Shown here: positions 1 to 64,000 of the stretch, one piece after another
How the letters are laid out: each line of letters begins with the position of its first letter
How positions within the stretch are numbered: position 1 is the first letter of the stretch
Source: a virus
Lineage: Duplodnaviria; Heunggongvirae; Uroviricota; Caudoviricetes
Reading direction: 5' to 3' (one strand)
IMG/VR virus record: IMGVR_UViG_2700989400_000004
Location: 6,939 to 70,938 of that record
Length of the DNA: 64,000 nucleotides
Program-made: the position numbers and the translations under genes
Notes under the pieces: generated by a model
Told to the model about the DNA's origin: nothing
The model's database searches: none
The model's input: only the letters and a program-made list of their open reading frames with translations

Positions 1-652
1 CATTGCGCGGCATCGCTTCGTAAATAATTTTTTGTGTCCCTTCCGGGATCATTTCAATGATCAGATACGCTTCCCTTCCGTCGTTACCAATACCTGCCGT
101 GCGCATCCGGTCACTCAGCCAGGTTTCTTTATAATTCATCTCCTCTGCCCTGGTGTTGGGGATTGGCTCGATATACCAGAGCGCCCCGTCTTTTTCGGTA
201 ATATGCGGTTTCATGGGGTCTGTTTTACCGGGTGATCCACCAGCTATTCCGATTCCTTCAGGAATGGTTTCCCCGCGCTCTGTCTGTTCGCGGATCCGTT
301 GCAGGTAGTCGCGCCAGTTCTCCGGCTCCCGGTCGGTGATGCCTTTGTATAATTTCGCATCCTGTACGCCAGCCAGCGCCAGCTTTTCAGCGATAGCATT
401 GATCTGGATTGGCTCTATCTCCCCCGCGATATAAACACGCGCAAAGCGGCGCTCATCGTCGATAATGCGGATATTAGCCAGATCTGCCAGTTGCGTTGGC
501 CCCAGGTAAACAGGTGGCACGTTATCGCCGTGTTTTCGTCCTTCGCTTTCAATCCAGTGTTGAGCATGGGCGTAAGCATCCGTCCCGGCAAAAATGATTA
601 CCTCGGTGAATTTATCCTTTGGCTGATATTTTAAATTCGGTGCGTTTTTCAC
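1..652 (-). CDS. hypothetical protein, N-terminal part only (gene continues past left edge); island replication-module candidate
   Basis: Stop-free minus frame from GTG at 652 to position 1 (absent from ORF track because its stop is outside the window); GTG overlaps stop of 649..939 (GTGA coupling); translation VKNAPNLKYQPKDKFTEVIIFAGTDAYAHAQHW... is protein-like. Confidence 0.35.
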   Translation of the reverse strand, partial: MKNAPNLKYQPKDKFTEVIIFAGTDAYAHAQHWIESEGRKHGDNVPPVYLGPTQLADLANIRIIDDERRFARVYIAGEIEPIQINAIAEKLALAGVQDAKLYKGITDREPENWRDYLQRIREQTERGETIPEGIGIAGGSPGKTDPMKPHITEKDGALWYIEPIPNTRAEEMNYKETWLSDRMRTAGIGNDGREAYLIIEMIPEGTQKIIYEAMPRN

Positions 653-939
653 TTCTTACCTCCCGCAACCAACATTGCCCGGATTTTTTTAATATTCGAG
701 GCTGCACGTCTTGCCACCGCCAATTGTTTGTTTTCCACCAGAATAAAATCACGCTCAAACTGACGGCGCGGCATTACGCAGTCATATTCGTAAGCCTCAC
801 GGCGGTAGGTGATATTGCCTGGCGTAACGTGACGAATAACCACTCGTCCCCCACGTCTGGTGTCGCGGTAAATATCGCCAGAGCGAATTGCAGACCGAGA
901 GAGGCCGCTGGCAGTAAAGCCAGAATTTTTCTTTTTCAT
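649..939 (-). CDS. hypothetical protein (island small gene, 96 aa)
   Basis: ORF with SD-like AGGAAA upstream of ATG at 939; tightly coupled to flanking genes. Confidence 0.4.
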   Translation of the reverse strand: MKKKNSGFTASGLSRSAIRSGDIYRDTRRGGRVVIRHVTPGNITYRREAYEYDCVMPRRQFERDFILVENKQLAVARRAASNIKKIRAMLVAGGKK

Positions 940-1136
940 GGTTTTATTTTCCTGTCAGCAGTTCCGGTTTTATTCCTGCACGAATACATAGTTCAGAAAA
1001 GCCTTCTACCGTACTTACAATTTCATTATTTCGCAGTCGGCATTGTGATTTCACTTTCCCTTTATCCAGGTAAACCAGTACGCGCCCGGTGAAATCATCT
1101 GGCACATTCAGGGTAATTGTCATTGTTGCTGGCTGA

Positions 1137-1502
1137 TTACCCATGACTTCCCCCCTGAATGATCCGGTAATCGCAACGGGTCAGCAGTTCGCTAAATTCC
1201 GGCAGTGTTCCGAAACAGCAATCATCACGCAGCCGTTCGCGGGATACCTCGACGCCGTTTTCGTAGTGACTCACCATGCGTCCGGTAAAATGCAGATCAT
1301 CATCGTGATGGTTCGTTAACGGCTTAATAAGTCGCGCACGTTCTGCCAGTTCCAGCAATGCTTCAACGCTTCCGGCAATTGCACCATCCGGCAGGTGATA
1401 ATTACTTACCACGCGTCCATTCTCCACGTTAACCAGTAGCTGCTCGGTGAATTTCTCACGAAACTGAATGCTGTTAAGGTCAGAAATTGACAGGTTATGC
1501 AT
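1137..1502 (-). CDS. hypothetical protein (121 aa)
   Basis: ATG at 1502 preceded by AGGAGG; start overlaps stop of upstream gene (ATGCATAA). Confidence 0.5.
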   Translation of the reverse strand: MHNLSISDLNSIQFREKFTEQLLVNVENGRVVSNYHLPDGAIAGSVEALLELAERARLIKPLTNHHDDDLHFTGRMVSHYENGVEVSRERLRDDCCFGTLPEFSELLTRCDYRIIQGGSHG

Positions 1503-1860
1503 GGTGCACCTCCTGGCGAATACGGGCAGCGAATACCATCACGCAGCCATCAGGAGATTGCTGACGCGCTTCCTGTTCGCTGGTGGCCTCGATGTGAATT
1601 ACGCGCGGTTGTGCTGTGCTCAGGGCGATAAAACGCCAGATAAAATTGTTCTCGCATTTCTGAATAAACAGCGTGTTTTCTTCGCGCCCTTTCCATGTTG
1701 CCGAGATATAGCCCATGTCATTGAGCATCTCGCAGGCATCAACCAGCGTATCAGCGGCTACGTGTACAGTGTTTTTACCGTCAGCTATGCAATCACGGTG
1801 CACCGCCAGGAAGGTGTATATAAATTTAGGGTGAGTTTGGGTATGCTGTGTTCCAGCCAT
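1495..1860 (-). CDS. hypothetical protein (121 aa), internal start of the long 1495..3081 frame
   Basis: ATG at 1860 with GAGGT 7 nt upstream; protein-like translation MAGTQHTQTHPKFIYTFLAVHRDC...; the frame upstream of 1860 is low-complexity. Confidence 0.45.
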   Translation of the reverse strand: MAGTQHTQTHPKFIYTFLAVHRDCIADGKNTVHVAADTLVDACEMLNDMGYISATWKGREENTLFIQKCENNFIWRFIALSTAQPRVIHIEATSEQEARQQSPDGCVMVFAARIRQEVHHA

Positions 1861-1925
1861 AATCGTTACCTCGTTTAACGGTTTGGTTAGACGCCCTGCA
1901 TGTGTGCCACCACTGCGGGGCGTTG

Positions 1926-1960
1926 CTGTATATACACCACAATCATTAGTGTATATACAG
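1926..1960. promoter_or_regulatory. operator-like palindrome in divergent promoter region
   Basis: Perfect 12-bp inverted repeat CTGTATATACAC (1926-1937) / GTGTATATACAG (1949-1960) with 11-bp spacer, between divergent genes ending 1860 and starting 2051; further ACACACC/GGTGT repeats at 2000-2030. Confidence 0.4.
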
Positions 1961-2050
1961 ATTAGATTTAAGTGTGCTACAGTGTCAAGTGTTTTATCAA
2001 CACACCTTTTGGTGTAATGTGTACACACCTCAAAATAACCGGACATTCTG

Positions 2051-2356
2051 ATGGCAACAGGAAACATCAACAGCAGATCGCAAATGAAAAATATCCGCTT
2101 CCCCCATGATGTAATCGAGGAAATGGAAAATTCGAAAACGGAAGGGGAAACAATAGCCGCTTTCGTGATTACAGCCGTTCGCGGTGAAATCGCCCGCCGC
2201 CAGGCAGAAGGAAGCGGAGAAAATCCCCTGGTTTCTTCGCTCGATGCACTGGCGCAGGTGGAAAAAATCGGTGTCAAAGCAGCCGAGGAGATCGGGCAAC
2301 TCGTCACCGTCGCGCGTGAAGAACTCCAGCGGCGCAAGGCCAAAGAACAGGAGTAA
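2051..2356 (+). CDS. small regulator-like protein (possible ribbon-helix-helix), 101 aa
   Basis: Protein-like ORF (…NIRFPHDVIEEMEN…EIGQLVTVAREELQRRKAKEQE); N-terminal beta-strand/helix pattern resembles RHH proteins; weak RBS. Confidence 0.4.
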   Translation: MATGNINSRSQMKNIRFPHDVIEEMENSKTEGETIAAFVITAVRGEIARRQAEGSGENPLVSSLDALAQVEKIGVKAAEEIGQLVTVAREELQRRKAKEQE

Positions 2357-3073
2357 CCATCACCAGCGCCGTGGTGTGAGGAACTACGGTGCATCGTTTT
2401 ACAGGGCAGCGCCATGACCAACAAAGAATCAACCAATACACCATCACCGGCACGGAAAAGACAGCGCAGAAAGATAGCGTACGAGCATGAGTCAGACAGA
2501 TTCGCGCCCTGTGCGTTTATCCTTGAGAAATTCCTTAAAGAGTACAGGCGCACAAAAATGGGGTCGCATACCTGGAAAACATCGCGGCATGGCGATGTTA
2601 AAGAGCAGGAATAGCCCACCAGCAAGCCAGCATATTCACCATAATGACCCTCAGTTAAACCTAGAGTCATTGGTGCAAAGCTGACACATTGCCCACCAGC
2701 CGCAAATGTGGCATTGTTGGTGATGCGTTCAAGTATGTAGCTTTTCCACTGGCGGCTCTCTGCGGTCGCCTTTGTTTTATCCAGAACGAAATCAGACATC
2801 AGATTGATCAGCACCTGGCGACCTGACAAAATCGCATCAGTCGCGCCACCAGCAGTATTTTTTGCTTTCCGGACAGCTTGGCCAACTGCATTTTGCAGCA
2901 AAATATTCTGCATTTCTGGCTTACTGTGATAACAGTGATCAGCGCCTTCACTCTGTACGACCACAACGCTATAATCTGCCTCGTAGACAGTAAGCAATAT
3001 GGCGCAGTAAGCGACTTGTTCACAAAGGCGCTCCGGCAACGGGGCGCTTTTTCTTTTTGTAACGGTCAGAGCA

Positions 3074-3874
3074 TTACACATGGCTGTTTTCCTCCATGCG
3101 ACGGGCTAACCAACGCTGCGAAAGACGAATTAATTCAGCTTTCCGCTGGTGGTAGTCCTGGCCTAACTCAATCAGCGTGATATTGCTCTGCTCAAGGTAA
3201 GAAAGATGCTCAAGCTGCAACGTGCTCATGTGGTCGCGTGGTTCGCCTGTGATGCCGTTCGCCTGCGCCCACTGTTTTGCAGTCATGCCACCCAGCACGA
3301 TACGCGCCAGCATATTGGCTTCCGTGGTGTAGTGGTGCTGTAGAGTGTTTTTACCCAGCTCAGCCCGGTACGCCTCCAGCGCGGCACACATTGGCTTAAA
3401 GTAGCTGGCAACTGTGATACGGGCTTTCAGTTCCCGGCGTAACACTGCGGAACGCACTGGCGCTACCTTGTGTAGCTCCTCCTCGCATTTGATAAAGTAC
3501 TGACGAACGGCGCGGCCCTGTTCGGTGCGTTCGACCATCGCCAGTTCTTTCGCCATGTTCACTGTGATGATGTACTCAAGAGCTGTTTGCTGGCGAGATT
3601 TTGCGCTCACCGGATCGGGTCGGCTCAAATATTCAACAACCTCATAATCCACGCCTTCCGTGAACCCGTATTCTTCAATGCGCCCCTTGATCCACGAACG
3701 GAAAACGCGCCCTACACCTAACGCCTTATGTAACGCTCTGGCGCTAACAATAGTGGTTTCACGCCCACCAATAACGCCGGAAATAACCGGAATAATTTCA
3801 GCGAAATTTTGCAGATTCTGTTTTTCAGGCCGAACGAAGCCCCGCCCCTGTACAGGCGTATATCCAGTATTCAT
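3074..3874 (-). CDS. phage antirepressor-like protein (Ant/KilAC-type)
   Basis: 266-aa ORF with N-terminal motif ALHKALGV…FRSWIK…YGFTEGVDY typical of phage antirepressor N-domains; sits downstream of alpA in the island. Confidence 0.5.
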   Translation of the reverse strand: MNTGYTPVQGRGFVRPEKQNLQNFAEIIPVISGVIGGRETTIVSARALHKALGVGRVFRSWIKGRIEEYGFTEGVDYEVVEYLSRPDPVSAKSRQQTALEYIITVNMAKELAMVERTEQGRAVRQYFIKCEEELHKVAPVRSAVLRRELKARITVASYFKPMCAALEAYRAELGKNTLQHHYTTEANMLARIVLGGMTAKQWAQANGITGEPRDHMSTLQLEHLSYLEQSNITLIELGQDYHQRKAELIRLSQRWLARRMEENSHV

Positions 3875-3926
3875 GGTTAAATCTCTGTATTAGTGGATGG
3901 GAGGCGGCTGTGTGCCGCCAGCCTGA

Positions 3927-4115
3927 TTAGTGAACTGCCTCGCGGCTGTCCTTCCATGCCAGAACTTCGGATAAAGACCAGCCAACGGAACGACCACCGA
4001 GTTTACGCCGTGATGGGAATTGTCCGGCTTTTTCCAGGCGGTAGCGGCATGAACGGCTCAGGCCTGTAAGTTGCTGACATTCTTTTTCACGTATAAAGCG
4101 ATCTGTGCTTAACAC
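3927..4115 (-). CDS. alpA: AlpA-family phage transcriptional regulator
   Basis: 62 aa, GTG start with AGGGGGA SD; motif LTGLSRSCRYRLEKAGQFPSRRKLGGRSVGWSLSEVLAW matches AlpA/Vis HTH family; immediately downstream of integrase. Confidence 0.7.
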   Translation of the reverse strand: MLSTDRFIREKECQQLTGLSRSCRYRLEKAGQFPSRRKLGGRSVGWSLSEVLAWKDSREAVH

Positions 4116-4478
4116 AATTCCCCCTTTGTTGTTTCTTAAAGAGTCATTGGGTGGATTATTGGGTTGGGTCGGATTGTGTCAGGGTGTTTATGGAATGGCA
4201 AACACTGGTGGCGGTCGTTTTACAGAAGTGGGGTAATGAGAATAAAAACTTTTTTAATTCATTGTGATGCAGTAGCGTAAAATTCTGTTTTTACGCCCTT
4301 TTTTACATGCTTTTAAGAGTGATTCGCCAATGTACAAAAAGCCAGTAAAACGACTGAAAATCAACTTTTTAGGGTGTCGGTCAGATGATAATCAAGTTTG
4401 TTCCAGATTGTTCGCCGTTGTTCGTCGTGGTGTCTCGTTGTTTCACGTTGTGTCCGTTCTGAAAAATCGCGAAAAAAA

Positions 4479-5729
4479 TTATATTTCTCTGGCTATTGGC
4501 AGTGTGGTTACGTTTTCGTGAGCACCTGCCAGTATCTCTAATCGCTCTGTCCACATATCCAGCGCGTTACGTTTCGCATCAATATAGCGGGAGTGGTTAT
4601 AGACTCGTTGCATCCCTGGCATCTGGTGGGCGGTAAGTTGCTCGACAATATGCGGATCCACGCCTAAATCGTTCAGCATCGTGGTAAACGTGCGCCGTAT
4701 ATCGTGCAGGGACCAGTGAGGATGGTTTAATTTTTTGTGCGTAAATCTGCCGTATTGTGACACGCTGGCTTCCTGTTTCAGTTCTCCGAGTAATAACCCT
4801 GTGTGCCTGTTCTGCTCCACCAGTTGCGTGACGAACGGCAAAATGCTTTCCGGTATTGGCCTGAATATGGCGACCTTCGTTTTGCTGTGTTCTTTCGGTA
4901 CCGTCCAGAGCATTTCCTTAAAATCCCACTCCCTGATCTCCGACAGCCTCAGTTCTCCAGTTCGGCAGCCAAACACAATCAGGAGGCGGATTAGCGCGCT
5001 GTAGTAGGGCGGGAATATTTTTTTATCCAGCGCCTGTAATAATTCGCCCAGTTCTTTGTTACTAAGCACGCGTTCGCTTATGCCTGGCTTTTTGCCAACG
5101 TCCACCACGTTGAGATCATCCAGAACGTTACTGACTGCGTAGCGACGTTTTCGGCAGAACTTAAGCGCCTGTTTACACGCCTGCATCATGTGACCAGACG
5201 TTACAGGGGATTTTTTGCGTATCCGGTCAAAACAGGCCAGCCAGTGACGTAACTCGCATTTATCCAGTGGCATATTGCCAATATGCTGTATGACGTGATT
5301 ATTCAGGCGGCTGTTCAGGGAGACGTAATCGACACGGTTTTCCTTTACGTGCATTTCCAGCCAGTAGCTGATCGCATCACCCACCGTTACCGGCTTTAGT
5401 GCTTCCTGTATGGAGTAATTAAGCTCATGGCGTGGATTTTTTCCTTCTGCCAGCCATGCGCGACACTGTGCCGCTTTTTCCCTGGCTGCTTTCAGGCTCA
5501 GATCAGGATAATTTCCCAGCTTCAGGCGTTCCGGTGATACCAGGCGTCCAGCTCCTGCCCTGTAGGTGAAATACCAGGTTAACAAGCCGCTGGTGGAATG
5601 CCTGACGCTCAGGTTTCCACCGTCATTAAGAAATGTGGTTTTTGGGGCTGGTGTGCCGTTGATTTTTCTTAGCTGTGTATCGCTCAGTTTGTTAAGTGCT
5701 CTGCTCATAATTTTGAATCCGGTCATCAC
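4479..5729 (-). CDS. int: P4-type tyrosine integrase (site-specific recombinase)
   Basis: 416-aa ORF; N-terminal arm-type domain (LSDTQLRKINGTPAPK…YPDLSLKAAREKAAQCRAWLAEGKNP) and C-terminal catalytic domain (…HDIRRTFTTML…); GTG at 5729 or ATG at 5726. Confidence 0.85.
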   Translation of the reverse strand: MMTGFKIMSRALNKLSDTQLRKINGTPAPKTTFLNDGGNLSVRHSTSGLLTWYFTYRAGAGRLVSPERLKLGNYPDLSLKAAREKAAQCRAWLAEGKNPRHELNYSIQEALKPVTVGDAISYWLEMHVKENRVDYVSLNSRLNNHVIQHIGNMPLDKCELRHWLACFDRIRKKSPVTSGHMMQACKQALKFCRKRRYAVSNVLDDLNVVDVGKKPGISERVLSNKELGELLQALDKKIFPPYYSALIRLLIVFGCRTGELRLSEIREWDFKEMLWTVPKEHSKTKVAIFRPIPESILPFVTQLVEQNRHTGLLLGELKQEASVSQYGRFTHKKLNHPHWSLHDIRRTFTTMLNDLGVDPHIVEQLTAHQMPGMQRVYNHSRYIDAKRNALDMWTERLEILAGAHENVTTLPIAREI

Positions 5730-5972
5730 AATTAACTACACCATTAACTACACCGATCATTGCACAAGGGGGTACAACGTGGAACAAATTGGAACAAGAA
5801 AAATTGCAATGAGTTTAAAAATCAAAAACATAATGAACAACGTGGCACATTATGAAACAGCAAAAAACACTAATTTATAAAATCACGATATTAATAATGT
5901 AACTTATATTTTCGTGAAATCTGTCACTGAAGAAAATTGGCAACTAAAGGTTAAAACCGTTATAACACAGTC

Positions 5973-6066
5973 ACCGGCGCAGAGGAGACAATGCCGGATT
6001 TAAGACGCGGATGCACTGCTGTGTGTACTGTAGAGTCTGGCGGATGTCGACAGACTCTATTTTTTT
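5973..6066 (+). ncRNA. mcaS: small regulatory RNA McaS (IsrA)
   Basis: ~94-nt unit convergent with abgR as in E. coli K-12; GGA-containing 5' region (AGAGGAGACAAUG); intrinsic terminator stem AGAGTCTG/CAGACTCT (6033-6058) plus T7 run; -10-like TATAAC at 5961-5966. Confidence 0.65.
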
Positions 6067-6074
6067 ATGCAGTT

Positions 6075-6983
6075 TTAACTTTGCAGATAGCCGCATTCTC
6101 GCCGGAATTGCGTGATTAATGACGCGGTCAGTGGTGTCTGGCGACTATCACGCCGCTGAATCAAATAATAGGCCGCTTTCGGTAAAATTTCGCTAACCGG
6201 CAACATCACCAGCCCCTGTCCGTGCAAGGGATCGCAGCCCATTTCTTCAGGCAGTATGCTGAGAAAATCGCTTTTTGCCACCAGACTGATACAGGCTGAG
6301 AACGTCTCGCAGACTACACCGACCTGTGGCGTTTGCGCCTGATCGTCAAGCAATTCACTCAACTGTTTGTAGTAGCTGCCGTGTGGCGTCGGCATTGTCC
6401 AGCTGTAATCCAGTAACTGTTTGATCGAACGGGCACCAATGGCGGGGTGTCCCGGGCGGCAAAAGATCGCGAATTGCTTTTCCAGTAATTTCTCAAAAGT
6501 AAATTCGTGGTCGTACGGTCCCTGATAATAGGTATTGATGGTGAAATCCAATTCTCCCTGACGCAATTCATTAATCATCGACACCAGTTGCCCTTCCATA
6601 ATGCGTACTTTTACCTGCGGATGCTGCTGATGAAAACGAGATATGACAGCTGGCATCAGACTGCGGGAAATACTGGCCCCCATGCCGATATTAATCTGCC
6701 CTGCCAGTTGCCCTTGTCGTTGGCGAATATCCTCTTGGGCTGCGCGCAGTTCTTCAAGAATAAGACTGGCGTGCTGATAAAAACTTTCACCGGCATCAGT
6801 TAACGTCACGCCTTTACTACGGCGAAAAAAGAGTTGCGCCGCTAATCCTTCTTCCAGCTCCTGAATAGATTTACTCAGTGCCGGTTGCGACATATTCAAC
6901 ATTCGGCTCGCTCCGCGAATGCTGCCCTGACGAGCCACTTCAACAAAAGCACGAATTTGATGAATTTTTACCTGAAAAGCCAT
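6075..6983 (-). CDS. abgR: LysR-family transcriptional regulator AbgR
   Basis: 302-aa ORF with N-terminal LysR HTH (…IRGASRMLNMSQPALSKSIQELE…) and substrate-binding domain; divergent from the abgA operon. Confidence 0.9.
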   Translation of the reverse strand: MAFQVKIHQIRAFVEVARQGSIRGASRMLNMSQPALSKSIQELEEGLAAQLFFRRSKGVTLTDAGESFYQHASLILEELRAAQEDIRQRQGQLAGQINIGMGASISRSLMPAVISRFHQQHPQVKVRIMEGQLVSMINELRQGELDFTINTYYQGPYDHEFTFEKLLEKQFAIFCRPGHPAIGARSIKQLLDYSWTMPTPHGSYYKQLSELLDDQAQTPQVGVVCETFSACISLVAKSDFLSILPEEMGCDPLHGQGLVMLPVSEILPKAAYYLIQRRDSRQTPLTASLITQFRRECGYLQS

Positions 6984-7158
6984 GACGCCACCGATAACCG
7001 TTATTTATCAGACCAAAGAAACTGGCATCTACTTTAATGCAGATGATTGTGTCAGGGTAATTTATGAACGGTTAAAACTGTGAAAAATCAGTTAGTGATA
7101 AGTAAAAACTATCGCTACGTGAACCGGGTCACACTTTTTACTGATGACGGGAAAGGTT

Positions 7159-8469
7159 ATGGAGTCTTTGAATCAATTTGTTAATTCGCTTGCCCCAAAA
7201 TTATCGCACTGGCGACGTGATTTTCATCACTATGCAGAGTCTGGCTGGGTGGAATTCCGCACTGCCACCCTTGTTGCGGAAGAATTGCAGCAGCTCGGCT
7301 ATTCACTGGCGCTGGGCCGCGAAGTAGTTAATGAAAGTAGCCGGATGGGACTACCTGATGAACTCACTCTACAACGCGAATTCGAGCGCGCTCGTCAACA
7401 GGGTGCGCTAGCACAATGGATTGCGGTTTTTGAAGGTGGTTTCACTGGTATCGTCGCCACCCTGGATACCGGTCGCCCCGGTCCGGTGATGGCTTTCCGT
7501 GTCGATATGGACGCGCTGGATCTCAGTGAAGAGCAGGATGTCAGCCATCGCCCCTACCGCGACGGTTTTGCGTCATGTAACGCCGGAATGATGCATGCCT
7601 GTGGTCATGATGGACATACCGCCATTGGGCTTGGGCTGGCGCATACCCTTAAACAATTCGAGTCCGGACTACATGGCGTCATCAAACTGATTTTTCAGCC
7701 TGCAGAGGAAGGTACGCGTGGCGCGCGGGCGATGGTCGATGCAGGTGTCGTAGATGATGTTGATTATTTTACTGCCGTGCACATTGGCACTGGCGTACCT
7801 GCGGGCACCGTGGTGTGCGGCAGTGATAATTTTATGGCAACCACCAAATTTGACGCGCACTTCACCGGTACCGCCGCTCACGCAGGCGCAAAACCAGAAG
7901 ACGGTCACAATGCCTTGTTGGCGGCAGCACAAGCCACTCTTGCACTGCATGCAATCGCCCCGCACAGCGAAGGAGCTTCCAGAGTAAACGTGGGCGTTAT
8001 GCAGGCAGGAAGCGGTCGTAACGTTGTTCCTGCCTCGGCGTTGCTGAAAGTGGAAACACGCGGGGCCAGCGACGTCATTAATCAATATGTTTTTGACCGT
8101 GCACAACAAGCGATTCAGGGCGCAGCAACCATGTATGGTGTCGGCGTTGAAACTCGTCTGATGGGTGCAGCTACCGCCAGTTCTCCTTCGCCGCAATGGG
8201 TCGCATGGTTGCAAAGTCAGGCGGCTCAGGTCGCGGGGGTCAATCAGGCCATTGAACGTGTTGAAGCGCCTGCGGGTTCCGAAGATGCCACATTAATGAT
8301 GGCCCGCGTGCAGCAACATCAAGGGCAAGCCTCCTACGTGGTGTTTGGCACACAGCTGGCGGCAGGTCATCACAACGAAAAATTCGATTTTGACGAGCAG
8401 GTTCTCGCTATTGCCGTCGAAACGCTGGCGCGCACCGCGCTCAATTTTCCCTGGACGCGAGGTATCTGA
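7159..8469 (+). CDS. abgA: p-aminobenzoyl-glutamate hydrolase subunit A (M20 peptidase family)
   Basis: Start at MESLNQFVNSLAPKL with GGGAAAGG SD; M20 metal-binding motifs (…MHACGHDGH…); stop overlaps abgB start. Confidence 0.9.
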   Translation: MESLNQFVNSLAPKLSHWRRDFHHYAESGWVEFRTATLVAEELQQLGYSLALGREVVNESSRMGLPDELTLQREFERARQQGALAQWIAVFEGGFTGIVATLDTGRPGPVMAFRVDMDALDLSEEQDVSHRPYRDGFASCNAGMMHACGHDGHTAIGLGLAHTLKQFESGLHGVIKLIFQPAEEGTRGARAMVDAGVVDDVDYFTAVHIGTGVPAGTVVCGSDNFMATTKFDAHFTGTAAHAGAKPEDGHNALLAAAQATLALHAIAPHSEGASRVNVGVMQAGSGRNVVPASALLKVETRGASDVINQYVFDRAQQAIQGAATMYGVGVETRLMGAATASSPSPQWVAWLQSQAAQVAGVNQAIERVEAPAGSEDATLMMARVQQHQGQASYVVFGTQLAAGHHNEKFDFDEQVLAIAVETLARTALNFPWTRGI

Positions 8470-9914
8470 TGCAGGAAATCTATCGTTTTATCGACGATGC
8501 GATTGAAGCCGATCGCCAACGTTATACCGATATTGCCGATCAAATCTGGGATCATCCAGAAACACGTTTTGAAGAGTTCTGGTCAGCGGAGCATCTGGCT
8601 TCGGCGCTGGAATCTGCAGGCTTCACCGTTACCCGCAACGTAGGCAATATCCCAAATGCCTTTATTGCTTCGTTTGGTCAAGGCAAACCGGTTATCGCCC
8701 TGCTGGGAGAATATGACGCCCTGGCAGGTTTAAGTCAGCAAGCAGGTTGCGCGCAACCTACATCCGTGACGCCCGGTGAAAATGGTCACGGTTGCGGACA
8801 CAATTTGCTGGGAACCGCCGCCTTTGCCGCTGCAATAGCCGTCAAGAAATGGCTGGAACAATATGGGCAAGGCGGCACAGTGCGCTTTTATGGTTGTCCT
8901 GGCGAAGAAGGCGGCTCGGGTAAAACGTTCATGGTCCGCGAGGGGGTATTTGATGATGTGGATGCGGCACTCACCTGGCACCCGGAAGCCTTTGCCGGTA
9001 TGTTCAATACACGCACGCTGGCAAACATTCAGGCATCATGGCGCTTTAAAGGGATCGCAGCACATGCCGCGAATTCCCCTCATTTGGGACGCAGCGCCCT
9101 TGATGCCGTAACGTTGATGACCACTGGCACCAACTTCCTCAACGAACATATTATTGAAAAAGCGCGCGTACACTATGCCATCACAGATAGCGGCGGGATC
9201 TCGCCCAACGTGGTCCAGGCGCAGGCAGAAGTGCTTTATCTTATCCGTGCCCCCGAAATGACCGACGTGCAGCATATTTATGATCGGGTCGCCAAAATCG
9301 CCGAATGTGCGGCATTGATGACCGAAACCACGGTTGAATGCCGCTTCGACAAAGCCTGTTCCAGTTATCTCCCGAATCGCACCTTAGAAAATGCCATGTA
9401 CCATGCCCTATCCCATTTTGGTACCCCGGAATGGAACTCCGAAGAACTGGCTTTTGCGAAACAAATTCAGGCTACGCTCACCCCCAACGATCGGCAAAAC
9501 AGTCTGAATAATATCGCCGCAACCGGTGGCGAAAACGGCAAGGTTTTTGCACTACGTCATCGTGAAACGGTACTGGCGAATGAGGTCGCTCCATATGCCG
9601 CCACCGATAACGTGCTTGCGGCATCGACTGATGTCGGCGACGTCAGTTGGAAACTGCCTGTTGCCCAGTGTTTCAGCCCCTGTTTTGCCGTCGGTACACC
9701 GCTACATACGTGGCAACTGGTTAGCCAGGGGCGAACATCTATTGCTCATAAAGGAATGCTGCTGGCGGCGAAAACTATGGCAGCAACCACAGTCAATCTC
9801 TTCATTGATTCAGGGCTATTGCAAGAATGCCAACAAGAGCATCAGCAAGTTACGGACACGCAACCGTATCACTGCCCTATCCCGAAAAACGTGACACCGT
9901 CACCTTTAAAATAA
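8469..9914 (+). CDS. abgB: p-aminobenzoyl-glutamate hydrolase subunit B (M20 peptidase family)
   Basis: 481-aa ORF with M20 signature (…GHGCGHNLLGT…), coupled to abgA. Confidence 0.9.
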   Translation: MQEIYRFIDDAIEADRQRYTDIADQIWDHPETRFEEFWSAEHLASALESAGFTVTRNVGNIPNAFIASFGQGKPVIALLGEYDALAGLSQQAGCAQPTSVTPGENGHGCGHNLLGTAAFAAAIAVKKWLEQYGQGGTVRFYGCPGEEGGSGKTFMVREGVFDDVDAALTWHPEAFAGMFNTRTLANIQASWRFKGIAAHAANSPHLGRSALDAVTLMTTGTNFLNEHIIEKARVHYAITDSGGISPNVVQAQAEVLYLIRAPEMTDVQHIYDRVAKIAECAALMTETTVECRFDKACSSYLPNRTLENAMYHALSHFGTPEWNSEELAFAKQIQATLTPNDRQNSLNNIAATGGENGKVFALRHRETVLANEVAPYAATDNVLAASTDVGDVSWKLPVAQCFSPCFAVGTPLHTWQLVSQGRTSIAHKGMLLAAKTMAATTVNLFIDSGLLQECQQEHQQVTDTQPYHCPIPKNVTPSPLK

Positions 9915-9950
9915 CAACAACAACGCAAACACAACAACCGAGGAATGCCC

Positions 9951-11396
9951 ATGAGTATGTCATCCATACCGTCGTCCTCCCAATCCGGGAAGCTCTATGG
10001 CTGGGTCGAAAGAATTGGTAACAAGGTTCCCCATCCTTTTTTGCTCTTTATCTATTTGATAATCGTACTCATGGTGACGACGGCAATTTTGTCAGCCTTT
10101 GGCGTCAGTGCGAAAAACCCGACCGATGGTACGCCGGTGGTGGTGAAAAACCTGCTCAGTGTGGAAGGATTACACTGGTTTTTACCCAATGTGATTAAAA
10201 ACTTTAGCGGTTTTGCTCCACTTGGAGCGATCCTGGCGCTGGTTTTAGGTGCCGGCCTAGCGGAGCGCGTCGGCTTACTGCCAGCGCTAATGGTTAAAAT
10301 GGCATCGCATGTTAATGCCCGCTACGCCAGTTATATGGTGCTGTTTATTGCTTTTTTCAGCCACATTTCTTCCGATGCGGCGTTAGTGATCATGCCACCG
10401 ATGGGTGCGCTGATTTTTCTGGCGGTGGGCAGGCATCCAGTTGCAGGTTTACTGGCTGCCATTGCAGGCGTAGGTTGCGGCTTTACGGCTAATTTACTGA
10501 TTGTCACAACCGACGTGTTGCTGTCGGGGATCAGCACGGAAGCGGCGGCTGCGTTCAATCCGCAAATGCACGTCAGTGTAATTGATAACTGGTATTTTAT
10601 GGCCAGCTCCGTAGTCGTACTGACGATTGTTGGCGGCCTGATAACCGACAAAATCATCGAGCCACGATTAGGTCAATGGCAGGGAAACAGCGATGAGAAA
10701 CTGCAGACATTGACCGAAAGTCAGCGTTTTGGTTTACGCATAGCAGGTGTCGTATCGCTACTTTTTATTGCTGCGATCGCGCTGATGGTGATCCCGGAAA
10801 ACGGGATATTGCGCGATCCGATTAATCACACCGTGATGCCATCACCCTTTATTAAAGGTATCGTGCCACTGATCATTCTTTTTTTCTTTGTTGTCTCGCT
10901 GGCTTATGGCATCGCTACCCGCACAATTCGACGTCAGGCGGATTTACCGCATTTAATGATTGAACCGATGAAAGAGATGGCGGGATTTATCGTGATGGTT
11001 TTTCCCCTCGCCCAATTTGTCGCCATGTTTAACTGGAGCAACATGGGGAAATTCATCGCCGTGGGGCTGACCGATATACTTGAAAGTTCAGGGCTTAGCG
11101 GCATCCCGGCGTTTGTCGGTCTGGCGTTGCTTTCCTCTTTCTTATGCATGTTTATTGCCAGCGGTTCCGCAATCTGGTCGATTCTGGCCCCCATTTTCGT
11201 ACCAATGTTTATGCTACTTGGCTTTCACCCGGCATTTGCGCAAATCCTCTTTCGTATTGCCGACTCATCCGTATTGCCTTTAGCGCCGGTATCTCCTTTT
11301 GTTCCACTGTTTCTTGGATTCCTGCAACGCTACAAACCAGACGCAAAACTGGGTACTTACTATTCGTTAGTCTTGCCCTATCCGCTTATCTTTTGA
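9951..11396 (+). CDS. abgT: p-aminobenzoyl-glutamate transporter AbgT
   Basis: Start MSMSSIPSS… with GAGGA SD; polytopic membrane protein; C-terminal end abuts the prophage boundary. Confidence 0.85.
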   Translation: MSMSSIPSSSQSGKLYGWVERIGNKVPHPFLLFIYLIIVLMVTTAILSAFGVSAKNPTDGTPVVVKNLLSVEGLHWFLPNVIKNFSGFAPLGAILALVLGAGLAERVGLLPALMVKMASHVNARYASYMVLFIAFFSHISSDAALVIMPPMGALIFLAVGRHPVAGLLAAIAGVGCGFTANLLIVTTDVLLSGISTEAAAAFNPQMHVSVIDNWYFMASSVVVLTIVGGLITDKIIEPRLGQWQGNSDEKLQTLTESQRFGLRIAGVVSLLFIAAIALMVIPENGILRDPINHTVMPSPFIKGIVPLIILFFFVVSLAYGIATRTIRRQADLPHLMIEPMKEMAGFIVMVFPLAQFVAMFNWSNMGKFIAVGLTDILESSGLSGIPAFVGLALLSSFLCMFIASGSAIWSILAPIFVPMFMLLGFHPAFAQILFRIADSSVLPLAPVSPFVPLFLGFLQRYKPDAKLGTYYSLVLPYPLIF

Positions 11397-11488
11397 ATGG
11401 GTAGTTTATTGTAAAATATATTTATATTCAATGCGTTATGTTTTATTTTTGATTTTGATTTATCAATTTGGTCACTATTTGGTACACA

Positions 11489-11516
11489 AAAAGAAACGAG
11501 GCGTTAGCCTCGTTTC
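11489..11516 (-). terminator. intrinsic terminator downstream of tail-fibre gene
   Basis: Stem GAAACGAGGC/GCCTCGTTTC with GTTA loop; T-run on minus strand (ttctttttgtg) just after the tail-fibre stop. Confidence 0.5.
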
Positions 11517-11545
11517 GCGCGGCGATGTTCTTCGCACATCACCTT

Positions 11546-13630
11546 TTACTCTTCGCTTCCGGTCAACTGCTTAACAAGCGCAACCAGTTCGCTTACCTGA
11601 TTTTCAAGCGCGGTAATGCGTGCATCTTGAGTAACTATGGCTATATCTTGATCCTTACATACTCTGACGAGATATCCAACGATGCCGGAGTAATTAACAC
11701 CCAAAACAATTTTTTCACCAGTAAGCACGGTGCCGTCACTTGTCGGTCCTGGCATCTCTTTTGTTATTGTTACTTCGCGAACTACTTGCGGCAATATCTT
11801 TTGCCATTCCTGTGCTATAACACCAGCGCACGCCCTATTATCACCAATAAAATTGAATGTATATCCGTTAACGTGCTGCAATAATTTTCTGGCCTCCTGT
11901 ATTTCCATAATATTTTCTTTTTCATTTATATCTGATGTTTGTGTTAATTCTGAGCAGGAGACTTTACCGGATGTGAAGATATCTGCGGTTGATGTTATTT
12001 TTTGTGAGAAGTTGGCTGTTGCTGTTACGTTCATTTTTCCAGCAAATACAGCGTTGGAGTCCGACTGAAGTTTTGTTTTTGCTCTTACTGTACCTGCGGT
12101 TATTGTTGTTGGCGATGATAACTGCTCCGCATAGGATTGCGCATTGGCTTCTGATTCTGCGGCTGCGGCTGCTGCTGCTGCTGCGTTTTCCGCTTCAGAT
12201 GTTGCGGTGGCGGCACGCTCTTCAGCCAGCACGCTGTAACCCTCTGCAGCGTCTCTCGCGGCTATGGCTTCATCCCGCGCGCTGGTCGCTGTGTTAGCGG
12301 CGCTGGTCGCGGCGGTCGCGGCACTGGTAATGGTAGCCGCCTGTTCAGTTGCAGTGGTTGCCTGCGCCACTGCTTCATCGCGGGCCGCTTCAGTGGCGGT
12401 CTGCGCGGTCTGTGCCGCTTCTGCGGCTTGGGTGGCGGCGGTTGCTTTTTGGGTTGCTGTATTTACGGCGGCTGATATCTTCGATTCGTCTATAGCAATA
12501 CTACTAGCGCTTGCTTCCGCTGCTTCTGCGGCGGTTTCTGCGTCGTTTTTATGCTCAAGCGCTGCGGCGGCGGCAGTGGTTGCCTCATTCGCTTTTTGGG
12601 TCGCTGTGTTAGCGGCGCTGGTCGCGGCGGTCGCGGCACTGGTAATGGTAGCCGCCTGTTCAGTTGCAGTGGTTGCCTGCGCCACTGCTTCATCGCGGGC
12701 CGCTTCAGTGGCGGTCTGCGCGGTCTGTGCCGCTTCTGCGGCTTGGGTGGCGGCGGTTGCTTTTGCTGCCAGTTCTTTTTCATCGATAGCGATATTAGCG
12801 GCGGTTGTTTCTGCTGCTGCGGCTGCGGCTTCGGATTTCTCCGCTTCTTCCTTCGCATACATGCGCAATTCATAAACAGCGGCACGATCTGCCGCTACGG
12901 CTTCGGCATCTGTATTGGCTGCTGCGGCGGCTTGGGTGGCGGCTGACGCCTGTTCAGTTGCTACTGTTGCTCGTTCAGTTGCGACGACTGCTCTCGCGGT
13001 AGCTTCGTCGCGTGCTGCTTCGGTAGCAGTCTGCGCGGTCTGTGCGGCGGTGGCGGCATTGGTGGCGGTAGTAGCTTGTTCGGTCGCTACGGTTGCCTGT
13101 GTGGCGGCGGTGGCGGCTTGTTCACCAGCCAGCACGCTGTAACCTTCTGCGGCATCTTTCGCGGCAATAGCTTCATGCCGCGCGGCGGCGGTTGTTTCAA
13201 CGTCTGCGGCGGTGGCGGCGGCGTTGGCGGTTGATTGCGCTGTTTCTGCCTGAATAGCGGTTAACAGTGCTTCTACCTGCGCGGCATCACCATAATTTTT
13301 CCAGTATTCAACGGCGGCATAGATCTCTGATTCCTGCCCGGTGAAATAGCGTAATGCTTCCGCTACGTCTTGCGCCAGCCCGTCAACTGAGATCGAATCG
13401 CACAGTAAAATACTGTAAGCAGTACCCGCCGGAATATCCGGTGATGCTGCCGGGGTTATAGATAATTCCGTTTCACTGACAATTTCAGTGATGGAAAAGA
13501 TCTGAATAGGGTCGCTTTTTACAATAACTGTGCACCCCACGCGGATCATGGATAAGGGTGCTTTAAAATTTGTACCCGTCCCGGTCAGCGTGTTACCGGA
13601 TACGGCAATACTTCCAATGGTGTAGATCAT
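11546..13630 (-). CDS. tail fibre protein with Ala/Thr-rich repeat rod
   Basis: 694-aa ORF; long A/T-rich internally duplicated segment; C-terminal globular domain (…GYTFNFIGDNRACAGVIAQEW…); last gene of tail module. Confidence 0.7.
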   Translation of the reverse strand: MIYTIGSIAVSGNTLTGTGTNFKAPLSMIRVGCTVIVKSDPIQIFSITEIVSETELSITPAASPDIPAGTAYSILLCDSISVDGLAQDVAEALRYFTGQESEIYAAVEYWKNYGDAAQVEALLTAIQAETAQSTANAAATAADVETTAAARHEAIAAKDAAEGYSVLAGEQAATAATQATVATEQATTATNAATAAQTAQTATEAARDEATARAVVATERATVATEQASAATQAAAAANTDAEAVAADRAAVYELRMYAKEEAEKSEAAAAAAETTAANIAIDEKELAAKATAATQAAEAAQTAQTATEAARDEAVAQATTATEQAATITSAATAATSAANTATQKANEATTAAAAALEHKNDAETAAEAAEASASSIAIDESKISAAVNTATQKATAATQAAEAAQTAQTATEAARDEAVAQATTATEQAATITSAATAATSAANTATSARDEAIAARDAAEGYSVLAEERAATATSEAENAAAAAAAAAESEANAQSYAEQLSSPTTITAGTVRAKTKLQSDSNAVFAGKMNVTATANFSQKITSTADIFTSGKVSCSELTQTSDINEKENIMEIQEARKLLQHVNGYTFNFIGDNRACAGVIAQEWQKILPQVVREVTITKEMPGPTSDGTVLTGEKIVLGVNYSGIVGYLVRVCKDQDIAIVTQDARITALENQVSELVALVKQLTGSEE
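12286..12449. repeat. direct repeat copy 1 inside tail-fibre gene (~164 bp)
   Basis: Near-identical to 12600-12763; encodes repeated …AAQTAQTATEAARDEAVAQATTATEQAATITSAATAATSAANTAT…. Confidence 0.6.
12600..12763. repeat. direct repeat copy 2 inside tail-fibre gene (~164 bp)
   Basis: Near-identical copy of 12286-12449, offset 314 bp in the same frame. Confidence 0.6.
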
Positions 13631-13663
13631 CGCAATGACTCCATTATGTTAATTAACGGAATA

Positions 13664-13678
13664 ATTCTACCATTTTGT
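13664..13678 (-). promoter_or_regulatory. conserved motif TTTTGTGATCTGYGT upstream of late gene (copy 1 of 3)
   Basis: Same 15-mer at 19964-19978 and (1 mismatch) 25932-25946, each under 50 nt upstream of a minus-strand start (tail fibre, L, tape measure). Confidence 0.35.
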
Positions 13679-13812
13679 GATCTGCGTTGCATTTTATGCT
13701 TGCACAAAATGTATTTATTGATTTATGCCAATACAATAAATCATTTACAGTGAATGTAACTTGCCACAATTTATGATGTAAATTATTGGCGTAAAAATAA
13801 AAACAATGCATA

Positions 13813-13836
13813 AAAACGGGGCTTATGCCCCGTTTT
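13813..13836. terminator. bidirectional intrinsic terminator after J
   Basis: Perfect hairpin CGGGGC-TTAT-GCCCCG flanked by T/A runs on both strands, immediately after the J stop. Confidence 0.5.
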
Positions 13837-13840
13837 ATTT

Positions 13841-16800
13841 TTATGCTGTAGTTGATGCGCTAAATGATCCTGTTCCTCTTGATACTAGCATTGTCGGAGA
13901 ATACAAAGCCATACAATATGAGTAGCCTTCTGATGCTGATGTTTGTGGGCAATATATTTCCCCGGTAATCCTTGATGTTGTTAAACCAGAAAAAGCGCAT
14001 TGCACTGTTAATGTGCATCCACCATAAGGTACGTAGTATTGAATTGTTTTACTTTGACCTCCGCAACTAAACGTTACGTTATAAGTTGATCTATATTCAC
14101 CAGATGTCAATGTAATCGTTGCCATAAGCATAACTGATTTCGTCAATGCACTGGTTGTGCTGTCGTTATATGTGATGGTTGCTTTATAACTTCCGTTATA
14201 CCCAAGTACTCGATCTGGACCAACACCCATGTTAGCAACGTCACCAACAAATGATGTGGCTTCAACTACTCCCTTAAATTTACCGTCAGTTGCGTTAATA
14301 GTACCATTAAACACCCCAGAATTAGCGTATACCGTGCCGCGTACTGTTACGTTATTAAATTCAGCGTTACCATTCTTATTAATCATCCACCCGGCGGAAC
14401 CGGAAACATAATTGGATGATTGGATTTGCTGCGCAATTTTTGCGGTAGTAATCGATGCGTCTTTAATAAACGCTTCGCGCACATACATTGCACCATTCGT
14501 AACATAGAAAGGTGTCGTATATGTGCCGTTTGCCGCCGTCATTAACACAAAGCGGTCAACAAGGAAAATGCACTGCGATTGTGTGCTTGTGCCGCTGCCA
14601 GTCAGGCCAAGCGAGATACCGGAAAAATATTTCATTCCGTTACTGTCTGCGGCGATCTTAACGCTCCACGTTGCCGACATGTCTGATTCAAGGCTGGTGA
14701 TAGCGGTTTTGTTTTCCTCAATTGATACTGATTGCCCCTCAATTGACGCCGTGATACTTTCGATCTGTGTGGCGGTCGATTCCTGGTAAGACGTAAACGC
14801 TTCGCTCCACTCCGTAATCGACGCCTCGTTTGCTTCCAGTGATGCGCTAATCTGCGCAAACTGTGTAGCGTTGGCTTGTTCATGTGTGGCTAATGCCTGA
14901 TCCACGCTGCTGATCGCTGATGAGATATCGCCGTCTACTTTCGCCTCAAGGTTATTGATGGATTCAGCCGTGGATGATTCCAGATCGGTGATTGTCTGGT
15001 TGATCTCCGTTAAGCTGGCCTGGATATCCTCGTTTACCTGGCTTTCCAGTTTTTCGATTGATTGGCTTGTTGAGCTTTCAAGCGTCGCGATGGTCTGCTG
15101 TAGTTCGGTTACGTTAGCGCTGATTTCGTCATTAACCTTGCTTTCAAGCGTGGTAAGCGCCTGCGCGGTCGCTTCCTTCTCTGTAGCAATAACTGAATCA
15201 ATGCGCTCGATTTCCGCCTTCGTTTCTGCTTTCTGGTTTTTATATTGCGCCGTTAACGTGGTGCGGGTGCTGGTGTTAGCCAATGAGTTATTCATAAGCG
15301 CAATGGCTGCGTTTTGCAGGCTGGCGCGGGTCTGCATTAGCTCGTTTTCTTGCTCCGTCAATTCTACGCTGATTTCGTTAATCTGGCTTTCATGCTCCCC
15401 GATCCCGTCCTCGTTGTTTTTTACACGTTCTTCCAGATCGGCGGTTGACTCCTTCAGGTCGGTAACAGCCTGGTCAATGTCTACCGTGGTTTGTTTCAGT
15501 TCTTCCACGTCACCCATTAAACCGCCTGTTACTTCGCCTATGGAGTCCTTGATCATGTTCTGGAATTGCTCGCCTTCCATAACTTCATTCAGCACGGCGT
15601 CTGTAATTTCCTCGAAGTTTTCGGAAGGTTTACCGCTGGCTTCGATAAAGTCAGATACACCGAAAGCGTTTTTTGTGCGCACGTAAACGTAATACGTATG
15701 GCCCGTTGCCATACCGCCGAAGGTCCATTGATACCCGCGCCCGGTGAATTGCGCTGATGTTGTTACCTGGCTGAAGTCAGTGATCTGGTTTTCTCCGGCA
15801 TAATAGAATTCGTAACTGGTATCGGTCGTTAGCGTGGTGCTGCTGATCGGGTAAACAGTCGCCTGGAAAACACCTGGCACCCAATTAACGCCGACCGGGG
15901 CCGCTGGCGCACCAATCACCAGATCTACAATACTTTCCGCCCCCTTCATGCCAGTGTCATTACGCCCGCGAATACCCAACGTGTAATTCCCTGCGTCGAG
16001 GCCATAAAATTCATAACGGTAATTCGTGGTTTCATAACTTGCCACCACGCGCCCGTCTGCGTTATATACGCGGATTTCGAAGGTCAGGGGATGCGTTGTT
16101 GTCTGCGTCTCCCAGGTGGCGCGGCATTGAACCGTTTCTGACCCAACGTTTACCACTTTCAAATTTTCGATGTTCGGGACACGGAAGTGATTTAGCGTGT
16201 CGCTACTGATTTCGAAGATTGCGCCTTCATCGACTACCGCCTGTTTGTTCGGGTCGTGCTGCGCGGCTTCGATGGTGTATACGCTGTTATTTTCGGTTTC
16301 GGCTACGCTGGTGATCCGGCATAAAACGGGTTTTGCTGCTTCAGTGGATACAGCGAAAACGGTCCCGTTACGAATCCACGCCGGGGCCGCCGCTAAGGTG
16401 ATCTCATTTCCATTCACCCCGGTGATCTGGTGTTTTTTAAATTTGCCATCACTATCGAGCAAGCTGATGGTGTCGCCTGCGGTGATGTATTCTGAATCAA
16501 CCTTATCGACCGTTATCACCTTGCCATTGTTCGCCACGATACGACCGCCTAAACGAGCGCCCGCGCGGTTATTGTCGAGGATCTCGATGATATCCCCTGG
16601 TGTAAAGTGAATCGCGTCACGGGCCATTTTAAACGTGAATTTTGACGGCTCGCGTTTTGCTGTTTCTATCAGCCACTTGCCCGCGCGGTACGCTTGCCCG
16701 CGTGATGTGCACCCGAACGCCTCTAACGTGGTTTCGTTGTAACCATCACGGGCGATCAGTTCATCGTCTGCTACATACTCTTTTGATTGCTCCCAGCCGT

Positions 16801-18022
16801 TCTTCGGGTCAGTCCAAGATACGATCACGGCGTTATAACATTCCGCACGGGCGATACTTGAACGAGTAAACGCGCCATCAACGACATTTGCATTTGTAAT
16901 AGTGGCGATCGGATCTTGTGGCGCATCGATCATCACCGTAAGGCGTTGTCCGTCCCATAGCGCCATACCTCTGAACATCCCGGCGATATTGTCCAGTAAG
17001 TCGCGGGCGCTCATCTGCTCTGTAATGTACGCATTAAGCGTAACGCGCGGCTCAAGGCCGCCGTAACCATCATTGACTAACTGGTCGCAGTATTGGGAAA
17101 GCGTATATAATGCGCCGTCATCAACATCAATATAGCCAGCATGACGGGCAAGGCCAAAACGCTCGTTTTTAACCAGATAACGGAAGATCCAAGCGGGGTT
17201 ATTAGTGTACGCCTGCTTGAAGCCGCCAAGCCATAATCCTGAGTAAGTGCGCGTTTCCGGGTTGTAGTTATCAGGGATATCAACAATCAGCCCGCGGAGG
17301 TGATAAGTGCGGGTAGGCGTGTCAGCGTACTGATCATGGTCGATCACTGCGCCAGCTATAGCCGTGTGAGGGTAAGATAGGTTATCGTCGATAATTTCAC
17401 TGTAACTATTCCATCGTGTATTGTTGTTCAATAAATCGCCAGTGCTATCGGGTGTAATACGACGAACCCGAATATCGAACGGGCTTTCACTAGGTGCGCA
17501 AATAATATGAGACTCAAGATATTCACCGCTAATTTTACCGGTAATAGAAACGGCTTTAACAGGCGTCCATATCGTTGATGATGATGGTTTTACGTCAATC
17601 ATCATCATAACGGTTGAATTGTATTGATTCCCTTCATCATCGCTTTCTACAAGAACATCCACCCCAACATTCAACCTGACTCGCGTCACGTTGGGATCGG
17701 ATACAGTGCGAACTAACGGGGTGTCGTGTGTTACCTCGGTGTTAACCATAACGGTCGATTCAATAGCATTAAAACCATTGATCGGCGATTGGTTAAGTGT
17801 ACCAGGACGCCAGGCGACACTAACGCCGGGGATACTGACATGACCCGCAGTATCCGTAATAGGTGTATCATTAAGCATCACGCAGTTCAACGGCGCGGCA
17901 GCATTAACCGGACCGTAGATCGGGCCTTCACTCAATATATCTAATACGCGATAAAACTGTTTATGATACAAATTGTCATTAAGTAAATCTGGTGTGCTAC
18001 CGCCACCACCACCACCGCCCAT
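13841..18022 (-). CDS. J: host-specificity / central tail fibre protein (lambda J homolog)
   Basis: 1393-aa ORF; conserved J-type stretches (…LSEGPIYGPV…, …AFGCTSRGQAYRAGKWLIET…). Confidence 0.85.
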   Translation of the reverse strand: MGGGGGGGSTPDLLNDNLYHKQFYRVLDILSEGPIYGPVNAAAPLNCVMLNDTPITDTAGHVSIPGVSVAWRPGTLNQSPINGFNAIESTVMVNTEVTHDTPLVRTVSDPNVTRVRLNVGVDVLVESDDEGNQYNSTVMMMIDVKPSSSTIWTPVKAVSITGKISGEYLESHIICAPSESPFDIRVRRITPDSTGDLLNNNTRWNSYSEIIDDNLSYPHTAIAGAVIDHDQYADTPTRTYHLRGLIVDIPDNYNPETRTYSGLWLGGFKQAYTNNPAWIFRYLVKNERFGLARHAGYIDVDDGALYTLSQYCDQLVNDGYGGLEPRVTLNAYITEQMSARDLLDNIAGMFRGMALWDGQRLTVMIDAPQDPIATITNANVVDGAFTRSSIARAECYNAVIVSWTDPKNGWEQSKEYVADDELIARDGYNETTLEAFGCTSRGQAYRAGKWLIETAKREPSKFTFKMARDAIHFTPGDIIEILDNNRAGARLGGRIVANNGKVITVDKVDSEYITAGDTISLLDSDGKFKKHQITGVNGNEITLAAAPAWIRNGTVFAVSTEAAKPVLCRITSVAETENNSVYTIEAAQHDPNKQAVVDEGAIFEISSDTLNHFRVPNIENLKVVNVGSETVQCRATWETQTTTHPLTFEIRVYNADGRVVASYETTNYRYEFYGLDAGNYTLGIRGRNDTGMKGAESIVDLVIGAPAAPVGVNWVPGVFQATVYPISSTTLTTDTSYEFYYAGENQITDFSQVTTSAQFTGRGYQWTFGGMATGHTYYVYVRTKNAFGVSDFIEASGKPSENFEEITDAVLNEVMEGEQFQNMIKDSIGEVTGGLMGDVEELKQTTVDIDQAVTDLKESTADLEERVKNNEDGIGEHESQINEISVELTEQENELMQTRASLQNAAIALMNNSLANTSTRTTLTAQYKNQKAETKAEIERIDSVIATEKEATAQALTTLESKVNDEISANVTELQQTIATLESSTSQSIEKLESQVNEDIQASLTEINQTITDLESSTAESINNLEAKVDGDISSAISSVDQALATHEQANATQFAQISASLEANEASITEWSEAFTSYQESTATQIESITASIEGQSVSIEENKTAITSLESDMSATWSVKIAADSNGMKYFSGISLGLTGSGTSTQSQCIFLVDRFVLMTAANGTYTTPFYVTNGAMYVREAFIKDASITTAKIAQQIQSSNYVSGSAGWMINKNGNAEFNNVTVRGTVYANSGVFNGTINATDGKFKGVVEATSFVGDVANMGVGPDRVLGYNGSYKATITYNDSTTSALTKSVMLMATITLTSGEYRSTYNVTFSCGGQSKTIQYYVPYGGCTLTVQCAFSGLTTSRITGEIYCPQTSASEGYSYCMALYSPTMLVSRGTGSFSASTTA

Positions 18023-18035
18023 AGTAACCCCCTTA

Positions 18036-18566
18036 TTAACTTACAACATCTAAGGCGTCTTTATTATTGGTTGTGTCAATACCCAGGGAACCAACATTTG
18101 ACCCTATTTTCATTTCACCCAATAAGATTGGAACGGGTCGCCCCTGGCCTACTCTGTTTTCTACACTGGTGTAAGTGTTATTAGTGATGCGCCCATCCTG
18201 CGCACTTTCTGCTGATGTTTGCGGCTTCATGTTGCGATACATATAAATAGAATAAGCGACGCTCGCCACCGTAAGGCCAACCAAAAGCCAACCAACAAGA
18301 CCAATCCCAGCTACCCCGCCCTCGATTAACGGCGCGATAATAATTGTCGTTCCGTCTGGATATTTGTTATTAACAGCCACTACGCAATTTTTTTCATCAC
18401 AATCCCTTCCTGCGATCCGCAATCGTAATGGCGTACCTAAAAATGCTCGCTTAAAATCCTGATTTTGTGCAACCAGCAAGCGAAGTCCCTGCGCTGGTGT
18501 TTCGACATTTAGACACATTTTGCTGTAATATCTTCGGAAATTGCCCGTAAATCTAAATCTGAGCAT
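18036..18566 (-). CDS. I: tail assembly protein (lambda I-like)
   Basis: Position between K and J; hydrophobic central segment; start uncertain (alternative ATG at 18518). Confidence 0.55.
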   Translation of the reverse strand: MLRFRFTGNFRRYYSKMCLNVETPAQGLRLLVAQNQDFKRAFLGTPLRLRIAGRDCDEKNCVVAVNNKYPDGTTIIIAPLIEGGVAGIGLVGWLLVGLTVASVAYSIYMYRNMKPQTSAESAQDGRITNNTYTSVENRVGQGRPVPILLGEMKIGSNVGSLGIDTTNNKDALDVVS

Positions 18567-19240
18567 TTGTTATACCTCCATACTGAATGCATTTGCTTGA
18601 TATACGCGGGGCGCATTTGCTCTCTACGACTTAACAAACCAGCGATATCGTGATGTAAAATAGTGTTATTGCCTAAATAAACCATTGCGTGGCACGGATC
18701 AGCGCCTTTAAACGGCTGCCTGATGATCACGTCCCCCGGCTGAATACTTTGCGCGTCAACCTGGAAAAACCCGTTTAACGGCAAGTTTTTTAAATACAGG
18801 TTTTCACCACGTAACCACCACCCATCAACGCTTTCGAAGTCAGGCAGATCCACACCGCAAAGGTGATAAGCATCCCGAAAAAGCGTGTAACAATCAGTTG
18901 TCCCGTATATGAATTTTCGGCCTAACAGGTGCGCCACCGGACGGAATTTTCTAATCTTCCCGCCGGAGTATAAGAACCACGGCAGCCCGGAAATAACTTG
19001 CCGTTGTCGATCTATTGCCGACAACACCGGAACATCATCAACGTGAGAGTGAAAAACGGCAGTTATAACTCCTAACTCGTCCGCCTTGATGTAATCGTCC
19101 GGCGAGATTTTGAAACTGTTGCGCGGCGTTTCTGACACGTTAGCGCACGGGTAAAAATACTCGTTATCTACTACTAATCCGCAGACTTCCTCAAACGGGT
19201 GAGCGGCGGCATAACGAGACATTAAATCTTCCATCACCAT
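18509..19240 (-). CDS. K: tail assembly protein (lambda K-like; NlpC/P60 + JAB-type)
   Basis: …AAAHPFEEVCGLVV… and …HSHVDD… motifs as in K-family proteins; start placed at internal ATG 19240 to avoid long overlap with L. Confidence 0.6.
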   Translation of the reverse strand: MVMEDLMSRYAAAHPFEEVCGLVVDNEYFYPCANVSETPRNSFKISPDDYIKADELGVITAVFHSHVDDVPVLSAIDRQRQVISGLPWFLYSGGKIRKFRPVAHLLGRKFIYGTTDCYTLFRDAYHLCGVDLPDFESVDGWWLRGENLYLKNLPLNGFFQVDAQSIQPGDVIIRQPFKGADPCHAMVYLGNNTILHHDIAGLLSRREQMRPAYIKQMHSVWRYNKCSDLDLRAISEDITAKCV

Positions 19241-19242
19241 AA

Positions 19243-19947
19243 TCACCCTACCTTGCTGGAACCAGGGAAACAGGCGATCGGTAGCGCTGCTGGACGCGGG
19301 AAACGTAAACGACAACCGCTTAGGCGGTGACTGCATCTATCTAAATTCAGATCATTGGTTGGTACATCCTTATCAGTAGCCACCGGACCGCCAGAATACA
19401 TACATCCATCGCCCCTATATTGCCATTGACAAACATCCGCCAGGATAGTCCGGCCTGGGATAATCGCTTTATCTGCGTCAATCGGCGTTGATAACTCATA
19501 CTGAACCTGATCTGCTGTTTCTTCTGCCATTGCTTCAATGACGTAAAAAGATACAGCCTCAATAGATGGATCTGCGTCTGGATTGCCGTTAGGGAAGTTA
19601 ACGGCGTCCAGGTATTTAACCTCCACCTGGCGGCGCGTAACCTTCATTCCTCTAAGGTCGTTGAAATCGTTATTCATCCCCGTAATGAGTCCGCCGATAT
19701 TGGCTACAGCCATTTGAGGACGTGAATAAACGCCCTCGTTTTTCATTTCGAAGCCAGTAGCCTCGATCGGGTAGCTGTTGTAAGTTAATCCCTTCCAGAT
19801 AACCGGGCCGTAATAGCCATTCGCGCCGGAATGGAAGCGGATAACCTCGCCACCCAGGGGCGACAAGTCCAGTTCGAACAAGTCAATCACCGCGCCCACA
19901 CCAGCGTCCACGGAATCAATAATCATCTCTGTAGGTATATTGCGCAT
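19243..19947 (-). CDS. L: minor tail protein (lambda L-like)
   Basis: C-terminal Cys motif (…CQWQYRGDGC…CSHRLSGC…) as in lambda L; ATG at 19947 with GAAGGTGAG SD. Confidence 0.7.
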   Translation of the reverse strand: MRNIPTEMIIDSVDAGVGAVIDLFELDLSPLGGEVIRFHSGANGYYGPVIWKGLTYNSYPIEATGFEMKNEGVYSRPQMAVANIGGLITGMNNDFNDLRGMKVTRRQVEVKYLDAVNFPNGNPDADPSIEAVSFYVIEAMAEETADQVQYELSTPIDADKAIIPGRTILADVCQWQYRGDGCMYSGGPVATDKDVPTNDLNLDRCSHRLSGCRLRFPRPAALPIACFPGSSKVG

Positions 19948-20076
19948 TTTCTCACCTTCTGATTTTGTGATCTGCGTCACGCTAAATCATACCAAAATGG
20001 ATTGATCGCGGTTTATACAATATGTATATTTTACTCAAACGGAAGCACAGTTAACAAAATGGCGCGGAGGTGTGAG

Positions 20077-20232
20077 ATGGCTGATAAGGTGTGGAGGTTG
20101 AAGGTATTCCTGTCAGGTGGCAGGGAAATGACTGTAGCTCTGTATAAAGACGAAGGCGAGGCACTGACTGACGCGCTATTACTCACTGAAGACGAACGCG
20201 TTTTGGGGTACAGAATCGAACCTGTCAAATGA
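20077..20232 (+). CDS. hypothetical protein (moron, 51 aa)
   Basis: Opposite strand to tail operon; GGAGGTG SD 6 nt before ATG. Confidence 0.4.
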   Translation: MADKVWRLKVFLSGGREMTVALYKDEGEALTDALLLTEDERVLGYRIEPVK

Positions 20233-20244
20233 GAGGTTAACGAA

Positions 20245-20592
20245 ATGCAAAAATATAGTCTTGATGTGTGGTTAAGTGGTTGCAAGGAGTGTTTCGGATT
20301 ATTTGATAGCGAAGAGGCAGCTTTGGAAGAAGGAAGGATTCTTGAATGTAGTTTAGGCCATCCAGTGAAATATGCCGCTAATCCGGTGCAGATAATTGAT
20401 GAGGTGGAAAACATGAACCCGAAAGATATTAACTTTAACGTCAATGTTGAATTTGCTGATTCTATGGATCAGTCTTGCCCTGGTGAAATACACGTAAAAG
20501 GTTTCCCGGCAGACGACATGAAAGCGAAACATGAATACGAAAAAGCGGCGAAAGATTTCTGCATCGACAATCTGAGCGCGTTTAATAAATAA
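20245..20592 (+). CDS. hypothetical protein (moron, 115 aa)
   Basis: GAGAGG SD; protein-like translation. Confidence 0.45.
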   Translation: MQKYSLDVWLSGCKECFGLFDSEEAALEEGRILECSLGHPVKYAANPVQIIDEVENMNPKDINFNVNVEFADSMDQSCPGEIHVKGFPADDMKAKHEYEKAAKDFCIDNLSAFNK

Positions 20593-20601
20593 GGCGGCAA
20601 T

Positions 20602-20850
20602 ATGGCGCGGCGTAATCACGGGGATTATGTGTACACGTTGAAACAAGCCGCCCGCCTTATTGGCTATCATGAGCATGAATTTATTGATTTGCTGATTGAG
20701 CGCGGGATTCTGTACCAGGTTTGTTTAACGTTGTACCCAAAAGCTAAATACCTACAGGAAAAATTATTCATCATCATGACGGATGAAAACCAAGTTAATC
20801 ATTCATTCGTCACTGACAGGGGCGTTAATTATCTGCGTGATAACTTATAG
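20602..20850 (+). CDS. hypothetical protein, possible HTH (moron, 82 aa)
   Basis: AAGG SD; helix-turn-helix-like stretch YTLKQAARLIGYHEHEFIDLLIERGIL. Confidence 0.45.
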   Translation: MARRNHGDYVYTLKQAARLIGYHEHEFIDLLIERGILYQVCLTLYPKAKYLQEKLFIIMTDENQVNHSFVTDRGVNYLRDNL

Positions 20851-20859
20851 GCGGTAATT

Positions 20860-20931
20860 ATGGATGAAGTAATCGAAAATGTTTTGGTAGTGGCTGGCGC
20901 GATTGCCATCGTTTATGCCTTTCTGAATTAA
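20860..20931 (+). CDS. micro-protein, single hydrophobic helix (23 aa)
   Basis: MDEVIENVLVVAGAIAIVYAFLN; AGGCGG SD. Confidence 0.3.
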   Translation: MDEVIENVLVVAGAIAIVYAFLN

Positions 20932-20942
20932 TGGGGTGAATC

Positions 20943-21080
20943 ATGAAAATTGAAGTTTTAGCACTAATAGCAATGGGCTTGATAGTATTTGGCGTGCACG
21001 CTGCGGATTGGGACTGGTGCGCAATAGCTGAGAACATGGCGCACGCTCACCCAATAGGCTTGATGCACATGAACTTCTAA
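20943..21080 (+). CDS. small exported or membrane-anchored His-rich peptide (45 aa)
   Basis: MKIEVLALIAMGLIVFGVHA / ADWDWCAIAENMAHAHPIGLMHMNF: signal-peptide-like N-terminus with VHA-A site; GGGGTGA SD. Confidence 0.4.
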   Translation: MKIEVLALIAMGLIVFGVHAADWDWCAIAENMAHAHPIGLMHMNF

Positions 21081-21084
21081 CACG

Positions 21085-21110
21085 AAAAACCCCGCTTCGG
21101 CGGGGTGTTA
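21085..21110. terminator. intrinsic terminator (UUCG tetraloop hairpin)
   Basis: CCCCGC-TTCG-GCGGGG; T-run on minus side, A-run on plus side. Confidence 0.45.
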
Positions 21111-21124
21111 TAGGTAGGTGAGAC

Positions 21125-21301
21125 ATGAAAGAAGGTGTGACTTATCAGCATGTGTATACATTTGAAATTTACCGCATATGTGATGGTTATGTTGAAGAGT
21201 ATAAAATCTTCCCCCGTGGATACTGGAAGAGAGTTAAGATTTCTGTAAGGTTATTAAAGAAAATGTTTAAAAGAGGATTAATTCAAGAAATTGATTTTTA
21301 G
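21125..21301 (+). CDS. hypothetical protein (moron, 58 aa)
   Basis: AGGTGAGA SD; basic C-terminal half. Confidence 0.4.
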   Translation: MKEGVTYQHVYTFEIYRICDGYVEEYKIFPRGYWKRVKISVRLLKKMFKRGLIQEIDF

Positions 21302-21308
21302 TAAACAA

Positions 21309-21337
21309 TAAGGGGGTTACCCCCCTTATTGTTTTAT
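21309..21337 (+). terminator. intrinsic terminator ending plus-strand moron island
   Basis: AGGGGG-TTA-CCCCC hairpin followed by ttattgttttatttg. Confidence 0.45.
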
Positions 21338-21617
21338 TTGTCGTGACGACTTTCTATTTCATAGATGATCGCCATTCCTACCGCGATAATAAATACCATT
21401 ACCAAGCCATCAACCAGCATATTAAACGCCCTCAATCAAGAATAAATATTCCTTCCCTTCGTAAGATCTGCATCCCACATACCCGTCGCCGTAGTCATGC
21501 AGATACCAGGTGTTCCCCTTATCACTCACCACTGTGAGATTATCGATCTGGTAGTCTTCGAATAGCGTAAATGATTCATCGCCAGTCTTAACGCACATCC
21601 CGTACATATTGCCCCCT

Positions 21618-21971
21618 TTAATTCATCACTTGCTCAAACATCGCGGTTAGCGTGAATACGGGGCCATCCTTCGTCATGTTCCATTTTCGGCAGACAAAAA
21701 GCCTTTGCACTCCATCCATCGACGGCGACCAGTAAAACGCCTCGACCGCGCCGCGCGCCCGTAAAAACGCCTCCGCCTGGATCGCTGGATTGCCAGCGTC
21801 ACCGCATCCGGCGCTCGACCCCTTAAAAACCACGCTGTAATCGTCGAGCAAGGGATTAATCCCTTTAACCTGGCGTTGCTCATAGCCATCACCCAGCTTG
21901 ACGACCGACACGTTCGGCTCCCTGGTTACGCTGTAGCTACGCTGCGGCGTCCAGGTAAACACTTCCGGCAT
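21618..21971 (-). CDS. M: minor tail protein (lambda M-like)
   Basis: 117 aa; conserved …LGDGYEQRQVKGIN… and C-terminal …FEQVMN as in M-family proteins. Confidence 0.7.
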   Translation of the reverse strand: MPEVFTWTPQRSYSVTREPNVSVVKLGDGYEQRQVKGINPLLDDYSVVFKGSSAGCGDAGNPAIQAEAFLRARGAVEAFYWSPSMDGVQRLFVCRKWNMTKDGPVFTLTAMFEQVMN

Positions 21972-22004
21972 AATTCCCCCTATAAATTACATTTTGTATA
22001 CATC

Positions 22005-22030
22005 TTTACGCGCTTCTACGCGAAAAATGA
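22005..22030 (-). promoter_or_regulatory. conserved ~26-nt element upstream of M (copy 1 of 2)
   Basis: TTTACGCGCTTCTACGCGAAAAATGA here vs TTTACGCGTTGCTACGCGGAAAATAG at 35175-35200 upstream of portal; both followed (minus orientation) by SATGTATWCA then the start codon. Confidence 0.35.
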
Positions 22031-22140
22031 GAACTTCATCACAAGAATTATAACCAGTTTACAAAATGGCTTCACACAGGACGCAACAAGATGTATACAG
22101 AAAGCAAGAAGAAAAGCAGTACCAACAAAGGAGGCCCAAG

Positions 22141-22308
22141 ATGAAACGCAACGATAAACACTACGCGGTCGTAATGCTTAATAACGCATTTGAACAAGTA
22201 GAAGTGGCGATCGTTAAAGGCTTTGATGATGCATTCAAAATGGGCCAGTTCTACATGAACGTGAAGGAAAACGAATACCGGGATTTCTACCTGAAAGCGG
22301 TCAACTAA
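22141..22308 (+). CDS. hypothetical protein (moron, 55 aa)
   Basis: Strong AGGAGG SD 8 nt before ATG at 22141. Confidence 0.4.
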   Translation: MKRNDKHYAVVMLNNAFEQVEVAIVKGFDDAFKMGQFYMNVKENEYRDFYLKAVN

Positions 22309-22325
22309 GGATGATGGGGTGAGCT

Positions 22326-22580
22326 ATGAAACTGGTAGCGATTGATAAAAATTTGAAGGTACAGAAAAACGCGCAGGACCGGATCATCAAAAAGGGTAAG
22401 GCTTTATTAAATGCTTTCCTGAAAAAAGAAGCTCACCCCAAAAAGTTACGCGATGGTTACGGTTATAAATTTGATATCAACCCCGATTGGCGGTTATTCA
22501 GCGATGATTTGAAGGTGTGGTTAATTATCGAGCATCATTATTATAATGTTAAATGTGGGGTTAAGGGGGCGCATAAATGA
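22326..22580 (+). CDS. hypothetical protein (moron, 84 aa)
   Basis: GGGGTGAG SD; lysine-rich protein-like ORF. Confidence 0.45.
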   Translation: MKLVAIDKNLKVQKNAQDRIIKKGKALLNAFLKKEAHPKKLRDGYGYKFDINPDWRLFSDDLKVWLIIEHHYYNVKCGVKGAHK

Positions 22581-22814
22581 GATGGCGTGAATTACATAGC
22601 TACGGCATCCGGTTTTCCCTGGTTGTCCTGAAAGATTGGTTTAATCGCCAGGTGGCAAACGATGCGTTAATCCCGTTTGCTGATAACAAGCCTTATAAGC
22701 GCGATGGGGTGAGATATGGAAGATGATAAATTTACATGGCGGGAGATCTGGAATATTTGGCAGGTAATTTTCGGAAGGGGATATATTGCGCGGAATGGTC
22801 GATTGTAGAGGTAA

Positions 22815-22997
22815 ATGATGATTATTCATGAAACGGAAGAATGTCGGCGGATTAATCTTAGTATTGAGTATGACGAAAGATTATGGCTTGAAAGCGACTG
22901 CGAAATAATCGTAATAGACAAAAAGCAAGCCGCCGAACTGATAAGCGCATTACAGCTTTATGTAAACAACGAATTTAAAAATGACGAAGTTGAATAA
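22815..22997 (+). CDS. hypothetical acidic protein (moron, 60 aa)
   Basis: GAGGT SD; followed by terminator. Confidence 0.4.
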   Translation: MMIIHETEECRRINLSIEYDERLWLESDCEIIVIDKKQAAELISALQLYVNNEFKNDEVE

Positions 22998-23003
22998 AGA
23001 AAA

Positions 23004-23040
23004 CCCCCAGCTTTCGCCGGGGGTATTATTTTATTTTTTG
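23004..23040. terminator. bidirectional terminator between moron island and tape-measure gene
   Basis: CCCCC…GGGGG hairpin followed by tattattttattttttg. Confidence 0.4.
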
Positions 23041-25916
23041 CGCGGTTGTAACATGCCACCGGGGCGTGTGCTTTGTTCCCTAACTACCCCCATAGCCACG
23101 CGTTTCATTGTGTCTTCAAGTCTGCGGCTATCCTCATCACTAAAACCGTTTGTCGTTTGAACGGTAATACTAACAGGCATGTTGATGCTGCCACCACCGC
23201 CCAAGTCGCGGTTAGGAGTAATACGCCCACCTTCACCGGGGATTATGTACTGTTTCCCGCCAGTAGTGGTAAACAGCTCCGGTTTACCGTGCTCACCAAC
23301 CCTATAAAGATTGCCGCCATTAACCGCACCGCCGTTGTAGCGTCCGCCACCGAAAATGGACGTCGCCAGCGACATGATTGCAGACAATGCCGCCGCACCA
23401 GCCGCCGCCCAGCTACCGCCAGTTGCCGCCGCCGTCGCCGCCGCCGCCGGGGCCGCCGCCGCTGCAATCTGACCTTGCGCCGCTACCGCGCCCGCCGTGG
23501 TGCTGGCTTGCGTTGCCTTGCTCTGACTTTCCATCATGATTTGGTCGGCTATCCAGTTTGCTGCAATCTGAGATAAGCGGTTGCCTACCGTGCCGAGAAT
23601 GTTGCTACCCAGGTTAGCAAACATCTCGCTTAGGGATTGTGTGCCGTTGAGCAATCCGGTAATGGCGTTACCCATGCCGCTTGTTAAGCCGTTGACGCAA
23701 TCGCCGATAAGCGCGTTAGTGTCGCTTTGCGCTTGCCATTGCTCCCACTTAAGCGCGGTTAGCTGTTGTTCATAGGCTAACTCTTCCATTTTCAATTGGG
23801 CCTGTGTAGCGCCTAAATCAGTGAGCATTTGCTTTCTGATAGTCCATTCATTTTGCAACTGCTGAATAGGGTCTACCTGGCCTTTTTTCTTGTCTTCATC
23901 AGAAACAAGGCTATCCCATTTGGCTTGTTGTTCTTCCTCGCGTAGCTGTTTCAGCGTGTCAGACAACGCCTTGCTTGCGCCCTCCTTCGCGGCTGTATAT
24001 TCCAGATAAGTGATCTTACCTTGCTTGTACGCTGCATCCAGGGCTTTTTGTTCTTCGCCAAGTTTACGCATAGCGGCGGCGTCTTTGTTGTACTGGTCGG
24101 AAATATTTAAGCCTTCATCGCCTAACTTATCCCAATCGGATTTTTTCGACTTCTTGCCCTTCCCGTCCTTGCCGCCACTGCCACCGCTGCCGCTTCCCGT
24201 TCCGGTTGGTTTCGGCGGAACATATGTACCATTAATACGGGCTTGTGCTTCGTCGGCTTTCTCGTTGGCTTTTTCAAGGTTTTTATTAGCCGTGTCTAAC
24301 TTACCTTCTAAGGTCTTCTGAGTATCCCCGGCGACACCTAGCGCCGCTTTTGCAGGTCCGGCAATTTCTGGATCATCACTCTGCGCTAATTTTTCCAGGA
24401 TGGCGCGGTTTTTCACCATGCGATCCAGTTCGGCTTTTGCCTTCCGGGCGTTTTCCTCAATGTCTTTGAGTTGTTTGTTTATCTCAATCAAAGCCGCTTC
24501 CAGTTCATTTTTGCTCATATCGTCGAACGACATAGCCAATTCGTCGATTTTGGCTTTTGCGTTGGCGGCTTTCTCTTCAGTGCTTTCCATGTTAAGGATA
24601 AGCGTACCCAGGCAGATCGCAGCGGTCATGATTGCGCCAGCGGGGCCACCAAGTAACCCTAACGCGCCATTGAAGATCCGCATCCCGATGCTGGCGGCTT
24701 TTGCTGCTGTACCGGACGCAACGATTGCCGCGTTAGCCGTGGTGGCAGCGGTGCGCATAGTCGTGTAAGCGGCGGCGGTTTGCGCTTGCGCTACACGGAG
24801 GCGAGCAAGCGCGGCGGTGTGGGCGTTTGTACCCTGCGCGGCCTGGTAGTGGGCGCGGGCCTCCCCTTCTGCCTGCAATGCTGCTTTAAGTCCGGCGGCG
24901 GCTGTGTGTAGCTGCTGGCGTGCCAGGTTGGCTTCTGCTGCTGCCTGCTGCGCGGCGGCCTGTGCTGCTTTCTGGTTGGCGGCTGCCAGCCGGATGTTTT
25001 CCGCCGTTGCCTGGATGATGCCACCTAACGCCCGTCCACCCATTACAGCACCAAGTGCAATGGCGGAGGCGGTTACAACGTCCAGGTTTTCAGATAGGGT
25101 GATCAGCGTGCTGTTAAACGCGTTAATCCCGCTACGGATCACAGAGTTTTCACCAAAATACTTAGTCGCGTTGTTGGTGGCAACTGTGAAGGCATCCGAC
25201 ATAGTGATCGCCATATTGTCGAACTCTTTATCTACTTCGGACTTCATCGCCCGGACCGCTGCGATAATTATATCTTTCGTGATCTTGCCGTCCTTCGCCA
25301 TTTCACGCAATGCGGTACTGGATACGCCCATTGATTTTGCGATACCTTCCGCCAGGCGTGGCGCGTTCTCCATTACGCTATTGAATTCATCGCCGCGCAA
25401 TTCACCAGATCCCAAGGCCTGGGCCAATTGTCTGATCCCGCCTTCCATTTCGCTTGCGGATGCGCCGGACACCTGAAAGGATTTGTTAATCGTTTCCACG
25501 ATGCTTGCCAGGTCACGCCCGCTTAGTCCGCTGTCACGCGTTGCGCGTTCCAATTTGGAGTAAAGCGCGGCGGTCGCATCCAGTGGTGACATTGATTTCT
25601 GTGCGGCCTTAAAAACCCGGTTTGTAACTTCTTCCAGTGATTCATTTGACCGGACGGAGTTAACCAGCTTGTTGTTTACTTCTTGCCAGGCGTTGGCGTA
25701 CTCAATGATCTTTCTTGTCACCAATGCCGCACCAACCGCGCGGGCAACCGTGGATAGGCTCGCCAGGGATTTACTTGCCTTATCAGCGGCGGTGTCTACC
25801 CGTTGCAGGTCTTTTTCCATCGCTCCGGTTGCCTTGTCTACTTCTTTCTGTGCAACCAGTAGCGATCCGGTTTTGGCGTCGATCGTGTATTCAATCGCGC
25901 CTACATTTTTAGCCAT
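23031..25916 (-). CDS. tail tape measure protein
   Basis: ~960-aa coiled-coil Ala/Gln-rich ORF with Gly-rich segment; ATG at 25916 (MAKNVGAIEY…) with CGGAGA SD. Confidence 0.8.
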   Translation of the reverse strand: MAKNVGAIEYTIDAKTGSLLVAQKEVDKATGAMEKDLQRVDTAADKASKSLASLSTVARAVGAALVTRKIIEYANAWQEVNNKLVNSVRSNESLEEVTNRVFKAAQKSMSPLDATAALYSKLERATRDSGLSGRDLASIVETINKSFQVSGASASEMEGGIRQLAQALGSGELRGDEFNSVMENAPRLAEGIAKSMGVSSTALREMAKDGKITKDIIIAAVRAMKSEVDKEFDNMAITMSDAFTVATNNATKYFGENSVIRSGINAFNSTLITLSENLDVVTASAIALGAVMGGRALGGIIQATAENIRLAAANQKAAQAAAQQAAAEANLARQQLHTAAAGLKAALQAEGEARAHYQAAQGTNAHTAALARLRVAQAQTAAAYTTMRTAATTANAAIVASGTAAKAASIGMRIFNGALGLLGGPAGAIMTAAICLGTLILNMESTEEKAANAKAKIDELAMSFDDMSKNELEAALIEINKQLKDIEENARKAKAELDRMVKNRAILEKLAQSDDPEIAGPAKAALGVAGDTQKTLEGKLDTANKNLEKANEKADEAQARINGTYVPPKPTGTGSGSGGSGGKDGKGKKSKKSDWDKLGDEGLNISDQYNKDAAAMRKLGEEQKALDAAYKQGKITYLEYTAAKEGASKALSDTLKQLREEEQQAKWDSLVSDEDKKKGQVDPIQQLQNEWTIRKQMLTDLGATQAQLKMEELAYEQQLTALKWEQWQAQSDTNALIGDCVNGLTSGMGNAITGLLNGTQSLSEMFANLGSNILGTVGNRLSQIAANWIADQIMMESQSKATQASTTAGAVAAQGQIAAAAAPAAAATAAATGGSWAAAGAAALSAIMSLATSIFGGGRYNGGAVNGGNLYRVGEHGKPELFTTTGGKQYIIPGEGGRITPNRDLGGGGSINMPVSITVQTTNGFSDEDSRRLEDTMKRVAMGVVREQSTRPGGMLQPRKK

Positions 25917-26046
25917 AGCGTTGATCTCCGTTTTTGTGATCTGTGTAACTATTTTATACAAAATGGCTTTGCTTTAACGACTCCATTTTGTATAAAGAAG
26001 CCATAGGGAATAGGTAGTTAAACAAACAAGTTAAGTGGGGTGGGTT

Positions 26047-26229
26047 ATGAACGTATACGAAGCCATCAGAAATATTAGAAATATCGAGAAAAATGTAGGT
26101 AACGAGGCGGCGCAAGAAGAATGCAAAATGTACATGAAGAAGCTACCACGCCGTGAACAATTTGTTTTGGGTGGCCCTAGCCTAGCGATGGAATTCGCAA
26201 GATTAAGAAAAGAAATGCTCAATAACTAA
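26047..26229 (+). CDS. hypothetical protein (moron, 60 aa)
   Basis: GTGGGGTGG SD; charged helical peptide upstream of lipoprotein gene. Confidence 0.4.
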   Translation: MNVYEAIRNIRNIEKNVGNEAAQEECKMYMKKLPRREQFVLGGPSLAMEFARLRKEMLNN

Positions 26230-26247
26230 TATTTAACTGGGTGAAAC

Positions 26248-26985
26248 ATGAAAAACGTAATTAAAGCGGCTCTTATTGGTGTTATGGCTTTCGGTCTTGT
26301 AGGTTGCGCACCTTCATATTCAGAGCAAGTAAAAGCAATAGAAAAAGGCGTGCTAATGCTGGATAAAACGGGGGTTAACAAGGATGCATGGAAAGTAAAA
26401 GCAGATGATTATGTCGCCGATTGCAACAACCTTAAGAGATACAAAGGAAAAACAGGTGAAACCGCCGTACTATTATGCGAACTAATCATCAAAGAAGATG
26501 AACTAACAGAAAGCGGACTATATACAAGCGCGGCTAACCTCGGCGTCGATATAGCGGGCCTTTATGATGTACTAAGTAATAAAAATTCAGCCGCTGCATT
26601 ATCAGCCGAACGTGTAGCAAAACTTGTGATAAGTGCTAATAAGTCAGCATTTCGCAATAGACAACAAGTTATAGAAAATGAATGCCGCGGCTTTATGGAT
26701 AAAAACTTTAAAGGCTGGAGTGAGTTAAACCCTATAGATGACGAAATTTATAATAATTGCCGGAATGCCGCAATGTTCTCTGATGAAAGCAAAAACAGAA
26801 TGGGGAGCATAATTTCTACAACGCTCGCATATAGAGTAAGACACCTCGATCAAAAAACAAAAACAAATGTATTAACTAACGCATTCATAGCAGTTCAGGC
26901 AGGCTGGAGTATAGGGAATGGATATCACGCCGTAAAACCGACTCCGGCAGAACTACAAGCGATTGCGCTACGCGATGCAAAGTGA
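26248..26985 (+). CDS. lipoprotein (moron, 245 aa)
   Basis: Signal peptide plus lipobox MKNVIKAALIGVMAFGLVGC; GGGTGA SD; opposite strand to tail operon; followed by strong terminator. Confidence 0.6.
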   Translation: MKNVIKAALIGVMAFGLVGCAPSYSEQVKAIEKGVLMLDKTGVNKDAWKVKADDYVADCNNLKRYKGKTGETAVLLCELIIKEDELTESGLYTSAANLGVDIAGLYDVLSNKNSAAALSAERVAKLVISANKSAFRNRQQVIENECRGFMDKNFKGWSELNPIDDEIYNNCRNAAMFSDESKNRMGSIISTTLAYRVRHLDQKTKTNVLTNAFIAVQAGWSIGNGYHAVKPTPAELQAIALRDAK

Positions 26986-26992
26986 CACAAAC

Positions 26993-27017
26993 GCCCGGTT
27001 AATTCCGGGCTTTTTTC
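26993..27017 (+). terminator. intrinsic terminator after lipoprotein gene
   Basis: Perfect GCCCGG-TTAATT-CCGGGC stem-loop followed by T6. Confidence 0.55.
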
Positions 27018-27691
27018 TGTTTTAATTTTTTCATTCTTTCCAGTGCCTTTCTTGCGGCCTGCATCCCATCGTCATAAGCCTTTTTATCTATGGCGGCATC
27101 TGGTCGTCTTTTCTCGTTTTTCGCTTCTGGCGGCGTTTTAGCGCGTACAGCGGCCCTATATCCGGTCATGGTCATGGCCCATGCTTCTGATTCAGATAAT
27201 CCCAGGTGAGCAACGGCGGAATAAACGTAATCAAGAACATCGAACGTTGATTTATATTCCCCTTCCTGCTTATCAGTTTGTTGTTTGCTGCCGGGAATAT
27301 CACCGATTAAACCGTGGTACATGCAATGCTGCGCCAGCGTGATGACGTCCTGAGTTGGCAGCAAGCCAGGGCGTAAACGTAATTTACCCGCCGGAGTAAA
27401 TCTACATTCGCCCACCAGCGGCCCTATTTCGCTTTCTGCGCATGATTTCAGGATGTGTATAGACGTTTGCACCAGTTCACCATAACACCGCGCCAAAACC
27501 CGTTTACGAAGCTCTGGATCGGTAGGGAAGATCTTCGGATACCTTCCACCATGAACAATGGCAAAGTAGCGCACCAGTTCGGAATCATCACCGATCCGCG
27601 CCATAGCTGCGAAGGATGGATTAAATATATATGCGCGACCATCAACCTTAATTTCAAATTGTCCAGTTCGAACATGAATCATAATCATCAC
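26999..27691 (-). CDS. putative tail assembly chaperone
   Basis: 230-aa ORF immediately upstream (in transcription order) of tape measure; basic C-terminal tail. Confidence 0.4.
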   Translation of the reverse strand: MMIMIHVRTGQFEIKVDGRAYIFNPSFAAMARIGDDSELVRYFAIVHGGRYPKIFPTDPELRKRVLARCYGELVQTSIHILKSCAESEIGPLVGECRFTPAGKLRLRPGLLPTQDVITLAQHCMYHGLIGDIPGSKQQTDKQEGEYKSTFDVLDYVYSAVAHLGLSESEAWAMTMTGYRAAVRAKTPPEAKNEKRRPDAAIDKKAYDDGMQAARKALERMKKLKQKKARN

Positions 27692-27727
27692 CCTAAAAGA
27701 AAGGGGCCGTTTGGCCCCGTTGCGTTG

Positions 27728-28240
27728 TTATTCGACTGGTGTCTCTTGTTCAGTTCCGGCGTCTTCCTCTGCCGGGAGATCATCGACGGTTACTTGTCCG
27801 GCGCTGGAACATTCGATCGACCAGGTGCAAGCGTCATCATGCGGATCGTCTTCCTCAAAGTTGGTGCAAAGGAATGGACCCTCGGTCACGTCCACCGGGG
27901 AAACCATTTTCAACCACACATAAGGCTGTCCACCAGTGGCTTCGCCTGGATTAATGGTATGACGTTTCAATGCCTTCTGGTTGTAGATCTCTTCGGTACG
28001 GGATACGCCATCACCGGAGAAAGAAACAGATTTGTAAGTTACCAATGATTCCTTAGTGTAATCAGCGGATTTGTCAGCGGTGGCATCTGCGACTTCCCAT
28101 TCGACGGAAAGCGTTTTACCGCGCATCATGCCAAGCTCTAAATAATCTTCATCCGCTGGCTTCGCGTTAGGGCAAGCAATAGCGAAAAACACCGCGACGT
28201 CGCGCCCTGTGAATGCGCCTTTCTGGCAAGTTGTAGACAT
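27728..28240 (-). CDS. putative major tail (tube) protein
   Basis: 170-aa ORF in major-tail position; acidic C-terminus. Confidence 0.45.
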   Translation of the reverse strand: MSTTCQKGAFTGRDVAVFFAIACPNAKPADEDYLELGMMRGKTLSVEWEVADATADKSADYTKESLVTYKSVSFSGDGVSRTEEIYNQKALKRHTINPGEATGGQPYVWLKMVSPVDVTEGPFLCTNFEEDDPHDDACTWSIECSSAGQVTVDDLPAEEDAGTEQETPVE

Positions 28241-30102
28241 ATTCTTTTACCTCTTATCTAGATATTATGGTTTGGAAAGCTACTGTGAATATATAGCGCC
28301 CTTCCTTCGTCATGATCGCCGGAATAGCACCAGTTGGTTTCATGTGAATAATTTTATCAGTTTTAAATTCAGTTAACATACTTTGCCGGATAGCATCGGC
28401 AAGGTCTTCCACTTCACTGATATTTTCATCATTGCGCGCGGAAATAACCAAGATGCGGAAATAATCGCGGGTGATGGCTTCTTCCCCCGCCGCGCCGCCG
28501 TTTTGCTGGATAACGATATAACGGGCGTTATTTGTATCCGGGCGCTCATTCCAGAAACGGGCCTGCAAAATATAACCTTCATCATAGCCGTGGGACTGAA
28601 TCCAACCCCTTATATTGTCGTAGACTTCGCTGCGTTTCATATTTGATAACCTCGCTCAATCTCTCGCGTAATTTCTCCTAAGTTTTCGTCAATGCCTTTG
28701 CGCAAGAATTCCGGCTCCGCGTTTGGATCCCAATATTCACCATTCCCCGTGCCGCCGCCGAACTCCACCCCGTCACTAGTGCGCCCGAAGTTTTCGCGCG
28801 GCTGGCCTTTTAATTTACCCGGCATATCGTGCACCCATTCCGCATAGCGGGCCGTATATCCTAAGCGCAATTGCATTCCGGCGGGCGTGTTATCAATTTC
28901 CTGATATTGGCTATTGATTAAAAAACTGGTATCCACTGGCGTTAATAATGCCGCATATCCGCCGCCAATCATGCCTACACGCCATAAAACTTCGGCGGTT
29001 TTCTTATCGGCTATCTCTTTTAATTCTTGCTTTATACGCTCGCGTACACGCTTAACACCCTTAATAGGCATAGAAAACCCCTTTAATATTTACTTTGCAC
29101 GCTGTTACCTGTAATGATTTTATAATCCGGCGTGTCGTTAAACATGCTCATATCCCATTCAACCACGCCTGAGATCTCATTCGCGCCAGCCTCAAGCGGA
29201 TCAGAAAAAGCCGTGGTGTCACCTGGTGCAATCATCCACCCTTTCCGGGGCCGCTCCACTGGTTGCAGGTTGTAAAGCAGTTCGGTAAATATGACGTAAC
29301 TGACATCGGTTTCACTCCCGCGCTCGTCTTCGTCTTTCCCTTCCGTCGCTGTCCAGGCGCAATCAATCAGGTAAGGTTGCCCGTATACCTTCGAATTATT
29401 CCAATCGTCATAGGTTACGGGGTAAATGGTGGCTAACGCCTTATAACTAAATCGCGCGATCTTACTCATAACCGTAACTCCATTTAATGACCTTCGGATG
29501 TGTTTTCGCCACGCGCGGGCAAAGAATTACCCATTGACCAGCATCATTGAGATAGGCGGCAACCTGTCGCCCGGTGTCAGTCTTCACCCACACGCGGGTA
29601 AATAGCTTCGGTAATACAGGGTCCGGTAACGTTAGGTCGTTCCACATAGTCACATCCTCCCGCTCTTACCAATCCAGATCCCGGCGTGCGCGGTGGCTTC
29701 AGGATCTGCCGGAATCAGTTCGGCTGTGCAATGGTACTTGTCAACGGAATAAAGCAACGTCCGCGCCGCTTTCAGTTTCTTGTTGAAATCGACATAGCGG
29801 TAGGACTGGCTTGCACCGTTCGGCCCTGTCTGTGAGGAAATATATTTATTCGCCTGCGTGAGTCCTAACAGGCCGATCAGATAAAGTTGTATTAGCGTTG
29901 CAGTGGAGGCTGGATAGTTGGCATCAAGACATTCATTAACGCTATTTGCCTGCTCCACCAGCAAAGATAAGATAATGTCCGGCAGGTCAATACCCTAGCT
30001 TTCAAGATATCCCCGCGCCTGTTCTGTCGTAACCATTTTGTTTGCTCCACATACAAAAAAAATCCCCGGCATCGCGCCGGGGAGTTACAGGAAACATTCA
30101 GA

Positions 30103-31152
30103 TTAATTGTGACCGTAAACGACACCGGAACGGCCCAGCATGTCGGAAGTGATTTGTAAACCTTCAGCCGACATAATGCGGAAGTTGTAGTTATCGGTCG
30201 GCATAAAGCGCGGCAGCGGTACTACACCAGTAGTCATACCGATCAGCGGGGTGACTACATCCTTGCGGCGCTGATAACCCAGGATCTCATTACCTTTCAG
30301 TGCGAAGGTCTGAGTAATTTCACCGACCGGGGCGAAAGGTTTGATAACATCCAGGACGCTACCAACGATTGCACCGTTAACGATGTGCGGACGTGCCAGG
30401 TTAGCCATAATTTCAGGCGATACCCACAGACGATCATACTTAGCAACGAAGTTATTACGTGCCAGTACGCCGAACTCGCCAATGGTGAAGAAGTCGATCA
30501 GGTCTTCAAAGCCTGCGGTAGTCAGATCAATAGTCAGAGTAAGCTGTTGGGTGTTTTTGTGGTTTTTCATGCCCATTGCTTTATGACCATCGACAACGAT
30601 ACGCTCGTTACCGTTCAGGTAGAAGTCAACGCGTGCTTTGTTGAATTTTTTCAGTTTCAGGCGCTGGCTGTCCAGTGCAAGGTCAATCCCTACGGTATTC
30701 AGACCAGCGGCATGACGCCAGTTAACACCGTAACCCGCTGCGAACATCGGGATCGGGTCGCCATCGCTGCCGTATTCGGTGTGGTCGAAACCGTGTGGTA
30801 CTTGACCGTCCATAGACATTACGACTTCATCGTTAATGTCGCCTGCTACGCTGTACATTTTCAGCGTTTTACCGATAGGTAGCACGGTTTGTACAGCCAT
30901 CAAGTCATTCACGATTTCAATACCGATCTCTTCGGTATTCAGTTCGATGATCTGGTTATCAATTTCTTTCCAGAATTCCTTCTCGAAGCCGCCAACGGCG
31001 TTACAAGCCAGCATTTCAGCGGTCATGTTTGCTTTGTTAGCTGCAATCATGGCGTTATGCTGATCGTTGAAGATGTTACGTTGCGCCCACAGTTCAGCCC
31101 AATGTGCCTGAAGGCGGCTATTAGCGGCTAAATTTTCTTTAGTAAAGTACAT
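30103..31152 (-). CDS. major capsid protein
   Basis: 349-aa ORF downstream of scaffold/decoration-like genes; size and position typical. Confidence 0.6.
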   Translation of the reverse strand: MYFTKENLAANSRLQAHWAELWAQRNIFNDQHNAMIAANKANMTAEMLACNAVGGFEKEFWKEIDNQIIELNTEEIGIEIVNDLMAVQTVLPIGKTLKMYSVAGDINDEVVMSMDGQVPHGFDHTEYGSDGDPIPMFAAGYGVNWRHAAGLNTVGIDLALDSQRLKLKKFNKARVDFYLNGNERIVVDGHKAMGMKNHKNTQQLTLTIDLTTAGFEDLIDFFTIGEFGVLARNNFVAKYDRLWVSPEIMANLARPHIVNGAIVGSVLDVIKPFAPVGEITQTFALKGNEILGYQRRKDVVTPLIGMTTGVVPLPRFMPTDNYNFRIMSAEGLQITSDMLGRSGVVYGHN

Positions 31153-31558
31153 GTTTTTCCCCTTCTAAAATTAAGCGACGCGGACGCGGACAAAATCAAC
31201 GTCTTCTAAGGTGACGTTTTCCTGGCAGAAAGCTACGGTTACTTCGCCCAGCTTGATAGCCTGGTCTTTCACGTATTCACCAGCATCAAGGCGCATTGCG
31301 AACTCGCGACCTTCTTCCACGTAGTCAGCTACAACGGTTTCACCTGCTGCGATAGCATCGCCAATACCCTTACCTTCATGATATGCAGGGTTAACGATAT
31401 ACAGGCGGCCTGTTGCGTCGGTAGCGTTCATAAATACGCCATCAACCAGGGAAACCAGTTTACCCGGTAAAACTTCCTCGCCTGCTGCGTAGGTTTCGGT
31501 AATGGATTTACCGTCAATATTTACACGACGAAAACGAAACATTGCGATCCCCTCTTAA

Positions 31559-32893
31559 TTAGAAATAGGTGTTAAAGTCTGGTACTTCGCCTTTTTTGCC
31601 TTCTTCAGCGGCATTGGTTGCCAGCGGCGCGGCTTTGCCCAGGTTTTTAAACATTTCTTCTAACGCTTCACCACTCAAAGCATTAGCAACAATTTCGCCG
31701 TGAACTTTCATTACTGCGGCGCGTTTTTCTGCTTCTTTTTTATTTGCGTTTGCTGCGATCTCTTCTTTGATCGCTTTCTGGTTGGTCTGCAATTCTTCTA
31801 CGCTTGCCTGTACTGGTTTTAATGCTTCCGCTACTGCATTAGCGATATTAGCGGCTAAGCCTTCGTTAATTTCTTTTACCAGATCGGCGCGTTCTTCAGG
31901 TGTTAAAGGCATATCGATTTCCTCTTTTTTATTAGCCTGGATTTTTTCTTTCAGGATAAACAAATCGGATAGGTGTTCGGCGAATTGAGTAAACCAGGAT
32001 TTCGAATCCTCGTTAGTTTGCAGTTCGCCATCATTGAGAATTATTTTACCAGTCTGTTTTTTGTATGTGCAAACTTGAGCAATTTCACGTTGTTTTGCTT
32101 CATGATATACACCATCAACCAGGATGCCACCATCATAAGCACAATAAACATAGCTTACTTGTTCGTCATTGAAGTCATGAATATAAACATAGTCGGCGTC
32201 TTTATGTTTTTCTTGGAGCGCTGCGTAAAGCATTTTCTCTGTGGCACGATAGCTACCCTCCATCATCGCTTTTTGTGTCAGCGGTCTGGCGGTTGCGGTA
32301 TTAACCATCAGGCCAACCCCTTGTTCCGGGGATGCAGCGGGCGGCTCATGCAGTAAAATAGCGTCATGGTCGATCGACATAATTTTAACAACGCTGTCAG
32401 CACCCTGGGCTTTCATCTCTTCAGTAGCTGGCATACGTTGACGATATACGGCGACGGATGACCAGATCGGCTCTTTGCTTTCGCCTTTCTCCAGTGCTTC
32501 CAGTCGGCTTAATAATTCGCGACCTTGTTCTGAATGGCTGGCGGTTTCCACGTCTACCCATTTTTCCACATAAACACGATTGCCGCGTAATTCAACGTTT
32601 CTGTTCCACGCTCCACAAAAACCCGTATTCAATCCTTCCGGGCTAAATGCGGATACAAATTTACCGTCCACGGTAGGATGACCCAGCGGGGCAAGCGTTC
32701 CCTCCAGCGACTGGTAATTAGCGATAATTTCAGCTTCCGGGTAATATTCACGATTCATAACGATGTTAAAGGGTAACGTGTAGGAAGGGACGACAATATG
32801 CTCTCTCCCGTTATACGTTTCCCGGCGGATTGTATTAGCGGTTAATTTGGTATTAACCTGAATCAATTCTTTAGTCACGGTTTCTACTCCCAA
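31559..32893 (-). CDS. putative prohead protease/scaffold protein
   Basis: 444-aa ORF between head-morphogenesis and capsid genes; C-terminal Ala/Glu/Lys-rich coiled-coil. Confidence 0.45.
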   Translation of the reverse strand: MGVETVTKELIQVNTKLTANTIRRETYNGREHIVVPSYTLPFNIVMNREYYPEAEIIANYQSLEGTLAPLGHPTVDGKFVSAFSPEGLNTGFCGAWNRNVELRGNRVYVEKWVDVETASHSEQGRELLSRLEALEKGESKEPIWSSVAVYRQRMPATEEMKAQGADSVVKIMSIDHDAILLHEPPAASPEQGVGLMVNTATARPLTQKAMMEGSYRATEKMLYAALQEKHKDADYVYIHDFNDEQVSYVYCAYDGGILVDGVYHEAKQREIAQVCTYKKQTGKIILNDGELQTNEDSKSWFTQFAEHLSDLFILKEKIQANKKEEIDMPLTPEERADLVKEINEGLAANIANAVAEALKPVQASVEELQTNQKAIKEEIAANANKKEAEKRAAVMKVHGEIVANALSGEALEEMFKNLGKAAPLATNAAEEGKKGEVPDFNTYF

Positions 32894-33834
32894 TCTTCGC
32901 CATATTTAGCGTGCGCAACCTTATAGTTTTCTTGCGCCCGTTGTTTGATTCGGTTGTTTAATATATTACCGTCTTCATCCACCAATACGGTAATTGTGGT
33001 ACATTTACAGTTAATGGAATTGGGGGAAATACTCCACCATTCGCGCTGTTGTTCGATGGTATAAGTTTTCCCGTGTCGCTGTGCGTGAGTTAGGCGCGTC
33101 GTCGGTGATAATGCCGAAATATGCATTTGCATAGTGCGCAGATTAAATTCTTCTATTGCCGCTTCAGCTTCATCCATACGCGCTGTGCGTAACGCTGTGC
33201 ATATTTCCGTTCGGGCAATACGTTTGCACCTGTATAGCGGCAATTGCGTTTCCTGCTGCAATGTGCGCGCTATTTCCAGTGGATTTAAACCACGGGCCAT
33301 CCCTTCGGTTAATCGCCGGGCCATATCCTTCTTGATCTGTGCTGTTAGCCCGCGCATTTCCTCAAATACACGGGTACGAACAAGGATCAGGCGCGTGCGG
33401 TAGGCTGTGCTGCTTAATACGTCCGCCACTTCAGGATAAGCCCTGGCATATGTGACCGACTGGTTAGCCAGGTTAGCATGTTCTTGTGACGTCCCGCGCT
33501 GATAAGCGACCTTCACATAGTTTTGCCAAAACCAAAATGAGTCAGGATCAGATAGTTCGAATATTTCATCAATCATCCCACCAGCATCATCAAGCAATGT
33601 TTGCAGTTCGTCCATGTATATTTGGAAGGTGTATTTCTTATTCAGTGACTTTTGCGCGGGTATCTTGTCCAGGATGTCGATATAAGGTTGCGCCACTTTC
33701 TTTAAGCACGCCTTAAACCGCTTATCAGCCCCCGACCGTAACTTACCTGTCATGGTCGGGTCTTCGGTATTACTTGGCATTATTGCGGACGGCGGAATCT
33801 TTTTGATTATTTTCTTTATCTTCATCTTCATCAT
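32884..33834 (-). CDS. putative head morphogenesis protein
   Basis: 316-aa ORF directly downstream of portal; start uncertain (internal ATGs at 33780/33753). Confidence 0.45.
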   Translation of the reverse strand: MMKMKIKKIIKKIPPSAIMPSNTEDPTMTGKLRSGADKRFKACLKKVAQPYIDILDKIPAQKSLNKKYTFQIYMDELQTLLDDAGGMIDEIFELSDPDSFWFWQNYVKVAYQRGTSQEHANLANQSVTYARAYPEVADVLSSTAYRTRLILVRTRVFEEMRGLTAQIKKDMARRLTEGMARGLNPLEIARTLQQETQLPLYRCKRIARTEICTALRTARMDEAEAAIEEFNLRTMQMHISALSPTTRLTHAQRHGKTYTIEQQREWWSISPNSINCKCTTITVLVDEDGNILNNRIKQRAQENYKVAHAKYGEDWE

Positions 33835-35152
33835 CCCCGTCTTTCTCTTCTTCCAGTTCTACTTCCTGCGTTGGCCCTTCATATCCGGCAGCTTCGCGGA
33901 TCTCTTCACCGTCGAATATTTGCTCCCCGGTGGCTAAGCACGCCTGATTGATTTGCGCCATCTTATGGGCCGCTTCCAGCATTTCAGCCTTAGTCATGGC
34001 GTTTAGGTCGTCCCATATCACTGATATGTCGGCAGGCATTGCAATCAAGCGAAGGTCAGCCAGCTTGCGGAATAGATCCTCAAGCTCCCCGCCGATTTCC
34101 TCGCGTCGGGTCATACAGCGATTGTTGAAATAGCGTAGATCTTCGGTTGATGCGCGTTCACCCTGCTGATTGCCAACCAGGATACGCGTCGGGATGTCGA
34201 TACCAGCGGCTGCGGTTTGCAGGTTGACGTCATAGGTTGCAGTCGGATCAGGAACGGTTGTTACCAGTGGATTGACGGTAGCGCCTTGTAACGCCATCAT
34301 CACATCATTACCCTTATTGATTTCAGCGGTGGCCTCATTGAACTTCTCGCGTAGCTCTGTGACGTCGCAATCATAGGTTGCAGCCAGGGACCGGAAATCA
34401 ATCTCTTTATCGAACGAGATAGCCAGTTGACGCGCTGCGTTTTTCAGGAATGACTCACCGCTACCACCTTCCACTTTCTCCAGTGAAACAAAGGCGTTGT
34501 AGGACGGCTCAAGAAAGGCTATGGCGTCTTCAGAATAGTCCCCGAAGATAAAAACCCGGTCTGCGTGAATCTTCCTGTTTACGGTCTTCCCGTTAATGCG
34601 TTCTTTGTACTCCCACCAGGTAGGCAGGCCATAGTTCGGCTCATCTGGATCTGCTTCGAAGTCTTTCGGTGTTAATGCACCAGCCCACACAGGCGTAAAC
34701 TTCTCGATCGCTGTTCCCTTAGTTACGGGCTTATCCCACGGTTGGTTATCTTTGACGTGGATTAATAGTCCGGCATAACGACCGATGAGGCGGCGACGGT
34801 CGCATTCTGAGATAGTGCGCCAAAAACGATTATCAAATTGCTTTTTAATCGCCTTTTCCCAGGGTGTTTCTTTTTCGGCGCGTTCATCTTCCGTCCCCTC
34901 GATGATAACCGGGGATGTGCGCCAGCAAGTGGTAATTATCTTTTCGATGGCCCCGTGAGCGATGCCACCGCGACGGTACAGCTTATATAAATCGGTGTAG
35001 GTGATTTCTTCTTTGAATCCGTATTCACTCCATGCTGCGTTACGTTTCGCATCAATACCCATTGAGAATGGATGCGCGGCAGCATAGCGGGTCATGGCTG
35101 CATGACGTTGTGATAATGCAGCATTGACCGCCAATTCAAGGTTTGAAGGCAT
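33770..35152 (-). CDS. portal protein
   Basis: ~460-aa ORF directly after terminase large subunit; acidic C-terminus; ATG at 35152 with AGGAG SD. Confidence 0.6.
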   Translation of the reverse strand: MPSNLELAVNAALSQRHAAMTRYAAAHPFSMGIDAKRNAAWSEYGFKEEITYTDLYKLYRRGGIAHGAIEKIITTCWRTSPVIIEGTEDERAEKETPWEKAIKKQFDNRFWRTISECDRRRLIGRYAGLLIHVKDNQPWDKPVTKGTAIEKFTPVWAGALTPKDFEADPDEPNYGLPTWWEYKERINGKTVNRKIHADRVFIFGDYSEDAIAFLEPSYNAFVSLEKVEGGSGESFLKNAARQLAISFDKEIDFRSLAATYDCDVTELREKFNEATAEINKGNDVMMALQGATVNPLVTTVPDPTATYDVNLQTAAAGIDIPTRILVGNQQGERASTEDLRYFNNRCMTRREEIGGELEDLFRKLADLRLIAMPADISVIWDDLNAMTKAEMLEAAHKMAQINQACLATGEQIFDGEEIREAAGYEGPTQEVELEEEKDGDDEDEDKENNQKDSAVRNNAK

Positions 35153-35174
35153 AATGTTTACTCCTGAATACATG

Positions 35175-35200
35175 TTTACGCGTTGCTACGCGGAAAATAG
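35175..35200 (-). promoter_or_regulatory. conserved ~26-nt element upstream of portal (copy 2 of 2)
   Basis: See 22005-22030; lies in the TerL-portal intergenic gap. Confidence 0.35.
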
Positions 35201-35229
35201 AAAAATTCGTGAGGATTGTGAGGCAGATT

Positions 35230-36714
35230 TTAAAATCCGCGTAGGCGCTTGGGTAACATAAGGCCCATCGCCTGGGGTTGGCTCAATTCAGTGATACCCC
35301 ACACCATCGCGTCGAGTCGGTCCGGGGATTTTTTAGCGGTAGCTGGCACGTATTCCATCATTTGATTTTCCAGCATGTACAGGCTGCCTGTGTGGGCCAC
35401 CCTTCCTTGTGCATACAGTGCTGATATTGGCTCGGCGCGGGCGAATTTACCCTTGCTTGCGTGCACCTTAACAATGCGGCCCTTGAATCCGGCGTTACGT
35501 AGCGTGGCCTCTGCCATTTCGCCGCCCTGGTTGGTTTCGATAACTATCGCGTCAGCTTCATGGATGTTGTAAGCGTTCATTGAGGCTTGCGCCCATTCGT
35601 TAGGAGACATGCGGCCTGAGTAGTCACCGTCTACAGAATACTGAGCGTGCTTACCGCCACCATAAGCGGAACACGCCACGATCCCGGTTTCGTCAGACTC
35701 ATCAGATGATGTTGTTGCCGGGTCGATTGCTATCACCGTGCGGATCTTGTCCTGCGTTATCTGCATCCGGTGCGCGGCGGTTATCATCACTTCCGACCAC
35801 AATGCGCCCTCTTGATCGAACTTGCGCGGACGCTGCATATATTGAGCTTCGAATGTTCGGCGATGTGATTTAAGAGTTGATTCATCTTTATCACTATGCT
35901 TATGCAACCATAGCCAGCCGTCCGGCAGGTTGTGAGGAACAGGAATAGCGAATTCGTTTTCCGGGTATAGATCCCAATAGTCAAGACTGTTGTCGATCTT
36001 CACTGGCAGGCAAAGGTGATGCCATTTCTCACCACTACCGCCACGTAACAGGTAGCCGGACAAATCATCGTAGTGGATGCGCTGCATAATGACGATAACT
36101 GGCGTTGTTTGCACAGCCAGACGTGAAGCAAGCGTATCGTTGTAGTTGGTGTTAACTTTATTCCGCATCACATCAGAGTAAGCGTCAGCGGGCTTTAATG
36201 GGTCGTCGATAATCATCGCGCCGTTAAAGCCTGGCTCCATGTAACCAGCACGAAAACCCGTAATCTGACCGTGTGACGATGCGGCATATACCCCGCCGCC
36301 ATATTCCGTCCACCACATTGATTTGGAATTGGCGTCATTACGGATCCTCATGGGCCATAATTTCTGGTACTCCTGCGAACAAATCATGTTTCTGACTGTC
36401 GAGGAATTGAGTAACGCAAGATTGTCAGAATAGGAAACGTGAAGAAATCGTGTGCGGGGACTTATTGCGAGGGACCGCGCCATCATGTTGATTGTTGCGA
36501 TCGCGGTTTTACCATACCCTGGGGGAATGTTAATGATGAGGCGGGTAATTTCACCATTAATAACACGTTGTAGCGCATCATGGATGGCTATTTGATGGCC
36601 TGATATTAACATCTTCGCGCCGTTTGCCTGCTTGTAGAAATAACGGTTGAAGAACAGGCCATCGTTTTCGCATTTTGACTGAATAACCTCTTCTTTGATG
36701 GTCAACATAATCAC
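35230..36714 (-). CDS. terminase large subunit
   Basis: 494 aa; Walker A-like …NIPPGYGKTAIAT…; C-terminal nuclease-type region; coupled to small subunit. Confidence 0.85.
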   Translation of the reverse strand: MIMLTIKEEVIQSKCENDGLFFNRYFYKQANGAKMLISGHQIAIHDALQRVINGEITRLIINIPPGYGKTAIATINMMARSLAISPRTRFLHVSYSDNLALLNSSTVRNMICSQEYQKLWPMRIRNDANSKSMWWTEYGGGVYAASSHGQITGFRAGYMEPGFNGAMIIDDPLKPADAYSDVMRNKVNTNYNDTLASRLAVQTTPVIVIMQRIHYDDLSGYLLRGGSGEKWHHLCLPVKIDNSLDYWDLYPENEFAIPVPHNLPDGWLWLHKHSDKDESTLKSHRRTFEAQYMQRPRKFDQEGALWSEVMITAAHRMQITQDKIRTVIAIDPATTSSDESDETGIVACSAYGGGKHAQYSVDGDYSGRMSPNEWAQASMNAYNIHEADAIVIETNQGGEMAEATLRNAGFKGRIVKVHASKGKFARAEPISALYAQGRVAHTGSLYMLENQMMEYVPATAKKSPDRLDAMVWGITELSQPQAMGLMLPKRLRGF

Positions 36715-37196
36715 ACCTCATTTTCTACTTCCTGGACGATGCGGGCGATCTCTTCTTTCGTGATTTCAATCTGGACGGGCGCTTCTTCCTTGTTGCCGAC
36801 GATCTCCTGTGTGACGCGTTCGCCGTATTTGCGCGACTGAAGTTTTGCCAGTAGCCACTTGCGCGTTTCAATCATTAGTTGGTGGCGTCGCAACTGATCT
36901 TTATCTGCGTTCTCTGCTGCATCAGCCAGATCGATGATTTCATCAGCCAATACCTCGAAGCCGATCTCCTTCGCGCGCGCGTACATGATCGAGAATTCCG
37001 GTACATCCCTAAACCATTTCAGGATTGTTGAACGGGTAGGCATACCAGGCATTTTCGAAATTTTATTAATACTCTGACCATCCGCCACCAGTTCACATAT
37101 TTCTAACGCTTTTTCTTCTGTATAACCATGCGGACGGCCCACCCTTTTTGCGGCTGGCCTTTTATCGTCAGCTTTTGCCTTTTTAGTGCGGACCAT
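36711..37196 (-). CDS. terminase small subunit
   Basis: 161 aa; basic N-terminus and HTH-like segment; GAGGTG SD; overlaps TerL start. Confidence 0.7.
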   Translation of the reverse strand: MVRTKKAKADDKRPAAKRVGRPHGYTEEKALEICELVADGQSINKISKMPGMPTRSTILKWFRDVPEFSIMYARAKEIGFEVLADEIIDLADAAENADKDQLRRHQLMIETRKWLLAKLQSRKYGERVTQEIVGNKEEAPVQIEITKEEIARIVQEVENEV

Positions 37197-37206
37197 AATT
37201 CACCTC

Positions 37207-37290
37207 TCAATATCTAATGATGATATATACGCAACCCACACAACTTGCGCAGTATGTTAAAACTTCCAACCAGTCGAATAGCTCTTTCAT
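37207..37290 (-). CDS. micro-ORF 10 of array (27 aa, single hydrophobic helix)
   Basis: MKELFDWLEVLTYCASCVGCVYIIIRY; AAGGGT SD; start overlaps stop of micro-ORF 9 (ATGA). Confidence 0.35.
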   Translation of the reverse strand: MKELFDWLEVLTYCASCVGCVYIIIRY

Positions 37291-37430
37291 TGTTTACCCT
37301 TGAATCTCTGTTTTGCTTCTTTGTAAATAAGCCCGGTAATCATTACGATCACGTATACGCATAACAGTAACGCGGCAATAAGCACGCATGAGCAAACTAA
37401 GAACATTAACAGATCGATGAATTCAAACAT
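37287..37430 (-). CDS. micro-ORF 9 of array (47 aa, single TM helix, basic tail)
   Basis: MFEFIDLLMFLVCSCVLIAALLLCVYVIVMITGLIYKEAKQRFKGKQ; AAGGGA SD. Confidence 0.35.
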   Translation of the reverse strand: MFEFIDLLMFLVCSCVLIAALLLCVYVIVMITGLIYKEAKQRFKGKQ

Positions 37431-37440
37431 AATTATCCCT

Positions 37441-37512
37441 TTACGTAATCGAAAACGCCCAGATAATAATGACGATAGCCAAAACCATATAGATAAAATC
37501 TGACTCTCTCAT
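37441..37512 (-). CDS. micro-ORF 8 of array (23 aa)
   Basis: MRESDFIYMVLAIVIIIWAFSIT; GAGGG SD; ATGA overlap with micro-ORF 7 stop. Confidence 0.35.
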   Translation of the reverse strand: MRESDFIYMVLAIVIIIWAFSIT

Positions 37513-37589
37513 CTTTTTAACCCTCGATAAAAATCAACGGCAATAACTACAACTACAGCCACCAGCAATAGCATTTCATATGCGTTCAT
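37509..37589 (-). CDS. micro-ORF 7 of array (26 aa)
   Basis: MNAYEMLLLVAVVVVIAVDFYRGLKR; overlaps 3' end of micro-ORF 6 in another frame. Confidence 0.3.
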   Translation of the reverse strand: MNAYEMLLLVAVVVVIAVDFYRGLKR

Positions 37590-37683
37590 TGACACTACCT
37601 ATAACCAGACCAATGATTATGATTATGGCGACAATGCCTAACATCATTCCGCACATAATCGCCAGTAATTCGAATATATCCAT
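37576..37683 (-). CDS. micro-ORF 6 of array (35 aa)
   Basis: MDIFELLAIMCGMMLGIVAIIIIIGLVIGSVNERI; AGGTGA SD 5 nt upstream. Confidence 0.35.
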   Translation of the reverse strand: MDIFELLAIMCGMMLGIVAIIIIIGLVIGSVNERI

Positions 37684-37691
37684 ACTGTCAC

Positions 37692-37781
37692 CTATGGGCG
37701 ATCTCTGAACATCGCATAGAAAAACCATATAACAATCGCCAGAATAACCAGCGGTATTAACTCATAGAATGGGCCGTACAT
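37692..37781 (-). CDS. micro-ORF 5 of array (29 aa)
   Basis: MYGPFYELIPLVILAIVIWFFYAMFRDRP; AGGTGA SD; the ORF-track entry 37692..37886 is this peptide with an implausible upstream extension. Confidence 0.35.
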   Translation of the reverse strand: MYGPFYELIPLVILAIVIWFFYAMFRDRP

Positions 37782-37789
37782 AAATTCAC

Positions 37790-37864
37790 CTATACAACAT
37801 TCTTCCACCAGAAATAGATAATGACGGCGACCAACGACCACCAGATGAGATCGTAAATATTCAT
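37790..37864 (-). CDS. micro-ORF 4 of array (24 aa)
   Basis: MNIYDLIWWSLVAVIIYFWWKNVV. Confidence 0.3.
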   Translation of the reverse strand: MNIYDLIWWSLVAVIIYFWWKNVV

Positions 37865-37875
37865 GGTGAATACCT

Positions 37876-37962
37876 TTAGCTTTCAATGAATATCATGATC
37901 GCCAGCCATACAGCGACGCAGGCAGAAAGGATAATGAGCTGGTCAATCATATTGTCACCCAT
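37876..37962 (-). CDS. micro-ORF 3 of array (28 aa)
   Basis: MGDNMIDQLIILSACVAVWLAIMIFIES; second ATG has GGGTGA SD. Confidence 0.35.
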   Translation of the reverse strand: MGDNMIDQLIILSACVAVWLAIMIFIES

Positions 37963-38058
37963 CTAATATTTGCTCTTTACGGTTATCAGTACGGCGATAA
38001 CAAAGCCAACCAGAAATATAGATATACCTATTAATCCGGCGATGGTGCTATCGTCCAT
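37963..38058 (-). CDS. micro-ORF 2 of array (31 aa)
   Basis: MDDSTIAGLIGISIFLVGFVIAVLITVKSKY; AGGT SD. Confidence 0.35.
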   Translation of the reverse strand: MDDSTIAGLIGISIFLVGFVIAVLITVKSKY

Positions 38059-38060
38059 AA

Positions 38061-38144
38061 TCAACCTACGGGCCATTTTGGGGAAAACATTACAATCGCA
38101 GTTGCAGCCGCGCCGATAAATACACCTAGCAGGAAAGTAAACAT
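38061..38144 (-). CDS. micro-ORF 1 of array (27 aa)
   Basis: MFTFLLGVFIGAAATAIVMFSPKWPVG; GGGGGTGA SD; starts 3 nt after stop of the HExxH gene. Confidence 0.35.
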   Translation of the reverse strand: MFTFLLGVFIGAAATAIVMFSPKWPVG

Positions 38145-38146
38145 AA

Positions 38147-38689
38147 TCACCCCCGTTTAAAGCTCATAACGCGCGGCACAAGCGCTTCTTTTGCTTTCGG
38201 CTTACGTTTGCCTTTCTTCGCGGTTTTTTCTTCTTCCTTCGGCTGTTCTGCCTGTTCTAATGCCTGCTCAACGACTTCAGCCGCCTGCATTGCTGCAACC
38301 TGTGCTTCGTTTGATTCTGCCAGGATAGGGAAAAATGCATCAAAGATGCGGCCTACCATGTAAGCGTAAGTCTCATTCGCCGGATGAGATGGATCAGTGG
38401 TAGCCACGACGCCTACATCGCTTAAAACGTGAAATGTCGTGTGCGCCGCTTCATGTACCAGCGTTCCTAACTCATTGTCGAATACTGCGATCACGTAGAA
38501 GTTACCGCCTTTCTCACCAGTGCAAGTAAGCGTCAATCCTCCTGCCAGTTCGAAATCAGGCTCAATTGGAATTCCTGCCTTTTCGCAAAATTCATAAAAC
38601 ATCTCGCGGGTCGGGCAAAAGAAAACGGTTGTATGCTCAAAGAGCGGTACTTTGAATTGAGGCAATTTAATGCCTTTAGCCTTAGCCAT
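38147..38689 (-). CDS. zincin-like protein with HExxH motif and Lys-rich C-terminal tail
   Basis: 180 aa; …LGTLVHEAAHTTFHVLSD… (HEXXH) then …KEEEKTAKKGKRKPKAK…; AGGAG SD; directly precedes the micro-ORF array. Confidence 0.5.
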   Translation of the reverse strand: MAKAKGIKLPQFKVPLFEHTTVFFCPTREMFYEFCEKAGIPIEPDFELAGGLTLTCTGEKGGNFYVIAVFDNELGTLVHEAAHTTFHVLSDVGVVATTDPSHPANETYAYMVGRIFDAFFPILAESNEAQVAAMQAAEVVEQALEQAEQPKEEEKTAKKGKRKPKAKEALVPRVMSFKRG

Positions 38690-38974
38690 CAGAATAATCT
38701 CCTATTCTGAAAAATATAACCCCCGCAAAACTCGACACCGCAGGGAGTGAAAACAGCTATAAAACACTGAAAACGGCGCTTCATCAGTACCGTTTCCAGA
38801 ATTTTATAAAATTGGTGAATGGCGCTTTCTTCTACCCAGGTAGCGCCGACCTGTCAATGGGATGGATGATCCGGTATTACGTGTTTTCGACTATTCCGCC
38901 GTCGCTCGCGGGAAGGATTGGCCCGGTTATGGCTGGCTGGCAGAAACGGCGACACGTCCACGCACTGCCTGTAT

Positions 38975-39277
38975 TTACTCCGCGATCTTACCGATCTTGC
39001 TCATCTTCCACTCGTTCCCATGATGGCAATTACATGGCTTGTGTATTGACCGGACTGTTTCGAATTTCTCATTAATGATGTATGCCTCCGCATGTTCAGG
39101 AATATCCACCGTCGCCCAGCCGCCGTGCTCGTCCAGTACGCCCTTAACCTTCATTTGATATTTGCCAAAAACGTTTTCTTTTATTACGGAAAATGAAGGT
39201 GATAACTCAAAGTAATCCTCACTTTCTTTTAAAATTGTGTCGGTATGTTCTTTAACAATTAATTTCAGGAATAGCAT
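38975..39277 (-). CDS. hypothetical protein (100 aa) downstream of lysis cassette
   Basis: Protein-like ORF with CNCHHG motif; no recognisable family. Confidence 0.4.
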   Translation of the reverse strand: MLFLKLIVKEHTDTILKESEDYFELSPSFSVIKENVFGKYQMKVKGVLDEHGGWATVDIPEHAEAYIINEKFETVRSIHKPCNCHHGNEWKMSKIGKIAE

Positions 39278-39286
39278 AATCTACCT

Positions 39287-39769
39287 CTATTTCTGTCTTG
39301 TGCATTGTGTTCGTATGTAGTTTTGTAGTTCAGTTATTTTTGCATCTTTCTGTGCTAACCCTTCTCTGAGGGATAGATAATTTGATTGAGCGCTGGCAGT
39401 AGGTCTACAGGTGGCTCCATCAATGCGGCCGGTGGTTCCGGCGGGATCGGACACTCGCACAGGTATTGCGTTGACGTGCAACCGGATAGCACCGCTATCA
39501 ATACCAGCACGCAGATCAGCAATGTCGGACCTGATAGCTTTAATTTCATCGTGATACCTCTTATCAAGTTTTGACAGTTCGGCGTTTCGCTCCTTCATTT
39601 GCTGTATGGTGTTACTCGCTGTTTTTAATGCGCCTTGCGTCGTCGTTAGTTCTTCCTGTAAGCGCGTTACAGCTCCCTGTGTCTGACATAGTGCAGCGGT
39701 AAGCCCGACGATAATGCAAACAACCACGGCGATGATTAACGCCTTTATCTTGTCCACGTTTCCCCCCAT
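39287..39769 (-). CDS. Rz: i-spanin Rz
   Basis: 160 aa; N-terminal TM anchor then coiled-coil; last gene of lysis cassette with Rz1 embedded in +1 frame. Confidence 0.7.
39355..39549 (-). CDS. Rz1: o-spanin Rz1 (lipoprotein embedded within Rz)
   Basis: [24 protein letters not shown] lipobox then Pro-rich mature part (…[19 protein letters not shown]…); entirely inside Rz in another frame. Confidence 0.6.
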   Translation of the reverse strand: MKLKLSGPTLLICVLVLIAVLSGCTSTQYLCECPIPPEPPAALMEPPVDLLPALNQIIYPSEKG

Positions 39770-40236
39770 TCACAAACGGCATATTCAACATCACGGCGGT
39801 TAATTAACCCTTGCCATTTCTGACCACCAGCATAAATCCAGCGTTTAAGCTGTGCGCACGCTTCTGATTTCTTGCCGTCATTGAGTAGTTTTAATAAGGT
39901 TGATGTTTTGAAGTTGGTAGCGCCTACGTTATAGGCGAACGAGTAAAGCGCGGCGCGGGTAAAGTCGGAGATTTCTACCTTGATATAAGGGTCAATAGCT
40001 TTCGCCACCTTGTGAAGATCTTTATTAAGCAATGCCTCACATTCTGCCGGGGTGTAAGTCTTGCCTAGCATAATGTCTTTTCCGGTGTGACCTGCGCATA
40101 CGGTCCAGACACCAATAACATCACGGTATGGCTTGTATTCCACGCCCTCCAGCGGTTTAATCATCACGGCAGCAATTGCTATTGCCCCACCCGCCGCAGC
40201 CGCCAGAATCTGGCGTTTTAGCGTTTTGCTAATCAT
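39745..40236 (-). CDS. SAR endolysin (phage lysozyme, signal-anchor-release type)
   Basis: N-terminal weakly hydrophobic Ala/Gly-rich SAR segment (…[15 protein letters not shown]…) followed by lysozyme core …[33 protein letters not shown]… closely resembling phage 21-type endolysins. Confidence 0.85.
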
Positions 40237-40445
40237 AACTTATTCATCTCCAGGTTGTGCCTTTCCTGTTCGCGCTTGTTCTCCTGTCGCTTGTAGTACC
40301 AATTAACCGCGAATGTGCCTATCGTGCACCCGATACCAACTATCACGGCTATGTCATTCAGGGATAAACCGCCAATTATGGTTGTCAGAATACCAGCTAC
40401 ATAGCTTGCGGCCTCCCTTGTTCGCGTGATTAACGTGGCGATCAT
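40233..40445 (-). CDS. class II holin (pinholin-like)
   Basis: 71 aa, two predicted TM segments and charged C-terminus; GGGGGT SD; overlaps endolysin start. Confidence 0.65.
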
Positions 40446-43400
40446 TAATACCCCCAACAAAACAAAAACCCGGCGCGGGGCCGGGTGGATACAATTTCGC
40501 ATTGTTAGGAAATATTTTAATCCGTTTGTTTAATCCATACAAATATGGCTTACATCTTCCTTTCTATAAGGTCGTTATCCAGTAATAAACGCATGTTATC
40601 GCGACGCATACTACTTACTTTCCAATACTGGTCACTTAGTGTCTTTATGAAAATTTTGTCACCTTTTACCATATATGCAATCGAGTGATATTTATGGATA
40701 TATACACCATCTTCGATCTCATTCATAAATCACCAACCTTAATCCAGAATCCGCGCTTAATCGCCCTGATGATAACTTTTGTTGTCCCACGGAAAGGCGG
40801 TTCAATCCACGGCTCAAACTTATAAAGTCGCGTCAAAACGTGTTCACCCTCAAGGCGATAATAAGCGCGTGTAATCAACGATTGATATACGCCGTCATAT
40901 TTATGGTCGCTATTTCTCATTTTTGCGTTCCTTAATGGCTCTTTTGATCTGCGTGCGCGTGGCATCGACGAGAGCGATAAACACCGCTATAGGCCAAAAA
41001 GGGATGAGCCCTCCACGGTCGAGATCGTTACTTGTGATGAAACAAGCCATCAGGATAGCGCCAGCGATATAAAGGAGAACTACCGCCAGGATAAGCAATT
41101 CAATCATTCTCACCCCCTAAGCGTTGATATATTTCCTCTGCATCCTCCCCGCGCTCAAAGCAAAAGTTTTCAAATAGCCGCCAGTATTCAGCAAACGCTG
41201 ATAAATTAGTCATTGTTTATTCTCCTTCGTAAAAAGTCGTCACCAGTTCGGCATCAATTAAGGTGTTATGTTCTACCCAAACCCCGTGGCGCATTGCGAA
41301 AGCTATCTCACCAGCTATTTTTCGCCACATAGGAATAGATTCATCAAAATATGTTTTTTCCAATTCCTCATTGTATGTCAATTCGCAAAACCGACCACGA
41401 TTAACATCTTCAATCACGCGGGAGTACTCGCCATCAAACCTACTAACTCCGCGCCATAGTTTGATCACAACCATAATTAAACTCCGTTTGATGGGGCCAT
41501 CCGGCCCCGTGGTAAATTTATATTCGTTACAAGTTGTGCGGCAAAACATCCGGTCAAAATAGCTTTCCATCAGAAAACCCCTTTATAATCGACCGTGTAT
41601 TTCGCTATCAGGTTCCAATCGCAATAATTAAGCATGTCGCGCGGTTGCCAGCCTTTCATGCCAACCGCCCGCCGCGCAGCGTGGCGGCGATAATCGTCAT
41701 TAAGATCCGCAATGCACCACGGCTGGAGTACAAACATATAATTGGCCTCATTAATCAGGATAGCTACCCGTTTCCCTGTTGCCTTATCTTTTGCCCTGAA
41801 ATAATTCACTTTCACTTTCATTTTAATACCTCGTCGATCAGCATTTCTTCTTCCAGGTTAGCCGGACGTTTACGGAATATCCCGGCGAAGACAAGATCTT
41901 CCAGTAGGTCTTTGCGCTTAAATAACCATTCCTTCATTATTACCCCGTCATCGCTGCGATATACGACGCCGTTTTTCAGAAAATAAAAAGTATGGGTATT
42001 CGTCTGAAGGTATAAGTCTTCGTAAACGTCCATGATATTAACCCTCGACTACTTGCAGCCCACGCCCCTTGTCGCCCACGAAGTCGCCCAAGCTGAACGT
42101 GTACGACCACGCCGGATTGATATAATTTTCATCAGCACCGTGAGCAATAAGGTCTTTACCCAAAATGACGCAGGTCACATCATCAGAGTGAATAACGTCT
42201 ACCGTTTCACCGACTACGCGTTTTAATGACGGGTATCCGTGATCGTGCAAAAACTTAACCTTCATTATCCACCCCGTCTTTTTTGATTATTTTTCGAATC
42301 CCTTCAAAAATTTCCACGCTTGAGCTATCTATAATCATTTTTACATGTGGGTTATAGCGTTCCGATAGGTATTTTTGTATGTTTTCAATAGATTTAATAA
42401 ACATCCGATCTTCATCTTTAGTAAAATTACTGTTCATAATTCAATCTCCTAGCGGTCAATGCTTATTAAAAAATTCAATGATGGGTAGCCGTGATCGTGC
42501 AAGAATTTAACTTTCATATTTCTTTCTCTTGTAAGACCAACAATACCGCCAGCATTTCCCCGTCATGTAATGGGTCTGGAATAGCAAAAAATATGTCGCT
42601 GTTTCTGTCCGGCACTACAACGCGCATATTTCCTTGTTTGTCTTCATGAACAAACCACGGCTTTTCGTGTGGCTCAAACATACCAAAAAGCAATTTAAGA
42701 TCTATTTCTTCGCCCTTCGTGAATAACGATACATCCGTTGTGGCGATAACTAACGCTTTCTTGTCTGCCATTTTCTTCGCTCTCATTACTCTGTATCCCA
42801 TCGTTCAATACTGATTAAAAAGTCCCGGATAGCGTGGCGCTCGTCTCGCGTAGGTTTGCGCTTCCGGTAAATTTTAAAATCAAACCATTCTTTTTCTTGT
42901 TCGAAATCCAGATCGTAAGCAAGCGCCTCAATATATCCGCATTCGTGATACTGGTACGCTACGCCAGCACGAACAAAAAAGCGGGTTTTATCCCGCTTAT
43001 GCTCATAGATACGCATATTTCCCCCGCTATGCAGTCGTGTAGCTGTCTACTAACTTCTCATCCTTCATTCTGGCAAGCTGGCTAATATTCATCGTGTAGC
43101 CGCCATCAGAGAAAAGCCACTCCGCCGCCTTGCGACGAAAAGTAGTATCATCATGGTTGCGCGTCCATGTGGCGATCACCACGCGCTTTCCGTCAGTGGC
43201 AAACATAGATAATTCATTATCAACTACGTCGATAGCCTGCCAGATTTTTAGCTCCATGATTTATCCCCGTAAATTTTGAATAATTCCTGTGCTTCCTGAT
43301 CTTCGAATAACTTCATATGCAGATCATGCAGGCGTCGCATTGTGCGGAAGCGTGGTCTGAATTCTTGACTTCGTTTAATGCATTTACCACCTATTGAGTA

Positions 43401-44582
43401 AATATGTCCGTATGAATACCATCTGTTACCTACCCAAATTTGATATTCTTCACCATCATAGTTAATTTTGATTGTAAACTCGTCAACCTCCATTATTAAT
43501 CCTTTATCGAGGATATCATTTAACATATCATCCCATTCTTTGAGAAATGGCTGTTGATAGAAACCGAAAAGTGTATTTGCAGCGTGGCAAAGGTAATCAA
43601 GGATTATTTGCATATTATCACCACATCATATAGTAAACGTTATCATCAGCTAATGCGTCGGCGTCTTCCTGCGTCATGTGCCGCGCTTCCAGAAAGAAAT
43701 CATCATCATGCCATTCACTAACAAGCATACGCGCCCATTTACGGCGGCGTCGCTTATTGCGTCGCAGATCATCAAAAGCCATTAATGCTTTGTCGTATGC
43801 CCTTACAAGGCGCTTACGGTTACTTTTCATTTTCACCTCTCAACATCCAATTTCTGTCACATTTAATTGCGAATACCTTAACAGGATCAGGGCCGAATAA
43901 TGGATGAGTGATAGTTTTTACTTCGTACCCAAAATAAGGAAGGTTAATAATCCTGTGTTTTTCGTGGTTGGCAGGGTATCCCCATTTAATAATCAGGCGT
44001 TCATATTCCCGCCCTTCAAGACGTTTACGCCAATAGTCATTATAAAGCCGGTATTCCTCCACCTTCTTTCCAGTCCATATGGCGTGAAAGTATTCACCTT
44101 TCAGATTCAAATGTAGGTCTTTACTTGCCATCGCTATGATCCTGTAAACAGTCGTTATAGCCTTCTATATATCCGGTTAATCCGGTGTTACTCACTGACC
44201 ATTCAGCCGTCCGGCGCTTGATGGCCTCGTCCATCGTGATTTCACCTTTGCGATGACATCCGGCATCAATATAGCGGTTAACAACCGAAGATAGCCGCCC
44301 GCGTAGCTGTTGTGTTCCGGCGTAATATCGGGCCGTATCCGCAAGCTCGTTAATCAACTGGCGGTAAATATGTTCTTTTAATTTAGGCTTCATTATCGTC
44401 ACCCCGCTTGTAAATTTTGACAGGCTTAATAGGGATGGCGGGCAATTCGCCTTCATTTAATGCGCTTGCCATACCCAATATTAAACGCGCTTCCGCACCA
44501 GTGACTTTCTTACACCATGCGCCGCCTTTTTTATCTTGAAATAAGATAACAGCAAACTGATCGTTTATTTCCAGCTTATCCA

Positions 44583-45311
44583 TTATTCACCCCGTGTAAC
44601 TCGTTTAATTTCGCTTTCAGCGCGGGCCTCTTCTTTGAATAGCTCAGCTATGGCGTCTTCATAGAAAACCCGGTATTTCTTCCACCATGTTGATCGGCTT
44701 ACCGGAAAAACAAGCTGATTAACCGCCTGCCGGACGAGATCTACAGGGAAACGCGAGTACCCGCGCCCGCCGCAATGCTGGCACGTTTTGAATACTGGCA
44801 TTTCCGCCGCTTCGCTGGCTGTTTTATCCGGTACTTCGCCGCGCCCCTTGCACCGCTGGCAATGGTTTTTAACGTAGCCTTTGCCGCCGCACCGTGCGCA
44901 AATTGTTGATGTGTATTCGCATTCATGGTGAGGTAAAAGCCCGTTACCGCCGCACTTAGGGCAAACTTTTTCGGTCGCCGCACTCTGGCAATAATCCCGA
45001 AACGCGAAAACGGCAACAAGAATAATAAGTCCATTGCGCTGATCCTCGTTTAACTCCATCACGTATTCGTAATCTTTTGCCATCGATTTTAAGCGGTCTA
45101 TAAGCAACGACACGGCTTTATTTTTTTCAGCTTGCGATAGCTCCATCTTTCCCAAAAAAGCGCTATAACCCAGTGTTACGCGCGATTGCGCCATACCCGC
45201 AGCGGTTAGCGCATCCGTTGTATTAAGCGCATCCGGGGACGTGCCCCGGCTTTCATCTGATAATCGCGGTGATTTGGGAAAGTGGAATTTCAGAATGGAT
45301 TCTAAATTCAT
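44583..45311 (-). CDS. zinc-finger protein with four CxxCxGxG repeats (DnaJ-type); possible Q-like late antiterminator
   Basis: CPKCGGNG / CARCGGKG / CQRCKGRG / CQHCGGRG; lies just downstream of rusA/ninG-type genes as Q does in lambdoid phages. Confidence 0.4.
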   Translation of the reverse strand: MNLESILKFHFPKSPRLSDESRGTSPDALNTTDALTAAGMAQSRVTLGYSAFLGKMELSQAEKNKAVSLLIDRLKSMAKDYEYVMELNEDQRNGLIILVAVFAFRDYCQSAATEKVCPKCGGNGLLPHHECEYTSTICARCGGKGYVKNHCQRCKGRGEVPDKTASEAAEMPVFKTCQHCGGRGYSRFPVDLVRQAVNQLVFPVSRSTWWKKYRVFYEDAIAELFKEEARAESEIKRVTRGE

Positions 45312-45476
45312 TATTTGCCCCCGTAACGCGCTGCCAGTCGTTTACGATCAGAAATAGACTGGACTAACTTTCTCTCAAGCTCTTTCAGTGCTAGCAATTC
45401 GCGCATGTGAAAAGCCTGGATTTGTCGGACCGTCTCTAAATCATGCTCGTCGCGCTGAATACCTATTTGCAGATCT

Positions 45477-45896
45477 TTAATTTCGTTTTTCATTGTCACC
45501 CCACATATTAGTCGCGTATTCGTCAATATCCGGTAGTAGGTCGCCGCGTTCGCGGATCTTAATAAACAAGCGCCCGCCTTTTACCTTCCGGCAGCGGACA
45601 ATTTTTATTGAGTCGATTTGCCCGTCATCCTTCCAGAATCCGGCATAAGTAAGGCTGTCAAAAAGGCATTTAGGGATATTGTCCAGATCTCTGATCCGGT
45701 TATCCGGCGGCGCGGCATAAATGGCGATTGCCAGTCGGCAAGATAGGTTAATGTTTAAATTTAATAGCTCGATGATGTCTCTTACTTGTTCCCTGTATTC
45801 CTTCCCCACTTTGCTGATATAGTGAAAACCGCGCGAATGTCGGTAATAGCGGTTATTCGACGGCGGGTAAGGCAGGCTAAAAGAATATTCATTCAT
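45477..45896 (-). CDS. rusA: Holliday-junction resolvase RusA
   Basis: N-terminal …SLPYPPSNNRYYRH… and …DLDNIPKCLFDSLTYAGFWKDD… match the RusA family. Confidence 0.8.
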   Translation of the reverse strand: MNEYSFSLPYPPSNNRYYRHSRGFHYISKVGKEYREQVRDIIELLNLNINLSCRLAIAIYAAPPDNRIRDLDNIPKCLFDSLTYAGFWKDDGQIDSIKIVRCRKVKGGRLFIKIRERGDLLPDIDEYATNMWGDNEKRN

Positions 45897-46498
45897 GCTG
45901 CCTTTCTCCTTAAGGCGTCCAATTTAGCCTGATAGATGTTTATTAGCTCCTTACATTCTGCGATCGTCCATTTATGCGTATCATTGTTGTTTTCCAGTGC
46001 TACCACCCTTGCGAGGCCAATTTTTCGAATCAGTGCCGGGCGATACCCTCCTATGTTTCCGTCTAATGTCTGGTTGCAGTGCCTGCATTGTTTATGGCAA
46101 TTATCCTCGTTAAAGCGAAGGTGTCCTGCGGCGGCAACCGTCCTGTAATGGCCCGCATCCCACCCGCATTGCTCACCGTAGTAAGTCCCGCAGGATATAC
46201 ACGGCAAGCGCGCGTCACGTTCGCGGATATAGGCGTTGAATACGTTTTGAACTTGCTTGATCCAGTAGCTGCGCGGATTTAACTGTTTCCGCTTCCGGTT
46301 GCGTTCTTCCCGCTGGCTATCGCGGCGTTTCTTCCGTTCCATCGCCTTCATAGCCTTTTCACGGTCGCGGCATAGCTGATCAAACTTCAGTTCTTCCAGA
46401 CATTCATCGCTGCACCACGTCTGATTGTGATATTTAGGCTCAAAAAAAACGCCGCAGCACTTGCAACGGCGTCTTATGGGTTTTTTAGGGTTTTGCAT
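45893..46498 (-). CDS. ninG: NinG (Rap) recombination protein
   Basis: Cys-rich N-terminus (…RRRCKCCGVFFEP…) and …CGWDAGHY…CHKQCRHCN… as in lambda NinG; ATG at 46498 with GGGGTGGA SD. Confidence 0.75.
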   Translation of the reverse strand: MQNPKKPIRRRCKCCGVFFEPKYHNQTWCSDECLEELKFDQLCRDREKAMKAMERKKRRDSQREERNRKRKQLNPRSYWIKQVQNVFNAYIRERDARLPCISCGTYYGEQCGWDAGHYRTVAAAGHLRFNEDNCHKQCRHCNQTLDGNIGGYRPALIRKIGLARVVALENNNDTHKWTIAECKELINIYQAKLDALRRKAA

Positions 46499-46512
46499 AA
46501 AATCCACCCCAA

Positions 46513-46689
46513 TTATTTTCGATTTTCGATTTCGTTCGGCTTTGCGGCGGCTCCGGCCCTTAGCCAATGATCTACGCATTTGTTGCACTCGTTACAGTCT
46601 CCTTTGTTTGGGTTACACAAATTGCACATTGCCCGCATTACGCATTCGCGCTCGTAGTCGTCATGCCACGCATACCTGTCATCGTTCAT
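46513..46689 (-). CDS. small Cys-rich (zinc-ribbon-like) protein, 58 aa
   Basis: Not in ORF track (<60 aa); MNDDRYAWHDDYERECVMRAMCNLCNPNKGDCNECNKCVDHW…; strong AGAAGGAG SD. Confidence 0.4.
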   Translation of the reverse strand: MNDDRYAWHDDYERECVMRAMCNLCNPNKGDCNECNKCVDHWLRAGAAAKPNEIENRK

Positions 46690-46852
46690 AATTTGATCTC
46701 CTTCTGTTAGGCGATGTGTTTCCGCATTTCAGCGGGGCCGGATTTTTAAAGAGCATTTCGTTTGATTGCAGTATACAAAATGGATGCACCTGGACAAAGT
46801 AAAAAGCGCCATTATGTGACGCTAATCACACAATGACGCCATTTTGTAAACT

Positions 46853-47617
46853 TTAGTCCGGTAAAACGCGGTTAAGCGTCGTCCGCGTGATGGCCCGGTC
46901 GTTAGCCAGGAATACAGCACGGGCGAAGCCGCGCGGCGTTAGTGAGCGGATCATCTTAGTGCGCTTCGACTTTCCGCCTAACTTCGCGTGCTGCTTACTG
47001 TCTTCCCATTCATCCGGCATTGGTACAGGCCGGAATAGCGGCTGCTTAAATCCATTCCCACACCAAATACATGTTTTCTTCGTGTAGGCGTCGCGGGCGG
47101 CGATGTATTCCGGGAAAGCGGGATGTTTATCATCTTCCGGCAGGTAGCCACCATAAGCGCACGGATTGAAGATAAAATCCGGTTTACGCCATAACGTTGA
47201 TAGTGCGCCTACCGGATTTTCTACCATCCACGGCACGTTATACATATTCGCCAGTTTTTCTACCAGTTTTGCGTTATGCGCCGCCTTCACCTGGAAGTCA
47301 GGGTCTTTTTTCCGTTTATCAGCGAACCAGCGAGCGCCTGAAACGGCGAGATTGTCGCATGGAGGAAAGCCCAGGATAATGTCAGGATCTGGATATACAG
47401 ACAATTCAGGGGAGAACATTACCAGGAAATGGCTATCAATCCAGACATTGACATATTCAATATTGGGATGAATTATTTTTACCCCGTCATAATCCCCGTG
47501 ATTAGCGCCGTCATAGTTGAAGCAATAACATTTATAACCAGCGTCCGCCCAATCTTTAACGGCGTACCCGCTGCCGTCATATAGCGACCACACCACCCAA
47601 TTTCTAAGCCCGCTCAT
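46853..47617 (-). CDS. putative DNA methyltransferase-like protein (C5-cytosine MTase-like motifs, atypical)
   Basis: Motif I-like SLYDGSGYA, motif IV-like GFPPCDNLAVSG (PC-D not PC-Q), motif VI-like MVENPVG; short (254 aa). Confidence 0.4.
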   Translation of the reverse strand: MSGLRNWVVWSLYDGSGYAVKDWADAGYKCYCFNYDGANHGDYDGVKIIHPNIEYVNVWIDSHFLVMFSPELSVYPDPDIILGFPPCDNLAVSGARWFADKRKKDPDFQVKAAHNAKLVEKLANMYNVPWMVENPVGALSTLWRKPDFIFNPCAYGGYLPEDDKHPAFPEYIAARDAYTKKTCIWCGNGFKQPLFRPVPMPDEWEDSKQHAKLGGKSKRTKMIRSLTPRGFARAVFLANDRAITRTTLNRVLPD

Positions 47618-48159
47618 TTTCTACCCTCAAACGTGAAATAGCGGCGCATGATGATAGTAATCACCGTTACCGCTGCCATTTTTGAGATAAATTGCATAGC
47701 TGATATTTCCGGCATAAATGCCATAAACGATAGCGTTGGGAAAATTAACGCATCACCTATGGCGGACGCTATATTTGCAGGCCATCGTTTTGAATCAAAG
47801 TCACCAGGCAAAACCCGGTAAACGCCGCCAGAAATAAGCGCACCGGAAACAACCGCGACAAATGACGCGATCGCCACCATTCCGGCATCGTAATTTATCA
47901 GCACAGTGATTGCGCCAGCGGCGGCGCATGTTGTAGCCGACCATTTCAGGCCGCCGTCATATAACAGGAAGTCACGGATCATCATATTGACACACACAGC
48001 GGCTACCGTGGTGATCGGAATTACCCACGGGCCGCAATGGTTAACAATAAGATTGATGATCACGAAAACGGCGACATAAACGCAGGCTAATAACCTGTCA
48101 ATTGTCACCCTTTCCATTTTTATGATACCCCGCCGCGCGTAATAGTGATTCGTTGTCAA
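47614..48159 (-). CDS. polytopic inner-membrane protein
   Basis: 181 aa with about five hydrophobic segments; possible transporter; coupled to the methyltransferase-like gene. Confidence 0.45.
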   Translation of the reverse strand: MTTNHYYARRGIIKMERVTIDRLLACVYVAVFVIINLIVNHCGPWVIPITTVAAVCVNMMIRDFLLYDGGLKWSATTCAAAGAITVLINYDAGMVAIASFVAVVSGALISGGVYRVLPGDFDSKRWPANIASAIGDALIFPTLSFMAFMPEISAMQFISKMAAVTVITIIMRRYFTFEGRK

Positions 48160-48602
48160 ACTTCACATCAAGCCGATTAATAATCTCACCACCGTTAAAC
48201 ATCACAGTTGGGATTGTCCCTGGTGCAATAGATGGCTCTGGTCCAGCAAGATCAGCAAAAGTTTTCTTCAATCCACCGATAGGGAGATCAAAAACGCCCT
48301 GTTTTTTCTTTTGTTCTTCCTCCCGCTCCGTTAATATTTGCTCCGCTTTTAGCGCGTTGTAGCTAATCAAATCAATTAGCGTGTCTGTCGGATCGCTATT
48401 ATTGCTCAAAATAGCTTCTAATCGCGCCTCCTTGAGACAAATTAGTAGATCCCATACATCAAGCGGGGTTAAATTTGCCCCCTTCTTAGCGTTGTAAATA
48501 GCGGCTATTTTTGGCGCTGATTTTTCCTCTTTTTTGTCGTATCCGTTTTGCTTACCTCTTTGCTCTATGGTTTCCGCCGCAAGTCTCAATAAATCTGTTG
48601 CC

Positions 48603-49091
48603 TTAGTCATTATTTGCACCTCTTGCGTATAGCTCTTTACGTGTTATCTGCGTGAAAATACATTCATGTTTGCACCGTGGATGCCAGATCAAGAACAAGC
48701 TCCCTTTATTGTTTCCGCTTGCTGGCTTACCCGTCGCAGCATTAATAAACGCCAGCCGCCCGCGCGTGATTAAGCGACATTCGCTTGCCGTCTCCAGGCC
48801 GTTCATAAACCAGTTAACAGAGATATCAGCGGGCAACAACATTACACAGCCAATATGATTTCGGTGATGTTCCATCGCTGCCTTATCTACGAATGGCCCC
48901 GGATTCGAATATGGCGGATTAAGCCAGACATATTCACCAGGCATTGCTACCGCTCCCCACGGATAATGGAGTGTGTCCATCTCTTCGGTTATATATCGCG
49001 GAACTAATGCGTTTGCCTTGTTTGCCGCCACATCCGCGACGAATTCGAATTCACGGTCCATTCCTCTAAAACGGGTTTTGGCGTTTGCCAT
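48603..49091 (-). CDS. phage-type DNA N6-adenine methyltransferase (Dam-like)
   Basis: …EYVWLNPPYS… catalytic NPPY motif in a ~160-aa phage Dam-type protein. Confidence 0.6.
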   Translation of the reverse strand: MANAKTRFRGMDREFEFVADVAANKANALVPRYITEEMDTLHYPWGAVAMPGEYVWLNPPYSNPGPFVDKAAMEHHRNHIGCVMLLPADISVNWFMNGLETASECRLITRGRLAFINAATGKPASGNNKGSLFLIWHPRCKHECIFTQITRKELYARGANND

Positions 49092-50120
49092 AAGTCCTTT
49101 ATTTCTTTTGGCGTATGGCTTCCGCCGTAATCATTTTTCATTACGCCCCCTTAGAAATAATCCTGATCTGCTCCCCAGCGGTTATTCAGATATCCCACCA
49201 ACCACACAAAACGCTCAATACTGATTAGCGGGGCGACCTTGCGATAATGCTTATCTAATATCAGCCGCGTGGCTTTATCGCTATATCCGTTTCTTTCTAC
49301 CTCTGCTTTGCAGGCAGAAAGCGCCGCGCGTGCGGCAGTTTTTACGGCGTTGAATTGCGGCTCTGACAGGTTGAATAAAGCCATATAATCACCACGGATC
49401 ATCTCAATAAGTCGAGGCCACCCAGAAAAAACCCACGAAAACACTAAAAGCGAATAGCACGCGTATACCCAAAAGCAATTCCGCCCACGACTGAACATCA
49501 GGAAGCGACCATGTGATAAACATTGCGCCGACGATCAGGACGGCAATAACAACGGCGCACGCCAGGAAAAATAAAAGCGCGGCTGAAAGCCACGCCCCAA
49601 AAAAGTGAAACACTTCTCTTAACATTTAAACGTCCTCAATTACCCCGCCTTTCACGCGTTCTTTAATATCCCATACGTGAGGCTTACACATTTCTTGATA
49701 ATAGTGATCCGGCCTGCTGCCGAAATACCATTTGCCATCCATATAAAAATAAACGCCCGAAAAATTACCAGGTGCGGCCTTTGTTGCTGCTTCTGGAATT
49801 TTCCATTCTCTGTAGTGTTTAAACTTCATACATTAACACCGCCTTTTTAAGTTCGCTTAATTCAAAGTGCATCAAGCGAAAATGCTGTACACCGCCAACA
49901 ATACTGACCTGATAAATATCACCAACGCAGTTATAGTAATAACAACCCAATTGACCGATTCCGGCTAATTTAGCGTTATCCGGTATCATGTATTCGCCAA
50001 CCTTTTTCATATTCAGCCTCACAAATATTTTTCAATCACCCAGCGGAGAAACAAACCAACCGCCACGATCCCCCAGCAACAAACCATGAAGTAAAACTCG
50101 GCCTCATTCGCACTCATTCC

Positions 50121-50658
50121 TTACCTCCCGTGGTTTTCATGATACCCGTACTCGATTTCAGCTTTACGCCTCGCTTCGATCGCTTCATCTATGCTATCTG
50201 AGTAGCATAGATATTTTTTCTTTCCGTCAACGGTAATATAAGATCTCCATTTCTGAGTTAATTTATCCCAATAAACACCCGTGCATCCAGAAGTGTTATT
50301 TTTCTGCTTAGCTCTATTCTTTGCGTTTTCCTGTCTCGTCACTATTCGAAGGTTATCAAGCCTATTATTAAGGCGATTATGTCTATATGGTCTATTTGAT
50401 AGCCTTCCGGGATTGGGCCGTTGTGCATCTCCCATATTATCCTGTGAACGCAATACCTTTTCCCGCAAAACATAAACCCCTGTACCCACCCTCATACAGA
50501 GTACTCCCTGCTACGTCTCCGGCTTTAACCCTGAAACCAGTAGGTTTCTTCCAAATTAGATTGACTCCGTCGTAATAAAACCACTCTCGCCAGTCAATAG
50601 CGTCCATTGTGTTTTCCCTCTTCCCAAGCGAAATACCCGACAAAACCAACCAGAACAA
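50121..50658 (-). pseudogene. HNH-AP2 homing-endonuclease-like gene split by a frameshift
   Basis: 50121..50495 carries HNH (…YRHNRLNNRLDNLRIVTRQEN…) and AP2-like (…GVYWDKLTQKWRSYITVDGKKKYLCYSD…) motifs; the N-terminal-like part is in another frame (50437..50658). Confidence 0.4.
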
Positions 50659-52617
50659 TCAACCAGCAAGCCAGGATTAAATCAATCAGCCACATGATTA
50701 AGCCTCCATAACCGCGTAATCGAAGCGCCCTAAATACATCTCGATGCCGATCATCTCGACGCCCTGGACGTCCGCGCCCCATACAGTTACGTGATAAGCG
50801 TCCTCCCGCCATTGTTCATGGCTTAGCACTTCGTTTGCTGGATATTTCCGCCCCGCGACGTAAGCGCCCGGACCTACGCCACCTTCTACGCAATACAGCA
50901 TGATCTGGTTTTCCATATCGCACCTCGTTAATAGCAAACTGCGTACATACAGATCCCGTTGTTAAAGGCTTTGATGATCATGTCGATGACCATGTAAACG
51001 AGCATTACAGCCGCCGCTGGGACAAGGATCGCGAATAGTCCGCCTAACGTGCGCTCAATAATGAAATGCGGGTTTACTTTGCTTTTGTGGTTACGTTCAA
51101 AGTTTGTCATCTTCCCGCCCTCCGTGCTGTATACCTTTCGACTTCAGTTTACAAAACGGATACAGCGGGACAATACAAAATGTATATTTATGTGATCGGT
51201 ATCACGCGATTAATGCAGTACACGTTTTTCCGGGTGAGGCATTGGCTGTGCACGTTTCCGCGCTTCATTCAGCACTGACGCCACCGCCCGGACGCCAAAA
51301 TCATTAGCCCGCATATCATTGCCGACCATCTCGCCATAAATAAGCGGCATAAATTGCCTTGCGTTATCCTCGATGTGTCCATTTTCAACCGCTTTCTGAA
51401 GTACGCCAGCCTCAAGGATATCGCGCATCAGTTCACGGATTGTATATAATGAAGCACTACCCATCGCCCCTTCGCCCAGCGGGACAATCACCGCGCTACC
51501 ATATGCAAGCGGATCCAGTTCTTCCGGTACTGGTACACGTCCAAAATCTTCTTCCATGCGTTTTACGAAAGTAAGGCAGAAGACGTAACGCGCTACCGAT
51601 GTTTTCTCTTCCGCATTCAAAGATACGTAATCGCGCATTGACGCATCCATTACAAGATCAGCAATTTGTAGCGCCAGGTTTAAATCCCCGTCATACACGC
51701 CCGCGTCCATATCTTTAATGACTTCGTGGTAGTTCTTTGTTTCCACTTCATGAAAACATGCGTCCTCTGTGTAGCGAGTGATTAACATGCCTTCGCTGCC
51801 AAGTGAATAAGCTGTTTTGATGTCGTTCATGATATTTATCCTTATAACGGGTGATGCCATCGCATTTCAGTTTCTGAATTAAACGGGATACCTTCGCTTG
51901 AAAGGAATAAATCACGCTCCCGTTTCAGTTCTTCCGGGCTTATTTCTATTTCATCAATCTGACCGAACGATCCCGGCATCATTCTTTTTAAATCAGATAG
52001 CGGACGCATAAGGCCGCAACCGCGTAACAGCATATCGACCGCGAATTGTCTACGTCCGGCGGCGTCATTAAAGCGCCGTGCCCAGGGCACAACCACGATC
52101 CGGCGTTCGAATTCGATAAATAGTGATAGCTTGTTTGTTTCGCTATCATATGCTTTATGGAATTTAATTTTCATTTAACACCTCGACGTATTGCTCAAGA
52201 TGCCATTTACCCACCTCGTCGTCTTCTTCATCAAATAATGTTACTTGACCCCCTGGCCCGAAAGAAAAGGCAGCGACAATAAATTTATAGCCATACCACG
52301 TGCGGATCTTTTCGCCGCCTTTCAGGTCTTTAACTTTCACTAATTTTATAGCCATACGCCAAACATCCCATTCAATCCGGCGAACAACTGCCGCCAGTGG
52401 TCTTCAACATAAGCCCGGAAAGGCTTAACGCGAACATTGCGGGCCTTCAGCGTGATACTGTCAAAATAACGCGGCTCGATCAGCGTACCATCAAGGTATT
52501 GAACGAGGATCGGGCGCTCAAAGTCGCTACATGTTTTATTCAGCACGACCAGACCGGGGTCACTACGATATGCGGGCAAAACAACGAGATCACCCGCCTT
52601 TGCATCCCATAACATCA

Positions 52618-52737
52618 TCACATCACCCCTTTACCAATAAGGCCAATCACCGCCGCCAGTGCGCCACAAAAGACAACCGTAAACAGGAAGCAAATAACGC
52701 AAAACGCGACCGTTACAATATCCTTACTGACTTTCAT
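52618..52737 (-). CDS. micro-protein, single TM helix (39 aa)
   Basis: MKVSKDIVTVAFCVICFLFTVVFCGALAAVIGLIGKGVM; GAGG SD; stop overlaps next start. Confidence 0.3.
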   Translation of the reverse strand: MKVSKDIVTVAFCVICFLFTVVFCGALAAVIGLIGKGVM

Positions 52738-52745
52738 AATTAGCC

Positions 52746-52859
52746 TCACATATTAGTAATCAGTTTGATGATCGCCACCGTAATATAAAGCGATACGCTG
52801 AGATACAGCACCGCCACCGCTACCGCCGCCAGCAATGCGGCAATTTTTGCGAGATTCAT
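52746..52859 (-). CDS. micro-protein, single TM helix (37 aa)
   Basis: MNLAKIAALLAAVAVAVLYLSVSLYITVAIIKLITNM; strong GGAGGG SD; ATGA overlap with upstream stop. Confidence 0.3.
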   Translation of the reverse strand: MNLAKIAALLAAVAVAVLYLSVSLYITVAIIKLITNM

Positions 52860-53388
52860 TTGCCACCCTCCGCTATGAATTTATCAAGCCATTTATTATT
52901 CGCCAGGCGTTCGGCATCTTCGCCAAATGATTTACGGTCGCTTAATTCCTGGCGCGTTGGAAAATTCCAGTGGTCATGCCAACCCGCAGACGTTTCGAAT
53001 TCATATAAGCCGCCGCTAAAAGTAACAAGCTCGTCAGCACCGTCGGGTATTTCTTTATCGACTTCTTTATCTTCGATCATGATTGACACCTCATTAATCG
53101 TTAATAACCTGGCCCATACGCCCGCGATATTTGCGCATACGTGGATCGACATATTCAGGCCAATGCATATCCTGTTTTCTTTGCAGTGGGTAAAAACTTG
53201 CCTGCCAGTTGTCGAACCATATTTGCTTTGCGTACAGGTCACTAAATCTTTTCGCCATCCGTTCAGCCGAACTACCAGCAATAAAAAACCCGCGATCGAT
53301 TTGATCACGGGCTTCTTTCAATACTTGCTCTTTTGTTCGTGGTGGCGGCGGCGGTTTTAAATAATCGCCCATCACTAACCTATCGATT

Positions 53389-53802
53389 CTAAAACGGGAT
53401 ATCTGGATCGAAATCATCCGGCGGCGGATAGTTTCCATTATTGTTTTGCGGTTGCGCTTTCTGCTGCTGGCCTTGCTGCTGGCCCTGTTGGTTAACGTTC
53501 ATGAATTCAAACTCACTAACCACCACTTCTACCGCAGTCCCCTTCGTGCCGTCATTCCGGTCATATTGCCGAACATCCAGGCGACCGCTTACAACAATTT
53601 TTCCACCCTTGCGGATATGTGGCGCTAATTTTTCCGCACGCTCACCAAATACCAGACAAGTGATCCACATTACCCGCTTATTATCACCGTAGCCATTCGT
53701 TACAGCTAACGGGAAGTTACCGATCGCTTTACCGTTTTGCGTGTAGCGGACTTCCATGTCATTTCCGATATTCCCGCCCAGCGTAATTGAATTTAAACTC
53801 AT
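53389..53802 (-). CDS. ssb: single-stranded DNA-binding protein
   Basis: OB-fold N-terminus, Gln/Gly-rich linker and acidic C-terminal tail …DDFDPDIPF. Confidence 0.85.
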   Translation of the reverse strand: MSLNSITLGGNIGNDMEVRYTQNGKAIGNFPLAVTNGYGDNKRVMWITCLVFGERAEKLAPHIRKGGKIVVSGRLDVRQYDRNDGTKGTAVEVVVSEFEFMNVNQQGQQQGQQQKAQPQNNNGNYPPPDDFDPDIPF

Positions 53803-54443
53803 TAACCCATCTCCCCGTTAAGCTCTGATTTTCTGATCTGGTATACGTCGCTTGCTTTCTGTCGTTGCTCTGAATTTTCAGGTAATAACTTCCAGCATTT
53901 AGCAAAAATATCTTTAAGCGCTTTTTCGTCCGGCGCTTTCGATGCTGCATCACAGAAACGCGCTAATACTTCATCAGGATTTGGCGGCGCTTTCGGCTGC
54001 TGTGGTTGTTGTTTTGGCGGGTTTTTCTGCTGTCGCGGCTGTTGTCCTGTCTGCTTAGCGTAAGCATCAGTATCTAAATCTTTCGCGTCATCAATACAGA
54101 ACAAGCCGTTTAAAGCATATTTTCGCGCGTAACTTGATGTCGCCCCTGTTAACTGGCCCGCCGTCATGCCCTTTTGCTCTTTTTCCTCCCTGGCGAACGC
54201 AGTAGCTGAGATTGAATCTTCACCGTCGCTTAGTGTCGCCGTAGCTTTCACATAATAGCGATCACCAATCAGGACAATTTCATCACTAACCATTAATGTG
54301 ACGTTTTGAAGCAGTGGCTTGACAGCCTCTAAAATATCCTCAGCCGACCTATAGCTATAGCCACCGAATTTATTGTATTGCCCTTTTGGCGCGTTCAGTG
54401 TTTGCTGAATCGTCCACAGTTTTTTGTGTAACTCTGTTTTCAC
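53802..54443 (-). CDS. erf: ERF-family single-strand annealing recombinase
   Basis: …FGGYSYRSAEDILEAVKPLL…SDEIVLIGDRYYVKATATLSDGEDS…GATSSYARKYALNGLF… matches P22 Erf-type proteins; GTG start with AAGGAG SD. Confidence 0.75.
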   Translation of the reverse strand: MKTELHKKLWTIQQTLNAPKGQYNKFGGYSYRSAEDILEAVKPLLQNVTLMVSDEIVLIGDRYYVKATATLSDGEDSISATAFAREEKEQKGMTAGQLTGATSSYARKYALNGLFCIDDAKDLDTDAYAKQTGQQPRQQKNPPKQQPQQPKAPPNPDEVLARFCDAASKAPDEKALKDIFAKCWKLLPENSEQRQKASDVYQIRKSELNGEMG

Positions 54444-54592
54444 TATTTGATCTCCTTCGCTGTTAACACTACGTATAAGGCTTTATTCGCGGCGCTCCAC
54501 ATTTCGGCATCGTGAAGCATTTCCGCTACTGCCAGTTTGAATTGAAGCGCCTGAATAACCATAATGTCACCTCCGATTGTATACATTTTGTA

Positions 54593-54883
54593 TTAATGGT
54601 ATCGAACTTTATCTAACGGGATCTCCCAAAGCTGGCGCGGCTGCGTTGCGTGGAAGTAGTTGCCGCTTTCATTTTCCTGATACCATTTTGTCGCGCCCTT
54701 GCGACGTTCTTTAACGCTATTTGATTTGCATCTTTCCTCATTTGCAAAGCGAATAGCTTTTTCCACTTTATCAATCTTCTGTATGTGCGGGCCTTCGTCT
54801 TGTTCGGCTGCCCGCTTCATCCGGCGGCGCTTCCGTGCATTTAATTTGCTCTCACAGTTACCGTAAATGATCTTCGCATTCAT
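54593..54883 (-). CDS. putative N-like antitermination protein (arginine-rich motif)
   Basis: First gene of the leftward operon after the repressor; ARM-like RKRRRMKRAAEQ; AAGGAG SD. Confidence 0.35.
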   Translation of the reverse strand: MNAKIIYGNCESKLNARKRRRMKRAAEQDEGPHIQKIDKVEKAIRFANEERCKSNSVKERRKGATKWYQENESGNYFHATQPRQLWEIPLDKVRYH

Positions 54884-55321
54884 AATCTTTTCTCCTTAGT
54901 TAAAATCATGTTTGCTACATTTCAGTAGCGACCAGATTGTTAAAGAGAATGGCTTAACATCGTTCAACTAATCCCGCAATCATCGCCGTTTCCGGTGTGA
55001 CACCACTCAATCCAAGTGATCTGACTCGTCGCCTTGCGTGCGGTTTCGTGGGGGATGTAACGCTTTAAACACCCCATGCGCCTTGTTATCAGTGCCGCTT
55101 TCGGTCCCACATCGGGGAGTTACTCCACGGTTGACAAGGTGTTAAGCCTGATTTTTAAAGTGCCTGGAAGGTGTTTTTGTTTCCTGTCTCCTTCCTTTGA
55201 CTCGCAATATACGCCCTGTGATATGTCGAGTCAATCCATTTTGTATACTTTTTTAAAATATTTTCTATCTCATTGATATTTAAATGATAAAACCCGTTCT
55301 CGGTTTACATTTTGGTGCTTT

Positions 55322-55348
55322 CTGGGCAAAGAAAAGCCGCCATCCGGC
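55322..55348 (-). terminator. intrinsic terminator after repressor gene
   Basis: GCCGCC-ATCC-GGCGGC hairpin with T-run on minus strand, 10 nt after repressor stop. Confidence 0.45.
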
Positions 55349-55357
55349 GGCTAATGT

Positions 55358-56005
55358 TTATGGCAGATTTACGATCTTCGCGTCCACCACCACGCCAATA
55401 ATTTTTGATTCAGGATTTAGCGGGATTGGTGGATACAACGGATTAAGCGAACGTAAAAGCCTTTGACCTCCATCAATAATCAACTGTTTAAACGTCGGCG
55501 TTTGCCCTTCCTCCAATTGGGCTATAACCAGTTTGCCGTCAATAGCTGGCGCGTGTGGATCAACAAGTATCATCGTTCCCGCCGGGATGCTCAATCCTTG
55601 CGGCGCGTTCATCGATTCACCTTTTGCAACCAGCCAATAACTATCATCCGAACAAATCACGCTAGTGTTAACGTGCGGTAATGATGCGCGTTTTGCTTCT
55701 TCCATGTAGTTTCCTGCGTCTTTCCAGTCAATCACCGGATAACGCCCTACGTCGAGCGGTGGCGCTCCCGGCAGTGTATTAGAAAGTGAATCATCAATAA
55801 CCATCCCATCATGTGTGACCGTAAACTGCCGACGACCAAGCGCCCGCATGATCCGCGCAATATCTTCCAGGTTAGGCTCACGACGACCATTTAGCCAGTG
55901 TGATAAGCCGCCCTTTGTGATCCCCATGAGATCCGCCAATGAATCCTGGCTCATACCTTGCGCCCGCATGAGTTGTTTAGCTAAGTCATACCATTTTGTT
56001 TTCAT
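55358..56005 (-). CDS. cI-like repressor (HTH + LexA-type S24 peptidase domain)
   Basis: N-terminal HTH (…QDSLADLMGITKGGLSHWLNGRREP…) and C-terminal autocleavage domain (…VAKGESMNAP…AGTMILVD…); divergent from replication operon. Confidence 0.8.
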   Translation of the reverse strand: MKTKWYDLAKQLMRAQGMSQDSLADLMGITKGGLSHWLNGRREPNLEDIARIMRALGRRQFTVTHDGMVIDDSLSNTLPGAPPLDVGRYPVIDWKDAGNYMEEAKRASLPHVNTSVICSDDSYWLVAKGESMNAPQGLSIPAGTMILVDPHAPAIDGKLVIAQLEEGQTPTFKQLIIDGGQRLLRSLNPLYPPIPLNPESKIIGVVVDAKIVNLP

Positions 56006-56313
56006 GTCGCTACCCTATCGCCCTAAAAAGTTTGATGCAAGTCACAAAATGTATTTTTCAAGTCTTGACCTAAAAACGCCATTCTGTAAACTTGCAGACA
56101 AGGTAAAGCCAGACTTGCAAGGATGCAAGAAAAAAGATAAGGGAATAGCACAAAAAGGCGCATACCTTAAAAGCTCTTTAAAAACCCGGTGTCGCTGCGA
56201 AGCGAAAAACAAATATCACGCAACGGCGGGATCTGTTGAGCGGTCAATCACTGCTATCTAATGCTAATGGGATACCCGCCCGCGCGTTCATTTTAACCAT
56301 AGGAGAAAAATCA
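56006..56313. promoter_or_regulatory. divergent immunity promoter/operator region
   Basis: 308-bp gap between divergent repressor and rightward operon; repeated CTTGCAAG-type palindromic half-sites (56036-56130); no cro-sized ORF found. Confidence 0.5.
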
Positions 56314-56568
56314 ATGAGTATGCACATGATGACTGAAGCCTGGAAAGTGGAACTTAACAGCCCGATTCAAAAACTTGTCTTAATGGCTTTGGCTGAAAAG
56401 GCGGATAACCGCCGCCACGCCAGGGTGTCACACCAAGAAATCGCAAAAATGTGTGAACTTCCTGTAAATACGGTAATGGTTGCTATCGACGGATTAACGC
56501 ACAAAGGATTTATTTGTAACCCTTACCCGGTAAATGACGTTTACCTGGTAATGCTGCCGGAGGAATGA
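56314..56568 (+). CDS. HTH DNA-binding protein, first gene of rightward operon (Cro/CII position)
   Basis: 85 aa from MSMHMMTEAW…; AGGAG SD; HTH-like …HQEIAKMCELPVNTVMVAIDGL…. Confidence 0.5.
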   Translation: MSMHMMTEAWKVELNSPIQKLVLMALAEKADNRRHARVSHQEIAKMCELPVNTVMVAIDGLTHKGFICNPYPVNDVYLVMLPEE

Positions 56569-56571
56569 TCC

Positions 56572-57639
56572 ATGAAGTGGTTTAAGCATGATAGCGATGC
56601 GAACCGCGATGAAAAACTTCAAAACGTTTTGCTCGATTATGGTCTGGAAGGATACGGTCTTTATTGGTACTGCCTCGAACTAATCACTTATGACGTAGAT
56701 CAGCATAATCTCACTTTCGACCTTCGACATGACGCGAGAATCATCGCGCGAAATGTCGGTTCGACTGAAAAACGTGTAGAAGAAATGATGAAATACTTCA
56801 TCGAAATTGGTTTATTTGAATGTTCTCAAGGCCATATAACATGCTTAAAGTTATTGAAAAGGCTGGACCAATCAATGACTTCTAAGAGTGGTTACAGAGC
56901 TGCTATAAATGCAGCAAAAGAACAATTCAAATTAGAAAAGTTAATCAACCCAACGCCAAAAGGTCATGATAGGGTCATGACCGGGTCATGGCAGGGTCAT
57001 GAATTAGAATTAGAAGAAGAATTAGAAGAAGAAATAGAAAAAGATATATACACTTCGTGTATTAGCGAAAATGAACAAAAAACGGTCAATCAGGGGGGTG
57101 ACTTTCAGATAAGCGAAGCCGCCTTGCGTTGTCTGGCTTTCTACAACGAAAAAGCAGGATGCAAATGTCGTGACGCTAAACCATTCATCGAACTACTGAC
57201 AGAAACAAAAACACGTAAGGCATATACGGAGGAAGAGATCACATTAGTAATTGAGTGGGCTTTAACACAATGGCATAGCCGGAGTGGAGTACCTAAGCCT
57301 ATCAACATTTGCCGGGTAACTAAGTTTGATGGGTATCTGGCTGATGCTGAACAATGGCGAAGAGTTACAGCTACTGTTAACGCTGCTGTCGTGGTATCAG
57401 CATTTAACCAGACATTTGACGGCCTGTTACCGCCTGCCGAACTGGATCGGGATTTGGAACGTAAGATCTATGCGTTCACTGACTACCTGAAAGACAAAAG
57501 CATCACTGGCTTTATCGCTTACTTTGAAGCGTTCAAAAACACGGCTTCAGATTTTTACTTCGGCAATGGCTTTACCGCGACACTTGATTTCCTACTTAAA
57601 CCAAAAACGCTACGTGACACGCGCGCGGGCGTTCTTTGA
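56572..57639 (+). CDS. replication initiator / replisome organizer (O-like)
   Basis: N-terminal MKWFKHDSDANRDEKL… typical of phage replisome-organizer N-domains; conserved phage replication C-terminal region; contains iterons. Confidence 0.75.
   Translation: MKWFKHDSDANRDEKLQNVLLDYGLEGYGLYWYCLELITYDVDQHNLTFDLRHDARIIARNVGSTEKRVEEMMKYFIEIGLFECSQGHITCLKLLKRLDQSMTSKSGYRAAINAAKEQFKLEKLINPTPKGHDRVMTGSWQGHELELEEELEEEIEKDIYTSCISENEQKTVNQGGDFQISEAALRCLAFYNEKAGCKCRDAKPFIELLTETKTRKAYTEEEITLVIEWALTQWHSRSGVPKPINICRVTKFDGYLADAEQWRRVTATVNAAVVVSAFNQTFDGLLPPAELDRDLERKIYAFTDYLKDKSITGFIAYFEAFKNTASDFYFGNGFTATLDFLLKPKTLRDTRAGVL
56961..57050 (+). repeat. putative replication origin: four iterons plus AT-rich tract inside O-like gene
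   Basis: GGGTCATG repeated four times at 11-bp spacing (56962-57001), then aattagaattagaagaagaattagaagaagaaatagaaaaag. Confidence 0.6.
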
Positions 57640-57772
57640 CTATCCATTATTACCAAAAAACCAAAATTACCCACAAAACAAGCTCACCAGCGAGCTAAAT
57701 CGCATGGGGTGCTACACTTGCTTACCTTTTTGCGATTAGCTCGTTAGAAAGCGATTGAGGGAGGATTTAGCT

Positions 57773-57874
57773 ATGAACGGTAAACGCATGTTCGCCCTGG
57801 CTTTCGCGATCGCGATGGCTATCGCTGTTAACGTGATGCTGTTCGGCGGGTTGTACCTGCTTGCGCATCCATAA
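57773..57874 (+). CDS. small hydrophobic membrane peptide (33 aa)
   Basis: MNGKRMFALAFAIAMAIAVNVMLFGGLYLLAHP; GAGGGAGG SD; preceded by long imperfect inverted repeat (57691-57743). Confidence 0.4.
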   Translation: MNGKRMFALAFAIAMAIAVNVMLFGGLYLLAHP

Positions 57875-58025
57875 CTACCCAGCCTGATTAAATTCGATTT
57901 TAAGCCACTTTTTAGCGCCACTGACGCAATAAGACACTGCAACATGTGCAAACGTGTTACGCGGTGGGATTTTGCGTTGTAGCGCGTCTGAGGCGTTATA
58001 TAGAAAATTAAGAAAGGAGGTATAT

Positions 58026-59081
58026 ATGATTGCTACTTATCATATGAAACTCAATTGTAAGGACACGCAATTACTGTCTGTTAATAATCTGGTTTCTGAA
58101 CTTAAGATTGATAGACTTAAATCATTTGTTAAATATTCTGATCTTTACGGATTTGAGGAATACAAGGATTTTATTATTGATGGTGATGATGTGTATATCA
58201 CACCTATAACGTTTATTAGATTCGTTACACCTGGTAAATATAGACATTATGAATATAATGAAAATTGGGTTAAGCCAGTTATTGAATCTTGTGGATTAGT
58301 TGACTTGCAAGATGTCTTTAATAAATATTCAAATAATACCAAAAAAGATAGTCCTTACGCTTATAATTATATTTTATGGTGTAACAACTATGTTGAAACG
58401 AGTGATACTCCTGGTCGATGTTCTGTGTATGTGTCAAAAGAAGATGCTGAAAAGTATAAAAAATGGTTGTTCGTTACTCGCGGAGTATCAATAGAAAAAC
58501 TATGGGTAAGGTTGTTCCATTCAAGCGATATTGCAGATCCAGATACGTTTTTAGCTGAACACCTCAATAATGATGAGTTTACCATTGATTTAAATATTGA
58601 ATATTTTATAGTTAAAACAAATTATGGATATGAAAGGTATATTAGCGATAAGATAGCAGAAAAGTATCATATATGGGGTGAAAGTAAAGGGCTTAGTAAT
58701 AATTTTGAGTGCGGGAATTATAACGACATAGAAAACTTTATTAAATTAAAAAGCGACAAGGATGTAATTGAGGAAATAAAAAAGGAATGCGACGCGAAAT
58801 TATCAGAAATGAGCGGTCATTGTAAAAATATGATTAGAAAGCGTTATGAACACGCTGGTTTAACTATGTATGAAAAACTAAAGGGTGTTAAATTAATAAG
58901 GCAATATCCTGTTAATGTTGCTGGCAATAAGTATTTTATCGATGGCTACGATCCTGTGAATAATGTTGCTGTAGAAATTGATGAATCACATCACAAACGG
59001 CAAGTAAAAAGCGATGCGATAAGACAAAAATGCATTGAAGATTATTTGGGGTGCAAGTTTTTTCGTTGTGCTATATCCTGA
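58026..59081 (+). CDS. AT-rich gene: protein with C-terminal restriction-endonuclease-like domain (candidate defence/abortive-infection protein)
   Basis: 351 aa from MIATYH…; perfect AGGAGG SD; visibly AT-rich versus flanks; C-terminus …YFIDGYDPVNNVAVEIDESHHKRQVKSDAIRQKCIEDYLGCKFFR… resembles DUF559/Vsr-type endonuclease fold. Confidence 0.6.
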   Translation: MIATYHMKLNCKDTQLLSVNNLVSELKIDRLKSFVKYSDLYGFEEYKDFIIDGDDVYITPITFIRFVTPGKYRHYEYNENWVKPVIESCGLVDLQDVFNKYSNNTKKDSPYAYNYILWCNNYVETSDTPGRCSVYVSKEDAEKYKKWLFVTRGVSIEKLWVRLFHSSDIADPDTFLAEHLNNDEFTIDLNIEYFIVKTNYGYERYISDKIAEKYHIWGESKGLSNNFECGNYNDIENFIKLKSDKDVIEEIKKECDAKLSEMSGHCKNMIRKRYEHAGLTMYEKLKGVKLIRQYPVNVAGNKYFIDGYDPVNNVAVEIDESHHKRQVKSDAIRQKCIEDYLGCKFFRCAIS

Positions 59082-59115
59082 TGTATACAAAATGTAAACC
59101 GGAGGAAATAACGTT

Positions 59116-60234
59116 ATGTCACAAAGAAAGATCAGCGATGAACAACTGATCGCTGAGTACGAGAAGGGGAAAACTTACAAGCAAATAGCCGAAGAATATG
59201 GAATGGCAAAACGCAACGTCGAACGGCTGGGCGCACGGCTGGCGAAGCGCGGTTTAATATCCACACGCCGCGCGCCTGGTTTTGGTGTCAATGGTGAATC
59301 ATTGCTCGTTGATAAGGATGGCAATGTGATTATGCGCTGGATTAAAACAGCACGTGATCGCGATGAAATGGAAAGGCTAATGCAAGCGGCTTGCGATGCA
59401 TTCACTGAAGAGATACCCCGCGCGGAGGCCGTGCCAGTGCCTGAGATTGATTTCCAAAAAAGCCTGGCCCTTTATCCGGTGTTCGATCTTCATATCGGTG
59501 CACTTGCGCACAAGGCGGAATGCGGCGAGAGCTACGACACCGGGATCGCTGAACGCGTACTAAATGATTTCTTCGACTACGCGGTAGGCACTGCGCCAAT
59601 GTCTGAAAAGGCTGTTTTGCTGTTGGGTGGGGATCTACTTCATTCTGATGGGATGATCCCGGTTACACCAACAAGCGGTCATATTCTTGATCAGGATAGT
59701 CGCTACGCAAAACTTGTTTACGTGGCGATCCGGTCGGTCCGGCGGGCGGTCGGGAAGATGTTACTAAATCATAAGGACGTCGAGATCCAGGTGCTTAGCG
59801 GAAATCATGATCAATCGGGGATGATTTGGCTACGTGCGGCGCTGGCGGCTTTTTACGAAGATGAACCACGCGTGACGGTTGATGTGTCCCCTGCTATCGT
59901 CCACCACACGCAGTACGGCAAAACATTCCTTGCCTATCATCACGGGCACACTATCAAAAAACCCGAAAATTTGTTGGCGGCCTGCATCTCTGACTGGCGG
60001 GAGGATTTCGGCAAGTCGGCGGCGGTTTACGCCCACTGCGGGCACTGGCACCACCAACGGCTAATTGAATCATCGTTAGGCGTTGTTGAGTATCACGGCA
60101 CGTTAGCGGGTAAAGACGCTTATTCAACGAATGGCGGCTGGCGGTCGCGGCGGCTGGCGGCGGTAATAATTTACAGCCCGGATTATGGGGAAATCGGGCG
60201 CTTTGTTTATTACCCTGAATATCCCATTTTGTAA
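59116..60234 (+). CDS. HTH domain fused to calcineurin-like metallophosphoesterase
   Basis: N-terminal HTH (…KTYKQIAEEYGMAKRNVERL…); phosphoesterase motifs DLHIG, GGDLLH, GNHD, GHWHH; CCGGAGG SD. Confidence 0.6.
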   Translation: MSQRKISDEQLIAEYEKGKTYKQIAEEYGMAKRNVERLGARLAKRGLISTRRAPGFGVNGESLLVDKDGNVIMRWIKTARDRDEMERLMQAACDAFTEEIPRAEAVPVPEIDFQKSLALYPVFDLHIGALAHKAECGESYDTGIAERVLNDFFDYAVGTAPMSEKAVLLLGGDLLHSDGMIPVTPTSGHILDQDSRYAKLVYVAIRSVRRAVGKMLLNHKDVEIQVLSGNHDQSGMIWLRAALAAFYEDEPRVTVDVSPAIVHHTQYGKTFLAYHHGHTIKKPENLLAACISDWREDFGKSAAVYAHCGHWHHQRLIESSLGVVEYHGTLAGKDAYSTNGGWRSRRLAAVIIYSPDYGEIGRFVYYPEYPIL

Positions 60235-60252
60235 ACCGGAGGCAATACCATA

Positions 60253-61674
60253 ATGGTGACTGAGCAAATAAACTCATTACGCCAGGAACGGGAAGCGGCT
60301 GTGATAGGCGGCCTCCTGTTGGGCGGGCTTACCCCTAACGCGCAAGATGTTCTTGCCACGCTCGATCCTGAAGTCTTCACCATTCCACTATATAAACGAG
60401 CGTTTGAGATCATCCGGGCGCAAGCCAGAAACAGAAACCTTATTGACGCGCTGATAGTCGGTGATGAAATCGGTAGCGAAAATTTCATCCCGTTAATGCA
60501 AACGGCGCGGTCGTGTCCATCTGCTGCCAACCTGAAGGGGTACGCCACGCTATTGCAGGAGGAATACCAGCGGCGGCAAATGTTGGAACTGATGGAGGAT
60601 ATCCGCTACAAACTGGAAACCGGGACGCTAGAAGTTGTCAGAGAGACGATGAAATATTTTGATTCCCGGTATTCAAAATTAAAAACAACGAAAGACAAGA
60701 TTATTCCGGTGCTGTTGCGCGACGCGGTACAGGAATATACGGAAGTCTTAAGTAAACGTATGGAATGTGGTGTCAATTCTGACAACATCAAAACAGGGAT
60801 CGAACCACTCGACGAAATGTTAGGCGGTATTAACGCTACTGATCTGGTGCTTATCGCCGGACGCCCTGGGTCTGGTAAATCGGCGTTGGCGTTGGCAATT
60901 GCCCGCGCGGCGGCTGAACGTCCATACCCTGGCGGAGAAGGCCAACGGGTCGGCGTTTTGCTGTTCACGCTTGAAATGTCGCTCGATCAGATGACTGAAC
61001 GCGCGATCGCTGGCGCTGGGAACTTATCAACGGATTGCCTACGTAATCCGGTAAAACTGGACGACGAAGGATGGGCGCACGTTGCGCAGGGAATGAGCGC
61101 ACTTGCCGATCTCGACGTGTGGATTGTTGACGCATCGCAGTTAACGGTCGAGGAAATACGCGCCACCGTCGAACGGATGAAACAGGACCATCCTAACCTG
61201 GGAATGGTAATGATTGACTACATCGGGTTAATGAAGCTGGCTAAGGCCGAACGTCATGATCTCGCGGTAGGGCAATTGTCGTGGTCATTGAAAATGATGG
61301 CGAAAGAGTTGCGCGTGCCAGTGGCGGCGCTGGCGCAATTATCCCGCCGCGTTGAAGAACGACCGAACAAGCGCCCGAACAATTCCGATCTGCGTGATTC
61401 CGGTAATCTGGAACAAGACGCGGACCGGATCATCATGGTCTACCGAGACGGCTACTACAACGAACAATCAGTTGCCCGCGAATACATGGAGATCATCGTT
61501 TCAAAAAACCGTCACGGGAAAACGGGGACTGTTTACCAGCGGTTTGACGATAACGGCAATATCATTCCATGCGACCAGGCCCGCGCCGCGTCCGCTTGCA
61601 TCCAGTCAATGCAACAACGTCCGGCGACAAGCCGATTCTCCCCACGAAATAACCAGAATAACGCATCTTTTTAA
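60253..61674 (+). CDS. DnaB-family replicative helicase
   Basis: Walker A …LIAGRPGSGKSALALAIA…, …DSGNLEQDAD…, …KNRHGKTG…; CCGGAGG SD. Confidence 0.85.
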   Translation: MVTEQINSLRQEREAAVIGGLLLGGLTPNAQDVLATLDPEVFTIPLYKRAFEIIRAQARNRNLIDALIVGDEIGSENFIPLMQTARSCPSAANLKGYATLLQEEYQRRQMLELMEDIRYKLETGTLEVVRETMKYFDSRYSKLKTTKDKIIPVLLRDAVQEYTEVLSKRMECGVNSDNIKTGIEPLDEMLGGINATDLVLIAGRPGSGKSALALAIARAAAERPYPGGEGQRVGVLLFTLEMSLDQMTERAIAGAGNLSTDCLRNPVKLDDEGWAHVAQGMSALADLDVWIVDASQLTVEEIRATVERMKQDHPNLGMVMIDYIGLMKLAKAERHDLAVGQLSWSLKMMAKELRVPVAALAQLSRRVEERPNKRPNNSDLRDSGNLEQDADRIIMVYRDGYYNEQSVAREYMEIIVSKNRHGKTGTVYQRFDDNGNIIPCDQARAASACIQSMQQRPATSRFSPRNNQNNASF

Positions 61675-61753
61675 TTAACTTGAGTAAACGGCTTACCGGA
61701 AAGTTGACCGCTTTCTGGTGGCTGTTTTCGCGCTTAAAACGAGGCGAAAAACA

Positions 61754-62311
61754 ATGAGCATTGAACTTGAAACAAAAGTTATCAATATCCTTGAACTGGA
61801 CGGCATCGCAACAATGCACCAGCTACGCCAGAAAACCGGATTATCAGCGGAATATGACGAGGCCGGATGCTTACCGGAAACAGTTAAACACCTGATCGAT
61901 ATTAACCTGGTCGAACGGGTGTACACATATTTCGGCCCGCGCCGCCGCTTGCTGGGCTATCGAATTAAATATTTATACGAACAACGACGCGAGCGTGTAG
62001 CCGCGTTATTTACTGACTACAACGTTAGAAAGCGAATGAGAGATATTAGCGCGGAAACTGGCATCCCGTGGAATTACCTTTCGCGCACGCTGCGTTTAAT
62101 GGTGCTGGATGAAACACTTTGTATTGATGTCAATAAGCACGGTCTTAACTTTTATTCACTGTTTAAACCTGGGCGCTTCGGTCACGCTAATGATCTCGCG
62201 TTTGATTTTGACAGTCGCCTGAACGAATACCGGAAAAATAACGGCCTGCTACCGGATAAACCAGTATTTGAGATCGAAAAACTTAACGGGGAAACGGGGT
62301 TGGAATTATGA
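61754..62311 (+). CDS. hypothetical protein (185 aa)
   Basis: ATG at 61754 with GAGG SD; protein-like. Confidence 0.45.
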   Translation: MSIELETKVINILELDGIATMHQLRQKTGLSAEYDEAGCLPETVKHLIDINLVERVYTYFGPRRRLLGYRIKYLYEQRRERVAALFTDYNVRKRMRDISAETGIPWNYLSRTLRLMVLDETLCIDVNKHGLNFYSLFKPGRFGHANDLAFDFDSRLNEYRKNNGLLPDKPVFEIEKLNGETGLEL

Positions 62312-62529
62312 GGCGAGTAATCTTTTATTCAGTTGAAACATTCATTGATGAATCACATTTTCGTTTTCCGTGCGATTCTCGCGGCGCGATGGTTTATACA
62401 CCTCCACTAATGCGGAAATATAAATACGTAAAATTTAAACGGGTTTTTGTTCCAATTCGTGAAGCGTTGCAGGCGCTGCGCGGGGAATTAAGAAACACAA
62501 TGCGGATTGTGTAAAAAAAGGGGGGGATT

Positions 62530-62757
62530 ATGAACAAGGATTTAGATTTGACCGTGGAGGATTTAAGCACTATTGCGGAATACAAGCGCGGCGATGATCC
62601 TGATAAACCTGTTACGGTTGACCTGAAATATTTAAAAGGCGCTTTTATGACTTCTTCAAGATTAATAAGCCTTGATGCGATTATAAAGGCACGCTGGGAA
62701 AGCTGGCAGGAATACAAAGCGAAAAATAAGGCGAAAAGAAATAATGCGGCAAATTAG
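62530..62757 (+). CDS. hypothetical protein (75 aa)
   Basis: Strong GGGGGG/AGGGGG SD; overlaps ninB start. Confidence 0.45.
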   Translation: MNKDLDLTVEDLSTIAEYKRGDDPDKPVTVDLKYLKGAFMTSSRLISLDAIIKARWESWQEYKAKNKAKRNNAAN

Positions 62758-63175
62758 ATTTGAGATAGTCAACGACGCCGTGAAAGAAAATGCTATCAGG
62801 CAGATAAGAGAGATCCAGCCTGATAGCAAAAGCCCGCTGATAATTACCATCCAGGAGAAAACCCGCTCGCTGAGTCAAAATAGCCTTTTGTGGGCGCTGT
62901 TAACCGACATTAGCGATCAGGTTAATTGGTACGGCAAGAAGCTGTCGCCGGAAGACTGGAAAGCGGTATTTACTGCCGGGCTTAAGAAATATGGCGTCGT
63001 CCCTAACCTGGATAAATCCGGCTTCGTTGTATTGGGAACGTCTACAAGCCGGATGAGTAAATCGGAATTCAGTGAACTAATCGAATTAATTTACTCGTTC
63101 GGTGCTGAACATAATGTCCAATGGTCTGGTGATACGAAATTAAATGAGGAATTCATAAAACGCTGGGGGCAATAA
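62744..63175 (+). CDS. ninB: NinB (Orf) recombination protein
   Basis: …LIITIQEKTRSLSQNSLLWALLTDISDQVNWYGKKLSPEDWKAVFTAGLKK… closely parallels lambda NinB. Confidence 0.8.
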   Translation: MRQIRFEIVNDAVKENAIRQIREIQPDSKSPLIITIQEKTRSLSQNSLLWALLTDISDQVNWYGKKLSPEDWKAVFTAGLKKYGVVPNLDKSGFVVLGTSTSRMSKSEFSELIELIYSFGAEHNVQWSGDTKLNEEFIKRWGQ

Positions 63176-63352
63176 TGGCGCGTTATTACATGGCTAAACC
63201 TACAGGAATTTTGTATAAGGTTGATGGCGAATATGTTTATTACTTCCACAACCAGGCGCGGGAGTGGCGATTGTGTCACGCGCACTTCAAGCACGAAATA
63301 GAAAATCACCCTGAATACTTTATCAAAGTTGACAATGTAACGGTGGCGTAAT

Positions 63353-64000
63353 ATGGCAAATAAAACACCTCGTGCAATAGGCACAATGCTTCACAGGTTC
63401 CGCGTTGATATTCCGCCTTTCGAAGTGACAACGTTTTCGAGCTATTACGATTTTGGTACGGAGTATTACGCAGGATCTAAGGTTGGCGGCGAATCTTATA
63501 CGTTGATGGCTAATACGTGGCGCTTTGTGCGTTACCCTGAAAAGGATGATGACGGCATGAATAAAGAAAGTGAAATCATTGATGAATTAATCAAAGATGA
63601 GCGGCATGATTGCGATGCGCCGGAAGTTACTGAATGGAAGCCAGGAGAAAAGCCTCCGTGCGGCGTGTGGCTTGATTGTTATTATCCTGATGGCTATCAC
63701 ATTGGGATTTTAATGTTTAAATTTATAGGTGATAAATACGGGGTATACACAGAAAAAGGCAGTATACAGAAAGAAAATGCTATTGAATGGGGCTTTTATA
63801 ATTATTATTTATACGTTGATCCGAAAGAAAAAGCGCTGGCGCAAATTGCGTTTGCGCTGGCTACGAAGGTTATTGGTGAGGATGCGGCGAAAGAGATTGA
63901 CTTTAACCGTGATAATGATTATTCGCGTGATTATCGCAATATGGCGCAAGCTATTATTGATGGATGTATCGGGCACGTTGAATACACCGGGGGCAAATAA
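63353..64000 (+). CDS. hypothetical protein (215 aa), ends at window edge
   Basis: Complete ORF with stop at 63998-64000; no recognisable family. Confidence 0.45.
   Translation: MANKTPRAIGTMLHRFRVDIPPFEVTTFSSYYDFGTEYYAGSKVGGESYTLMANTWRFVRYPEKDDDGMNKESEIIDELIKDERHDCDAPEVTEWKPGEKPPCGVWLDCYYPDGYHIGILMFKFIGDKYGVYTEKGSIQKENAIEWGFYNYYLYVDPKEKALAQIAFALATKVIGEDAAKEIDFNRDNDYSRDYRNMAQAIIDGCIGHVEYTGGK

Follow-up and report, generated by a model that had tools for sequence, protein, structure and literature searches.

Two very small open reading frames in the early region of an Escherichia coli prophage, named here ORF-A (37 aa) and ORF-B (39 aa), are, to judge from how their relatives differ, genuine protein-coding genes that are inherited together as one cassette. 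Each is predicted to encode a single-pass membrane micro-protein, and the pair probably belongs to an antiterminated early operon, from which the two peptides would reach the inner membrane and, by analogy with small proteins of similar build, act on a larger membrane protein. The window that we have analysed, i.e. the whole stretch of 64,000 nucleotides (positions 6,939 to 70,938 of the IMG/VR record IMGVR_UViG_2700989400_000004), carries an mEp021-like ("mEpimmI") prophage of E. coli. Bases 49000-54000 show 80-84 % identity to the temperate coliphages mEp044, MagusPhagus, mEp010, mEp554, mEp013 and mEp021; prophages that match them, at up to 92.6 %, are present in 35 of 5,426 complete E. coli genomes. 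The mEpimmI phages are Nus-dependent, non-lambdoid gut coliphages in whose early operon the N-like Gp17, at nut sites, leads to read-through of terminators (PMC11893012). On the minus strand of the prophage, the order of genes is repressor (55358..56005), Erf, Ssb, the ORF-A/ORF-B region and methylases; after these come Nin-like genes, a gene taken to be Q-like from its synteny with mEp021, lysis genes, and head and tail genes.

Layout and coding capacity of the pair

The features of the ORF-A/ORF-B region are as follows.

52856..53080, minus strand: 74-aa gene upstream of ORF-A (function unknown, phrog_28542), with a stop that overlaps the start of ORF-A
52746..52859, minus strand: ORF-A, 37 aa, MNLAKIAALLAAVAVAVLYLSVSLYITVAIIKLITNM, predicted single-pass membrane micro-protein
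52825..52841, no strand assigned: GC hairpin within ORF-A codons 7-12
52618..52737, minus strand: ORF-B, 39 aa, MKVSKDIVTVAFCVICFLFTVVFCGALAAVIGLIGKGVM, predicted single-pass membrane micro-protein
52346..52618, minus strand: 90-aa gene downstream of ORF-B (phrog_28396); its start overlaps the ORF-B stop

ORF-A and ORF-B exactly occupy a 237-bp gap that is left unannotated both by RefSeq PGAP (strain RM9245) and in the GenBank record of mEp021. The ATG of ORF-A overlaps the TGA stop of the 74-aa gene (ATGA) and has a Shine-Dalgarno sequence, GGAGG, seven bases upstream (52867-52871). The Shine-Dalgarno sequence of ORF-B, TGAGG, is made by the stop of ORF-A plus GG, and the stop of ORF-B shares bases in its turn with the ATG of the 90-aa gene (TGATG). 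Three elements of this layout are kept across 31 distinct sequences, namely the GCGGAGG...AAATGA motif, the ATGTGAGG-spacer-ATG (TGAGG-spacer-ATG) arrangement, and the overlap of the ORF-B stop with the next start. A GTG at 52749 was considered as the start of ORF-B and discarded, because 1-nt indels in the 8-10-nt spacer of relatives put it out of frame.

For the comparison, we used 41 related IMG/VR contigs (L004-L044), anchored on the 90-aa gene, which together with further loci, including that of E. coli RM9245 (L001), make up 45 loci. The frame of ORF-B is intact in 41/41 of the related viral contigs and that of ORF-A in 40/41, the sole exception (L014) having a 1-nt deletion close to the start. 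Length varies only in multiples of three nucleotides (ORF-A of 35, 37 or 39 aa; ORF-B of 38, 39 or 40 aa), the most divergent variant of ORF-B lies in a gene order identical to that of the rest of the group, and by their syntenic presence in the group members sampled the two ORFs are core early genes of mEpimmI. Over distinct sequences, the dN/dS ratio (Nei-Gojobori) is 0.19 for ORF-A in its own frame vs 1.08 and 1.62 in the other two, and 0.33 for ORF-B vs 0.77 and 1.13 off frame; the 90-aa neighbour gives 0.21 in frame vs 0.96 and 1.64. Variation is greatest at third codon positions, with 34 variable sites as against 17-23 at first or second positions. Only in the proposed frames do the substitutions look like those of a protein, which favours the coding reading. 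The first-pass annotation of this DNA had described a tandem of 37 and 39 aa as tightly coupled genes, and in this respect it was right: the frames are conserved, and the Shine-Dalgarno sites and the stop/start overlaps are invariant.

The opposite view would make the interval a terminator region between genes, with no coding function, in which the ORFs arose by chance. The 237 bp are indeed blank in PGAP and in the record of mEp021, which places a terminator, TERM_2, there, on the same hairpin that lies within ORF-A, followed in mEp021 by a T-run. On the minus strand of the window, however, the hairpin has no T-run, and the T-run is also absent in many relatives; on the plus strand of the window, the hairpin is followed by AATTTTTG. 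A non-coding interval would also be hard to reconcile with frame-specific substitutions, 3n-only indels and conserved Shine-Dalgarno sites and starts, or with the finding of 14 such ORFs in the prophage vs 0.2 expected in shuffles (see below), and we consider this view scarcely credible.

Conservation is unevenly spread along the two peptides. In ORF-A, the C-terminal half (YLSxSLYITVAIIKLITNM) and an N-terminal KIAAL motif are the most conserved parts, while the alanine-rich N-terminal half varies; K5, I6, A7, Y19, S23 and Y25 are invariant. In ORF-B, it is the N-terminal two-thirds that are most conserved, and F12, C13, F17, G25, A28 and A29 are invariant. The variable N-terminal half and nearly invariant C-terminal half of ORF-A could evoke a precursor, in which residues 1-23 would serve as signal peptide (S-V-S at -3 to -1) and free a C-terminal peptide of 14 residues, LYITVAIIKLITNM; S21-x-S23 fits the -3/-1 rule when the sequence is inspected by eye. 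Yet the 14 residues that would be freed are themselves strongly hydrophobic and run on from the helix without a break, and the pattern of ORF-B is the opposite, with its N-terminal part conserved. The precursor reading of ORF-A is less simple than the membrane-helix reading, and we hold it to be very improbable. A conserved helix face was also considered and dropped: the periodicity of per-column entropy is not significant in ORF-A, ORF-B or the 32-aa protein described below (p 0.20-0.26) and gives no sign of a specific helix-packing face.

Inheritance of the cassette and the other micro-ORFs of the prophage

The history of the pair was approached through Mantel tests, in which the pairwise DNA distances of adjacent 114-nt segments are correlated. 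The correlation is strong between ORF-A and ORF-B (r 0.69, p 0.0005), lower between ORF-B and the start of the 90-aa gene (r 0.43, p 0.0005) and near zero between the 3' end of the upstream 74-aa gene and ORF-A (r 0.06, p 0.23). As this last value is found despite physical overlap of the two genes, mosaic breakpoints lie at the upstream edge of ORF-A and seldom separate it from ORF-B. These distances argue that ORF-A and ORF-B are a single unit of inheritance, perhaps with the 90-aa gene as a third member, and that the junction between the upstream gene and ORF-A is a recombination boundary, marked by the conserved 3' end of the 74-aa gene. Such co-inheritance falls short of proof of co-adaptation, and it could mirror where homology permits recombination.

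Insertions at gene borders were found in two places. In STEC308, a KilA-N gene (an insertion of 0.7 kb) lies exactly between ORF-A and ORF-B, both of which are intact. In the window, an HNH gene has been inserted exactly at the junction of a 33-aa and a 32-aa gene further downstream and has likewise left the micro-ORFs intact; in RM9245, these 33-aa and 32-aa genes overlap by 11 nt. The insertion in STEC308 bears on a further reading, by which the micro-ORFs would be mere translated spacers, with inert peptides and with a ribosome traffic that couples the flanking genes and shields the RNA from Rho or from an internal terminator. Stop/start overlaps at every junction would suit such spacers, as would the terminator-like hairpin within ORF-A in mEp021. 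But a pure spacer tolerates any sequence, whereas both peptides have invariant residues; their amino acids are under purifying selection (dN/dS 0.19-0.33), like those of the ordinary neighbour gene, and the two ORFs are intact despite the 0.7 kb inserted between them. We therefore give the spacer reading very little weight and retain that of two selected peptides.

The first-pass annotation had also listed further small hydrophobic ORFs in the prophage, and all those it listed were found on the minus strand at the positions it gave. These and two neighbouring features are as follows.

50928..51110, minus strand: 60-aa gene, predicted single-pass membrane protein, annotated as hypothetical (WP_057697143.1)
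50594..50695, minus strand: 33-aa ORF, ATG start, Shine-Dalgarno GGAGG, predicted single-pass
50121..50607, minus strand: decayed HNH homing-endonuclease gene in three reading frames, at the 33-aa/32-aa junction
50019..50117, minus strand: 32-aa ORF, predicted single-pass membrane micro-protein, ribosome-binding site GGGAGGTAAGGAATG
49404..49625, minus strand: 73-aa gene, conserved group-wide, its product with at least two membrane-spanning segments
40910..41107, minus strand: 65-aa gene, 65 aa from ATG, or 67 aa from a GTG at 41113

A Shine-Dalgarno site is present for each of the 32-, 33-, 60- and 65-aa ORFs. By tblastn, all 41 related viral contigs carry the 32-aa gene, as does the RM9245 locus (42/45 loci in all), a distribution that marks it as core to the phage group; its dN/dS is 0.22 in frame vs 1.0 and 2.0 off frame. 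In the window, where it lies downstream of the inserted HNH gene, its N-terminus has been replaced. The decay of that HNH gene can be read in the HNH_3 profile, of which positions 2-25 are matched in one frame and positions 26-45 in another. In relatives, the stop of the 33-aa gene overlaps the start of the 32-aa gene. The 33-aa gene (whose protein cluster has 12 members) and the 60-aa gene are accessory, being present only in the three closest loci, and with dN/dS of 0.14 and 0.065 respectively, from few sequences, both look selected. The 32-, 33- and 60-aa ORFs are further genes like ORF-A and ORF-B in kind, but unrelated to them.

The description of all these products as single-helix micro-proteins needs to be narrowed. 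It stands, as a prediction, for ORF-A, ORF-B and the 32-, 33- and 60-aa proteins, but not for the 65-aa and 73-aa proteins, which have two hydrophobic segments. The 65-aa protein, which also has a basic tail, is encoded upstream of the lysis cassette, and we considered it as a holin; this was rejected, the true holin being the product of 40233..40502 (Phage_holin_2_3, E 1.8e-18), after which come the endolysin and Rz/Rz1. The 73-aa protein is labelled 'cell division protein FtsK' by PGAP in relatives, a label for which no match was found in any profile HMM library searched. RefSeq annotation exists already for the 60-, 65- and 73-aa genes.

How rich the prophage is in such genes was assessed with a scan whose criteria were held constant: an ORF of 22-50 aa was counted if it began with ATG, had a Shine-Dalgarno sequence 3-11 nt upstream and reached 2.2 or more in a 17-residue Kyte-Doolittle window. 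The scan returned 14 micro-ORFs in the prophage, as against 0.2 +/- 0.4 in 30 trinucleotide-block shuffles of the same DNA. Each of the 14 sits in a gap between ORFs of at least 85 aa, 13 of the 14 are on the coding strand, and eight of them are part of an array at 37287-38144 that the first-pass annotation had handled separately. The same scan gave 8 in mEp021 (45 kb), 0 in lambda, 1 in HK97 and 2 in 20 kb of host flank (1 of these in an inter-ORF gap). The unusual richness proposed by the first-pass annotation is thus real when set against lambda and HK97, but it is not unique to this prophage; it is a trait of the whole mEpimmI group. An all-against-all comparison of the 14 micro-proteins yielded no significant pairwise similarity (91 pairs, maximum z 3.9), which speaks against a single family that arose by duplication.

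The exact peptides of ORF-A and ORF-B are already in a public protein collection. That of ORF-A occurs on 451 contigs and has an entry of its own (AEE56291.1, "hypothetical protein UMNK88_1694"), and the protein cluster of ORF-B has 72 members. The same ORFs are called by PHANOTATE and other callers: in the PHANOTATE-based record of mEp044 (PP180004.1), ORF-A is mEp044_27, ORF-B is mEp044_28 and the 32-aa gene is mEp044_34, each a "hypothetical protein". These mEp044 genes and UMNK88_1694 of E. coli belong to the same families, positions and phage group as those of the window, and none differ in kind; the mEp044 entries assign no function to the genes, which are missing from RefSeq PGAP and from the record of mEp021. 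ORF-A, ORF-B and the 32-, 33- and 60-aa proteins have no match in Pfam, PHROGs, NCBIfam or PADLOC, nor the 65-aa protein in NCBIfam or PADLOC. A profile search with ORF-B reached 72 protein clusters, 37-48 aa in length, and those with names are all from E. coli, mEp044 or uncultured tailed phages; phmmer with ORF-A against 1.84 billion representative proteins returned two representatives, both of its own family. A tblastn search of a phage collection with ORF-A had no match, probably an effect of the low-complexity filter. No homologue of ORF-A or ORF-B outside the mEpimmI-type phage group was found in these profile and phmmer searches, and context therefore offers no functional clue; their peptide strings are also absent from the literature searched. 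On the basis of these searches, the two families are confined to the mEpimmI group, and some pipelines already call them as genes.

Proposed function of the pair

Both peptides have the build of single-pass small membrane proteins, being no longer than 50 aa and having one membrane-long hydrophobic segment. The best 17-residue Kyte-Doolittle windows score 2.66 in ORF-A and 2.96 in ORF-B, and a hydrophobic run of about 26-29 residues has a lysine near each end. From this composition, we infer that each peptide should insert in the inner membrane as a single-pass helix. Each peptide has a charge of +1 at either end, which leaves its topology ambiguous under the positive-inside rule.

Based on the setting of the genes, we propose the following sequence of events. 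ORF-A and ORF-B would be expressed in lytic development, once Gp17 permits read-through of the early operon, and translational coupling would run from the 74-aa gene to ORF-A, from ORF-A to ORF-B, and from ORF-B to the 90-aa gene. Once in the membrane, the pair, possibly with the 90-aa protein, would bind a larger host membrane protein or complex and alter its activity. This last step is proposed by analogy, and the candidate targets include division, envelope synthesis, transport or DNA entry, and proteolysis; the target and the phenotype are what we would predict from small proteins of comparable design. Taken as a whole, this model of inner-membrane peptides from an antiterminated operon, acting on a larger membrane protein, is the one that we favour, with moderate confidence. 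A bolder version, which is speculative and for the moment improbable, would make of ORF-A, ORF-B and the 90-aa protein an undescribed, group-specific two-peptide effector that seizes or stops a host inner-membrane machine during lytic growth; its target may be the machinery of division or of envelope synthesis, or else the route by which the DNA of superinfecting phages enters. In this version, the mEpimmI phages may deploy an unusually large set of such effectors, with at least 14 unrelated micro-proteins in this prophage.

A different possibility is that the peptides are membrane-damaging toxins, either type I-like (Hok, TisB, Ldr) or holins, perhaps checked by an antisense RNA. Their size and hydrophobicity fit type I toxins, and on the plus strand of the window a promoter-like site (52712-52740) and the hairpin with its T-run (52825-52849) could delimit a transcript of some 100 nt that is antisense to ORF-A. 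However, neither the site nor the hairpin is conserved beyond what the codons require: in relatives, the hexamers shift from CATAAT to CATGAT and from GTTACA to GTCACA, the antisense T-run is lost in one sequence type, and promoter-like sites are fewer than expected from shuffles. Rfam searches of 49300-56200 at E-values up to 1 found nothing, antisense RNAs included. Nor do ORF-A and ORF-B match a toxin or holin family in Pfam, NCBIfam or PADLOC at E-values up to 0.01. Type I loci differ in layout as well, since the pair is coupled inside an operon and has no promoter of its own; among minus-strand sites in 49300-53500, the only promoter-like one (52145-52174) lies downstream of the pair. As for holins, the true one is at 40233..40502, and ORF-A and ORF-B are 12 kb from the lysis cassette.

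The next gene would also speak for toxins if its RefSeq name were taken at face value, because PGAP labels the 90-aa gene 'toxin-antitoxin system toxin subunit'. We have set this label aside, as no model supports it: the protein has no profile HMM match in Pfam, NCBIfam or PADLOC, its PHROGs family is one of function unknown, and a PDB sequence search gave no match at E-values up to 10. Its AlphaFold2 model is of low confidence (mean pLDDT 50.5), and a scan of contigs with the protein returned a spurious match in Bacilli alone. Altogether, we find the toxin explanation unlikely, and return to that of peptides that modulate a larger membrane protein.

Whatever the target, at least four conserved and selected genes within 3 kb have been missed by RefSeq PGAP and by the record of the archetype phage, in coliphages that are abundant in the human gut, and one record (mEp021) sets a terminator inside a selected gene. 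The micro-membrane proteome also appears far larger than in the two lambdoid phages scanned (14 vs 0-1, in a single scan). Phage genomes are already known to be densely packed with small membrane-spanning genes, and these findings are therefore incremental as long as they come without a new target or mechanism; their significance would be greater if the cassette has a new host target. As the ORF-A/ORF-B cassette is core, coupled and co-inherited, and as E. coli K-12 supports the growth of mEp021 and mEp044, the proposal is directly testable.

Comparison with known systems

Several known systems share part of this design. Holins are set apart from ORF-A and ORF-B by the absence of a family match in Pfam and by position, the pair not adjoining an endolysin. 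The type I toxins (Hok/Gef, Ldr, TisB, Ibs, ShoB) are similarly small and hydrophobic, at 19-50 aa, and some are prophage-borne, but they have their own promoter and an antisense RNA, whereas ORF-A and ORF-B are embedded in an operon and match none of these families. Closer in setting are Kil and CIII of lambda and HK97, which are of about 50 aa or fewer and are encoded near recombination genes in an N-antiterminated early operon; Kil modulates host division, and CIII modulates the membrane protease FtsH. Unlike the predicted products of the pair, Kil and CIII are not membrane-spanning, the order of genes differs from that of the ORF-A/ORF-B region, and no Kil or CIII family match was found for ORF-A or ORF-B in Pfam.

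In the host, AcrZ, MgrB, MgtS, KdpF, CydX, SgrT and Blr are proteins of 30-50 aa with one membrane helix that bind larger membrane proteins. They are chromosomal micro-proteins of a kind missed by annotation, and mostly have their own promoters or lie in the operon of their partner. ORF-A and ORF-B resemble them in size and in their single predicted helix, but have no sequence similarity to them.

Our working model is that of Gp11, the product of an early gene of the Staphylococcus phage PhiNM1; this small membrane protein blocks host division via MurG and DivIC (PMC11237401). It differs from the present case in its Gram-positive host, in the lack of any sequence relation and in that its gene stands alone, not as one of two coupled genes. 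What the two would have in common is an early phage gene, a small membrane protein and host targets that are associated with the membrane.

Insertions between neighbouring micro-genes

Two pairs of adjacent micro-protein genes carry an insertion, namely ORF-A and ORF-B (predicted single-pass membrane proteins of 37 and 39 aa, 52746..52859 and 52618..52737, minus strand) in E. coli STEC308, and the micro-genes of 33 and 32 aa (50594..50695 and 50019..50117, minus strand) in the window:

L048 (STEC308 locus) 1559-2525: KilA-N domain gene, 0.7 kb
50121-50607, minus strand: decayed HNH homing-endonuclease gene

The KilA-N insert lies exactly within the 8-nt spacer that separates ORF-A from ORF-B, both of which are intact despite it. 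In the HNH gene, the match to HNH_3 is divided between two reading frames, and the N-terminal part lies in the third frame. Its insertion point is the exact overlap of the two micro-genes in relatives (RM9245, L001 3100-3125). The inserted gene uses as its start the ATG-GAC-GCT that formerly opened the 32-aa gene, and the insert provides the 32-aa gene with a new N-terminus as well as a strong ribosome-binding site.

Upstream border and hairpin of ORF-A

Upstream, the 74-aa gene (52856..53080, minus strand) has a conserved 3' end encoding ...SFGEDAERLANNKWLDKFIAEGGK at its junction with ORF-A (52856-52900). Sequence types on either side of this junction are uncorrelated (Mantel r 0.06), even though the genes overlap, and in these comparisons the 3' end of the 74-aa gene behaves as a mosaic recombination boundary. 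Codons 7-12 of ORF-A contain a hairpin:

52825-52841 (mEp021, L002 6050-6066): hairpin, annotated as TERM_2 in mEp021

The T-run of TERM_2 in mEp021 is set by the codons for residues 13-14 (Leu-Ser vs Val-Ala), and no T-run follows the hairpin in the window and many relatives. Past the hairpin, the other strand reads AATTTTTG. TERM_2 may correspond to t2, a terminator shown by experiment.

Product names and lysis genes

In relatives, RefSeq gives the name "Cell division protein FtsK" to the 73-aa membrane protein at 49404-49625 (minus strand), which has at least two membrane-spanning segments, and the 90-aa protein at 52346-52618 (minus strand) is named "Toxin-antitoxin system toxin subunit". 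Neither protein matched any model in Pfam, NCBIfam or PADLOC, and both names look unfounded. The lysis cassette occupies 39287-40502 (minus strand):

40233-40502, minus strand: holin (Phage_holin_2_3)
39745-40236, minus strand: endolysin
39287-39769, minus strand: Rz
39355-39549, minus strand: Rz1 lipoprotein, embedded in Rz

The hydrophobic N-terminal segment of the endolysin is suggestive of a signal-anchor-release domain.

Small ORFs elsewhere in the window, mEp021 and HK97

Our scan for short hydrophobic ORFs with a Shine-Dalgarno site picked up eight micro-ORFs of the array next to the small terminase subunit gene.

37287-38144, minus strand: array of membrane-spanning micro-ORFs (23-47 aa each) in tandem, flanked by a 180-aa gene and the gene for the small terminase subunit
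20943-21080, plus strand (mEp021, L047 32730-32867): 45-aa ORF, signal-peptide-like N-terminus (MKIEVLALIAMGLIVFGVHA/ADWDW...)
21334-21420, minus strand: 28-aa membrane-spanning ORF near the former
57773-57874, plus strand: 33-aa hydrophobic ORF (MNGKRMFALAFAIAMAIAVNVMLFGGLYLLAHP), GGAGG Shine-Dalgarno site
L050 (HK97) 13560-13658, plus strand: hydrophobic ORF of 32 aa, not annotated, preceded by a Shine-Dalgarno site

The 33-aa plus-strand ORF is located past the repressor, flanked by two large plus-strand genes. The 45-aa ORF, on the opposite strand inside the tail-gene region, is conserved in mEp021 and unannotated there. The mEp021 counterpart of the array (L047 16413-16732) has four micro-ORFs in an unannotated 485-bp gap, the members common to both including MNAYEMLLLVAVVVVIAVDFYRG.KR and MID.LIILSACVAVWLAIMIFIES. 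In HK97, the 32-aa ORF, within the gap of the tail genes K/I, is the sole match of the scan in the genome.

What the first reader, a model, noticed from the sequence alone, without database searches (positions are those of the whole stretch)
56955..57050. Iteron-type origin embedded in the replication initiator gene
Four GGGTCATG repeats at exactly 11-bp spacing followed by an AT-rich tract with GAATTAGAA repeats lie in the linker between the two domains of the O-like protein, the same logic as lambda ori inside O.
Basis: partly seen in the sequence, partly recalled or inferred. Interest (0 to 1): 0.45.

Follow-up and report, generated by a model that had tools for sequence, protein, structure and literature searches.

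The report
Predicted phage origin inside initiator gene
A short array of evenly spaced DNA repeats followed by an easily melted A+T-rich stretch, lying inside a prophage replication gene, is most likely that phage's replication origin: a familiar lambda-like layout, but in an uncharacterised initiator family that shows the same signature in many bacteria.

Summary
GGTCATG occurs at 56962, 56973, 56984 and 56995, exactly 11 bp apart. The first copy is AGGTCATG, not GGGTCATG. A 50-bp tract follows (57001-57050), 80% A+T and 80% purine. No other such array exists in the 64-kb window, and none appeared in 300 random windows.

The array lies in the predicted disordered linker (aa 124-176) of a 355-aa protein. 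That protein has a Lin1244_N (DUF4373) winged-helix N-domain and a C-terminal domain shared with mEp021-type coliphage initiators. A DnaB-type helicase gene lies downstream.

Selection acts on the DNA, not the peptide:
- The four copies use all three reading frames.
- In 44 distant homologues, TCATGA-type sites are about 50-fold enriched in the same linker.
- Those sites are spaced 11, 21 or 32 bp apart, which matches helical phasing.
- Synonymous positions inside them are fixed, and a purine/A+T-rich tract always follows.
- Other N-domain subfamilies and alleles carry different repeats at the same place.

Best reading: a lambda-like origin embedded in its initiator gene. It is analogous to lambda O, with no detectable homology, and no experiment exists. 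It is a new member of a known kind, of moderate interest, mainly because it gives DUF4373 a testable function.

The parts
56962..57002 (.). Array of four 11-bp units with the core GGTCATG(A) at 56962, 56973, 56984 and 56995. These are the putative initiator-binding sites.
   Evidence: unique in the window; 0 of 300 random windows. The copies fall in frames 0, 2, 1 and 0 of the ORF. Nucleotide diversity among 29 distinct close alleles is 0.008-0.027 here, against 0.05-0.22 in the flanking linker. Homologous TCATGA arrays occur in 44 distant genes.
57001..57050 (.). A+T-rich, purine-rich tract made of GAATTA/GAAGAA units, the candidate DNA-unwinding element. It also encodes the acidic ELELEEELEEEIEKDIY part of the linker.
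   Evidence: 80% A+T, 80% purine, least stable 50-mer in the gene. GAATTA copy number varies among relatives; an equivalent tract follows the last repeat in 43-44 of 44 distant genes; the lambda ori A+T tract is likewise purine-rich on the coding strand.
56572..57639 (+). Replication initiator gene, 355 aa. The Lin1244_N winged-helix N-domain is aa 1-123 (56572-56940). The disordered linker is aa 124-176 (56941-57099). The C-terminal domain is aa 177-355 (57100-57639).
57100..57639 (+). C-terminal domain shared at 84-88% DNA identity with the mEp021-type ('B-type') initiators, which have a different N-domain and different repeats. It is presumed to be the helicase/replisome-recruiting module. 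The cassette junction lies at about 57100-57124.
   Evidence: the B-type phages match only query positions 875/889 onward.
60253..61674 (+). DnaB-family replicative helicase gene of the same early operon, the presumed partner loaded at the origin.
   Evidence: Pfam DnaB_C 8.7e-76 and DnaB N-domain 1.8e-11. The synteny is the same in relatives.
56314..56568 (+). 84-aa HTH_36 protein encoded immediately upstream of the initiator gene. It is allele-specific and its role is unknown. It is probably not the protein that binds the repeats.
   Evidence: its recognition-helix region varies among A-type phages although the repeats stay constant; absent upstream of distant homologues that keep the TCATGA arrays.

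Best explanation
The segment 56962-57050 is the vegetative (theta-type) replication origin of an mEp021-like (mEpimmI-group) temperate prophage of E. coli. It is embedded in the part of the initiator gene that codes for a disordered interdomain linker.

Proposed mechanism:
1. The initiator's N-terminal winged-helix domain (Lin1244_N/DUF4373) binds the four TCATGA-core sites. (Inferred.)
2. At 11-bp spacing, the sites lie on one face of the helix, so the bound proteins form a compact nucleoprotein complex. (The spacing is shown; the complex is inferred.)
3. The strain this creates, perhaps aided by transcription running through from the early rightward promoter, melts the adjacent 50-bp tract of 80% A+T. 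(Inferred.)
4. The C-terminal domain, shared with initiator alleles of different specificity, recruits the phage's own DnaB-type helicase (60253-61674). No P- or DnaC-like loader is evident, as in phage P22 genes 18/12. (Inferred.)

What is shown is the anatomy, the DNA-level selection, the family-wide conservation and the fold.
For: 1. Anatomy. Four phased repeats are followed by the least stable tract of the gene, inside a predicted disordered linker between two folded domains.

2. DNA-level rather than peptide-level constraint. In the window the copies use frames 0, 2, 1 and 0, and codon resampling gives p of about 4e-5. In 44 distinct distant homologues, TCATG[AC] occurs 129 times in 8.8 kb of linker against 7 times in 25.6 kb elsewhere. 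Of the 44 genes, 41 use at least two frames. Spacings are 11 bp (41 cases), 21 bp (27) and 32 bp (7). Codon choice inside the sites is nearly fixed: His is CAT in 55 of 56 cases against 110 of 192 elsewhere, Val is GTC in 52 of 53 against 76 of 470, and Ile is ATC in 16 of 16 against 184 of 722. Fisher tests give 1e-10, 5e-35 and 5e-10.

3. A purine/A+T-rich tract follows the repeats in 43-44 of the 44 genes.

4. The repeats change with the protein. The 'DEYT' subfamily of Lin1244_N carries GTCCCGA/TCGGGA repeats, again often 11 bp apart. The A2 allele has five CCATG sites at 11 bp. The B-type allele (mEp021) has an HTH_36 N-domain and four 22-23-bp GGTAGTGNCA units plus an A+T-rich tract, on the same C-domain.

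5. The array is among the least diverse parts of the gene, even though the rest of the linker is the most diverse part.

6. The N-domain model has a winged-helix fold shared with replication initiators.

7. Context fits: the cI-like repressor, initiator and DnaB helicase lie in lambda/P22-like order.

8. Lambda ori has the same order of elements and the same strand asymmetry (PMC7466680).
Against: - There are no experimental data for this phage group or for any Lin1244_N protein. The mEpimmI genome paper does not mention an origin.
- The protein is not detectably homologous to lambda O.
- The predicted 'recognition' helix (aa 66-78) is rather acidic, so how the domain would read DNA is unclear.
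- Co-variation is imperfect. One natural allele (P0014/L121) joins an A2-like N-domain (aa 1-100) to TCATGA repeats.
- In most close relatives the third unit is degenerate (GGGTCAGGAAA in 23 of 29 alleles).
- A few distant homologues (L095, L105, L107) have no obvious repeats.
- The low-diversity argument is not unique to the array. Two other segments of the gene are equally conserved.
- The A+T/purine-rich tract also encodes an acidic linker, so part of its composition could be selected at the protein level.
Confidence: 0.75

Rival explanations
1. The repeats are genuine binding sites for the initiator, but their role is regulatory: autorepression by roadblock, or copy control by handcuffing. 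The site where replication actually starts lies elsewhere in the prophage.
For: Plasmid and phage initiators often bind repeats for autoregulation (general knowledge). The DNA-level selection found shows that the sites are bound, not what happens after binding.
Against: The repeats are invariably followed by the least stable A+T/purine-rich tract, which regulation does not need. No other repeat array was found in the neighbouring intergenic regions, and no other equally spaced array exists in the window. The layout matches the proven lambda ori element for element (PMC7466680).
Confidence: 0.1
2. The sites are bound by another factor, such as the allele-specific 84-aa HTH_36 protein encoded just upstream or a host protein. 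They would then serve something other than initiator-driven origin firing.
For: The small HTH_36 gene has A- and B-type alleles that travel with the initiator alleles. HTH_36 is the kind of N-domain found in lambda-O-like initiators (PMC5509034).
Against: Within A-type phages the small protein's helix-turn-helix region varies a great deal while the repeats stay constant. Sixteen distant loci that keep TCATGA arrays have unrelated genes upstream and no such protein. The only protein element that always accompanies the repeats is the Lin1244_N domain. No DnaA boxes lie nearby.
Confidence: 0.06
3. The repeats and the A+T-rich tract are by-products of coding for a low-complexity, slippage-prone linker (GHDRVMTGS..., ELELEEE) and have no function as DNA.
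For: The GAATTA/GAAGAA units have periods of 6 and 12 nt, stay in frame, vary in copy number and encode an acidic linker. The segment is predicted to be disordered.
Against: The 11-bp period is out of frame, so the same DNA word is read in three frames and yields no peptide repeat. Synonymous positions inside the sites are essentially fixed across 44 distant genes. Resampling codons for the window's own peptide reproduces the array in only 4e-5 of trials. Non-conservative changes (W/G/R/C) occur in the spacers while the cores are kept.
Confidence: 0.03
4. The functional feature is a hairpin or cruciform formed by the palindromic cores, for example a single-strand initiation or priming signal, rather than an array of duplex binding sites.
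For: TCATGA is self-complementary. As single-stranded DNA, units 1+2 and units 3+4 pair, giving dG -11.9 and z -3.4 against shuffles.
Against: The stems are only 6-8 bp. Relatives with a degenerate third unit lose the second hairpin. Distant homologues keep the helical phasing of 11, 21 or 32 bp rather than any constant stem-loop geometry. The DEYT-subfamily repeats are mostly direct.
Confidence: 0.03

Closest known systems
Phage lambda ori inside gene O (and the lambdoid and Stx-phage variants)
   Same: The origin lies in the middle of the initiator gene. Four direct repeats are followed, on the coding strand, by an A+T- and purine-rich tract. Both fall in the linker between a DNA-binding N-domain and a C-terminal domain that recruits the helicase machinery. 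The gene sits just downstream of the immunity region and is transcribed from the early rightward operon (PMC7466680; PMC5509034).
   Different: No sequence or profile similarity to O was detected. The N-domain is Lin1244_N, not Phage_rep_O/HTH_36. The sites have 7-8-bp cores in 11-bp units one helical turn apart, whereas lambda has 18-19-bp palindromic iterons about 20-24 bp apart. There is no P-like loader; the phage carries its own DnaB-type helicase.
Phage P22 gene 18 (initiator with an internal ori) plus gene 12 (DnaB-type helicase): the 'initiator-helicase' replication module
   Same: The origin is embedded in the initiator, the phage encodes its own DnaB-family helicase, and no separate loader is present. 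This rests on my own knowledge of the P22 literature (Weigel and Seitz 2006 classification) and was not checked here.
   Different: P22 gp18 is a lambda-O-type protein. The window's initiator belongs to a different domain family. An exonuclease-like gene and a variable slot lie between the initiator and the helicase.
mEp021-type ('B-type') initiator allele of the same phage group (mEp021, mEp554, mEp044, mEp010, mEp013)
   Same: Same genomic position and same C-terminal domain (84-88% DNA identity from about 57110 onward). It also has four direct repeats plus an A+T-rich tract in the linker.
   Different: The N-domain is HTH_36, as in lambda-O-like proteins. The repeats are 22-23-bp units of GGTAGTG(N)CA... 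The whole block of N-domain, repeats and A+T tract is exchanged as one cassette.
Replisome-organiser genes with internal origins in phages of Gram-positive bacteria (SPP1 G38P/oriL, lactococcal TP901-1 and Tuc2009), and the predicted ori in the Phg_2220_C gene fhv_0043 of Francisella phage KIRK
   Same: Repeats plus an A+T-rich region lie inside the gene for the origin-binding protein. The KIRK prediction was made by the same kind of sequence reasoning (PMC7924643; SPP1: PMC5737612). The lactococcal examples come from my own knowledge.
   Different: The N-terminal domain families and repeat sequences differ. None of these has helically phased TCATGA sites.

Membership tests
Origin embedded in the initiator gene (lambda-type: repeats plus A+T-rich unwinding tract) | Three or more direct repeats clustered within about 100 bp | tested here: met
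   Four GGTCATG cores at exact 11-bp spacing. This is the only such array in the window, and 0 of 300 random windows contained one.
Origin embedded in the initiator gene (lambda-type: repeats plus A+T-rich unwinding tract) | An A+T-rich, easily melted tract directly next to the repeats | tested here: met
   57001-57050 is 80% A+T and is the least stable 50-mer of the gene, 3.3 sd below the gene mean. The same tract is present in 43 of 44 distant genes.
Origin embedded in the initiator gene (lambda-type: repeats plus A+T-rich unwinding tract) | Located in the initiator ORF, between the DNA-binding domain and the domain that recruits the replisome | tested here: met
   Lin1244_N covers aa 3-87. 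The disordered linker is aa 124-176 and covers the array. The C-domain is shared with the B-type initiators.
Origin embedded in the initiator gene (lambda-type: repeats plus A+T-rich unwinding tract) | Repeat sequence co-varies with the initiator's DNA-binding domain | tested here: inconclusive
   Co-variation is clear between subfamilies and between the A1, A2 and B alleles. However, the P0014/L121 allele combines an A2-like N-domain with A1 repeats.
Origin embedded in the initiator gene (lambda-type: repeats plus A+T-rich unwinding tract) | The initiator binds the repeats, and the fragment supports initiator-dependent replication | not testable with these tools
   This needs EMSA or footprinting and a plasmid replication assay. 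No published data were found.
Lambda O protein family (Pfam Phage_rep_O, PF04492) | Significant match to the family profile or to lambda O itself | tested here: not met
   No Phage_rep_O hit, whereas lambda O scores 5.7e-36. BLASTP against lambda O gives E 0.28. hhalign gives probability 0.1%.
Lin1244/Lin1753-like N-terminal domain (Pfam PF14297, formerly DUF4373) | Profile match above the gathering threshold | tested here: met
   44.3 bits against a cutoff of 25, E 3e-11, aa 3-87. RefSeq names relatives 'Lin1244/Lin1753 domain-containing protein'.
Conserved phage C-terminus (Pfam Phg_2220_C, PF09524), the C-domain type reported for lambda O by HHpred (PMC5509034) | Profile match above the gathering threshold | tested here: inconclusive
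   14.6 bits against a cutoff of 27, E 0.035, though the match covers profile positions 3-72 of 73. A distant homologue with the same N-domain and TCATGA repeats has a clear Phg_2220_C domain, E 3e-25 (L052).
Classical iterons (plasmid or lambda type) | Repeat units of about 17-22 bp, spaced about two helical turns apart | tested here: not met
   The units are 11 bp with a 7-8-bp conserved core. Distant relatives use spacings of 11, 21 and 32 bp. By contrast the B-type allele has 22-23-bp units.
mEpimmI (mEp021-like) group of temperate coliphages | Nucleotide similarity and synteny of the immunity and replication module | tested here: met
   84-86% identity over the whole 1.46-kb query to phages mEp515 and MagusPhagus, and 93.7% to the E. 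coli UMNK88 prophage. The order cI, HTH gene, rep, exonuclease-like gene, DnaB is the same (PMC11893012).

The most novel reading that the evidence does not exclude
Lin1244_N/DUF4373 is a previously uncharacterised, phylum-spanning class of origin-binding domain whose cognate sites are always written into its own gene. These are short cores (TCATGA in one subfamily, TCCCGA/TCGGGA in another) phased by whole helical turns of 11, 21 or 32 bp, read in several reading frames, and followed by a purine-strand A+T tract. This would make it a self-contained cis/trans origin cassette that recombines with different C-terminal recruiting domains. One-turn phasing of very short sites would also imply that the initiator assembles along one face of the DNA, a different geometry from lambda O dimers on 19-bp palindromes.
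Probability: 0.55. Interest if true: 0.5.

Novelty: new member of a known kind. Interest (0 to 1): 0.4.

Why it matters
- It would locate the replication origin of the mEpimmI coliphages. The paper describing this group calls it prevalent in the human gut and describes no origin.
- It would give a concrete, testable function to a widespread domain of unknown function (DUF4373/Lin1244_N): origin recognition.
- It would supply a simple sequence rule for annotating origins in hundreds of Vibrio, Pseudoalteromonas, Pantoea, Escherichia and metagenomic phages. The rule is phased short repeats in several reading frames plus a purine/A+T tract straight after the domain.
- The naturally swapped cassettes (A1, A2 and B) on one C-terminal domain are ready-made material for studying origin specificity and replication incompatibility between co-resident prophages.
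- It does not change the concepts. The architecture is the textbook lambda one.

Tried and rejected
- Rfam scan of 55000-59000 on both strands at E up to 1: no hits.
- DnaA-box scan (TTWTNCACA): five sites in the window, none near the array and no more than chance.
- Sigma-70 promoter and terminator scan of 55900-57950: counts not above shuffled controls. Only a weak candidate promoter at 56065-56092.
- Homology to lambda O by BLASTP and hhalign: none.
- PDB sequence search: nothing significant.
- NCBIfam: no hit for the initiator.
- Literature searches for DUF4373, Lin1244 or PF14297 together with origin or replication: nothing relevant.
- Alternative ori-like repeat arrays in the neighbouring intergenic regions 54900-55400, 55990-56330 and 57630-57970: none.
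- The small HTH_36 protein as the repeat binder: considered and judged unlikely.
- Pure protein-coding origin of the repeats: rejected on frame and codon evidence.
- Nucleotide diversity as stand-alone proof: weak, because two other segments of the gene are equally conserved.

Full report
**1. The observation**

Window 56955-57050 reads ...AAAAGGTCATGATAGGGTCATGACCGGGTCATGGCAGGGTCATGAATTAGAATTAGAAGAAGAATTAGAAGAAGAAATAGAAAAAGATATATA. GGTCATG starts at 56962, 56973, 56984 and 56995, exactly 11 bp apart. TRF reports period 11 and 3.7 copies.

Three copies are GGGTCATG and the first is AGGTCATG. The core TCATGA is its own reverse complement, so each direct repeat is also an inverted repeat. As single-stranded DNA, units 1+2 and 3+4 can pair.

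The tract 57001-57050 follows directly:
- It is built of GAATTA/GAAGAA units.
- It is 80% A+T and 80% purine on the top strand.
- It is the least stable 50-mer of the gene (dG -50.7, against a mean of -65.1 and sd 4.3).
- It is the fourth least stable non-overlapping 50-mer of the whole 64-kb window.

Chance does not explain the array:
- It is the only 7-mer repeated four times at equal spacing in the window.
- None occurred in 300 first-order Markov random windows.
- With the encoded peptide held fixed, synonymous resampling using the prophage's codon usage reproduced four copies in 78 of 2,000,000 trials.

**2. Context**

The window is E. coli DNA carrying a prophage next to abgR/abgAB.

The array lies in ORF 56572-57639 (355 aa):
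- Pfam finds Lin1244_N (DUF4373) at aa 3-87, E 3e-11.
- PHROGs places the protein in phrog_20981, with weaker hits to 'replication initiation protein / O-like' families.
- The C-terminal half gives only a sub-threshold Phg_2220_C match, E 0.035.

Gene order around it:
- Upstream: a cI-like S24 repressor (55358-56005, minus strand) and an 84-aa HTH_36 protein (56314-56568).
- Downstream: a variable-slot gene (57954-59081), an exonuclease-like gene (59116-60234) and a DnaB-family helicase (60253-61674).

The module is 84-86% identical to phages mEp515 and MagusPhagus and 93.7% identical to a prophage of E. coli UMNK88. These belong to the mEpimmI (mEp021-like) group described in PMC11893012. That paper says nothing about an origin or iterons.

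**3. Structure**

AlphaFold2 on a 67-sequence alignment gives three parts:
- a folded N-domain;
- a segment with pLDDT below 50 at aa 124-176;
- a confident C-terminal domain (pLDDT about 90 for aa 180-230).

The low-confidence segment corresponds to 56941-57099, which encloses the repeats and the A+T tract.

- CRP/FNR DNA-binding domains;
- a multidrug-resistance plasmid replication initiator, 4pta;
- the ORC2 winged-helix domain;
- the DnaD N-terminal domain.

This supports the fold. It does not show which surface would contact DNA. The canonical recognition helix (aa 66-78) is rather acidic, and I regard that as an open point.

**4. Selection acts on the DNA, not on the peptide**

In the window the four copies fall in frames 0, 2, 1 and 0: GGT CAT GAT / AGG GTC ATG ACC / GGG TCA TGG / GGT CAT GAA. 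The DNA repeat therefore produces no peptide repeat.

Among 29 distinct close alleles:
- The spacer between units 3 and 4 changes non-conservatively (W/G/R/C, Q/K) while the cores are kept.
- Nucleotide diversity is 0.008-0.027 across the array. It is 0.05-0.11 just upstream and 0.10-0.22 in the rest of the linker, which is the most variable part of the gene.
- Two other segments of the gene are equally conserved, so this argument alone is weak.
- In 23 of the 29 alleles the third unit is degenerate (GGGTCAGGAAA). The window and its nearest relatives are unusual in having four perfect cores.

**5. The signature is family-wide**

This is the strongest evidence. Scanning IMG/VR and GTDB genomes with the family alignment returned 108 loci. 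In phages and MAGs whose N-domain is only 37-72% identical, and whose C-terminal regions differ, the stretch right after the domain (anchor peptide SMTSN) carries 2-6 copies of (A/G)TCATGA(C/T). A tract such as CATGCAAGATAAGATTAGATTAGATAAGAAT follows.

Across 44 distinct distant genes:

| Measure | In the linker / inside the sites | Elsewhere in the genes | Fisher p |
|---|---|---|---|
| TCATG[AC] occurrences | 129 in 8,800 nt | 7 in 25,578 nt | n/a |
| His codon is CAT | 55 of 56 | 110 of 192 | 1e-10 |
| Val codon is GTC | 52 of 53 | 76 of 470 | 5e-35 |
| Ile codon is ATC | 16 of 16 | 184 of 722 | 5e-10 |

- 41 of the 44 genes use at least two reading frames for the motif.
- Spacings between sites are 11 bp (41 cases), 21 bp (27) and 32 bp (7), that is one, two and three helical turns.
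- The 40 nt after the last site average 75% A+T and 77% purine, against 60% and 59% for the genes. The tract is more purine-rich than its gene in all 44 cases.

The 'peptide motif' HD.VMT.S..MQDKIRLDKN seen in these proteins is therefore best read as the shadow of a DNA element.

**6. The repeats change with the DNA-binding module**

- A second Lin1244_N subfamily (anchor DEYT.K; Planctomycetota, Bacteroidota, CPR and other MAGs) carries GTCCCGA(C/G)A / TGTCGGGA repeats at the same place, often again 11 bp apart. A purine-rich AGAAGAGAAGAG tract follows.
- A Helicobacteraceae homologue has GAGTCAGGAGT three times.
- Within the E. coli phage group, an A2 allele with a variant N-domain has five CCATG sites at 11 bp.
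- The B-type allele (mEp021, mEp554, mEp044, mEp010, mEp013) replaces the whole N-domain with an HTH_36 domain. It replaces the array with four 22-23-bp GGTAGTG(N)CA units plus an A+T-rich tract. The same C-terminal domain is kept from about window 57100-57124 onward.

This is the modular pattern known from lambdoid O genes.

The co-variation is not perfect. The natural allele P0014 (locus L121) has an A2-like N-domain (aa 1-100) with TCATGA repeats. Three distant homologues (L095, L105, L107) show no repeats.

**7. Which protein binds?**

The upstream HTH_36 protein also comes in A and B types. Two observations argue against it as the binder:
- Within A-type phages its helix-turn-helix region varies widely although the repeats are constant.
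- The 16 distant loci checked have unrelated genes upstream.

The Lin1244_N domain is the only protein element that always accompanies the repeats. This is inference by co-occurrence, not a demonstration.

**8. Comparison with what is known**

Lambda ori lies in the middle of gene O. It has four iterons, and an A+T-rich tract follows them (PMC7466680). I confirmed this on the lambda record. The iterons are at 39034-39118, followed by AAAAGACACTATTACAAAAGAAAAAAGAAAAGATTATT, which is also purine-rich on the coding strand.

The window's element has the same order, the same orientation and even the same number of sites.

The protein, however, is not a detectable homologue of O:
- no Phage_rep_O hit;
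- BLASTP E 0.28;
- hhalign probability 0.1%.

The sites are 7-8-bp cores one helical turn apart, not 19-bp palindromes.

Because the phage has its own DnaB-type helicase and no evident loader, the module resembles P22 genes 18/12 (my own knowledge). Similar in-silico predictions of an origin inside a Phg_2220_C replication gene exist, for example Francisella phage KIRK (PMC7924643).

I found no paper linking DUF4373/Lin1244 to an origin.

**9. Verdict**

It is a new member of a well-known kind of element, an origin embedded in the initiator gene.

The added value is a clear, family-wide signature at the DNA level that assigns a testable function to DUF4373. Origin firing, binding and helicase recruitment remain inferred. 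The experiments listed under next steps would settle them.

Noticed in passing
L003:2800-2920 (mEp021); also L005-L008; junction at about window 57100-57124: mEp021-type phages carry an alternative origin/initiator cassette at the same position. It has an HTH_36 N-domain, four GGTAGTG(N)CA units 22-23 bp apart and an A+T-rich tract, fused to the same C-terminal domain as the window's gene.
   Followed up: partly
L041:2924-2978 and L044 (IMG/VR contigs); proteins P0017, P0019-P0022, P0025: A third allele (A2) has a variant Lin1244_N domain and five CCATG(G) sites at 11-bp spacing in place of TCATGA. One natural recombinant (P0014, locus L121) pairs the A2-like N-domain with TCATGA repeats.
   Followed up: partly
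window 57954-59081 (+): A 375-aa ORF of only about 30% G+C sits in a slot between the initiator and the exonuclease-like gene. Relatives carry different genes there (Ant, zinc-ribbon and others). Its last 60 aa or so give partial hits to DUF559/PvuRts1I-like endonucleases and to PADLOC mREase_II (E 5e-8). It may be an accessory or defence gene.
   Followed up: partly
window 57774-57875 (+): A 33-aa hydrophobic ORF (MNGKRMFALAFAIAMAIAVNVMLFGGLYLLAHP) with a GGAGG ribosome-binding site. ORFs of the same 102-nt length are annotated at the same place in mEp515, mEp554 and other relatives.
   Followed up: no
window 56314-56568 (+): An 84-aa HTH_36 protein is encoded immediately upstream of the initiator. 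It resembles the N-terminal domain of lambda-O-like initiators and has A- and B-type alleles that travel with the initiator alleles. Its function is unknown.
   Followed up: partly
window 57001-57024 and the aligned positions in L001, L010, L011, L012: The number of GAATTA hexamers (Glu-Leu codon pairs) at the start of the A+T tract varies from one to five among close relatives. This looks like replication slippage and changes the length of the A+T tract.
   Followed up: partly
L105, L107 (Treponema and Lachnospiraceae MAGs) and L095 (Cellvibrionaceae MAG): These Lin1244_N homologues have no recognisable repeat array after the domain. They are exceptions to the family-wide pattern. Their origin may lie elsewhere, or the genes may have been domesticated.
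   Followed up: no
window 55233-55300: This is one of the two least stable stretches of duplex in the window (20-30% G+C). It lies just downstream of the 3' end of the cI-like repressor gene and contains no direct repeats.
   Followed up: partly
window 1495-5729: Host abg genes (abgB, abgA, abgR) flank a tyrosine integrase (4479-5729, minus strand). This identifies the window as an E. coli chromosome with a prophage integrated next to abgR.
   Followed up: partly

Follow-up and report, generated by a model that had tools for sequence, protein, structure and literature searches.

A conserved gene for a predicted 33-residue membrane peptide between two conserved RNA hairpins in the early operon of mEpimmI-type E. 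coli prophages

When a very short hydrophobic open reading frame (ORF) is found behind a long inverted repeat in phage DNA, is it a toxin gene with a structured leader or a gene of another kind? We addressed this question for one such locus in a 64-kb stretch of viral DNA, which in its whole length is referred to as the window. On the plus strand, a 33-codon ORF extends from an ATG at 57773 to a TAA ending at 57874, with the translation MNGKRMFALAFAIAMAIAVNVMLFGGLYLLAHP. The peptide quoted in the original prediction was identical to that obtained from the sequence and the ORF list (57773-57874), and its placement between an O-like gene (56572-57639) and an AT-rich gene (58026-59081) agreed with the same list. 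The strong ribosome-binding site was also recovered, as the Shine-Dalgarno sequence GAGGGAGG at 57757-57764 (plus strand), with a spacing of 8 nt to the ATG. The features of the locus are as follows:

56572-57639, plus strand: replication-initiator (O-like) gene (Pfam Lin1244_N, E = 3e-11; PHROG replication initiation / O-like families)
57640-57690, plus strand: A/C-rich, almost G-free untranslated tract, directly after the initiator stop codon
57657-57674, plus strand: upstream copy of an 18-nt direct repeat, within the A/C-rich tract
57682-57752, plus strand: hairpin H1, with outer helix GCU/AGC, main stem AGCGAGCUAA / UUAGCUCGUU and inner stem UCGCA/UGCGA
57773-57874, plus strand: small membrane peptide gene (33 aa, predicted single-pass)
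57890-57908, plus strand: degenerate downstream copy of the 18-nt direct repeat, AAATCNAAAATTANCCAC
57915-57985, plus strand: hairpin H2, with helices GCGC/GCGC, GACGCAA/UUGCGUU, CACUGC/GCGGUG and AACAUGU/ACGUGUU
58026-59081, plus strand: AT-rich variable cargo gene, with a C-terminal DUF559 / methyl-directed restriction-endonuclease-like domain

By its sequence, the window is an mEpimmI (mEp021-like) E. coli prophage. Seven phages of the mEp group and 35 prophages of E. coli had the same gene order, and the synteny fits the mEpimmI early operon, with a cI-like repressor, an HTH gene, a Lin1244-type initiator, the peptide locus, a variable gene, an exonuclease-like gene and a DnaB helicase. 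The locus was present in all 7 phage records, in 35 E. coli genomes and in about 40 IMG/VR contigs. The mEp021 group and its N-like Gp17/nut system have been described, and its operon depends on Nus factors and Gp17; in the published map, nutL is close to the repressor gene, nutR1 precedes gp17 and nutR2 follows gp32 (PMC11893012). A nutL-like boxA and boxB were detected on the plus strand of the window at approximately 56172-56215, and the peptide gene, which occurs as a single copy and in prophages only, is co-directional with this N-type antiterminated operon. The cargo gene downstream matched Pfam DUF559 (E = 2e-4) and PADLOC mREase_II (E = 4e-8), and its position is filled by unrelated genes in related phages. 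A scan of genome contigs with the initiator protein yielded only distant relatives of the N-terminal domain in unrelated taxa and was uninformative for the 3′ flank.

The ORF was intact in 33 of 34 distinct homologues. In the homologue alignment, its ATG, Shine-Dalgarno sequence and stop codon were all conserved, and indels were absent inside the ORF and present in its flanks; the Shine-Dalgarno columns were near-invariant, with most relatives reading AGAGAGGA. Diversity at codon positions 1, 2 and 3 was 0.059, 0.060 and 0.222, respectively, the third being about four times as variable as the first two, and median dN/dS was 0.13. A distant homologue, MDNKRMFALVFAFVMAIVVNAILFGGLFMLVNP, with 64% identity is carried by an unrelated phage contig (L069) that consists of many small ORFs in the same orientation, and comparison of the window-type ORF with this copy gave a dN of 0.21 and a dS of 2.1. 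Among the compared sequences, the ORF is thus a real, conserved gene under purifying selection, predicted to encode a tiny membrane peptide. Other coding possibilities were also considered. The antisense frame of the ORF is open and shares its wobble positions, but has no conserved start or length, and coding on the minus strand was therefore rejected. An overlapping 71-aa plus-strand ORF at 57524-57739, called by PHANOTATE in relatives, was rejected because its frame is broken by one-base indels near 57706, in the H1 loop.

The peptide begins with a basic segment (MNGKR), continues with a hydrophobic helix over approximately residues 6-31 and ends in (N/H)P. Its only charges are N-terminal, at K4 and R5 (or H5), and a mid-helix Asn20 and a Gly25-Gly26 pair are invariant in the family. 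Its hydrophobicity, asserted in the original prediction, is borne out by the best 19-aa Kyte-Doolittle window, which scored 2.44 for the window peptide and 2.4-2.7 across the family. One predicted hydrophobic helix of at least 20 residues with flanking charge asymmetry places it among single-pass small membrane proteins. Could the ORF be a regulatory leader, in which the act of translation rather than the product controls RNA structure or Rho access downstream? Its location between two structured elements and upstream of variable genes would suit such a role. However, the strong purifying selection acts on the amino acid sequence (dN/dS 0.13), and the hydrophobic helix, invariant Asn and GG pair are product-level features. 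In addition, the copy with 64% identity in the unrelated L069 backbone is followed by a terminator, so that nothing downstream is left for it to regulate. We consider a leader ORF extremely unlikely.

Searches with the peptide did not place it in any described family. It had no Pfam match at E ≤ 10, its sole NCBIfam match was a chance hit to an FtsN membrane segment (E = 0.29), and no family was matched in PHROG or PADLOC. A profile search of 1.84 billion representative proteins returned the peptide family itself and two low-complexity false matches only. When the query was lengthened by 11 upstream in-frame codons for a homologue protein search, only close relatives were returned, and tblastn of the peptide against phage records was nearly blind, as the low-complexity filter masks the peptide. 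The same gene is annotated by PHANOTATE as a 33-aa hypothetical protein in mEp013, mEp515, mEp044, mEp010, mEp554 and MagusPhagus, and an E. coli 'putative membrane protein', KDW32481.1, corresponds to it in an older record with a 42-aa upstream extension. Neither RefSeq PGAP annotation nor the mEp021 record includes the gene, and the supplements of PMC11893012 and PMC11188072 contained nothing on the peptide. Identity with the published haemolysis-inducing protein Ipe of mEp021 was rejected, since Ipe is a 72-83-aa ORF.

Upstream of the gene, the imperfect inverted repeat of about 13 bp that had been proposed to form a long hairpin was found at 57691-57743 with arms of 14 and 13 nt, CGAGCTAAATCGCA (57691-57704) and TGCGATTAGCTCG (57731-57743), which pair over 8 + 5 bp, interrupted by a single bulged A, and enclose a loop of 26 nt; because of this bulge, an automated repeat search reported it only partly. 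The hairpin itself, H1, is longer than had been described, with outer pairs extending it to 57682-57752, and its apical region carries a conserved motif, GUGCUACACUUGC (57709-57721). RNA folding, which had been suggested as a check, supported the structure: the 85-nt segment 57676-57760 folded at -30.6 kcal/mol (z = -4.25), a stability matched by none of 200 dinucleotide shuffles. H1, with a length of about 25-28 bp and small internal loops, emerged as the lowest-energy structure for 36 of 39 distinct homologues. RNAalifold on the whole intergenic alignment gave a weak consensus with inner stems out of register, and per-sequence folding was used instead. In the H1 alignment (A4), 87% of cells were paired (92% in the main stem), compared to 29-48% with slid partners. 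Covariation was weak, as the observed score was reached by 65 of 500 shuffles and most stem positions never vary; four of 26 aligned variants had an uncompensated change at one same base pair, and one double change (GAGCU/AGCUC to GAGAU/AUCUC) occurred in a related contig (L071). The intergenic p-distance (0.125) was lower than the synonymous rate (0.23-0.38), a sign of constraint on the intergenic sequence. An Rfam cmscan of 54500-60500 at E ≤ 10 detected nothing within 57600-58030.

A second hairpin, H2, follows the ORF and is kept upstream of whichever cargo gene comes next. It is about 24-26 bp long with small internal loops and is capped by a GCAA tetraloop (57948-57951). Its fold had a z of -3.2 on the plus strand versus -1.9 on the minus strand, and 86.7% of cells were paired in its alignment (A3), compared to 34-50% when slid. 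The covariation score of H2 was reached by none of 500 shuffles, with double changes at two pairs. Many one-sided changes were G-U compatible and preserved pairing on the plus strand only, which favors a plus-strand RNA. Both structures are thus conserved among the homologues. The 18-nt direct repeat brackets the hairpin-plus-ORF module in relatives, its two copies lying 235 nt apart; the downstream copy is well kept there and has diverged in the window.

The hairpins and the ORF are separable. In E. coli PAR and related contigs, a hairpin with a related loop motif is present at the H1 position and a MarR-type gene replaces the peptide gene; this hairpin was not significantly more stable than its shuffles (z of -0.5 to -2.0). 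The MarR-type gene takes the place of the peptide gene in a minority of loci (PAR-type, L063 and L067), and L071 carries both. Conversely, the peptide gene of L069 has neither H1 nor H2 and is located between a different long hairpin and a strong intrinsic terminator.

An inverted repeat at this position could also act as DNA, as part of an origin, as an operator for a dimeric protein or as a frame around a sigma-54-type promoter, whose GG-N10-GC pattern is fitted by the loop TGGTGCTACACTTGCW. In the lambda origin, a palindrome lies beside an AT-rich region, and here the repeat is directly downstream of the initiator gene. Its loop is more conserved than the inner stem, and GG-N10-GC spacing with TTGCW was present in the window (GGTGCTACACTTGCT) and in most variants. 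However, a complete lambda-style origin was detected inside the initiator gene (56962-57050), made up of four GGTCATG iterons spaced 11 bp apart (56962-57002) and a subsequent AT-/purine-rich stretch (57001-57050). The same iteron pair was present in 32 related loci, and the replication origin is probably internal to this gene; an origin role of the inverted repeat was rejected on this basis. The motifs of the H1 arms and loop were each found a single time in the 64-kb window. A sigma-54 promoter in the H1 loop was rejected because the GGTGCTACACTTGCT element is not conserved: its GG or spacing is broken in five of 39 variants, in PAR-type loci and in both L071 copies. Moreover, substitutions in the stem that retain G-U pairing (AGUGAG/CUCGUU in L071 and AGCUUG in the Magus-type) fit RNA and not duplex DNA, and the H1 region folds more stably on the plus than on the minus strand (mean of -27.4 versus -25.6 kcal/mol). 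A DNA-level role is therefore very unlikely.

The original prediction had likened the locus to a type I toxin, that is, a membrane toxin whose translation is held off by a structured leader and an antisense RNA. One candidate for the latter would be a minus-strand RNA ending at the complement of H1 and then a U/G-rich tract. Several observations are consistent with this proposal. The peptide is small (33 aa, below about 60) and hydrophobic, a long hairpin lies directly upstream of its ORF, and the otherwise unrelated L069 copy is likewise behind a long hairpin. On the minus strand, a hairpin followed by UGUUUUGUGG was flagged by a terminator scan, and 17 of 34 relatives have, at the TTTTAAAATG start region, a weak promoter-like site (TAAAAT/GCGAAA). 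The module was also found twice in tandem on one viral contig; this copy, however, lies at the contig end, is 100% identical and has an ATT start.

The evidence against a toxin-antitoxin module comes from several directions. No sigma-70-type promoter was detected on either strand in the window (57640-58168 on the minus strand), and no promoter on either strand was conserved across 34 homologues, so that there is neither a candidate antisense RNA unit nor a promoter of the gene's own. The weak minus-strand site of the relatives has a 19-nt spacer and a 3/6 match in the -35 hexamer and is absent from the window, and the small minus-strand hairpin is short of one pair in about half of the variants. 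Mean dS was 0.38 for the ORF versus 0.23 for the adjacent replication gene; an overlapping antisense RNA is unsupported because dS of the ORF is not depressed. The 3′ end of H1 is located just 5′ of the Shine-Dalgarno sequence in most variants; accessibility of this site was variable and not systematically low (mean unpaired probability of 0.49, with a range of 0.11-0.66, and 0.34 in the window), and its sequestration was not consistent among variants. Pfam, NCBIfam and PADLOC searches did not connect the peptide with any known type I toxin family (Hok, Ldr, TisB, Ibs, ShoB, Zor, DinQ, Fst and others), the locus is single-copy, restricted to prophages and embedded in an operon, and a hairpin is retained where a MarR-type gene replaces the ORF. 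What remains of the type I-like layout is a selected hydrophobic peptide gene with a conserved structure upstream, whereas the toxin-antitoxin interpretation itself appears quite improbable.

Alternatively, the hairpins could be conditional terminators or pause sites that are read through by a Gp17 complex loaded at nutL, with Rho loading at 57640-57690 and the peptide gene an incidental passenger between two sites that gate the cargo and helicase genes. The G-poor, C-rich tract directly after the initiator stop codon is conserved in 34-39 homologues and, in composition only, resembles a Rho-loading (rut) site. A boxA-like sequence, GTTCTTTGAC, with one mismatch (GCTCTTTGAC in relatives), is present at 57631-57640, UUUUAC comes after H2 in roughly half of the variants, and the operon is known to need Nus factors and Gp17 (PMC11893012). 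On the other hand, no plus-strand intrinsic terminator was called in 57300-58300, and terminators annotated in mEp records lie elsewhere. H1 and H2 are irregular hairpins of about 70 nt, neither of which is followed by a U-run in the window, and do not have the form of intrinsic terminators. The boxA-like sequence is inside a coding sequence, and its conservation may be due to coding alone; nor does the arrangement at 57631 correspond to a lambda-type nut site, as the next hairpin is about 45 nt away, about 70 nt long and without an A-rich pentaloop. This model also leaves the strong purifying selection on the peptide unexplained. We regard it as possible but rather unlikely, and at best as an additional role of the hairpins.

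Taken together, we favor, with somewhat better than even confidence, the view that an mEpimmI-type temperate coliphage carries the ORF as an accessory early gene for a 33-residue single-pass inner-membrane peptide, and that the hairpins are cis-acting elements rather than the leader of a toxin-antitoxin module. The early operon transcript would start near the repressor gene and proceed past nutL through the HTH gene, initiator, peptide ORF, cargo, exonuclease-like and DnaB helicase genes, and the peptide would be translated from its own conserved Shine-Dalgarno site. Its short basic N-terminus is predicted to be cytoplasmic by the positive-inside rule. An Ala-rich helix with an invariant mid-membrane Asn and a GG pair is of the kind that may self-associate or dock onto another membrane protein, and the peptide would therefore most likely act on the host membrane or on a host membrane protein early in lytic growth. 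H1 and H2 would function in the plus-strand early transcript, where they would govern expression of both the peptide gene and the cargo downstream. One possibility is that they serve RNase III-type processing or RNA stability, given that in shape only (irregular double-stranded RNA spanning at least about two helical turns) they correspond to RNase III sites; another is that they are conditional pause or termination sites behind the C-rich, G-poor putative Rho-loading tract. The RNase III role is thus suggested by shape and the Rho role by composition.

A bolder version of this scheme is that the peptide gene and the two hairpins form a portable, self-contained cassette, in which RNA processing, or a putative minus-strand RNA ending at the H1 complement and U-tract, gates a membrane-active peptide that phages would use to depolarize or re-program the host membrane early in infection. 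We give this version little probability. If true, the cassette would be a relative of type I toxins embedded in a phage operon, and it would establish a new family of small proteins together with two new cis-regulatory RNA motifs.

The favored interpretation, an accessory gene for a membrane peptide with cis-acting hairpins, adds an uncharacterized small membrane protein family, which has no Pfam, PHROG or NCBIfam model and is skipped by RefSeq annotation, to a prevalent group of human-gut coliphages. It also adds two conserved RNA hairpins, unmentioned in published descriptions, to the Gp17/N-antiterminated operon of mEp021-like phages. Should its target prove to be a host membrane function, the peptide would offer a compact tool and a way into the study of early host takeover; otherwise, its gene is an ordinary accessory phage gene. 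In addition, a hydrophobic mini-ORF beside a hairpin is insufficient to call a type I toxin-antitoxin locus.

How does the locus compare with known systems? The annotated entries of mEp phages, MagusPhagus and KDW32481.1 represent the same gene as the window ORF, but have no assigned function, family or structure. Enterobacterial type I toxins (ZorO, TisB, Ldr, Ibs, ShoB and Hok; PMC8309996) are similar in their size of about 30 aa, one dominant hydrophobic helix and structured RNA upstream of the ribosome-binding site. However, the window gene has no detectable antisense or trans RNA partner or promoter of its own and is located in a phage early operon, and the peptide has no sequence similarity to these toxins and an uncharged C-terminus, with its charges N-terminal only. 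With regard to the hairpins, long irregular intergenic hairpins of about 25 bp that flank cistrons in a polycistronic early mRNA recall those of phages T7 and lambda. In T7 early genes and lambda early transcripts, hairpins serve for RNase III processing. H1 and H2 have no sequence similarity to them and are likened by shape only, and H1 has little covariation support. Lambda nutR-tR1 combines boxA, rut sites, boxB and a Rho-dependent terminator that is read through by N. The locus resembles it in the C-rich, G-poor tract after a stop codon, the adjoining RNA hairpin, the N-type antiterminated operon and the nearby boxA-like decamer, whereas H1 is far larger than boxB, has no A-rich pentaloop and does not coincide with any of the published mEp021 nut sites. 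As for the peptide, MgrB, AcrZ, MgtS and PmrR of E. coli are single-pass inner-membrane regulators of 30-50 aa that bind a larger membrane protein. Such small regulatory membrane proteins typically have polar or small-residue motifs within the helix, and are chromosomal and expressed mostly from their own regulated promoters. Although phage-borne and with a putative partner only, the window peptide is similar to them in both its single-pass size and its helix motifs.

The 33-aa ORF of the original prediction was recovered from both the sequence and the ORF list, running from ATG at 57773 to TAA at 57874 and encoding MNGKRMFALAFAIAMAIAVNVMLFGGLYLLAHP. The strong RBS claimed for it is also present (GAGGGAGG at 57757-57764, with a spacing of 8 nt to the ATG), and the ORF sequence is identical to that in NCBI assembly GCA_001420135.1, contig LIVK01000004.1. 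Among 34 distinct homologous regions of 400 nt, drawn from phage records and IMG/VR contigs, the ORF was intact in 33; the remaining one had an ATT start and additional non-conservative changes. Indels were present in both flanks but not within the ORF, diversity at codon positions 1, 2 and 3 was 0.059, 0.060 and 0.222 (12, 11 and 25 variable sites), and median dN/dS over 396 pairs was 0.13. A minus-strand frame is also open across the ORF, with its wobble positions common to the plus-strand frame. Coding by this strand was rejected because, in the 34 sequences, the frame either lacks a start codon (8 sequences) or has only an internal TTG, and its length ranges from 32 to 71 aa. ATG, Shine-Dalgarno sequence (SD) and stop are held in register on the plus strand, which is thus the coding strand. 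MDGKHVFALAFAIAAAIAVNVALFGGLFLLVNP is the consensus peptide; among called proteins its residues N20, G25 and G26 and the greater part of the helix are invariant, and hydropathy of the best 19-residue window is 2.4-2.7. Judged by sequence comparison, the ORF is a real gene, whose product is predicted to be a single-pass membrane peptide of 33 aa.

None of the Pfam, PHROG, NCBIfam and PADLOC models matched the peptide, and nothing outside its own family was returned when 5.8 billion proteins were searched by word index and 1.84 billion cluster representatives by profile. Two finds within the family were informative, in L069 (with L070) and in L071; a third kind of related locus has another gene at this place:

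L069, 2560-2661 and 3128-3165: second 33-aa ORF, and terminator right after the gene of the peptide homologue
L071, 917-1192: MarR/winged-helix gene, after the peptide gene
L045 (E. coli PAR), 2541-2901, and also L063 and L067: MarR/winged-helix gene of 77 aa replacing the peptide gene (minority of relatives)

L069 and L070 belong to one unrelated contig with more than 18 co-directional small ORFs and only faint similarity, to rV5-like phages. Their peptide, MDNKRMFALVFAFVMAIVVNAILFGGLFMLVNP, differs from that of the window by dN 0.21 and dS about 2.1, and its gene lies between a long hairpin of another kind (z = -4.6), upstream, and a strong intrinsic terminator, downstream. The second ORF of L069 encodes another hydrophobic peptide, unrelated to the first (MLLEMLMNPIIFMSLGFVIVCLIAGFILSNMRD). 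By the findings in L071 and L069/L070, the peptide gene is an autonomous unit moving between phage backbones. This uncharacterized family is an accessory early gene of mEp021-like phages and of at least one unrelated phage.

The phage of the window is a member of the mEpimmI group, which comprises Nus-dependent, non-lambdoid gut coliphages. A 431-nt region matches seven phage records (MagusPhagus, mEp013, mEp515, mEp044, mEp010, mEp554 and mEp021) at 76-84%, and occurs in 35 of 5,426 complete E. coli genomes, at one place per genome and in a prophage every time. Annotated neighborhoods of relatives and domain scans of the window gave the following gene order:

Erf
N-like gp17 homologue and cI/LexA-type repressor, both (-)
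HTH_36 gene (+)
56572-57639 (+): Lin1244_N replication initiator
Peptide ORF locus
58026-59081: variable gene, in the window AT-rich with a DUF559/methyl-directed-nuclease-like C-terminus
Exonuclease-like gene
DnaB

According to PMC11893012, Gp17 acts at nut sites to antiterminate the early transcripts of the mEpimmI group. A boxA/boxB pair at about 56172-56215 (+), in which the boxA-like GCTCTTTAAA precedes a small hairpin whose loop is GCGAA, fits the published mEp021-type nutL. Given this pair and the group membership, the ORF locus lies on an antiterminated early transcript. A second boxA-like element, TCTCTTTAAC at 54939-54948 (-), upstream of the gp17-like gene, fits nutR1. We infer that the peptide is an early protein directed at the host membrane. 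In the variable gene, the C-terminal domain is DUF559/PvuRts1I-like; the gene matches, at E = 4e-8, the PADLOC model 'type II methyl-directed restriction enzyme'. It may be a prophage-borne defense or exclusion nuclease in a variable slot.

In the window, the ORF sits between two conserved plus-strand RNA hairpins:

57682-57752 (+): H1, 5' of the ORF
57915-57985 (+): H2, 3' of the ORF

The core of H1 is the inverted repeat of the original prediction, which holds in detail: CGAGCTAAATCGCA (57691-57704) pairs with TGCGATTAGCTCG (57731-57743) through 8 + 5 bp; a single A is bulged and the loop spans 26 nt. The 85 nt around it fold at -30.6 kcal/mol (z = -4.25), a stability reached by none of 200 shuffles. 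When each sequence was folded singly, H1 came out as the minimum-energy structure for 36 of the 39 distinct variants. Its parts are an outer helix of GCUC/GAGC type, a main stem of 11 bp (AGCGAGCUAAA/UUUAGCUCGUU), an inner stem that varies, and a stem-loop at the apex; the loop motif, GUGCUACACUUGC, shows higher conservation than the inner stem. Pairing was found in 87% of alignment cells (92% in the main stem), compared to 29-48% for slid partners. The covariation score was not significant (65 of 500 shuffles reached it), since most positions of the stem are invariant. One and the same pair carries an uncompensated change in 4 of 26 aligned variants; at that pair L071 is doubly changed (GAGAU/AUCUC), and a further C-to-U change in it leaves a G-U pair. 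Intergenic sequence has diverged much less (p = 0.125) than synonymous sites, implying that the leader is constrained. In PAR, L063 and L067, the hairpin at the same position is weaker and has other arms (AACGCGAUAA/UUAAUGCGUU), with a similar motif in the loop, so a hairpin here goes with the initiator-gene flank and not with the peptide gene.

H2 lies in a 90-nt block that is conserved, across the phage group, before whatever cargo gene follows, even where these genes are unrelated. It has four stacked helices capped by a GCAA tetraloop, and the z-score of the fold is -3.2 for the plus strand, compared to -1.9 for the minus strand. Across 32 distinct sequences, 86.7% of cells were paired versus 34-50% when slid, and no shuffle reached its covariation score. 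Double changes occur at two pairs (G-C to U-A and C-G to A-U), and many changes of one partner alone are compatible with G-U pairing, in this case only on the plus strand. All these counts are conservative due to a one-base misalignment of inner helices in eight sequences. Rfam had no match for H2.

A hydrophobic ORF behind a hairpin had suggested a type I toxin-antitoxin arrangement. Both components stand, and the arrangement was tested against the defining features given in PMC8309996. No promoter was found in the window on either strand at 57300-58000, or on the minus strand up to 58168. A relaxed scan of 34 homologues found only a weak site, created by a palindromic TTTTAAAATG at the start codon and missing from the window. 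Mean dS was 0.38 in the ORF versus 0.23 in the 3'-terminal 300 nt of the initiator gene, so synonymous sites lack the extra constraint expected under an overlapping antisense RNA. As to occlusion of the RBS, the SD was on average half-accessible (0.49; 0.11-0.66 among variants, 0.34 in the window). The locus is single-copy, phage-only and within an operon. A lone tandem duplication of the hairpin-plus-ORF module, in L015 (6760-7244), is an exact 235-nt repeat at an IMG/VR contig end; it lies between both copies of a direct repeat, in a variant with ATT for ATG, and either a true unequal crossover or an artefact of assembly could account for it. Together, these tests remove the argument from arrangement. 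The peptide may still be toxic; the type I interpretation is not supported by any feature accessible to sequence analysis.

The 18-nt direct repeat, AAATCNAAAATTANCCAC, flanks the hairpin-plus-ORF module in relatives, with copies 235 nt apart:

Window, 57657-57674 and 57890-57908: degenerate copies
L003 (a related locus), 4058-4075 and 4293-4310

In PAR-type phages the same repeat brackets the MarR-gene module, and it may be a recombination joint for module swapping. A copy of a GTGCTA.ACTTGC motif occurs about 30-60 nt upstream of the MarR/winged-helix gene, and the PAR initiator has a different, HTH-fused N-terminus.

H1 and H2 appear to be operon-level elements of processing, stability or conditional termination. 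No intrinsic terminator was called on the plus strand. A Rho-dependent, Gp17-suppressed site is a reasonable alternative or additional role for the repeat: a C-rich tract nearly devoid of G (57640-57690) starts at the initiator's stop codon, directly preceded by a boxA-like decamer (GTTCTTTGAC, or GCTCTTTGAC in relatives; 57631-57640) that overlaps the initiator's last codons and stop. A sigma-54 promoter, whose GG-N10-GC/TTGCW pattern the H1 loop motif fits, was rejected because 5 of 39 variants, as well as more distant copies, have lost the GG or the spacing.

Nor is H1 needed as a replication origin, as the initiator gene itself contains a lambda-style candidate. Four GGTCATG(A/G) iterons with exact 11-bp spacing (56962-57002) are directly followed by a purine- and AT-rich tract, GAATTAGAATTAGAAGAAGAATTAGAAGAAGAAATAGAAAAAGATATATA. 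The region (56962-57050), which also encodes the acidic ELELEEELEEEIEKD linker of the initiator, is probably the replication origin, and the iteron origin is conserved in 32 related loci. Iterons and an AT-rich tract within the initiator gene are the same layout as that of lambda ori within gene O.

Follow-up and report, generated by a model that had tools for sequence, protein, structure and literature searches.

A cargo cassette of mEp021-like (mEpimmI) E. coli prophages encodes a predicted Vsr/DUF559-type nuclease, tentatively of the homing-endonuclease kind

The gene at positions 58026-59081 of the window, i.e. the whole stretch of 64,000 nt that was analysed, belongs to a real, optional and precisely bounded cassette that an mEp021-like (mEpimmI) prophage of E. 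coli carries within its replication region. The C-terminus of its product is predicted to be a PD-(D/E)XK nuclease domain of the Vsr/DUF559 clade in which all catalytic residues are kept. Its role is most likely that of a selfish (homing-type) or a phage-versus-phage nuclease, and we tentatively read it as a free-standing homing-endonuclease-like gene, i.e. as encoding a selfish, site-directed nuclease at a hot-spot for cargo within the replication module. The mEpimmI coliphages are common in the human gut (PMC11893012), and the mEpimmI paper is silent on the slot that is occupied by the cassette.

An optional cassette in the replication region

The cassette and its surroundings contain the following features:

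56572-57639, + strand: O-like initiator gene with a Lin1244_N domain, left-hand anchor
57773-57874, + strand: conserved 33-aa hydrophobic ORF upstream of the focal gene, left-hand anchor
57915-57986, + strand: conserved composite hairpin that ends at the left slot junction
57988-59083, + strand: cargo cassette of 1,096 bp (short leader, ribosome binding site, 351-aa ORF), missing or replaced in relatives
58015-58020, + strand: Shine-Dalgarno motif AGGAGG, 5 nt before the ATG, read off the sequence
58026-59081, + strand: focal ORF of 351 aa (WP_057697155.1), GC content 31.4%
59116-60234, + strand: 372-aa gene with HTH and metallophosphoesterase parts (phrog_704, 1e-140), right-hand anchor
60253-61674, + strand: DnaB gene (DnaB_C, 9e-76), which follows the 372-aa gene

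The homology between the window and relatives with an empty site, i.e. MagusPhagus (L003) and E. coli MFDS1019527 (L007), stops at position 57987 and restarts at position 59084. The comparison with E. coli M15 (L001) revealed 92-98% identity for the cassette, in contrast to 82-88% for the left flank and 82% immediately left of the cassette, which indicates that the cassette moves independently of the backbone. The gene had been regarded as acquired cargo in a preliminary description of the sequence, and this is borne out by the precise borders of the cassette, which some otherwise collinear relatives have, others lack and others have exchanged for different genes. It had also been placed between the O-like initiator gene and the DnaB gene. 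It does lie between the two, but not directly, as the 33-aa ORF and the gene for the HTH-metallophosphoesterase protein intervene. A second copy of the gene was not found within the 64-kb window.

The GC content is 42% for the O-like gene, 31.4% for the focal ORF, and 52% for both the 372-aa gene and the DnaB gene, compared with a mean of 47.3% for the window. The GC3 value of the focal ORF is 25%, and the ORF is the 1,056-bp stretch with the lowest GC content of the whole window (z = -3.9). Both the AT-richness relative to the flanks and the perfect AGGAGG ribosome binding site that had been described at the outset were recovered. The ORF starts with the ATG at 58026 and ends with the TGA at 59079-59081. 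The ORF listing includes an in-frame GTG at 57954 that would lengthen it; the start at 58026 is preferred because of the ribosome binding site and the annotation of the RefSeq homologues (351 and 353 aa).

The next gene of the operon starts 34 nt downstream of the focal ORF, and no + strand terminator was found between 59081 and 59116. A consensus scan for + strand promoters yielded a single promoter-like site just 5′ of the ORF, which scores 9/12 and overlaps the ribosome binding site and the start codon, and four further sites inside the ORF, each also with 9/12. Promoter-like matches are inflated in this AT-rich DNA, with 18 found versus 9.9 expected. The consensus scan, which a weak promoter could escape, thus yielded neither a convincing promoter nor a convincing terminator that would belong to the gene itself, and, as far as can be judged from the sequence, the gene does not appear to be an autonomous moron with a flanking promoter and an intrinsic terminator.

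The whole 351-aa ORF, including its orphan N-terminal part, is under purifying selection. In comparison with a 79% identical homologue from E. coli Ecol_244 (L002), the dN/dS values are 0.08 for the whole gene, 0.10 for the N-terminal part and 0.03 for the C-terminal part, and the values for the gene range from 0.08 to 0.15. The value of 0.08 holds across 20% nucleotide divergence. The distribution of the gene is narrow, i.e. one cluster with 78 members and one with three, all from E. coli records. The length of the homologues is steady (351-353 aa) in diverged backbones; a truncated variant of 156 aa (P0131) is present on five contigs.

A predicted nuclease domain behind an orphan N-terminal region

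The encoded protein was divided into the following parts:

58026-58829, + strand: N-terminal region, aa 1-268, an orphan that is acidic (pI 5.2) and rich in aromatic residues
58758-58883, + strand: long predicted helix, aa 245-286, which runs into the nuclease domain (AlphaFold secondary structure)
58833-59078, + strand: predicted Vsr/DUF559-type PD-(D/E)XK nuclease module, aa 270-351 (Pfam, PDB profile, AlphaFold, Foldseek)
58941-59015, + strand: predicted catalytic motif D306; E317-I-D319-E320-S-H322-H323; D330 (alignment with AbaSI)
58941-58943, 58974-58976, 58980-58985, 58989-58994 and 59013-59015, + strand: predicted catalytic codons, residue identities checked

The preliminary description had proposed a C-terminal endonuclease fold of the DUF559/Vsr type, a proposal that is upheld by the DUF559 match, the profile matches with AbaSI and PvuRts1I, the AlphaFold and Foldseek results, and the intact active site. 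The module has a length of about 82 aa. The Pfam family PF04480 (DUF559) matches aa 283-339 with E = 2.3e-4 and 21.4 bits, a marginal pass of the gathering score of 20.6, and close homologues are named "DUF559 domain-containing protein" in RefSeq. The Pfam family PvuRts1I-like_N reached 20.4 bits, which is under its cut-off of 27. A profile of the module retrieved AbaSI (3.5e-5) and PvuRts1I (1.2e-3) from the PDB, and the alignment spans residues 24-82 of AbaSI. AlphaFold predicted aa 275-349 with pLDDT values of 79-87 as a helix, three strands, a helix and a strand. Foldseek retrieved AbaSI (probability 1.0; AbaSI and PvuRts1I occupy ranks 1-5), the catalytic domain of the homing endonuclease I-Bth0305I (3R3P; probability 0.97, TM 0.46) and 1VSR. 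The Foldseek E-values are weak (0.03-2.5) because the remainder of the query model is unreliable.

The nearest characterised nuclease relatives, in sequence as well as in fold, are PvuRts1I and AbaSI, which are 5hmC-dependent type IV restriction enzymes (PDB 4OKY, 4OQ2, 4PAR). The motif of the focal protein maps one-to-one and with equal spacing onto D61 and E72-V-D74-E75-G-H77-H78 of AbaSI, so that the D...ExDExHH pattern is shared. The roles of the AbaSI residues and the respective mutants have been described (PMC4081097). Seven residues, i.e. D306, E317, D319, E320, H323, D330 and R333, are invariant across the module alignments, and 304 homologous modules were found in other phage proteins. 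The likeness extends to the upstream helix, as K272 and E275 of the long helix align with K23 and E26 of AbaSI. The role of the N-terminal helices of AbaSI is given in the same paper (PMC4081097), and the modelled helix of aa 245-286 may be a dimerisation element. In contrast to PvuRts1I and AbaSI, the nuclease of the focal protein is C-terminal, its partner region is an orphan, and an SRA-like domain, the reader by which that family is defined, was not detected.

The domain order is that of the EDxHD homing endonucleases I-Bth0305I and Hef, in which a variable N-terminal part is followed by a C-terminal Vsr-like nuclease (PMC3239194). These enzymes are likewise phage-borne and can be free-standing. 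The spacing of D196, H213 and D222 of I-Bth0305I appears to agree with that of the focal protein (D, 17 residues, H, then D), judging from the published numbering alone. The profile search with the module did not retrieve 3R3P even at E ≤ 10. Unlike I-Bth0305I and Hef, the focal protein has no recognisable NUMOD or HTH part in its N-terminus, and its gene is outside of any intron or intein. The families Vsr, DUF559 and DUF2726 form one PD-(D/E)XK clade (PMC3424549), which also includes Vsr of E. coli. In contrast to the latter, the focal gene is not associated with a Dcm methyltransferase gene, did not have the Vsr family among its Pfam hits, and belongs to a phage cargo cassette rather than to the housekeeping repair genes.

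The N-terminal region had been described as matching nothing known, and phmmer, profile, Foldseek and hhalign searches led to the same result. An exhaustive phmmer search of 1.84 billion representative proteins did not reveal any relatives beyond the own E. coli cluster, and a word-indexed search found just two full-length clusters. One phmmer match (P0128), a tandem-repeat protein of 1,045 aa, was dismissed as spurious on inspection. The region does not match a family in Pfam, PHROGs, NCBIfam or PADLOC, and families of the HTH or NUMOD kind were likewise not seen in aa 1-268. Pfam, PADLOC and PDB profiles did not reveal an SRA-like domain or any other reader in this region. The structural search did not retrieve one either, but a divergent reader fold could have escaped it, given the poor model. 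The pLDDT of the region was 48 in the full-length AlphaFold run and 43 when the N-terminus was modelled alone with a cleaner alignment, and Foldseek returned meaningless matches with the N-terminal model (probability ≤ 0.09). Comparisons of the N-terminus with Rha, Bro-N, AntA and the N-terminal domains of the P0035/P0110 type by hhalign were not significant. We infer that the region is the targeting or recognition part of the protein, and regard it as a candidate for a new recognition domain.

Pairwise Smith-Waterman alignments of aa 86-165 and aa 166-245 with the N-terminal domains of P0035/P0110 gave z values of 4.5-5.5, and a pattern of G..(Y/F)xS...A..Y..W is common to the two segments and these domains. 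An internal repeat and a kinship with P0035/P0110 are unproven, as the respective profiles retrieved nothing from the protein database and the PDB, and hhalign gave P = 0.015 and a probability of 2.9%. Neither P0035 nor P0110 contains an N-terminal Pfam family, KilA-N included.

Occupants of the slot in related phages

To describe the slot, 80 related loci were anchored on the 372-aa gene; the following counts are from 37 close IMG/VR relatives and are based on Pfam assignments. The most frequent occupants (15 of the 37 relatives) are genes with three CapR/DUF4379 zinc fingers and a T5orf172 domain, four of them shortened. Genes with this architecture have been treated as homing endonuclease genes (PMC10055350). 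They share with the focal gene the slot, the logic of recognition plus nuclease, and the proximity to essential replication genes; they are analogues and not homologues, because neither their nuclease fold nor their recognition domains are related to those of the focal protein. Rha-type genes were found in eight relatives and genes with Bro-N and ANT in six, whereas the slot is empty in five and contains the focal gene in three. Genes of the Rha and Bro-ANT types are usually annotated as regulators or antirepressors, not as nucleases, and since they account for 14 of the 37 relatives, the slot is not exclusively for nucleases. HNH_3 genes are inserted beside the same anchor gene in the relatives L013, L068, L070, L071 and L075. 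The cassette is thus optional and lies between conserved essential genes, and the site is polymorphic, with alternative nuclease genes at the same position, which is how free-standing homing endonuclease genes are operationally recognised.

The nuclease module itself has been combined with different partners. In the same slot, modules with 50-66% identity to that of the focal protein are located behind Bro-N (mEp044 gp12), behind Rha (P0019) and behind a third, unclassified small domain (P0035). Outside the slot, the module was found fused to AntA, fused to a NUMOD3-like motif, or standing alone. The NUMOD3-like motif was spotted by eye in P0007, a distant relative with the module. The small fusions of Rha, Bro-N or AntA with DUF559, e.g. 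mEp044 gp12 and UYE95259.1 of vB_ESM-pEJ01, contain the module at 50-66% identity and with the same invariant residues, and those of mEpimmI phages use the slot of the focal gene. They are annotated as "Rha family transcriptional regulator" or "DUF559 domain-containing protein". In contrast to the N-terminal region of 270 aa of the focal protein, they have an N-terminal domain of the DNA-binding type of 60-120 aa within a total length of 145-203 aa, and a kinship between the two kinds of N-terminal region was not detectable. An experimental characterisation of the focal gene or of the Rha/Bro-DUF559 fusions was not found in the literature.

Strictly lytic phages contain the module too: in a T4-like Krischvirus it adjoins an HNH gene of the frd/td/nrdA region, and Vibrio phages of 133-140 kb have it near the gene for a ribonucleoside-triphosphate reductase. 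Both regions are classic neighbourhoods of homing endonuclease genes.

Candidate roles of the cassette gene

The tentative reading as a homing-endonuclease-like gene is favoured by the bounded cassette, the polymorphism of the slot, the T5orf172 genes as alternative occupants, the shuffling of the module, the HNH_3 genes beside the anchor gene in relatives, and the sites in lytic phages. The Vsr-like C-terminal layout, the intact active site, the low dN/dS and the operon context without a convincing own promoter or terminator also argue for it. We infer that the N-terminal region binds DNA, that the enzyme cleaves a target site, and that the cassette homes; these steps might be connected as follows. 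The gene would be transcribed alongside the early replication genes upon induction or infection. The C-terminal domain of the Vsr/PvuRts1I type would provide one Mg-dependent active site, probably paired via dimerisation of the long helix. The lineage-specific N-terminal 270 aa would guide the enzyme, by putative DNA binding, to a site in the genomes of related phages that lack the cassette. The break would be repaired by recombination with a cassette-bearing genome, so that the cassette is copied in (homing) or the markers of the competitor are excluded.

Several observations argue against homing. The flanks do not contain cargo-linked alleles as a signature of co-conversion, i.e. none is exclusive to cassette-bearing genomes, and L004, a relative with a Rha cargo, resembles the window in its flanks to the same degree as the cassette-bearing L001 does. 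The 14 of 37 Rha/Bro-ANT occupants, the acidic (pI 5.2) and poorly modelled N-terminus that is unrelated to the Rha, Bro-N and AntA domains, and the fact that, by sequence, the closest characterised nucleases are the restriction enzymes AbaSI and PvuRts1I also count against it.

If the homing reading is true, the mEpimmI slot would offer a small-scale natural experiment on how nucleases evolve by the exchange of modules, as one cleavage module of the Vsr/PvuRts1I type is located there with no fewer than four different N-terminal regions and alternates with T5orf172 genes. Target switching by homing-type nucleases would then become testable in an easy E. coli system, as would the question whether such nucleases shape the mosaic boundaries of temperate phages. 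An accumulation of mosaic boundaries at nuclease genes has been reported for ICP1-like phages (PMC10055350). The N-terminal region would be a possible scaffold for programmable nucleases, if it is sequence-specific.

A nuclease for defence or for competition between phages is a somewhat unlikely alternative. Its N-terminus would sense a feature of an invader, e.g. a modified base, as type IV restriction enzymes do, or a protein of the invading phage, and thereby license a PvuRts1I-type nuclease to cut the foreign DNA or the DNA of the own cell (abortive infection). That AbaSI and PvuRts1I, both modification-dependent restriction enzymes, stand nearest to the nuclease domain in the profile search and at Foldseek ranks 1-5 is consistent with this role, as is the carriage of an AT-rich accessory gene by a prophage. 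With its acidic and aromatic-rich character, the N-terminus suits sensing or reading no less than it suits sequence-specific DNA binding, and in MspJI and AspBHI a reader at the N-terminus also precedes a C-terminal nuclease (PMC4081097). PADLOC yielded a match with mREase_II (4e-8), but the match is with the nuclease part alone and covers positions 37-101 of a profile of 294 positions. It was the sole match in PADLOC-DB v2; other defence families and the neighbouring gene did not match, and the PDB matches are likewise confined to the nuclease part, with no SRA-like or other reader domain detected. The defence-system prediction that had been proposed as a check of the gene returned just a partial hit over a shared nuclease domain. 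Expression in the lysogen is not expected, because the gene seems to belong to an early lytic operon and lacks a convincing promoter and terminator of its own. Protection of the host makes little sense for strictly lytic phages, yet these have the module as well, and the alternative occupants of the slot are of the homing-endonuclease and Rha/Bro-ANT types and not known defence genes. The preliminary description as a cargo gene for defence or abortive infection is not supported by this architecture, by the expression signals, by the lytic phages or by the slot. If defence were nevertheless its role, the modification-dependent restriction enzymes would gain a new reader domain. Under both readings, accessory nucleases of phages are a familiar class, and the focal gene would be an unusual version of ordinary cargo.

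Also unlikely is a combination in which the orphan N-terminus is an unseen sensor or reader, e.g. of a modified base or a phage protein, and the gene is a new, phage-encoded single-gene restriction or exclusion system of the PvuRts1I type with reverse domain order, which is exchanged via a homing-style hot-spot.

It is improbable that the protein is an early accessory factor similar to the Rha/Bro/Roi antirepressors, or a helper of replication or recombination that acts on phage or host DNA. It would, e.g., nick or process DNA near the origin or bind as a regulator, with the nuclease domain as a functional equivalent of ANT/KilAC. The gene has the same orientation and operon as the initiator and helicase genes between which it lies, Rha or Bro-N plus ANT proteins use 14 of the 37 slots, and the N-terminal partners in the small relatives are Rha, Bro-N and AntA, for which the PHROGs category is transcription regulation or anti-repressor. 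However, functional phages with an empty slot exist (MagusPhagus, L003), so no gene of the slot is essential for replication. The full conservation of the catalytic set and the dN/dS of 0.03 for the domain argue for cleavage chemistry over mere binding, and the N-terminus is unrelated to Rha, Bro-N and AntA (hhalign).

A reading as horizontally acquired AT-rich DNA that is in decay or without function, and in which the reading frame was merely retained, would be compatible with the very narrow distribution (the 78-member and the 3-member cluster from E. coli records), the truncated variant P0131 on five contigs and the extreme base composition, but it is very improbable in view of a dN/dS of 0.08 with constraint on both halves, an intact catalytic motif, a strong ribosome binding site, and a length that is kept across diverged backbones.

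The left slot junction is marked by the composite hairpin at 57915-57986, which did not match any Rfam family. All relatives have it, even where the slot is empty. The MFE z-score of its region (57870-58030) is -3.8, and the consensus structure is kept in the relatives, with one compensatory exchange of an A-U for a C-G pair.

The AT-rich gene and its neighbours

The 351-aa ORF with an AGGAGG ribosome-binding site that had been noted in the preliminary description was confirmed, and its limits and surroundings are as follows.

Features around the focal ORF (window positions)
57773-57874, plus strand: conserved hydrophobic ORF of 33 aa, upstream of the focal gene
57915-57986, plus strand: conserved composite hairpin whose end coincides with the left junction of the slot, MFE z-score -3.8
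58015-58020, plus strand: Shine-Dalgarno motif AGGAGG, five bases 5' of the ATG
58026-59081, plus strand: focal ORF, ATG at 58026, TGA at 59079-59081, 351 aa
59116-60234, plus strand: HTH and metallophosphoesterase gene, 372 aa (phrog_704, E = 1e-140), between the focal gene and DnaB
60253-61674: DnaB gene, separated from the focal gene by the 372-aa gene

A mechanical ORF listing also puts the start further upstream, at a GTG (57954), but the start at 58026 is preferred because of the ribosome-binding site and the RefSeq homologue models (351 and 353 aa). The GC content of the ORF is 31.4% (GC3 25%), compared with 42% for the O-like initiator gene, 52% for the two genes downstream and a window mean of 47.3%, and no other 1-kb stretch of the 64-kb window is lower in GC (z = -3.9); the marked AT-richness versus the flanks is thus borne out. 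The gene does lie in the region between initiator and DnaB, as had been stated, but is directly flanked by neither, since the 33-aa ORF and the 372-aa gene intervene; a structured 150-bp spacer is also found upstream. The protein is WP_057697155.1 (“hypothetical protein”) and belongs to a cluster of 78 members at 90% identity. All named members are from E. coli, and several are called “DUF559 domain-containing protein”.

The gene is oriented like the early-right operon, and 34 nt separate its end from the next gene. Neither a plus-strand terminator after it nor a convincing promoter of its own was found, and we infer that it is transcribed with the replication genes after induction and silent in the lysogen. 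All relatives retain the hairpin, also where the slot is empty; its inner stem shows several G-U changes together with a compensatory replacement of one A-U pair by C-G, a U-rich stretch follows on its 3' side, and Rfam gave no match. The hairpin may act as a terminator, or as a regulatory RNA preceding the helicase genes. Inside the ORF, eight sigma-70-like sites (three at 10/12) lie on the minus strand at 58168-58960; their presence most likely follows from base composition, though spurious antisense transcription or H-NS binding there is possible.

The strongly hydrophobic 33-aa ORF (MNGKRMFALAFAIAMAIAVNVMLFGGLYLLAHP) has a GGGAGG ribosome-binding site, belongs to no Pfam family and is located between initiator gene and slot in all eight of the aligned relatives. 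The 372-aa gene, which encodes an N-terminal HTH and a metallophosphoesterase-like body (phrog_704, “DNA repair exonuclease”), is always found between slot and DnaB. In the replication module no gene for a P- or DnaC-type helicase loader was seen, so that the 372-aa gene may encode a replication accessory factor.

A conserved nuclease domain behind an orphan N-terminal region

The C-terminus had been likened to the DUF559/Vsr-type endonuclease fold, and the searches agree. Pfam DUF559 passes marginally (21.4 bits, threshold 20.6), and PvuRts1I-like_N scores slightly under its Pfam threshold. A PDB profile search with the last 82 aa and five relatives as query matched AbaSI (3.5e-5) and PvuRts1I (1.2e-3). 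AlphaFold models the C-terminal part alone with confidence (pLDDT 79-87), and Foldseek matches are AbaSI, PvuRts1I, the I-Bth0305I catalytic domain, R2 endonucleases and Vsr. In the alignment, D306 corresponds to AbaSI D61 and E317-I-D319-E320-S-H322-H323 to E72-V-D74-E75-G-H77-H78, residue for residue, and the upstream K272 and E275 align with K23 and E26. AbaSI activity is abolished by D61A and by E75A (PMC4081097). The module alignments show no variation at D306, E317, D319, E320, H323, D330 and R333; given this and the mapping onto the AbaSI active site, the nuclease is very probably active.

The N-terminus had been said to match nothing recognisable, and nothing beyond its own cluster has emerged. 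Its 270 aa have no family in Pfam, PHROGs, NCBIfam or PADLOC; full-length relatives form two clusters only in a search among 5.8 billion proteins, and exhaustive phmmer against 1.84 billion representatives retrieved only the region's own cluster. A lone extra match, to a repeat protein, was judged spurious. Two AlphaFold runs gave no usable fold, and a fold search on the model gave only meaningless matches. A resemblance of aa 86-165 and aa 166-245 to the small N-domain of P0035 and P0110, two shorter module proteins, failed profile tests. The region is acidic (pI 5.2) and aromatic-rich. Against a 79%-identical homologue, dN/dS is 0.10 for the N-terminal region and 0.03 for the nuclease part; judged by this comparison of sequences, the N-terminal region is under constraint. 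These values contradict a functionless remnant, which is very improbable.

A cargo slot with alternating occupants

In an alignment of the window with eight relatives, homology to empty-site genomes (phage MagusPhagus and E. coli MFDS1019527) ends at 57987 and restarts at 59084, which delimits a cassette of 1,096 bp. Compared with E. coli M15, the cassette is 92-98% identical and the sequence just left of it 82%, so the cassette has moved between diverged backbones. For a slot census, 80 IMG/VR loci were fetched via the 372-aa gene as anchor and their upstream content was classified with Pfam assignments.

Slot occupants in the 37 close relatives among the 80 loci
15/37: gene with three CapR/DUF4379 zinc fingers and T5orf172, four of them shortened
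8/37: Rha-type gene
6/37: Bro-N and ANT gene
5/37: empty
3/37: focal gene

Four more distant relatives (L068, L070, L071 and L075) have an HNH_3 gene immediately 5' of the anchor, and one close relative (L013, 7329-7823) has one between anchor and DnaB. The shortened zinc-finger/T5orf172 genes encode 166-240 aa (L024, L031, L038 and L046), and five contigs encode a focal protein truncated to 156 aa (P0131); both may reflect decay of cargo genes, or variation in repeat number. An extra segment of ~140 bp downstream of the cargo gene (about 5482-5640 in L001, the M15 locus, and about 3840-3994 in L006) is common to a DUF559-cargo and a zinc-finger/T5orf172-cargo genome, and is missing from the window at 59084-59097. 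This segment looks like a second, small mosaic unit, placed where the slot ends on the right.

The module profile retrieved 304 proteins, mostly phage proteins of 145-163 aa with Rha, AntA or no recognisable domain at the N-terminus; some are stand-alone (72-96 aa). Gp12 of mEp044, a Bro-N and module fusion, is located in the slot, and both P0019 (Rha and module) and P0035 (unclassified small domain and module, the latter 66% identical) are encoded directly upstream of the anchor. The module also occurs in a strictly lytic T4-type Krischvirus, adjoining an HNH gene in the frd/td/nrdA region, and in Vibrio phages of 133-140 kb, near a ribonucleoside-triphosphate reductase gene.

Possible roles of the gene and origin of the window

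We tentatively read the focal gene as a free-standing homing-endonuclease-like gene, because its context, architecture and companions point that way. It is optional, AT-rich and set between essential phage genes; at this one site it alternates with T5orf172 genes, and HNH_3 genes adjoin the same anchor. Its variable N-terminal part is paired with a conserved C-terminal Vsr-like nuclease, a layout shared with the EDxHD homing enzymes I-Bth0305I and Hef (PMC3239194), and for phage homing endonuclease genes it has been described that different nuclease genes cluster near essential genes and swap domains (PMC10055350). The N-terminal region would recognise DNA, its acidity being a caveat, the enzyme would cut DNA of cassette-less relatives, and the cassette would spread through repair. 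A search for flank alleles linked to the cargo gave no signal.

The preliminary description had proposed recently acquired defence or abortive-infection cargo. The homology breaks uphold a mobile cassette, and a defence or inter-phage nuclease, although compatible with the closest characterised relatives being type IV restriction enzymes and with a PADLOC mREase_II match, seems rather unlikely: that match is limited to the nuclease part, no SRA-like reader, the defining feature of the PvuRts1I-type family, was detected, the gene has a lytic-phase look, and lytic phages carry the module too. The homing reading and the exclusion reading could both hold. A Rha/Bro/antirepressor-like or replication-accessory role is improbable: phages can do without the slot, and conservation of the catalytic residues is strong. 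Neither the nuclease domain nor the gene class is new, and RefSeq already labels close homologues as DUF559 proteins; new are the fusion of the module to a long orphan N-terminal region, and the finding that in a common group of gut coliphages one slot holds the same cleavage module behind several different N-terminal regions.

Positions 40,000-64,000 of the window are ~84-86% identical to temperate coliphages of the mEp021 group (mEp010, mEp013, mEp044 and others), the “mEpimmI” Nus-dependent non-lambdoid phages (PMC11893012). A 124-aa ORF of the left operon (50124-50495, minus strand) scores 24.4 bits for HNH_3, just under the threshold of 24.8, and may therefore be a further remnant of an endonuclease; the gene of a phage Dam methyltransferase (48606-49091, minus strand) lies nearby. 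Positions 1-11,394 are E. coli chromosome from around abgRABT (abgR-abgABT), with a 99.7% match, and matching strains carry a tyrosine recombinase gene in this region. For most E. coli strains homology stops near 11,394, possibly the boundary of a prophage or island.
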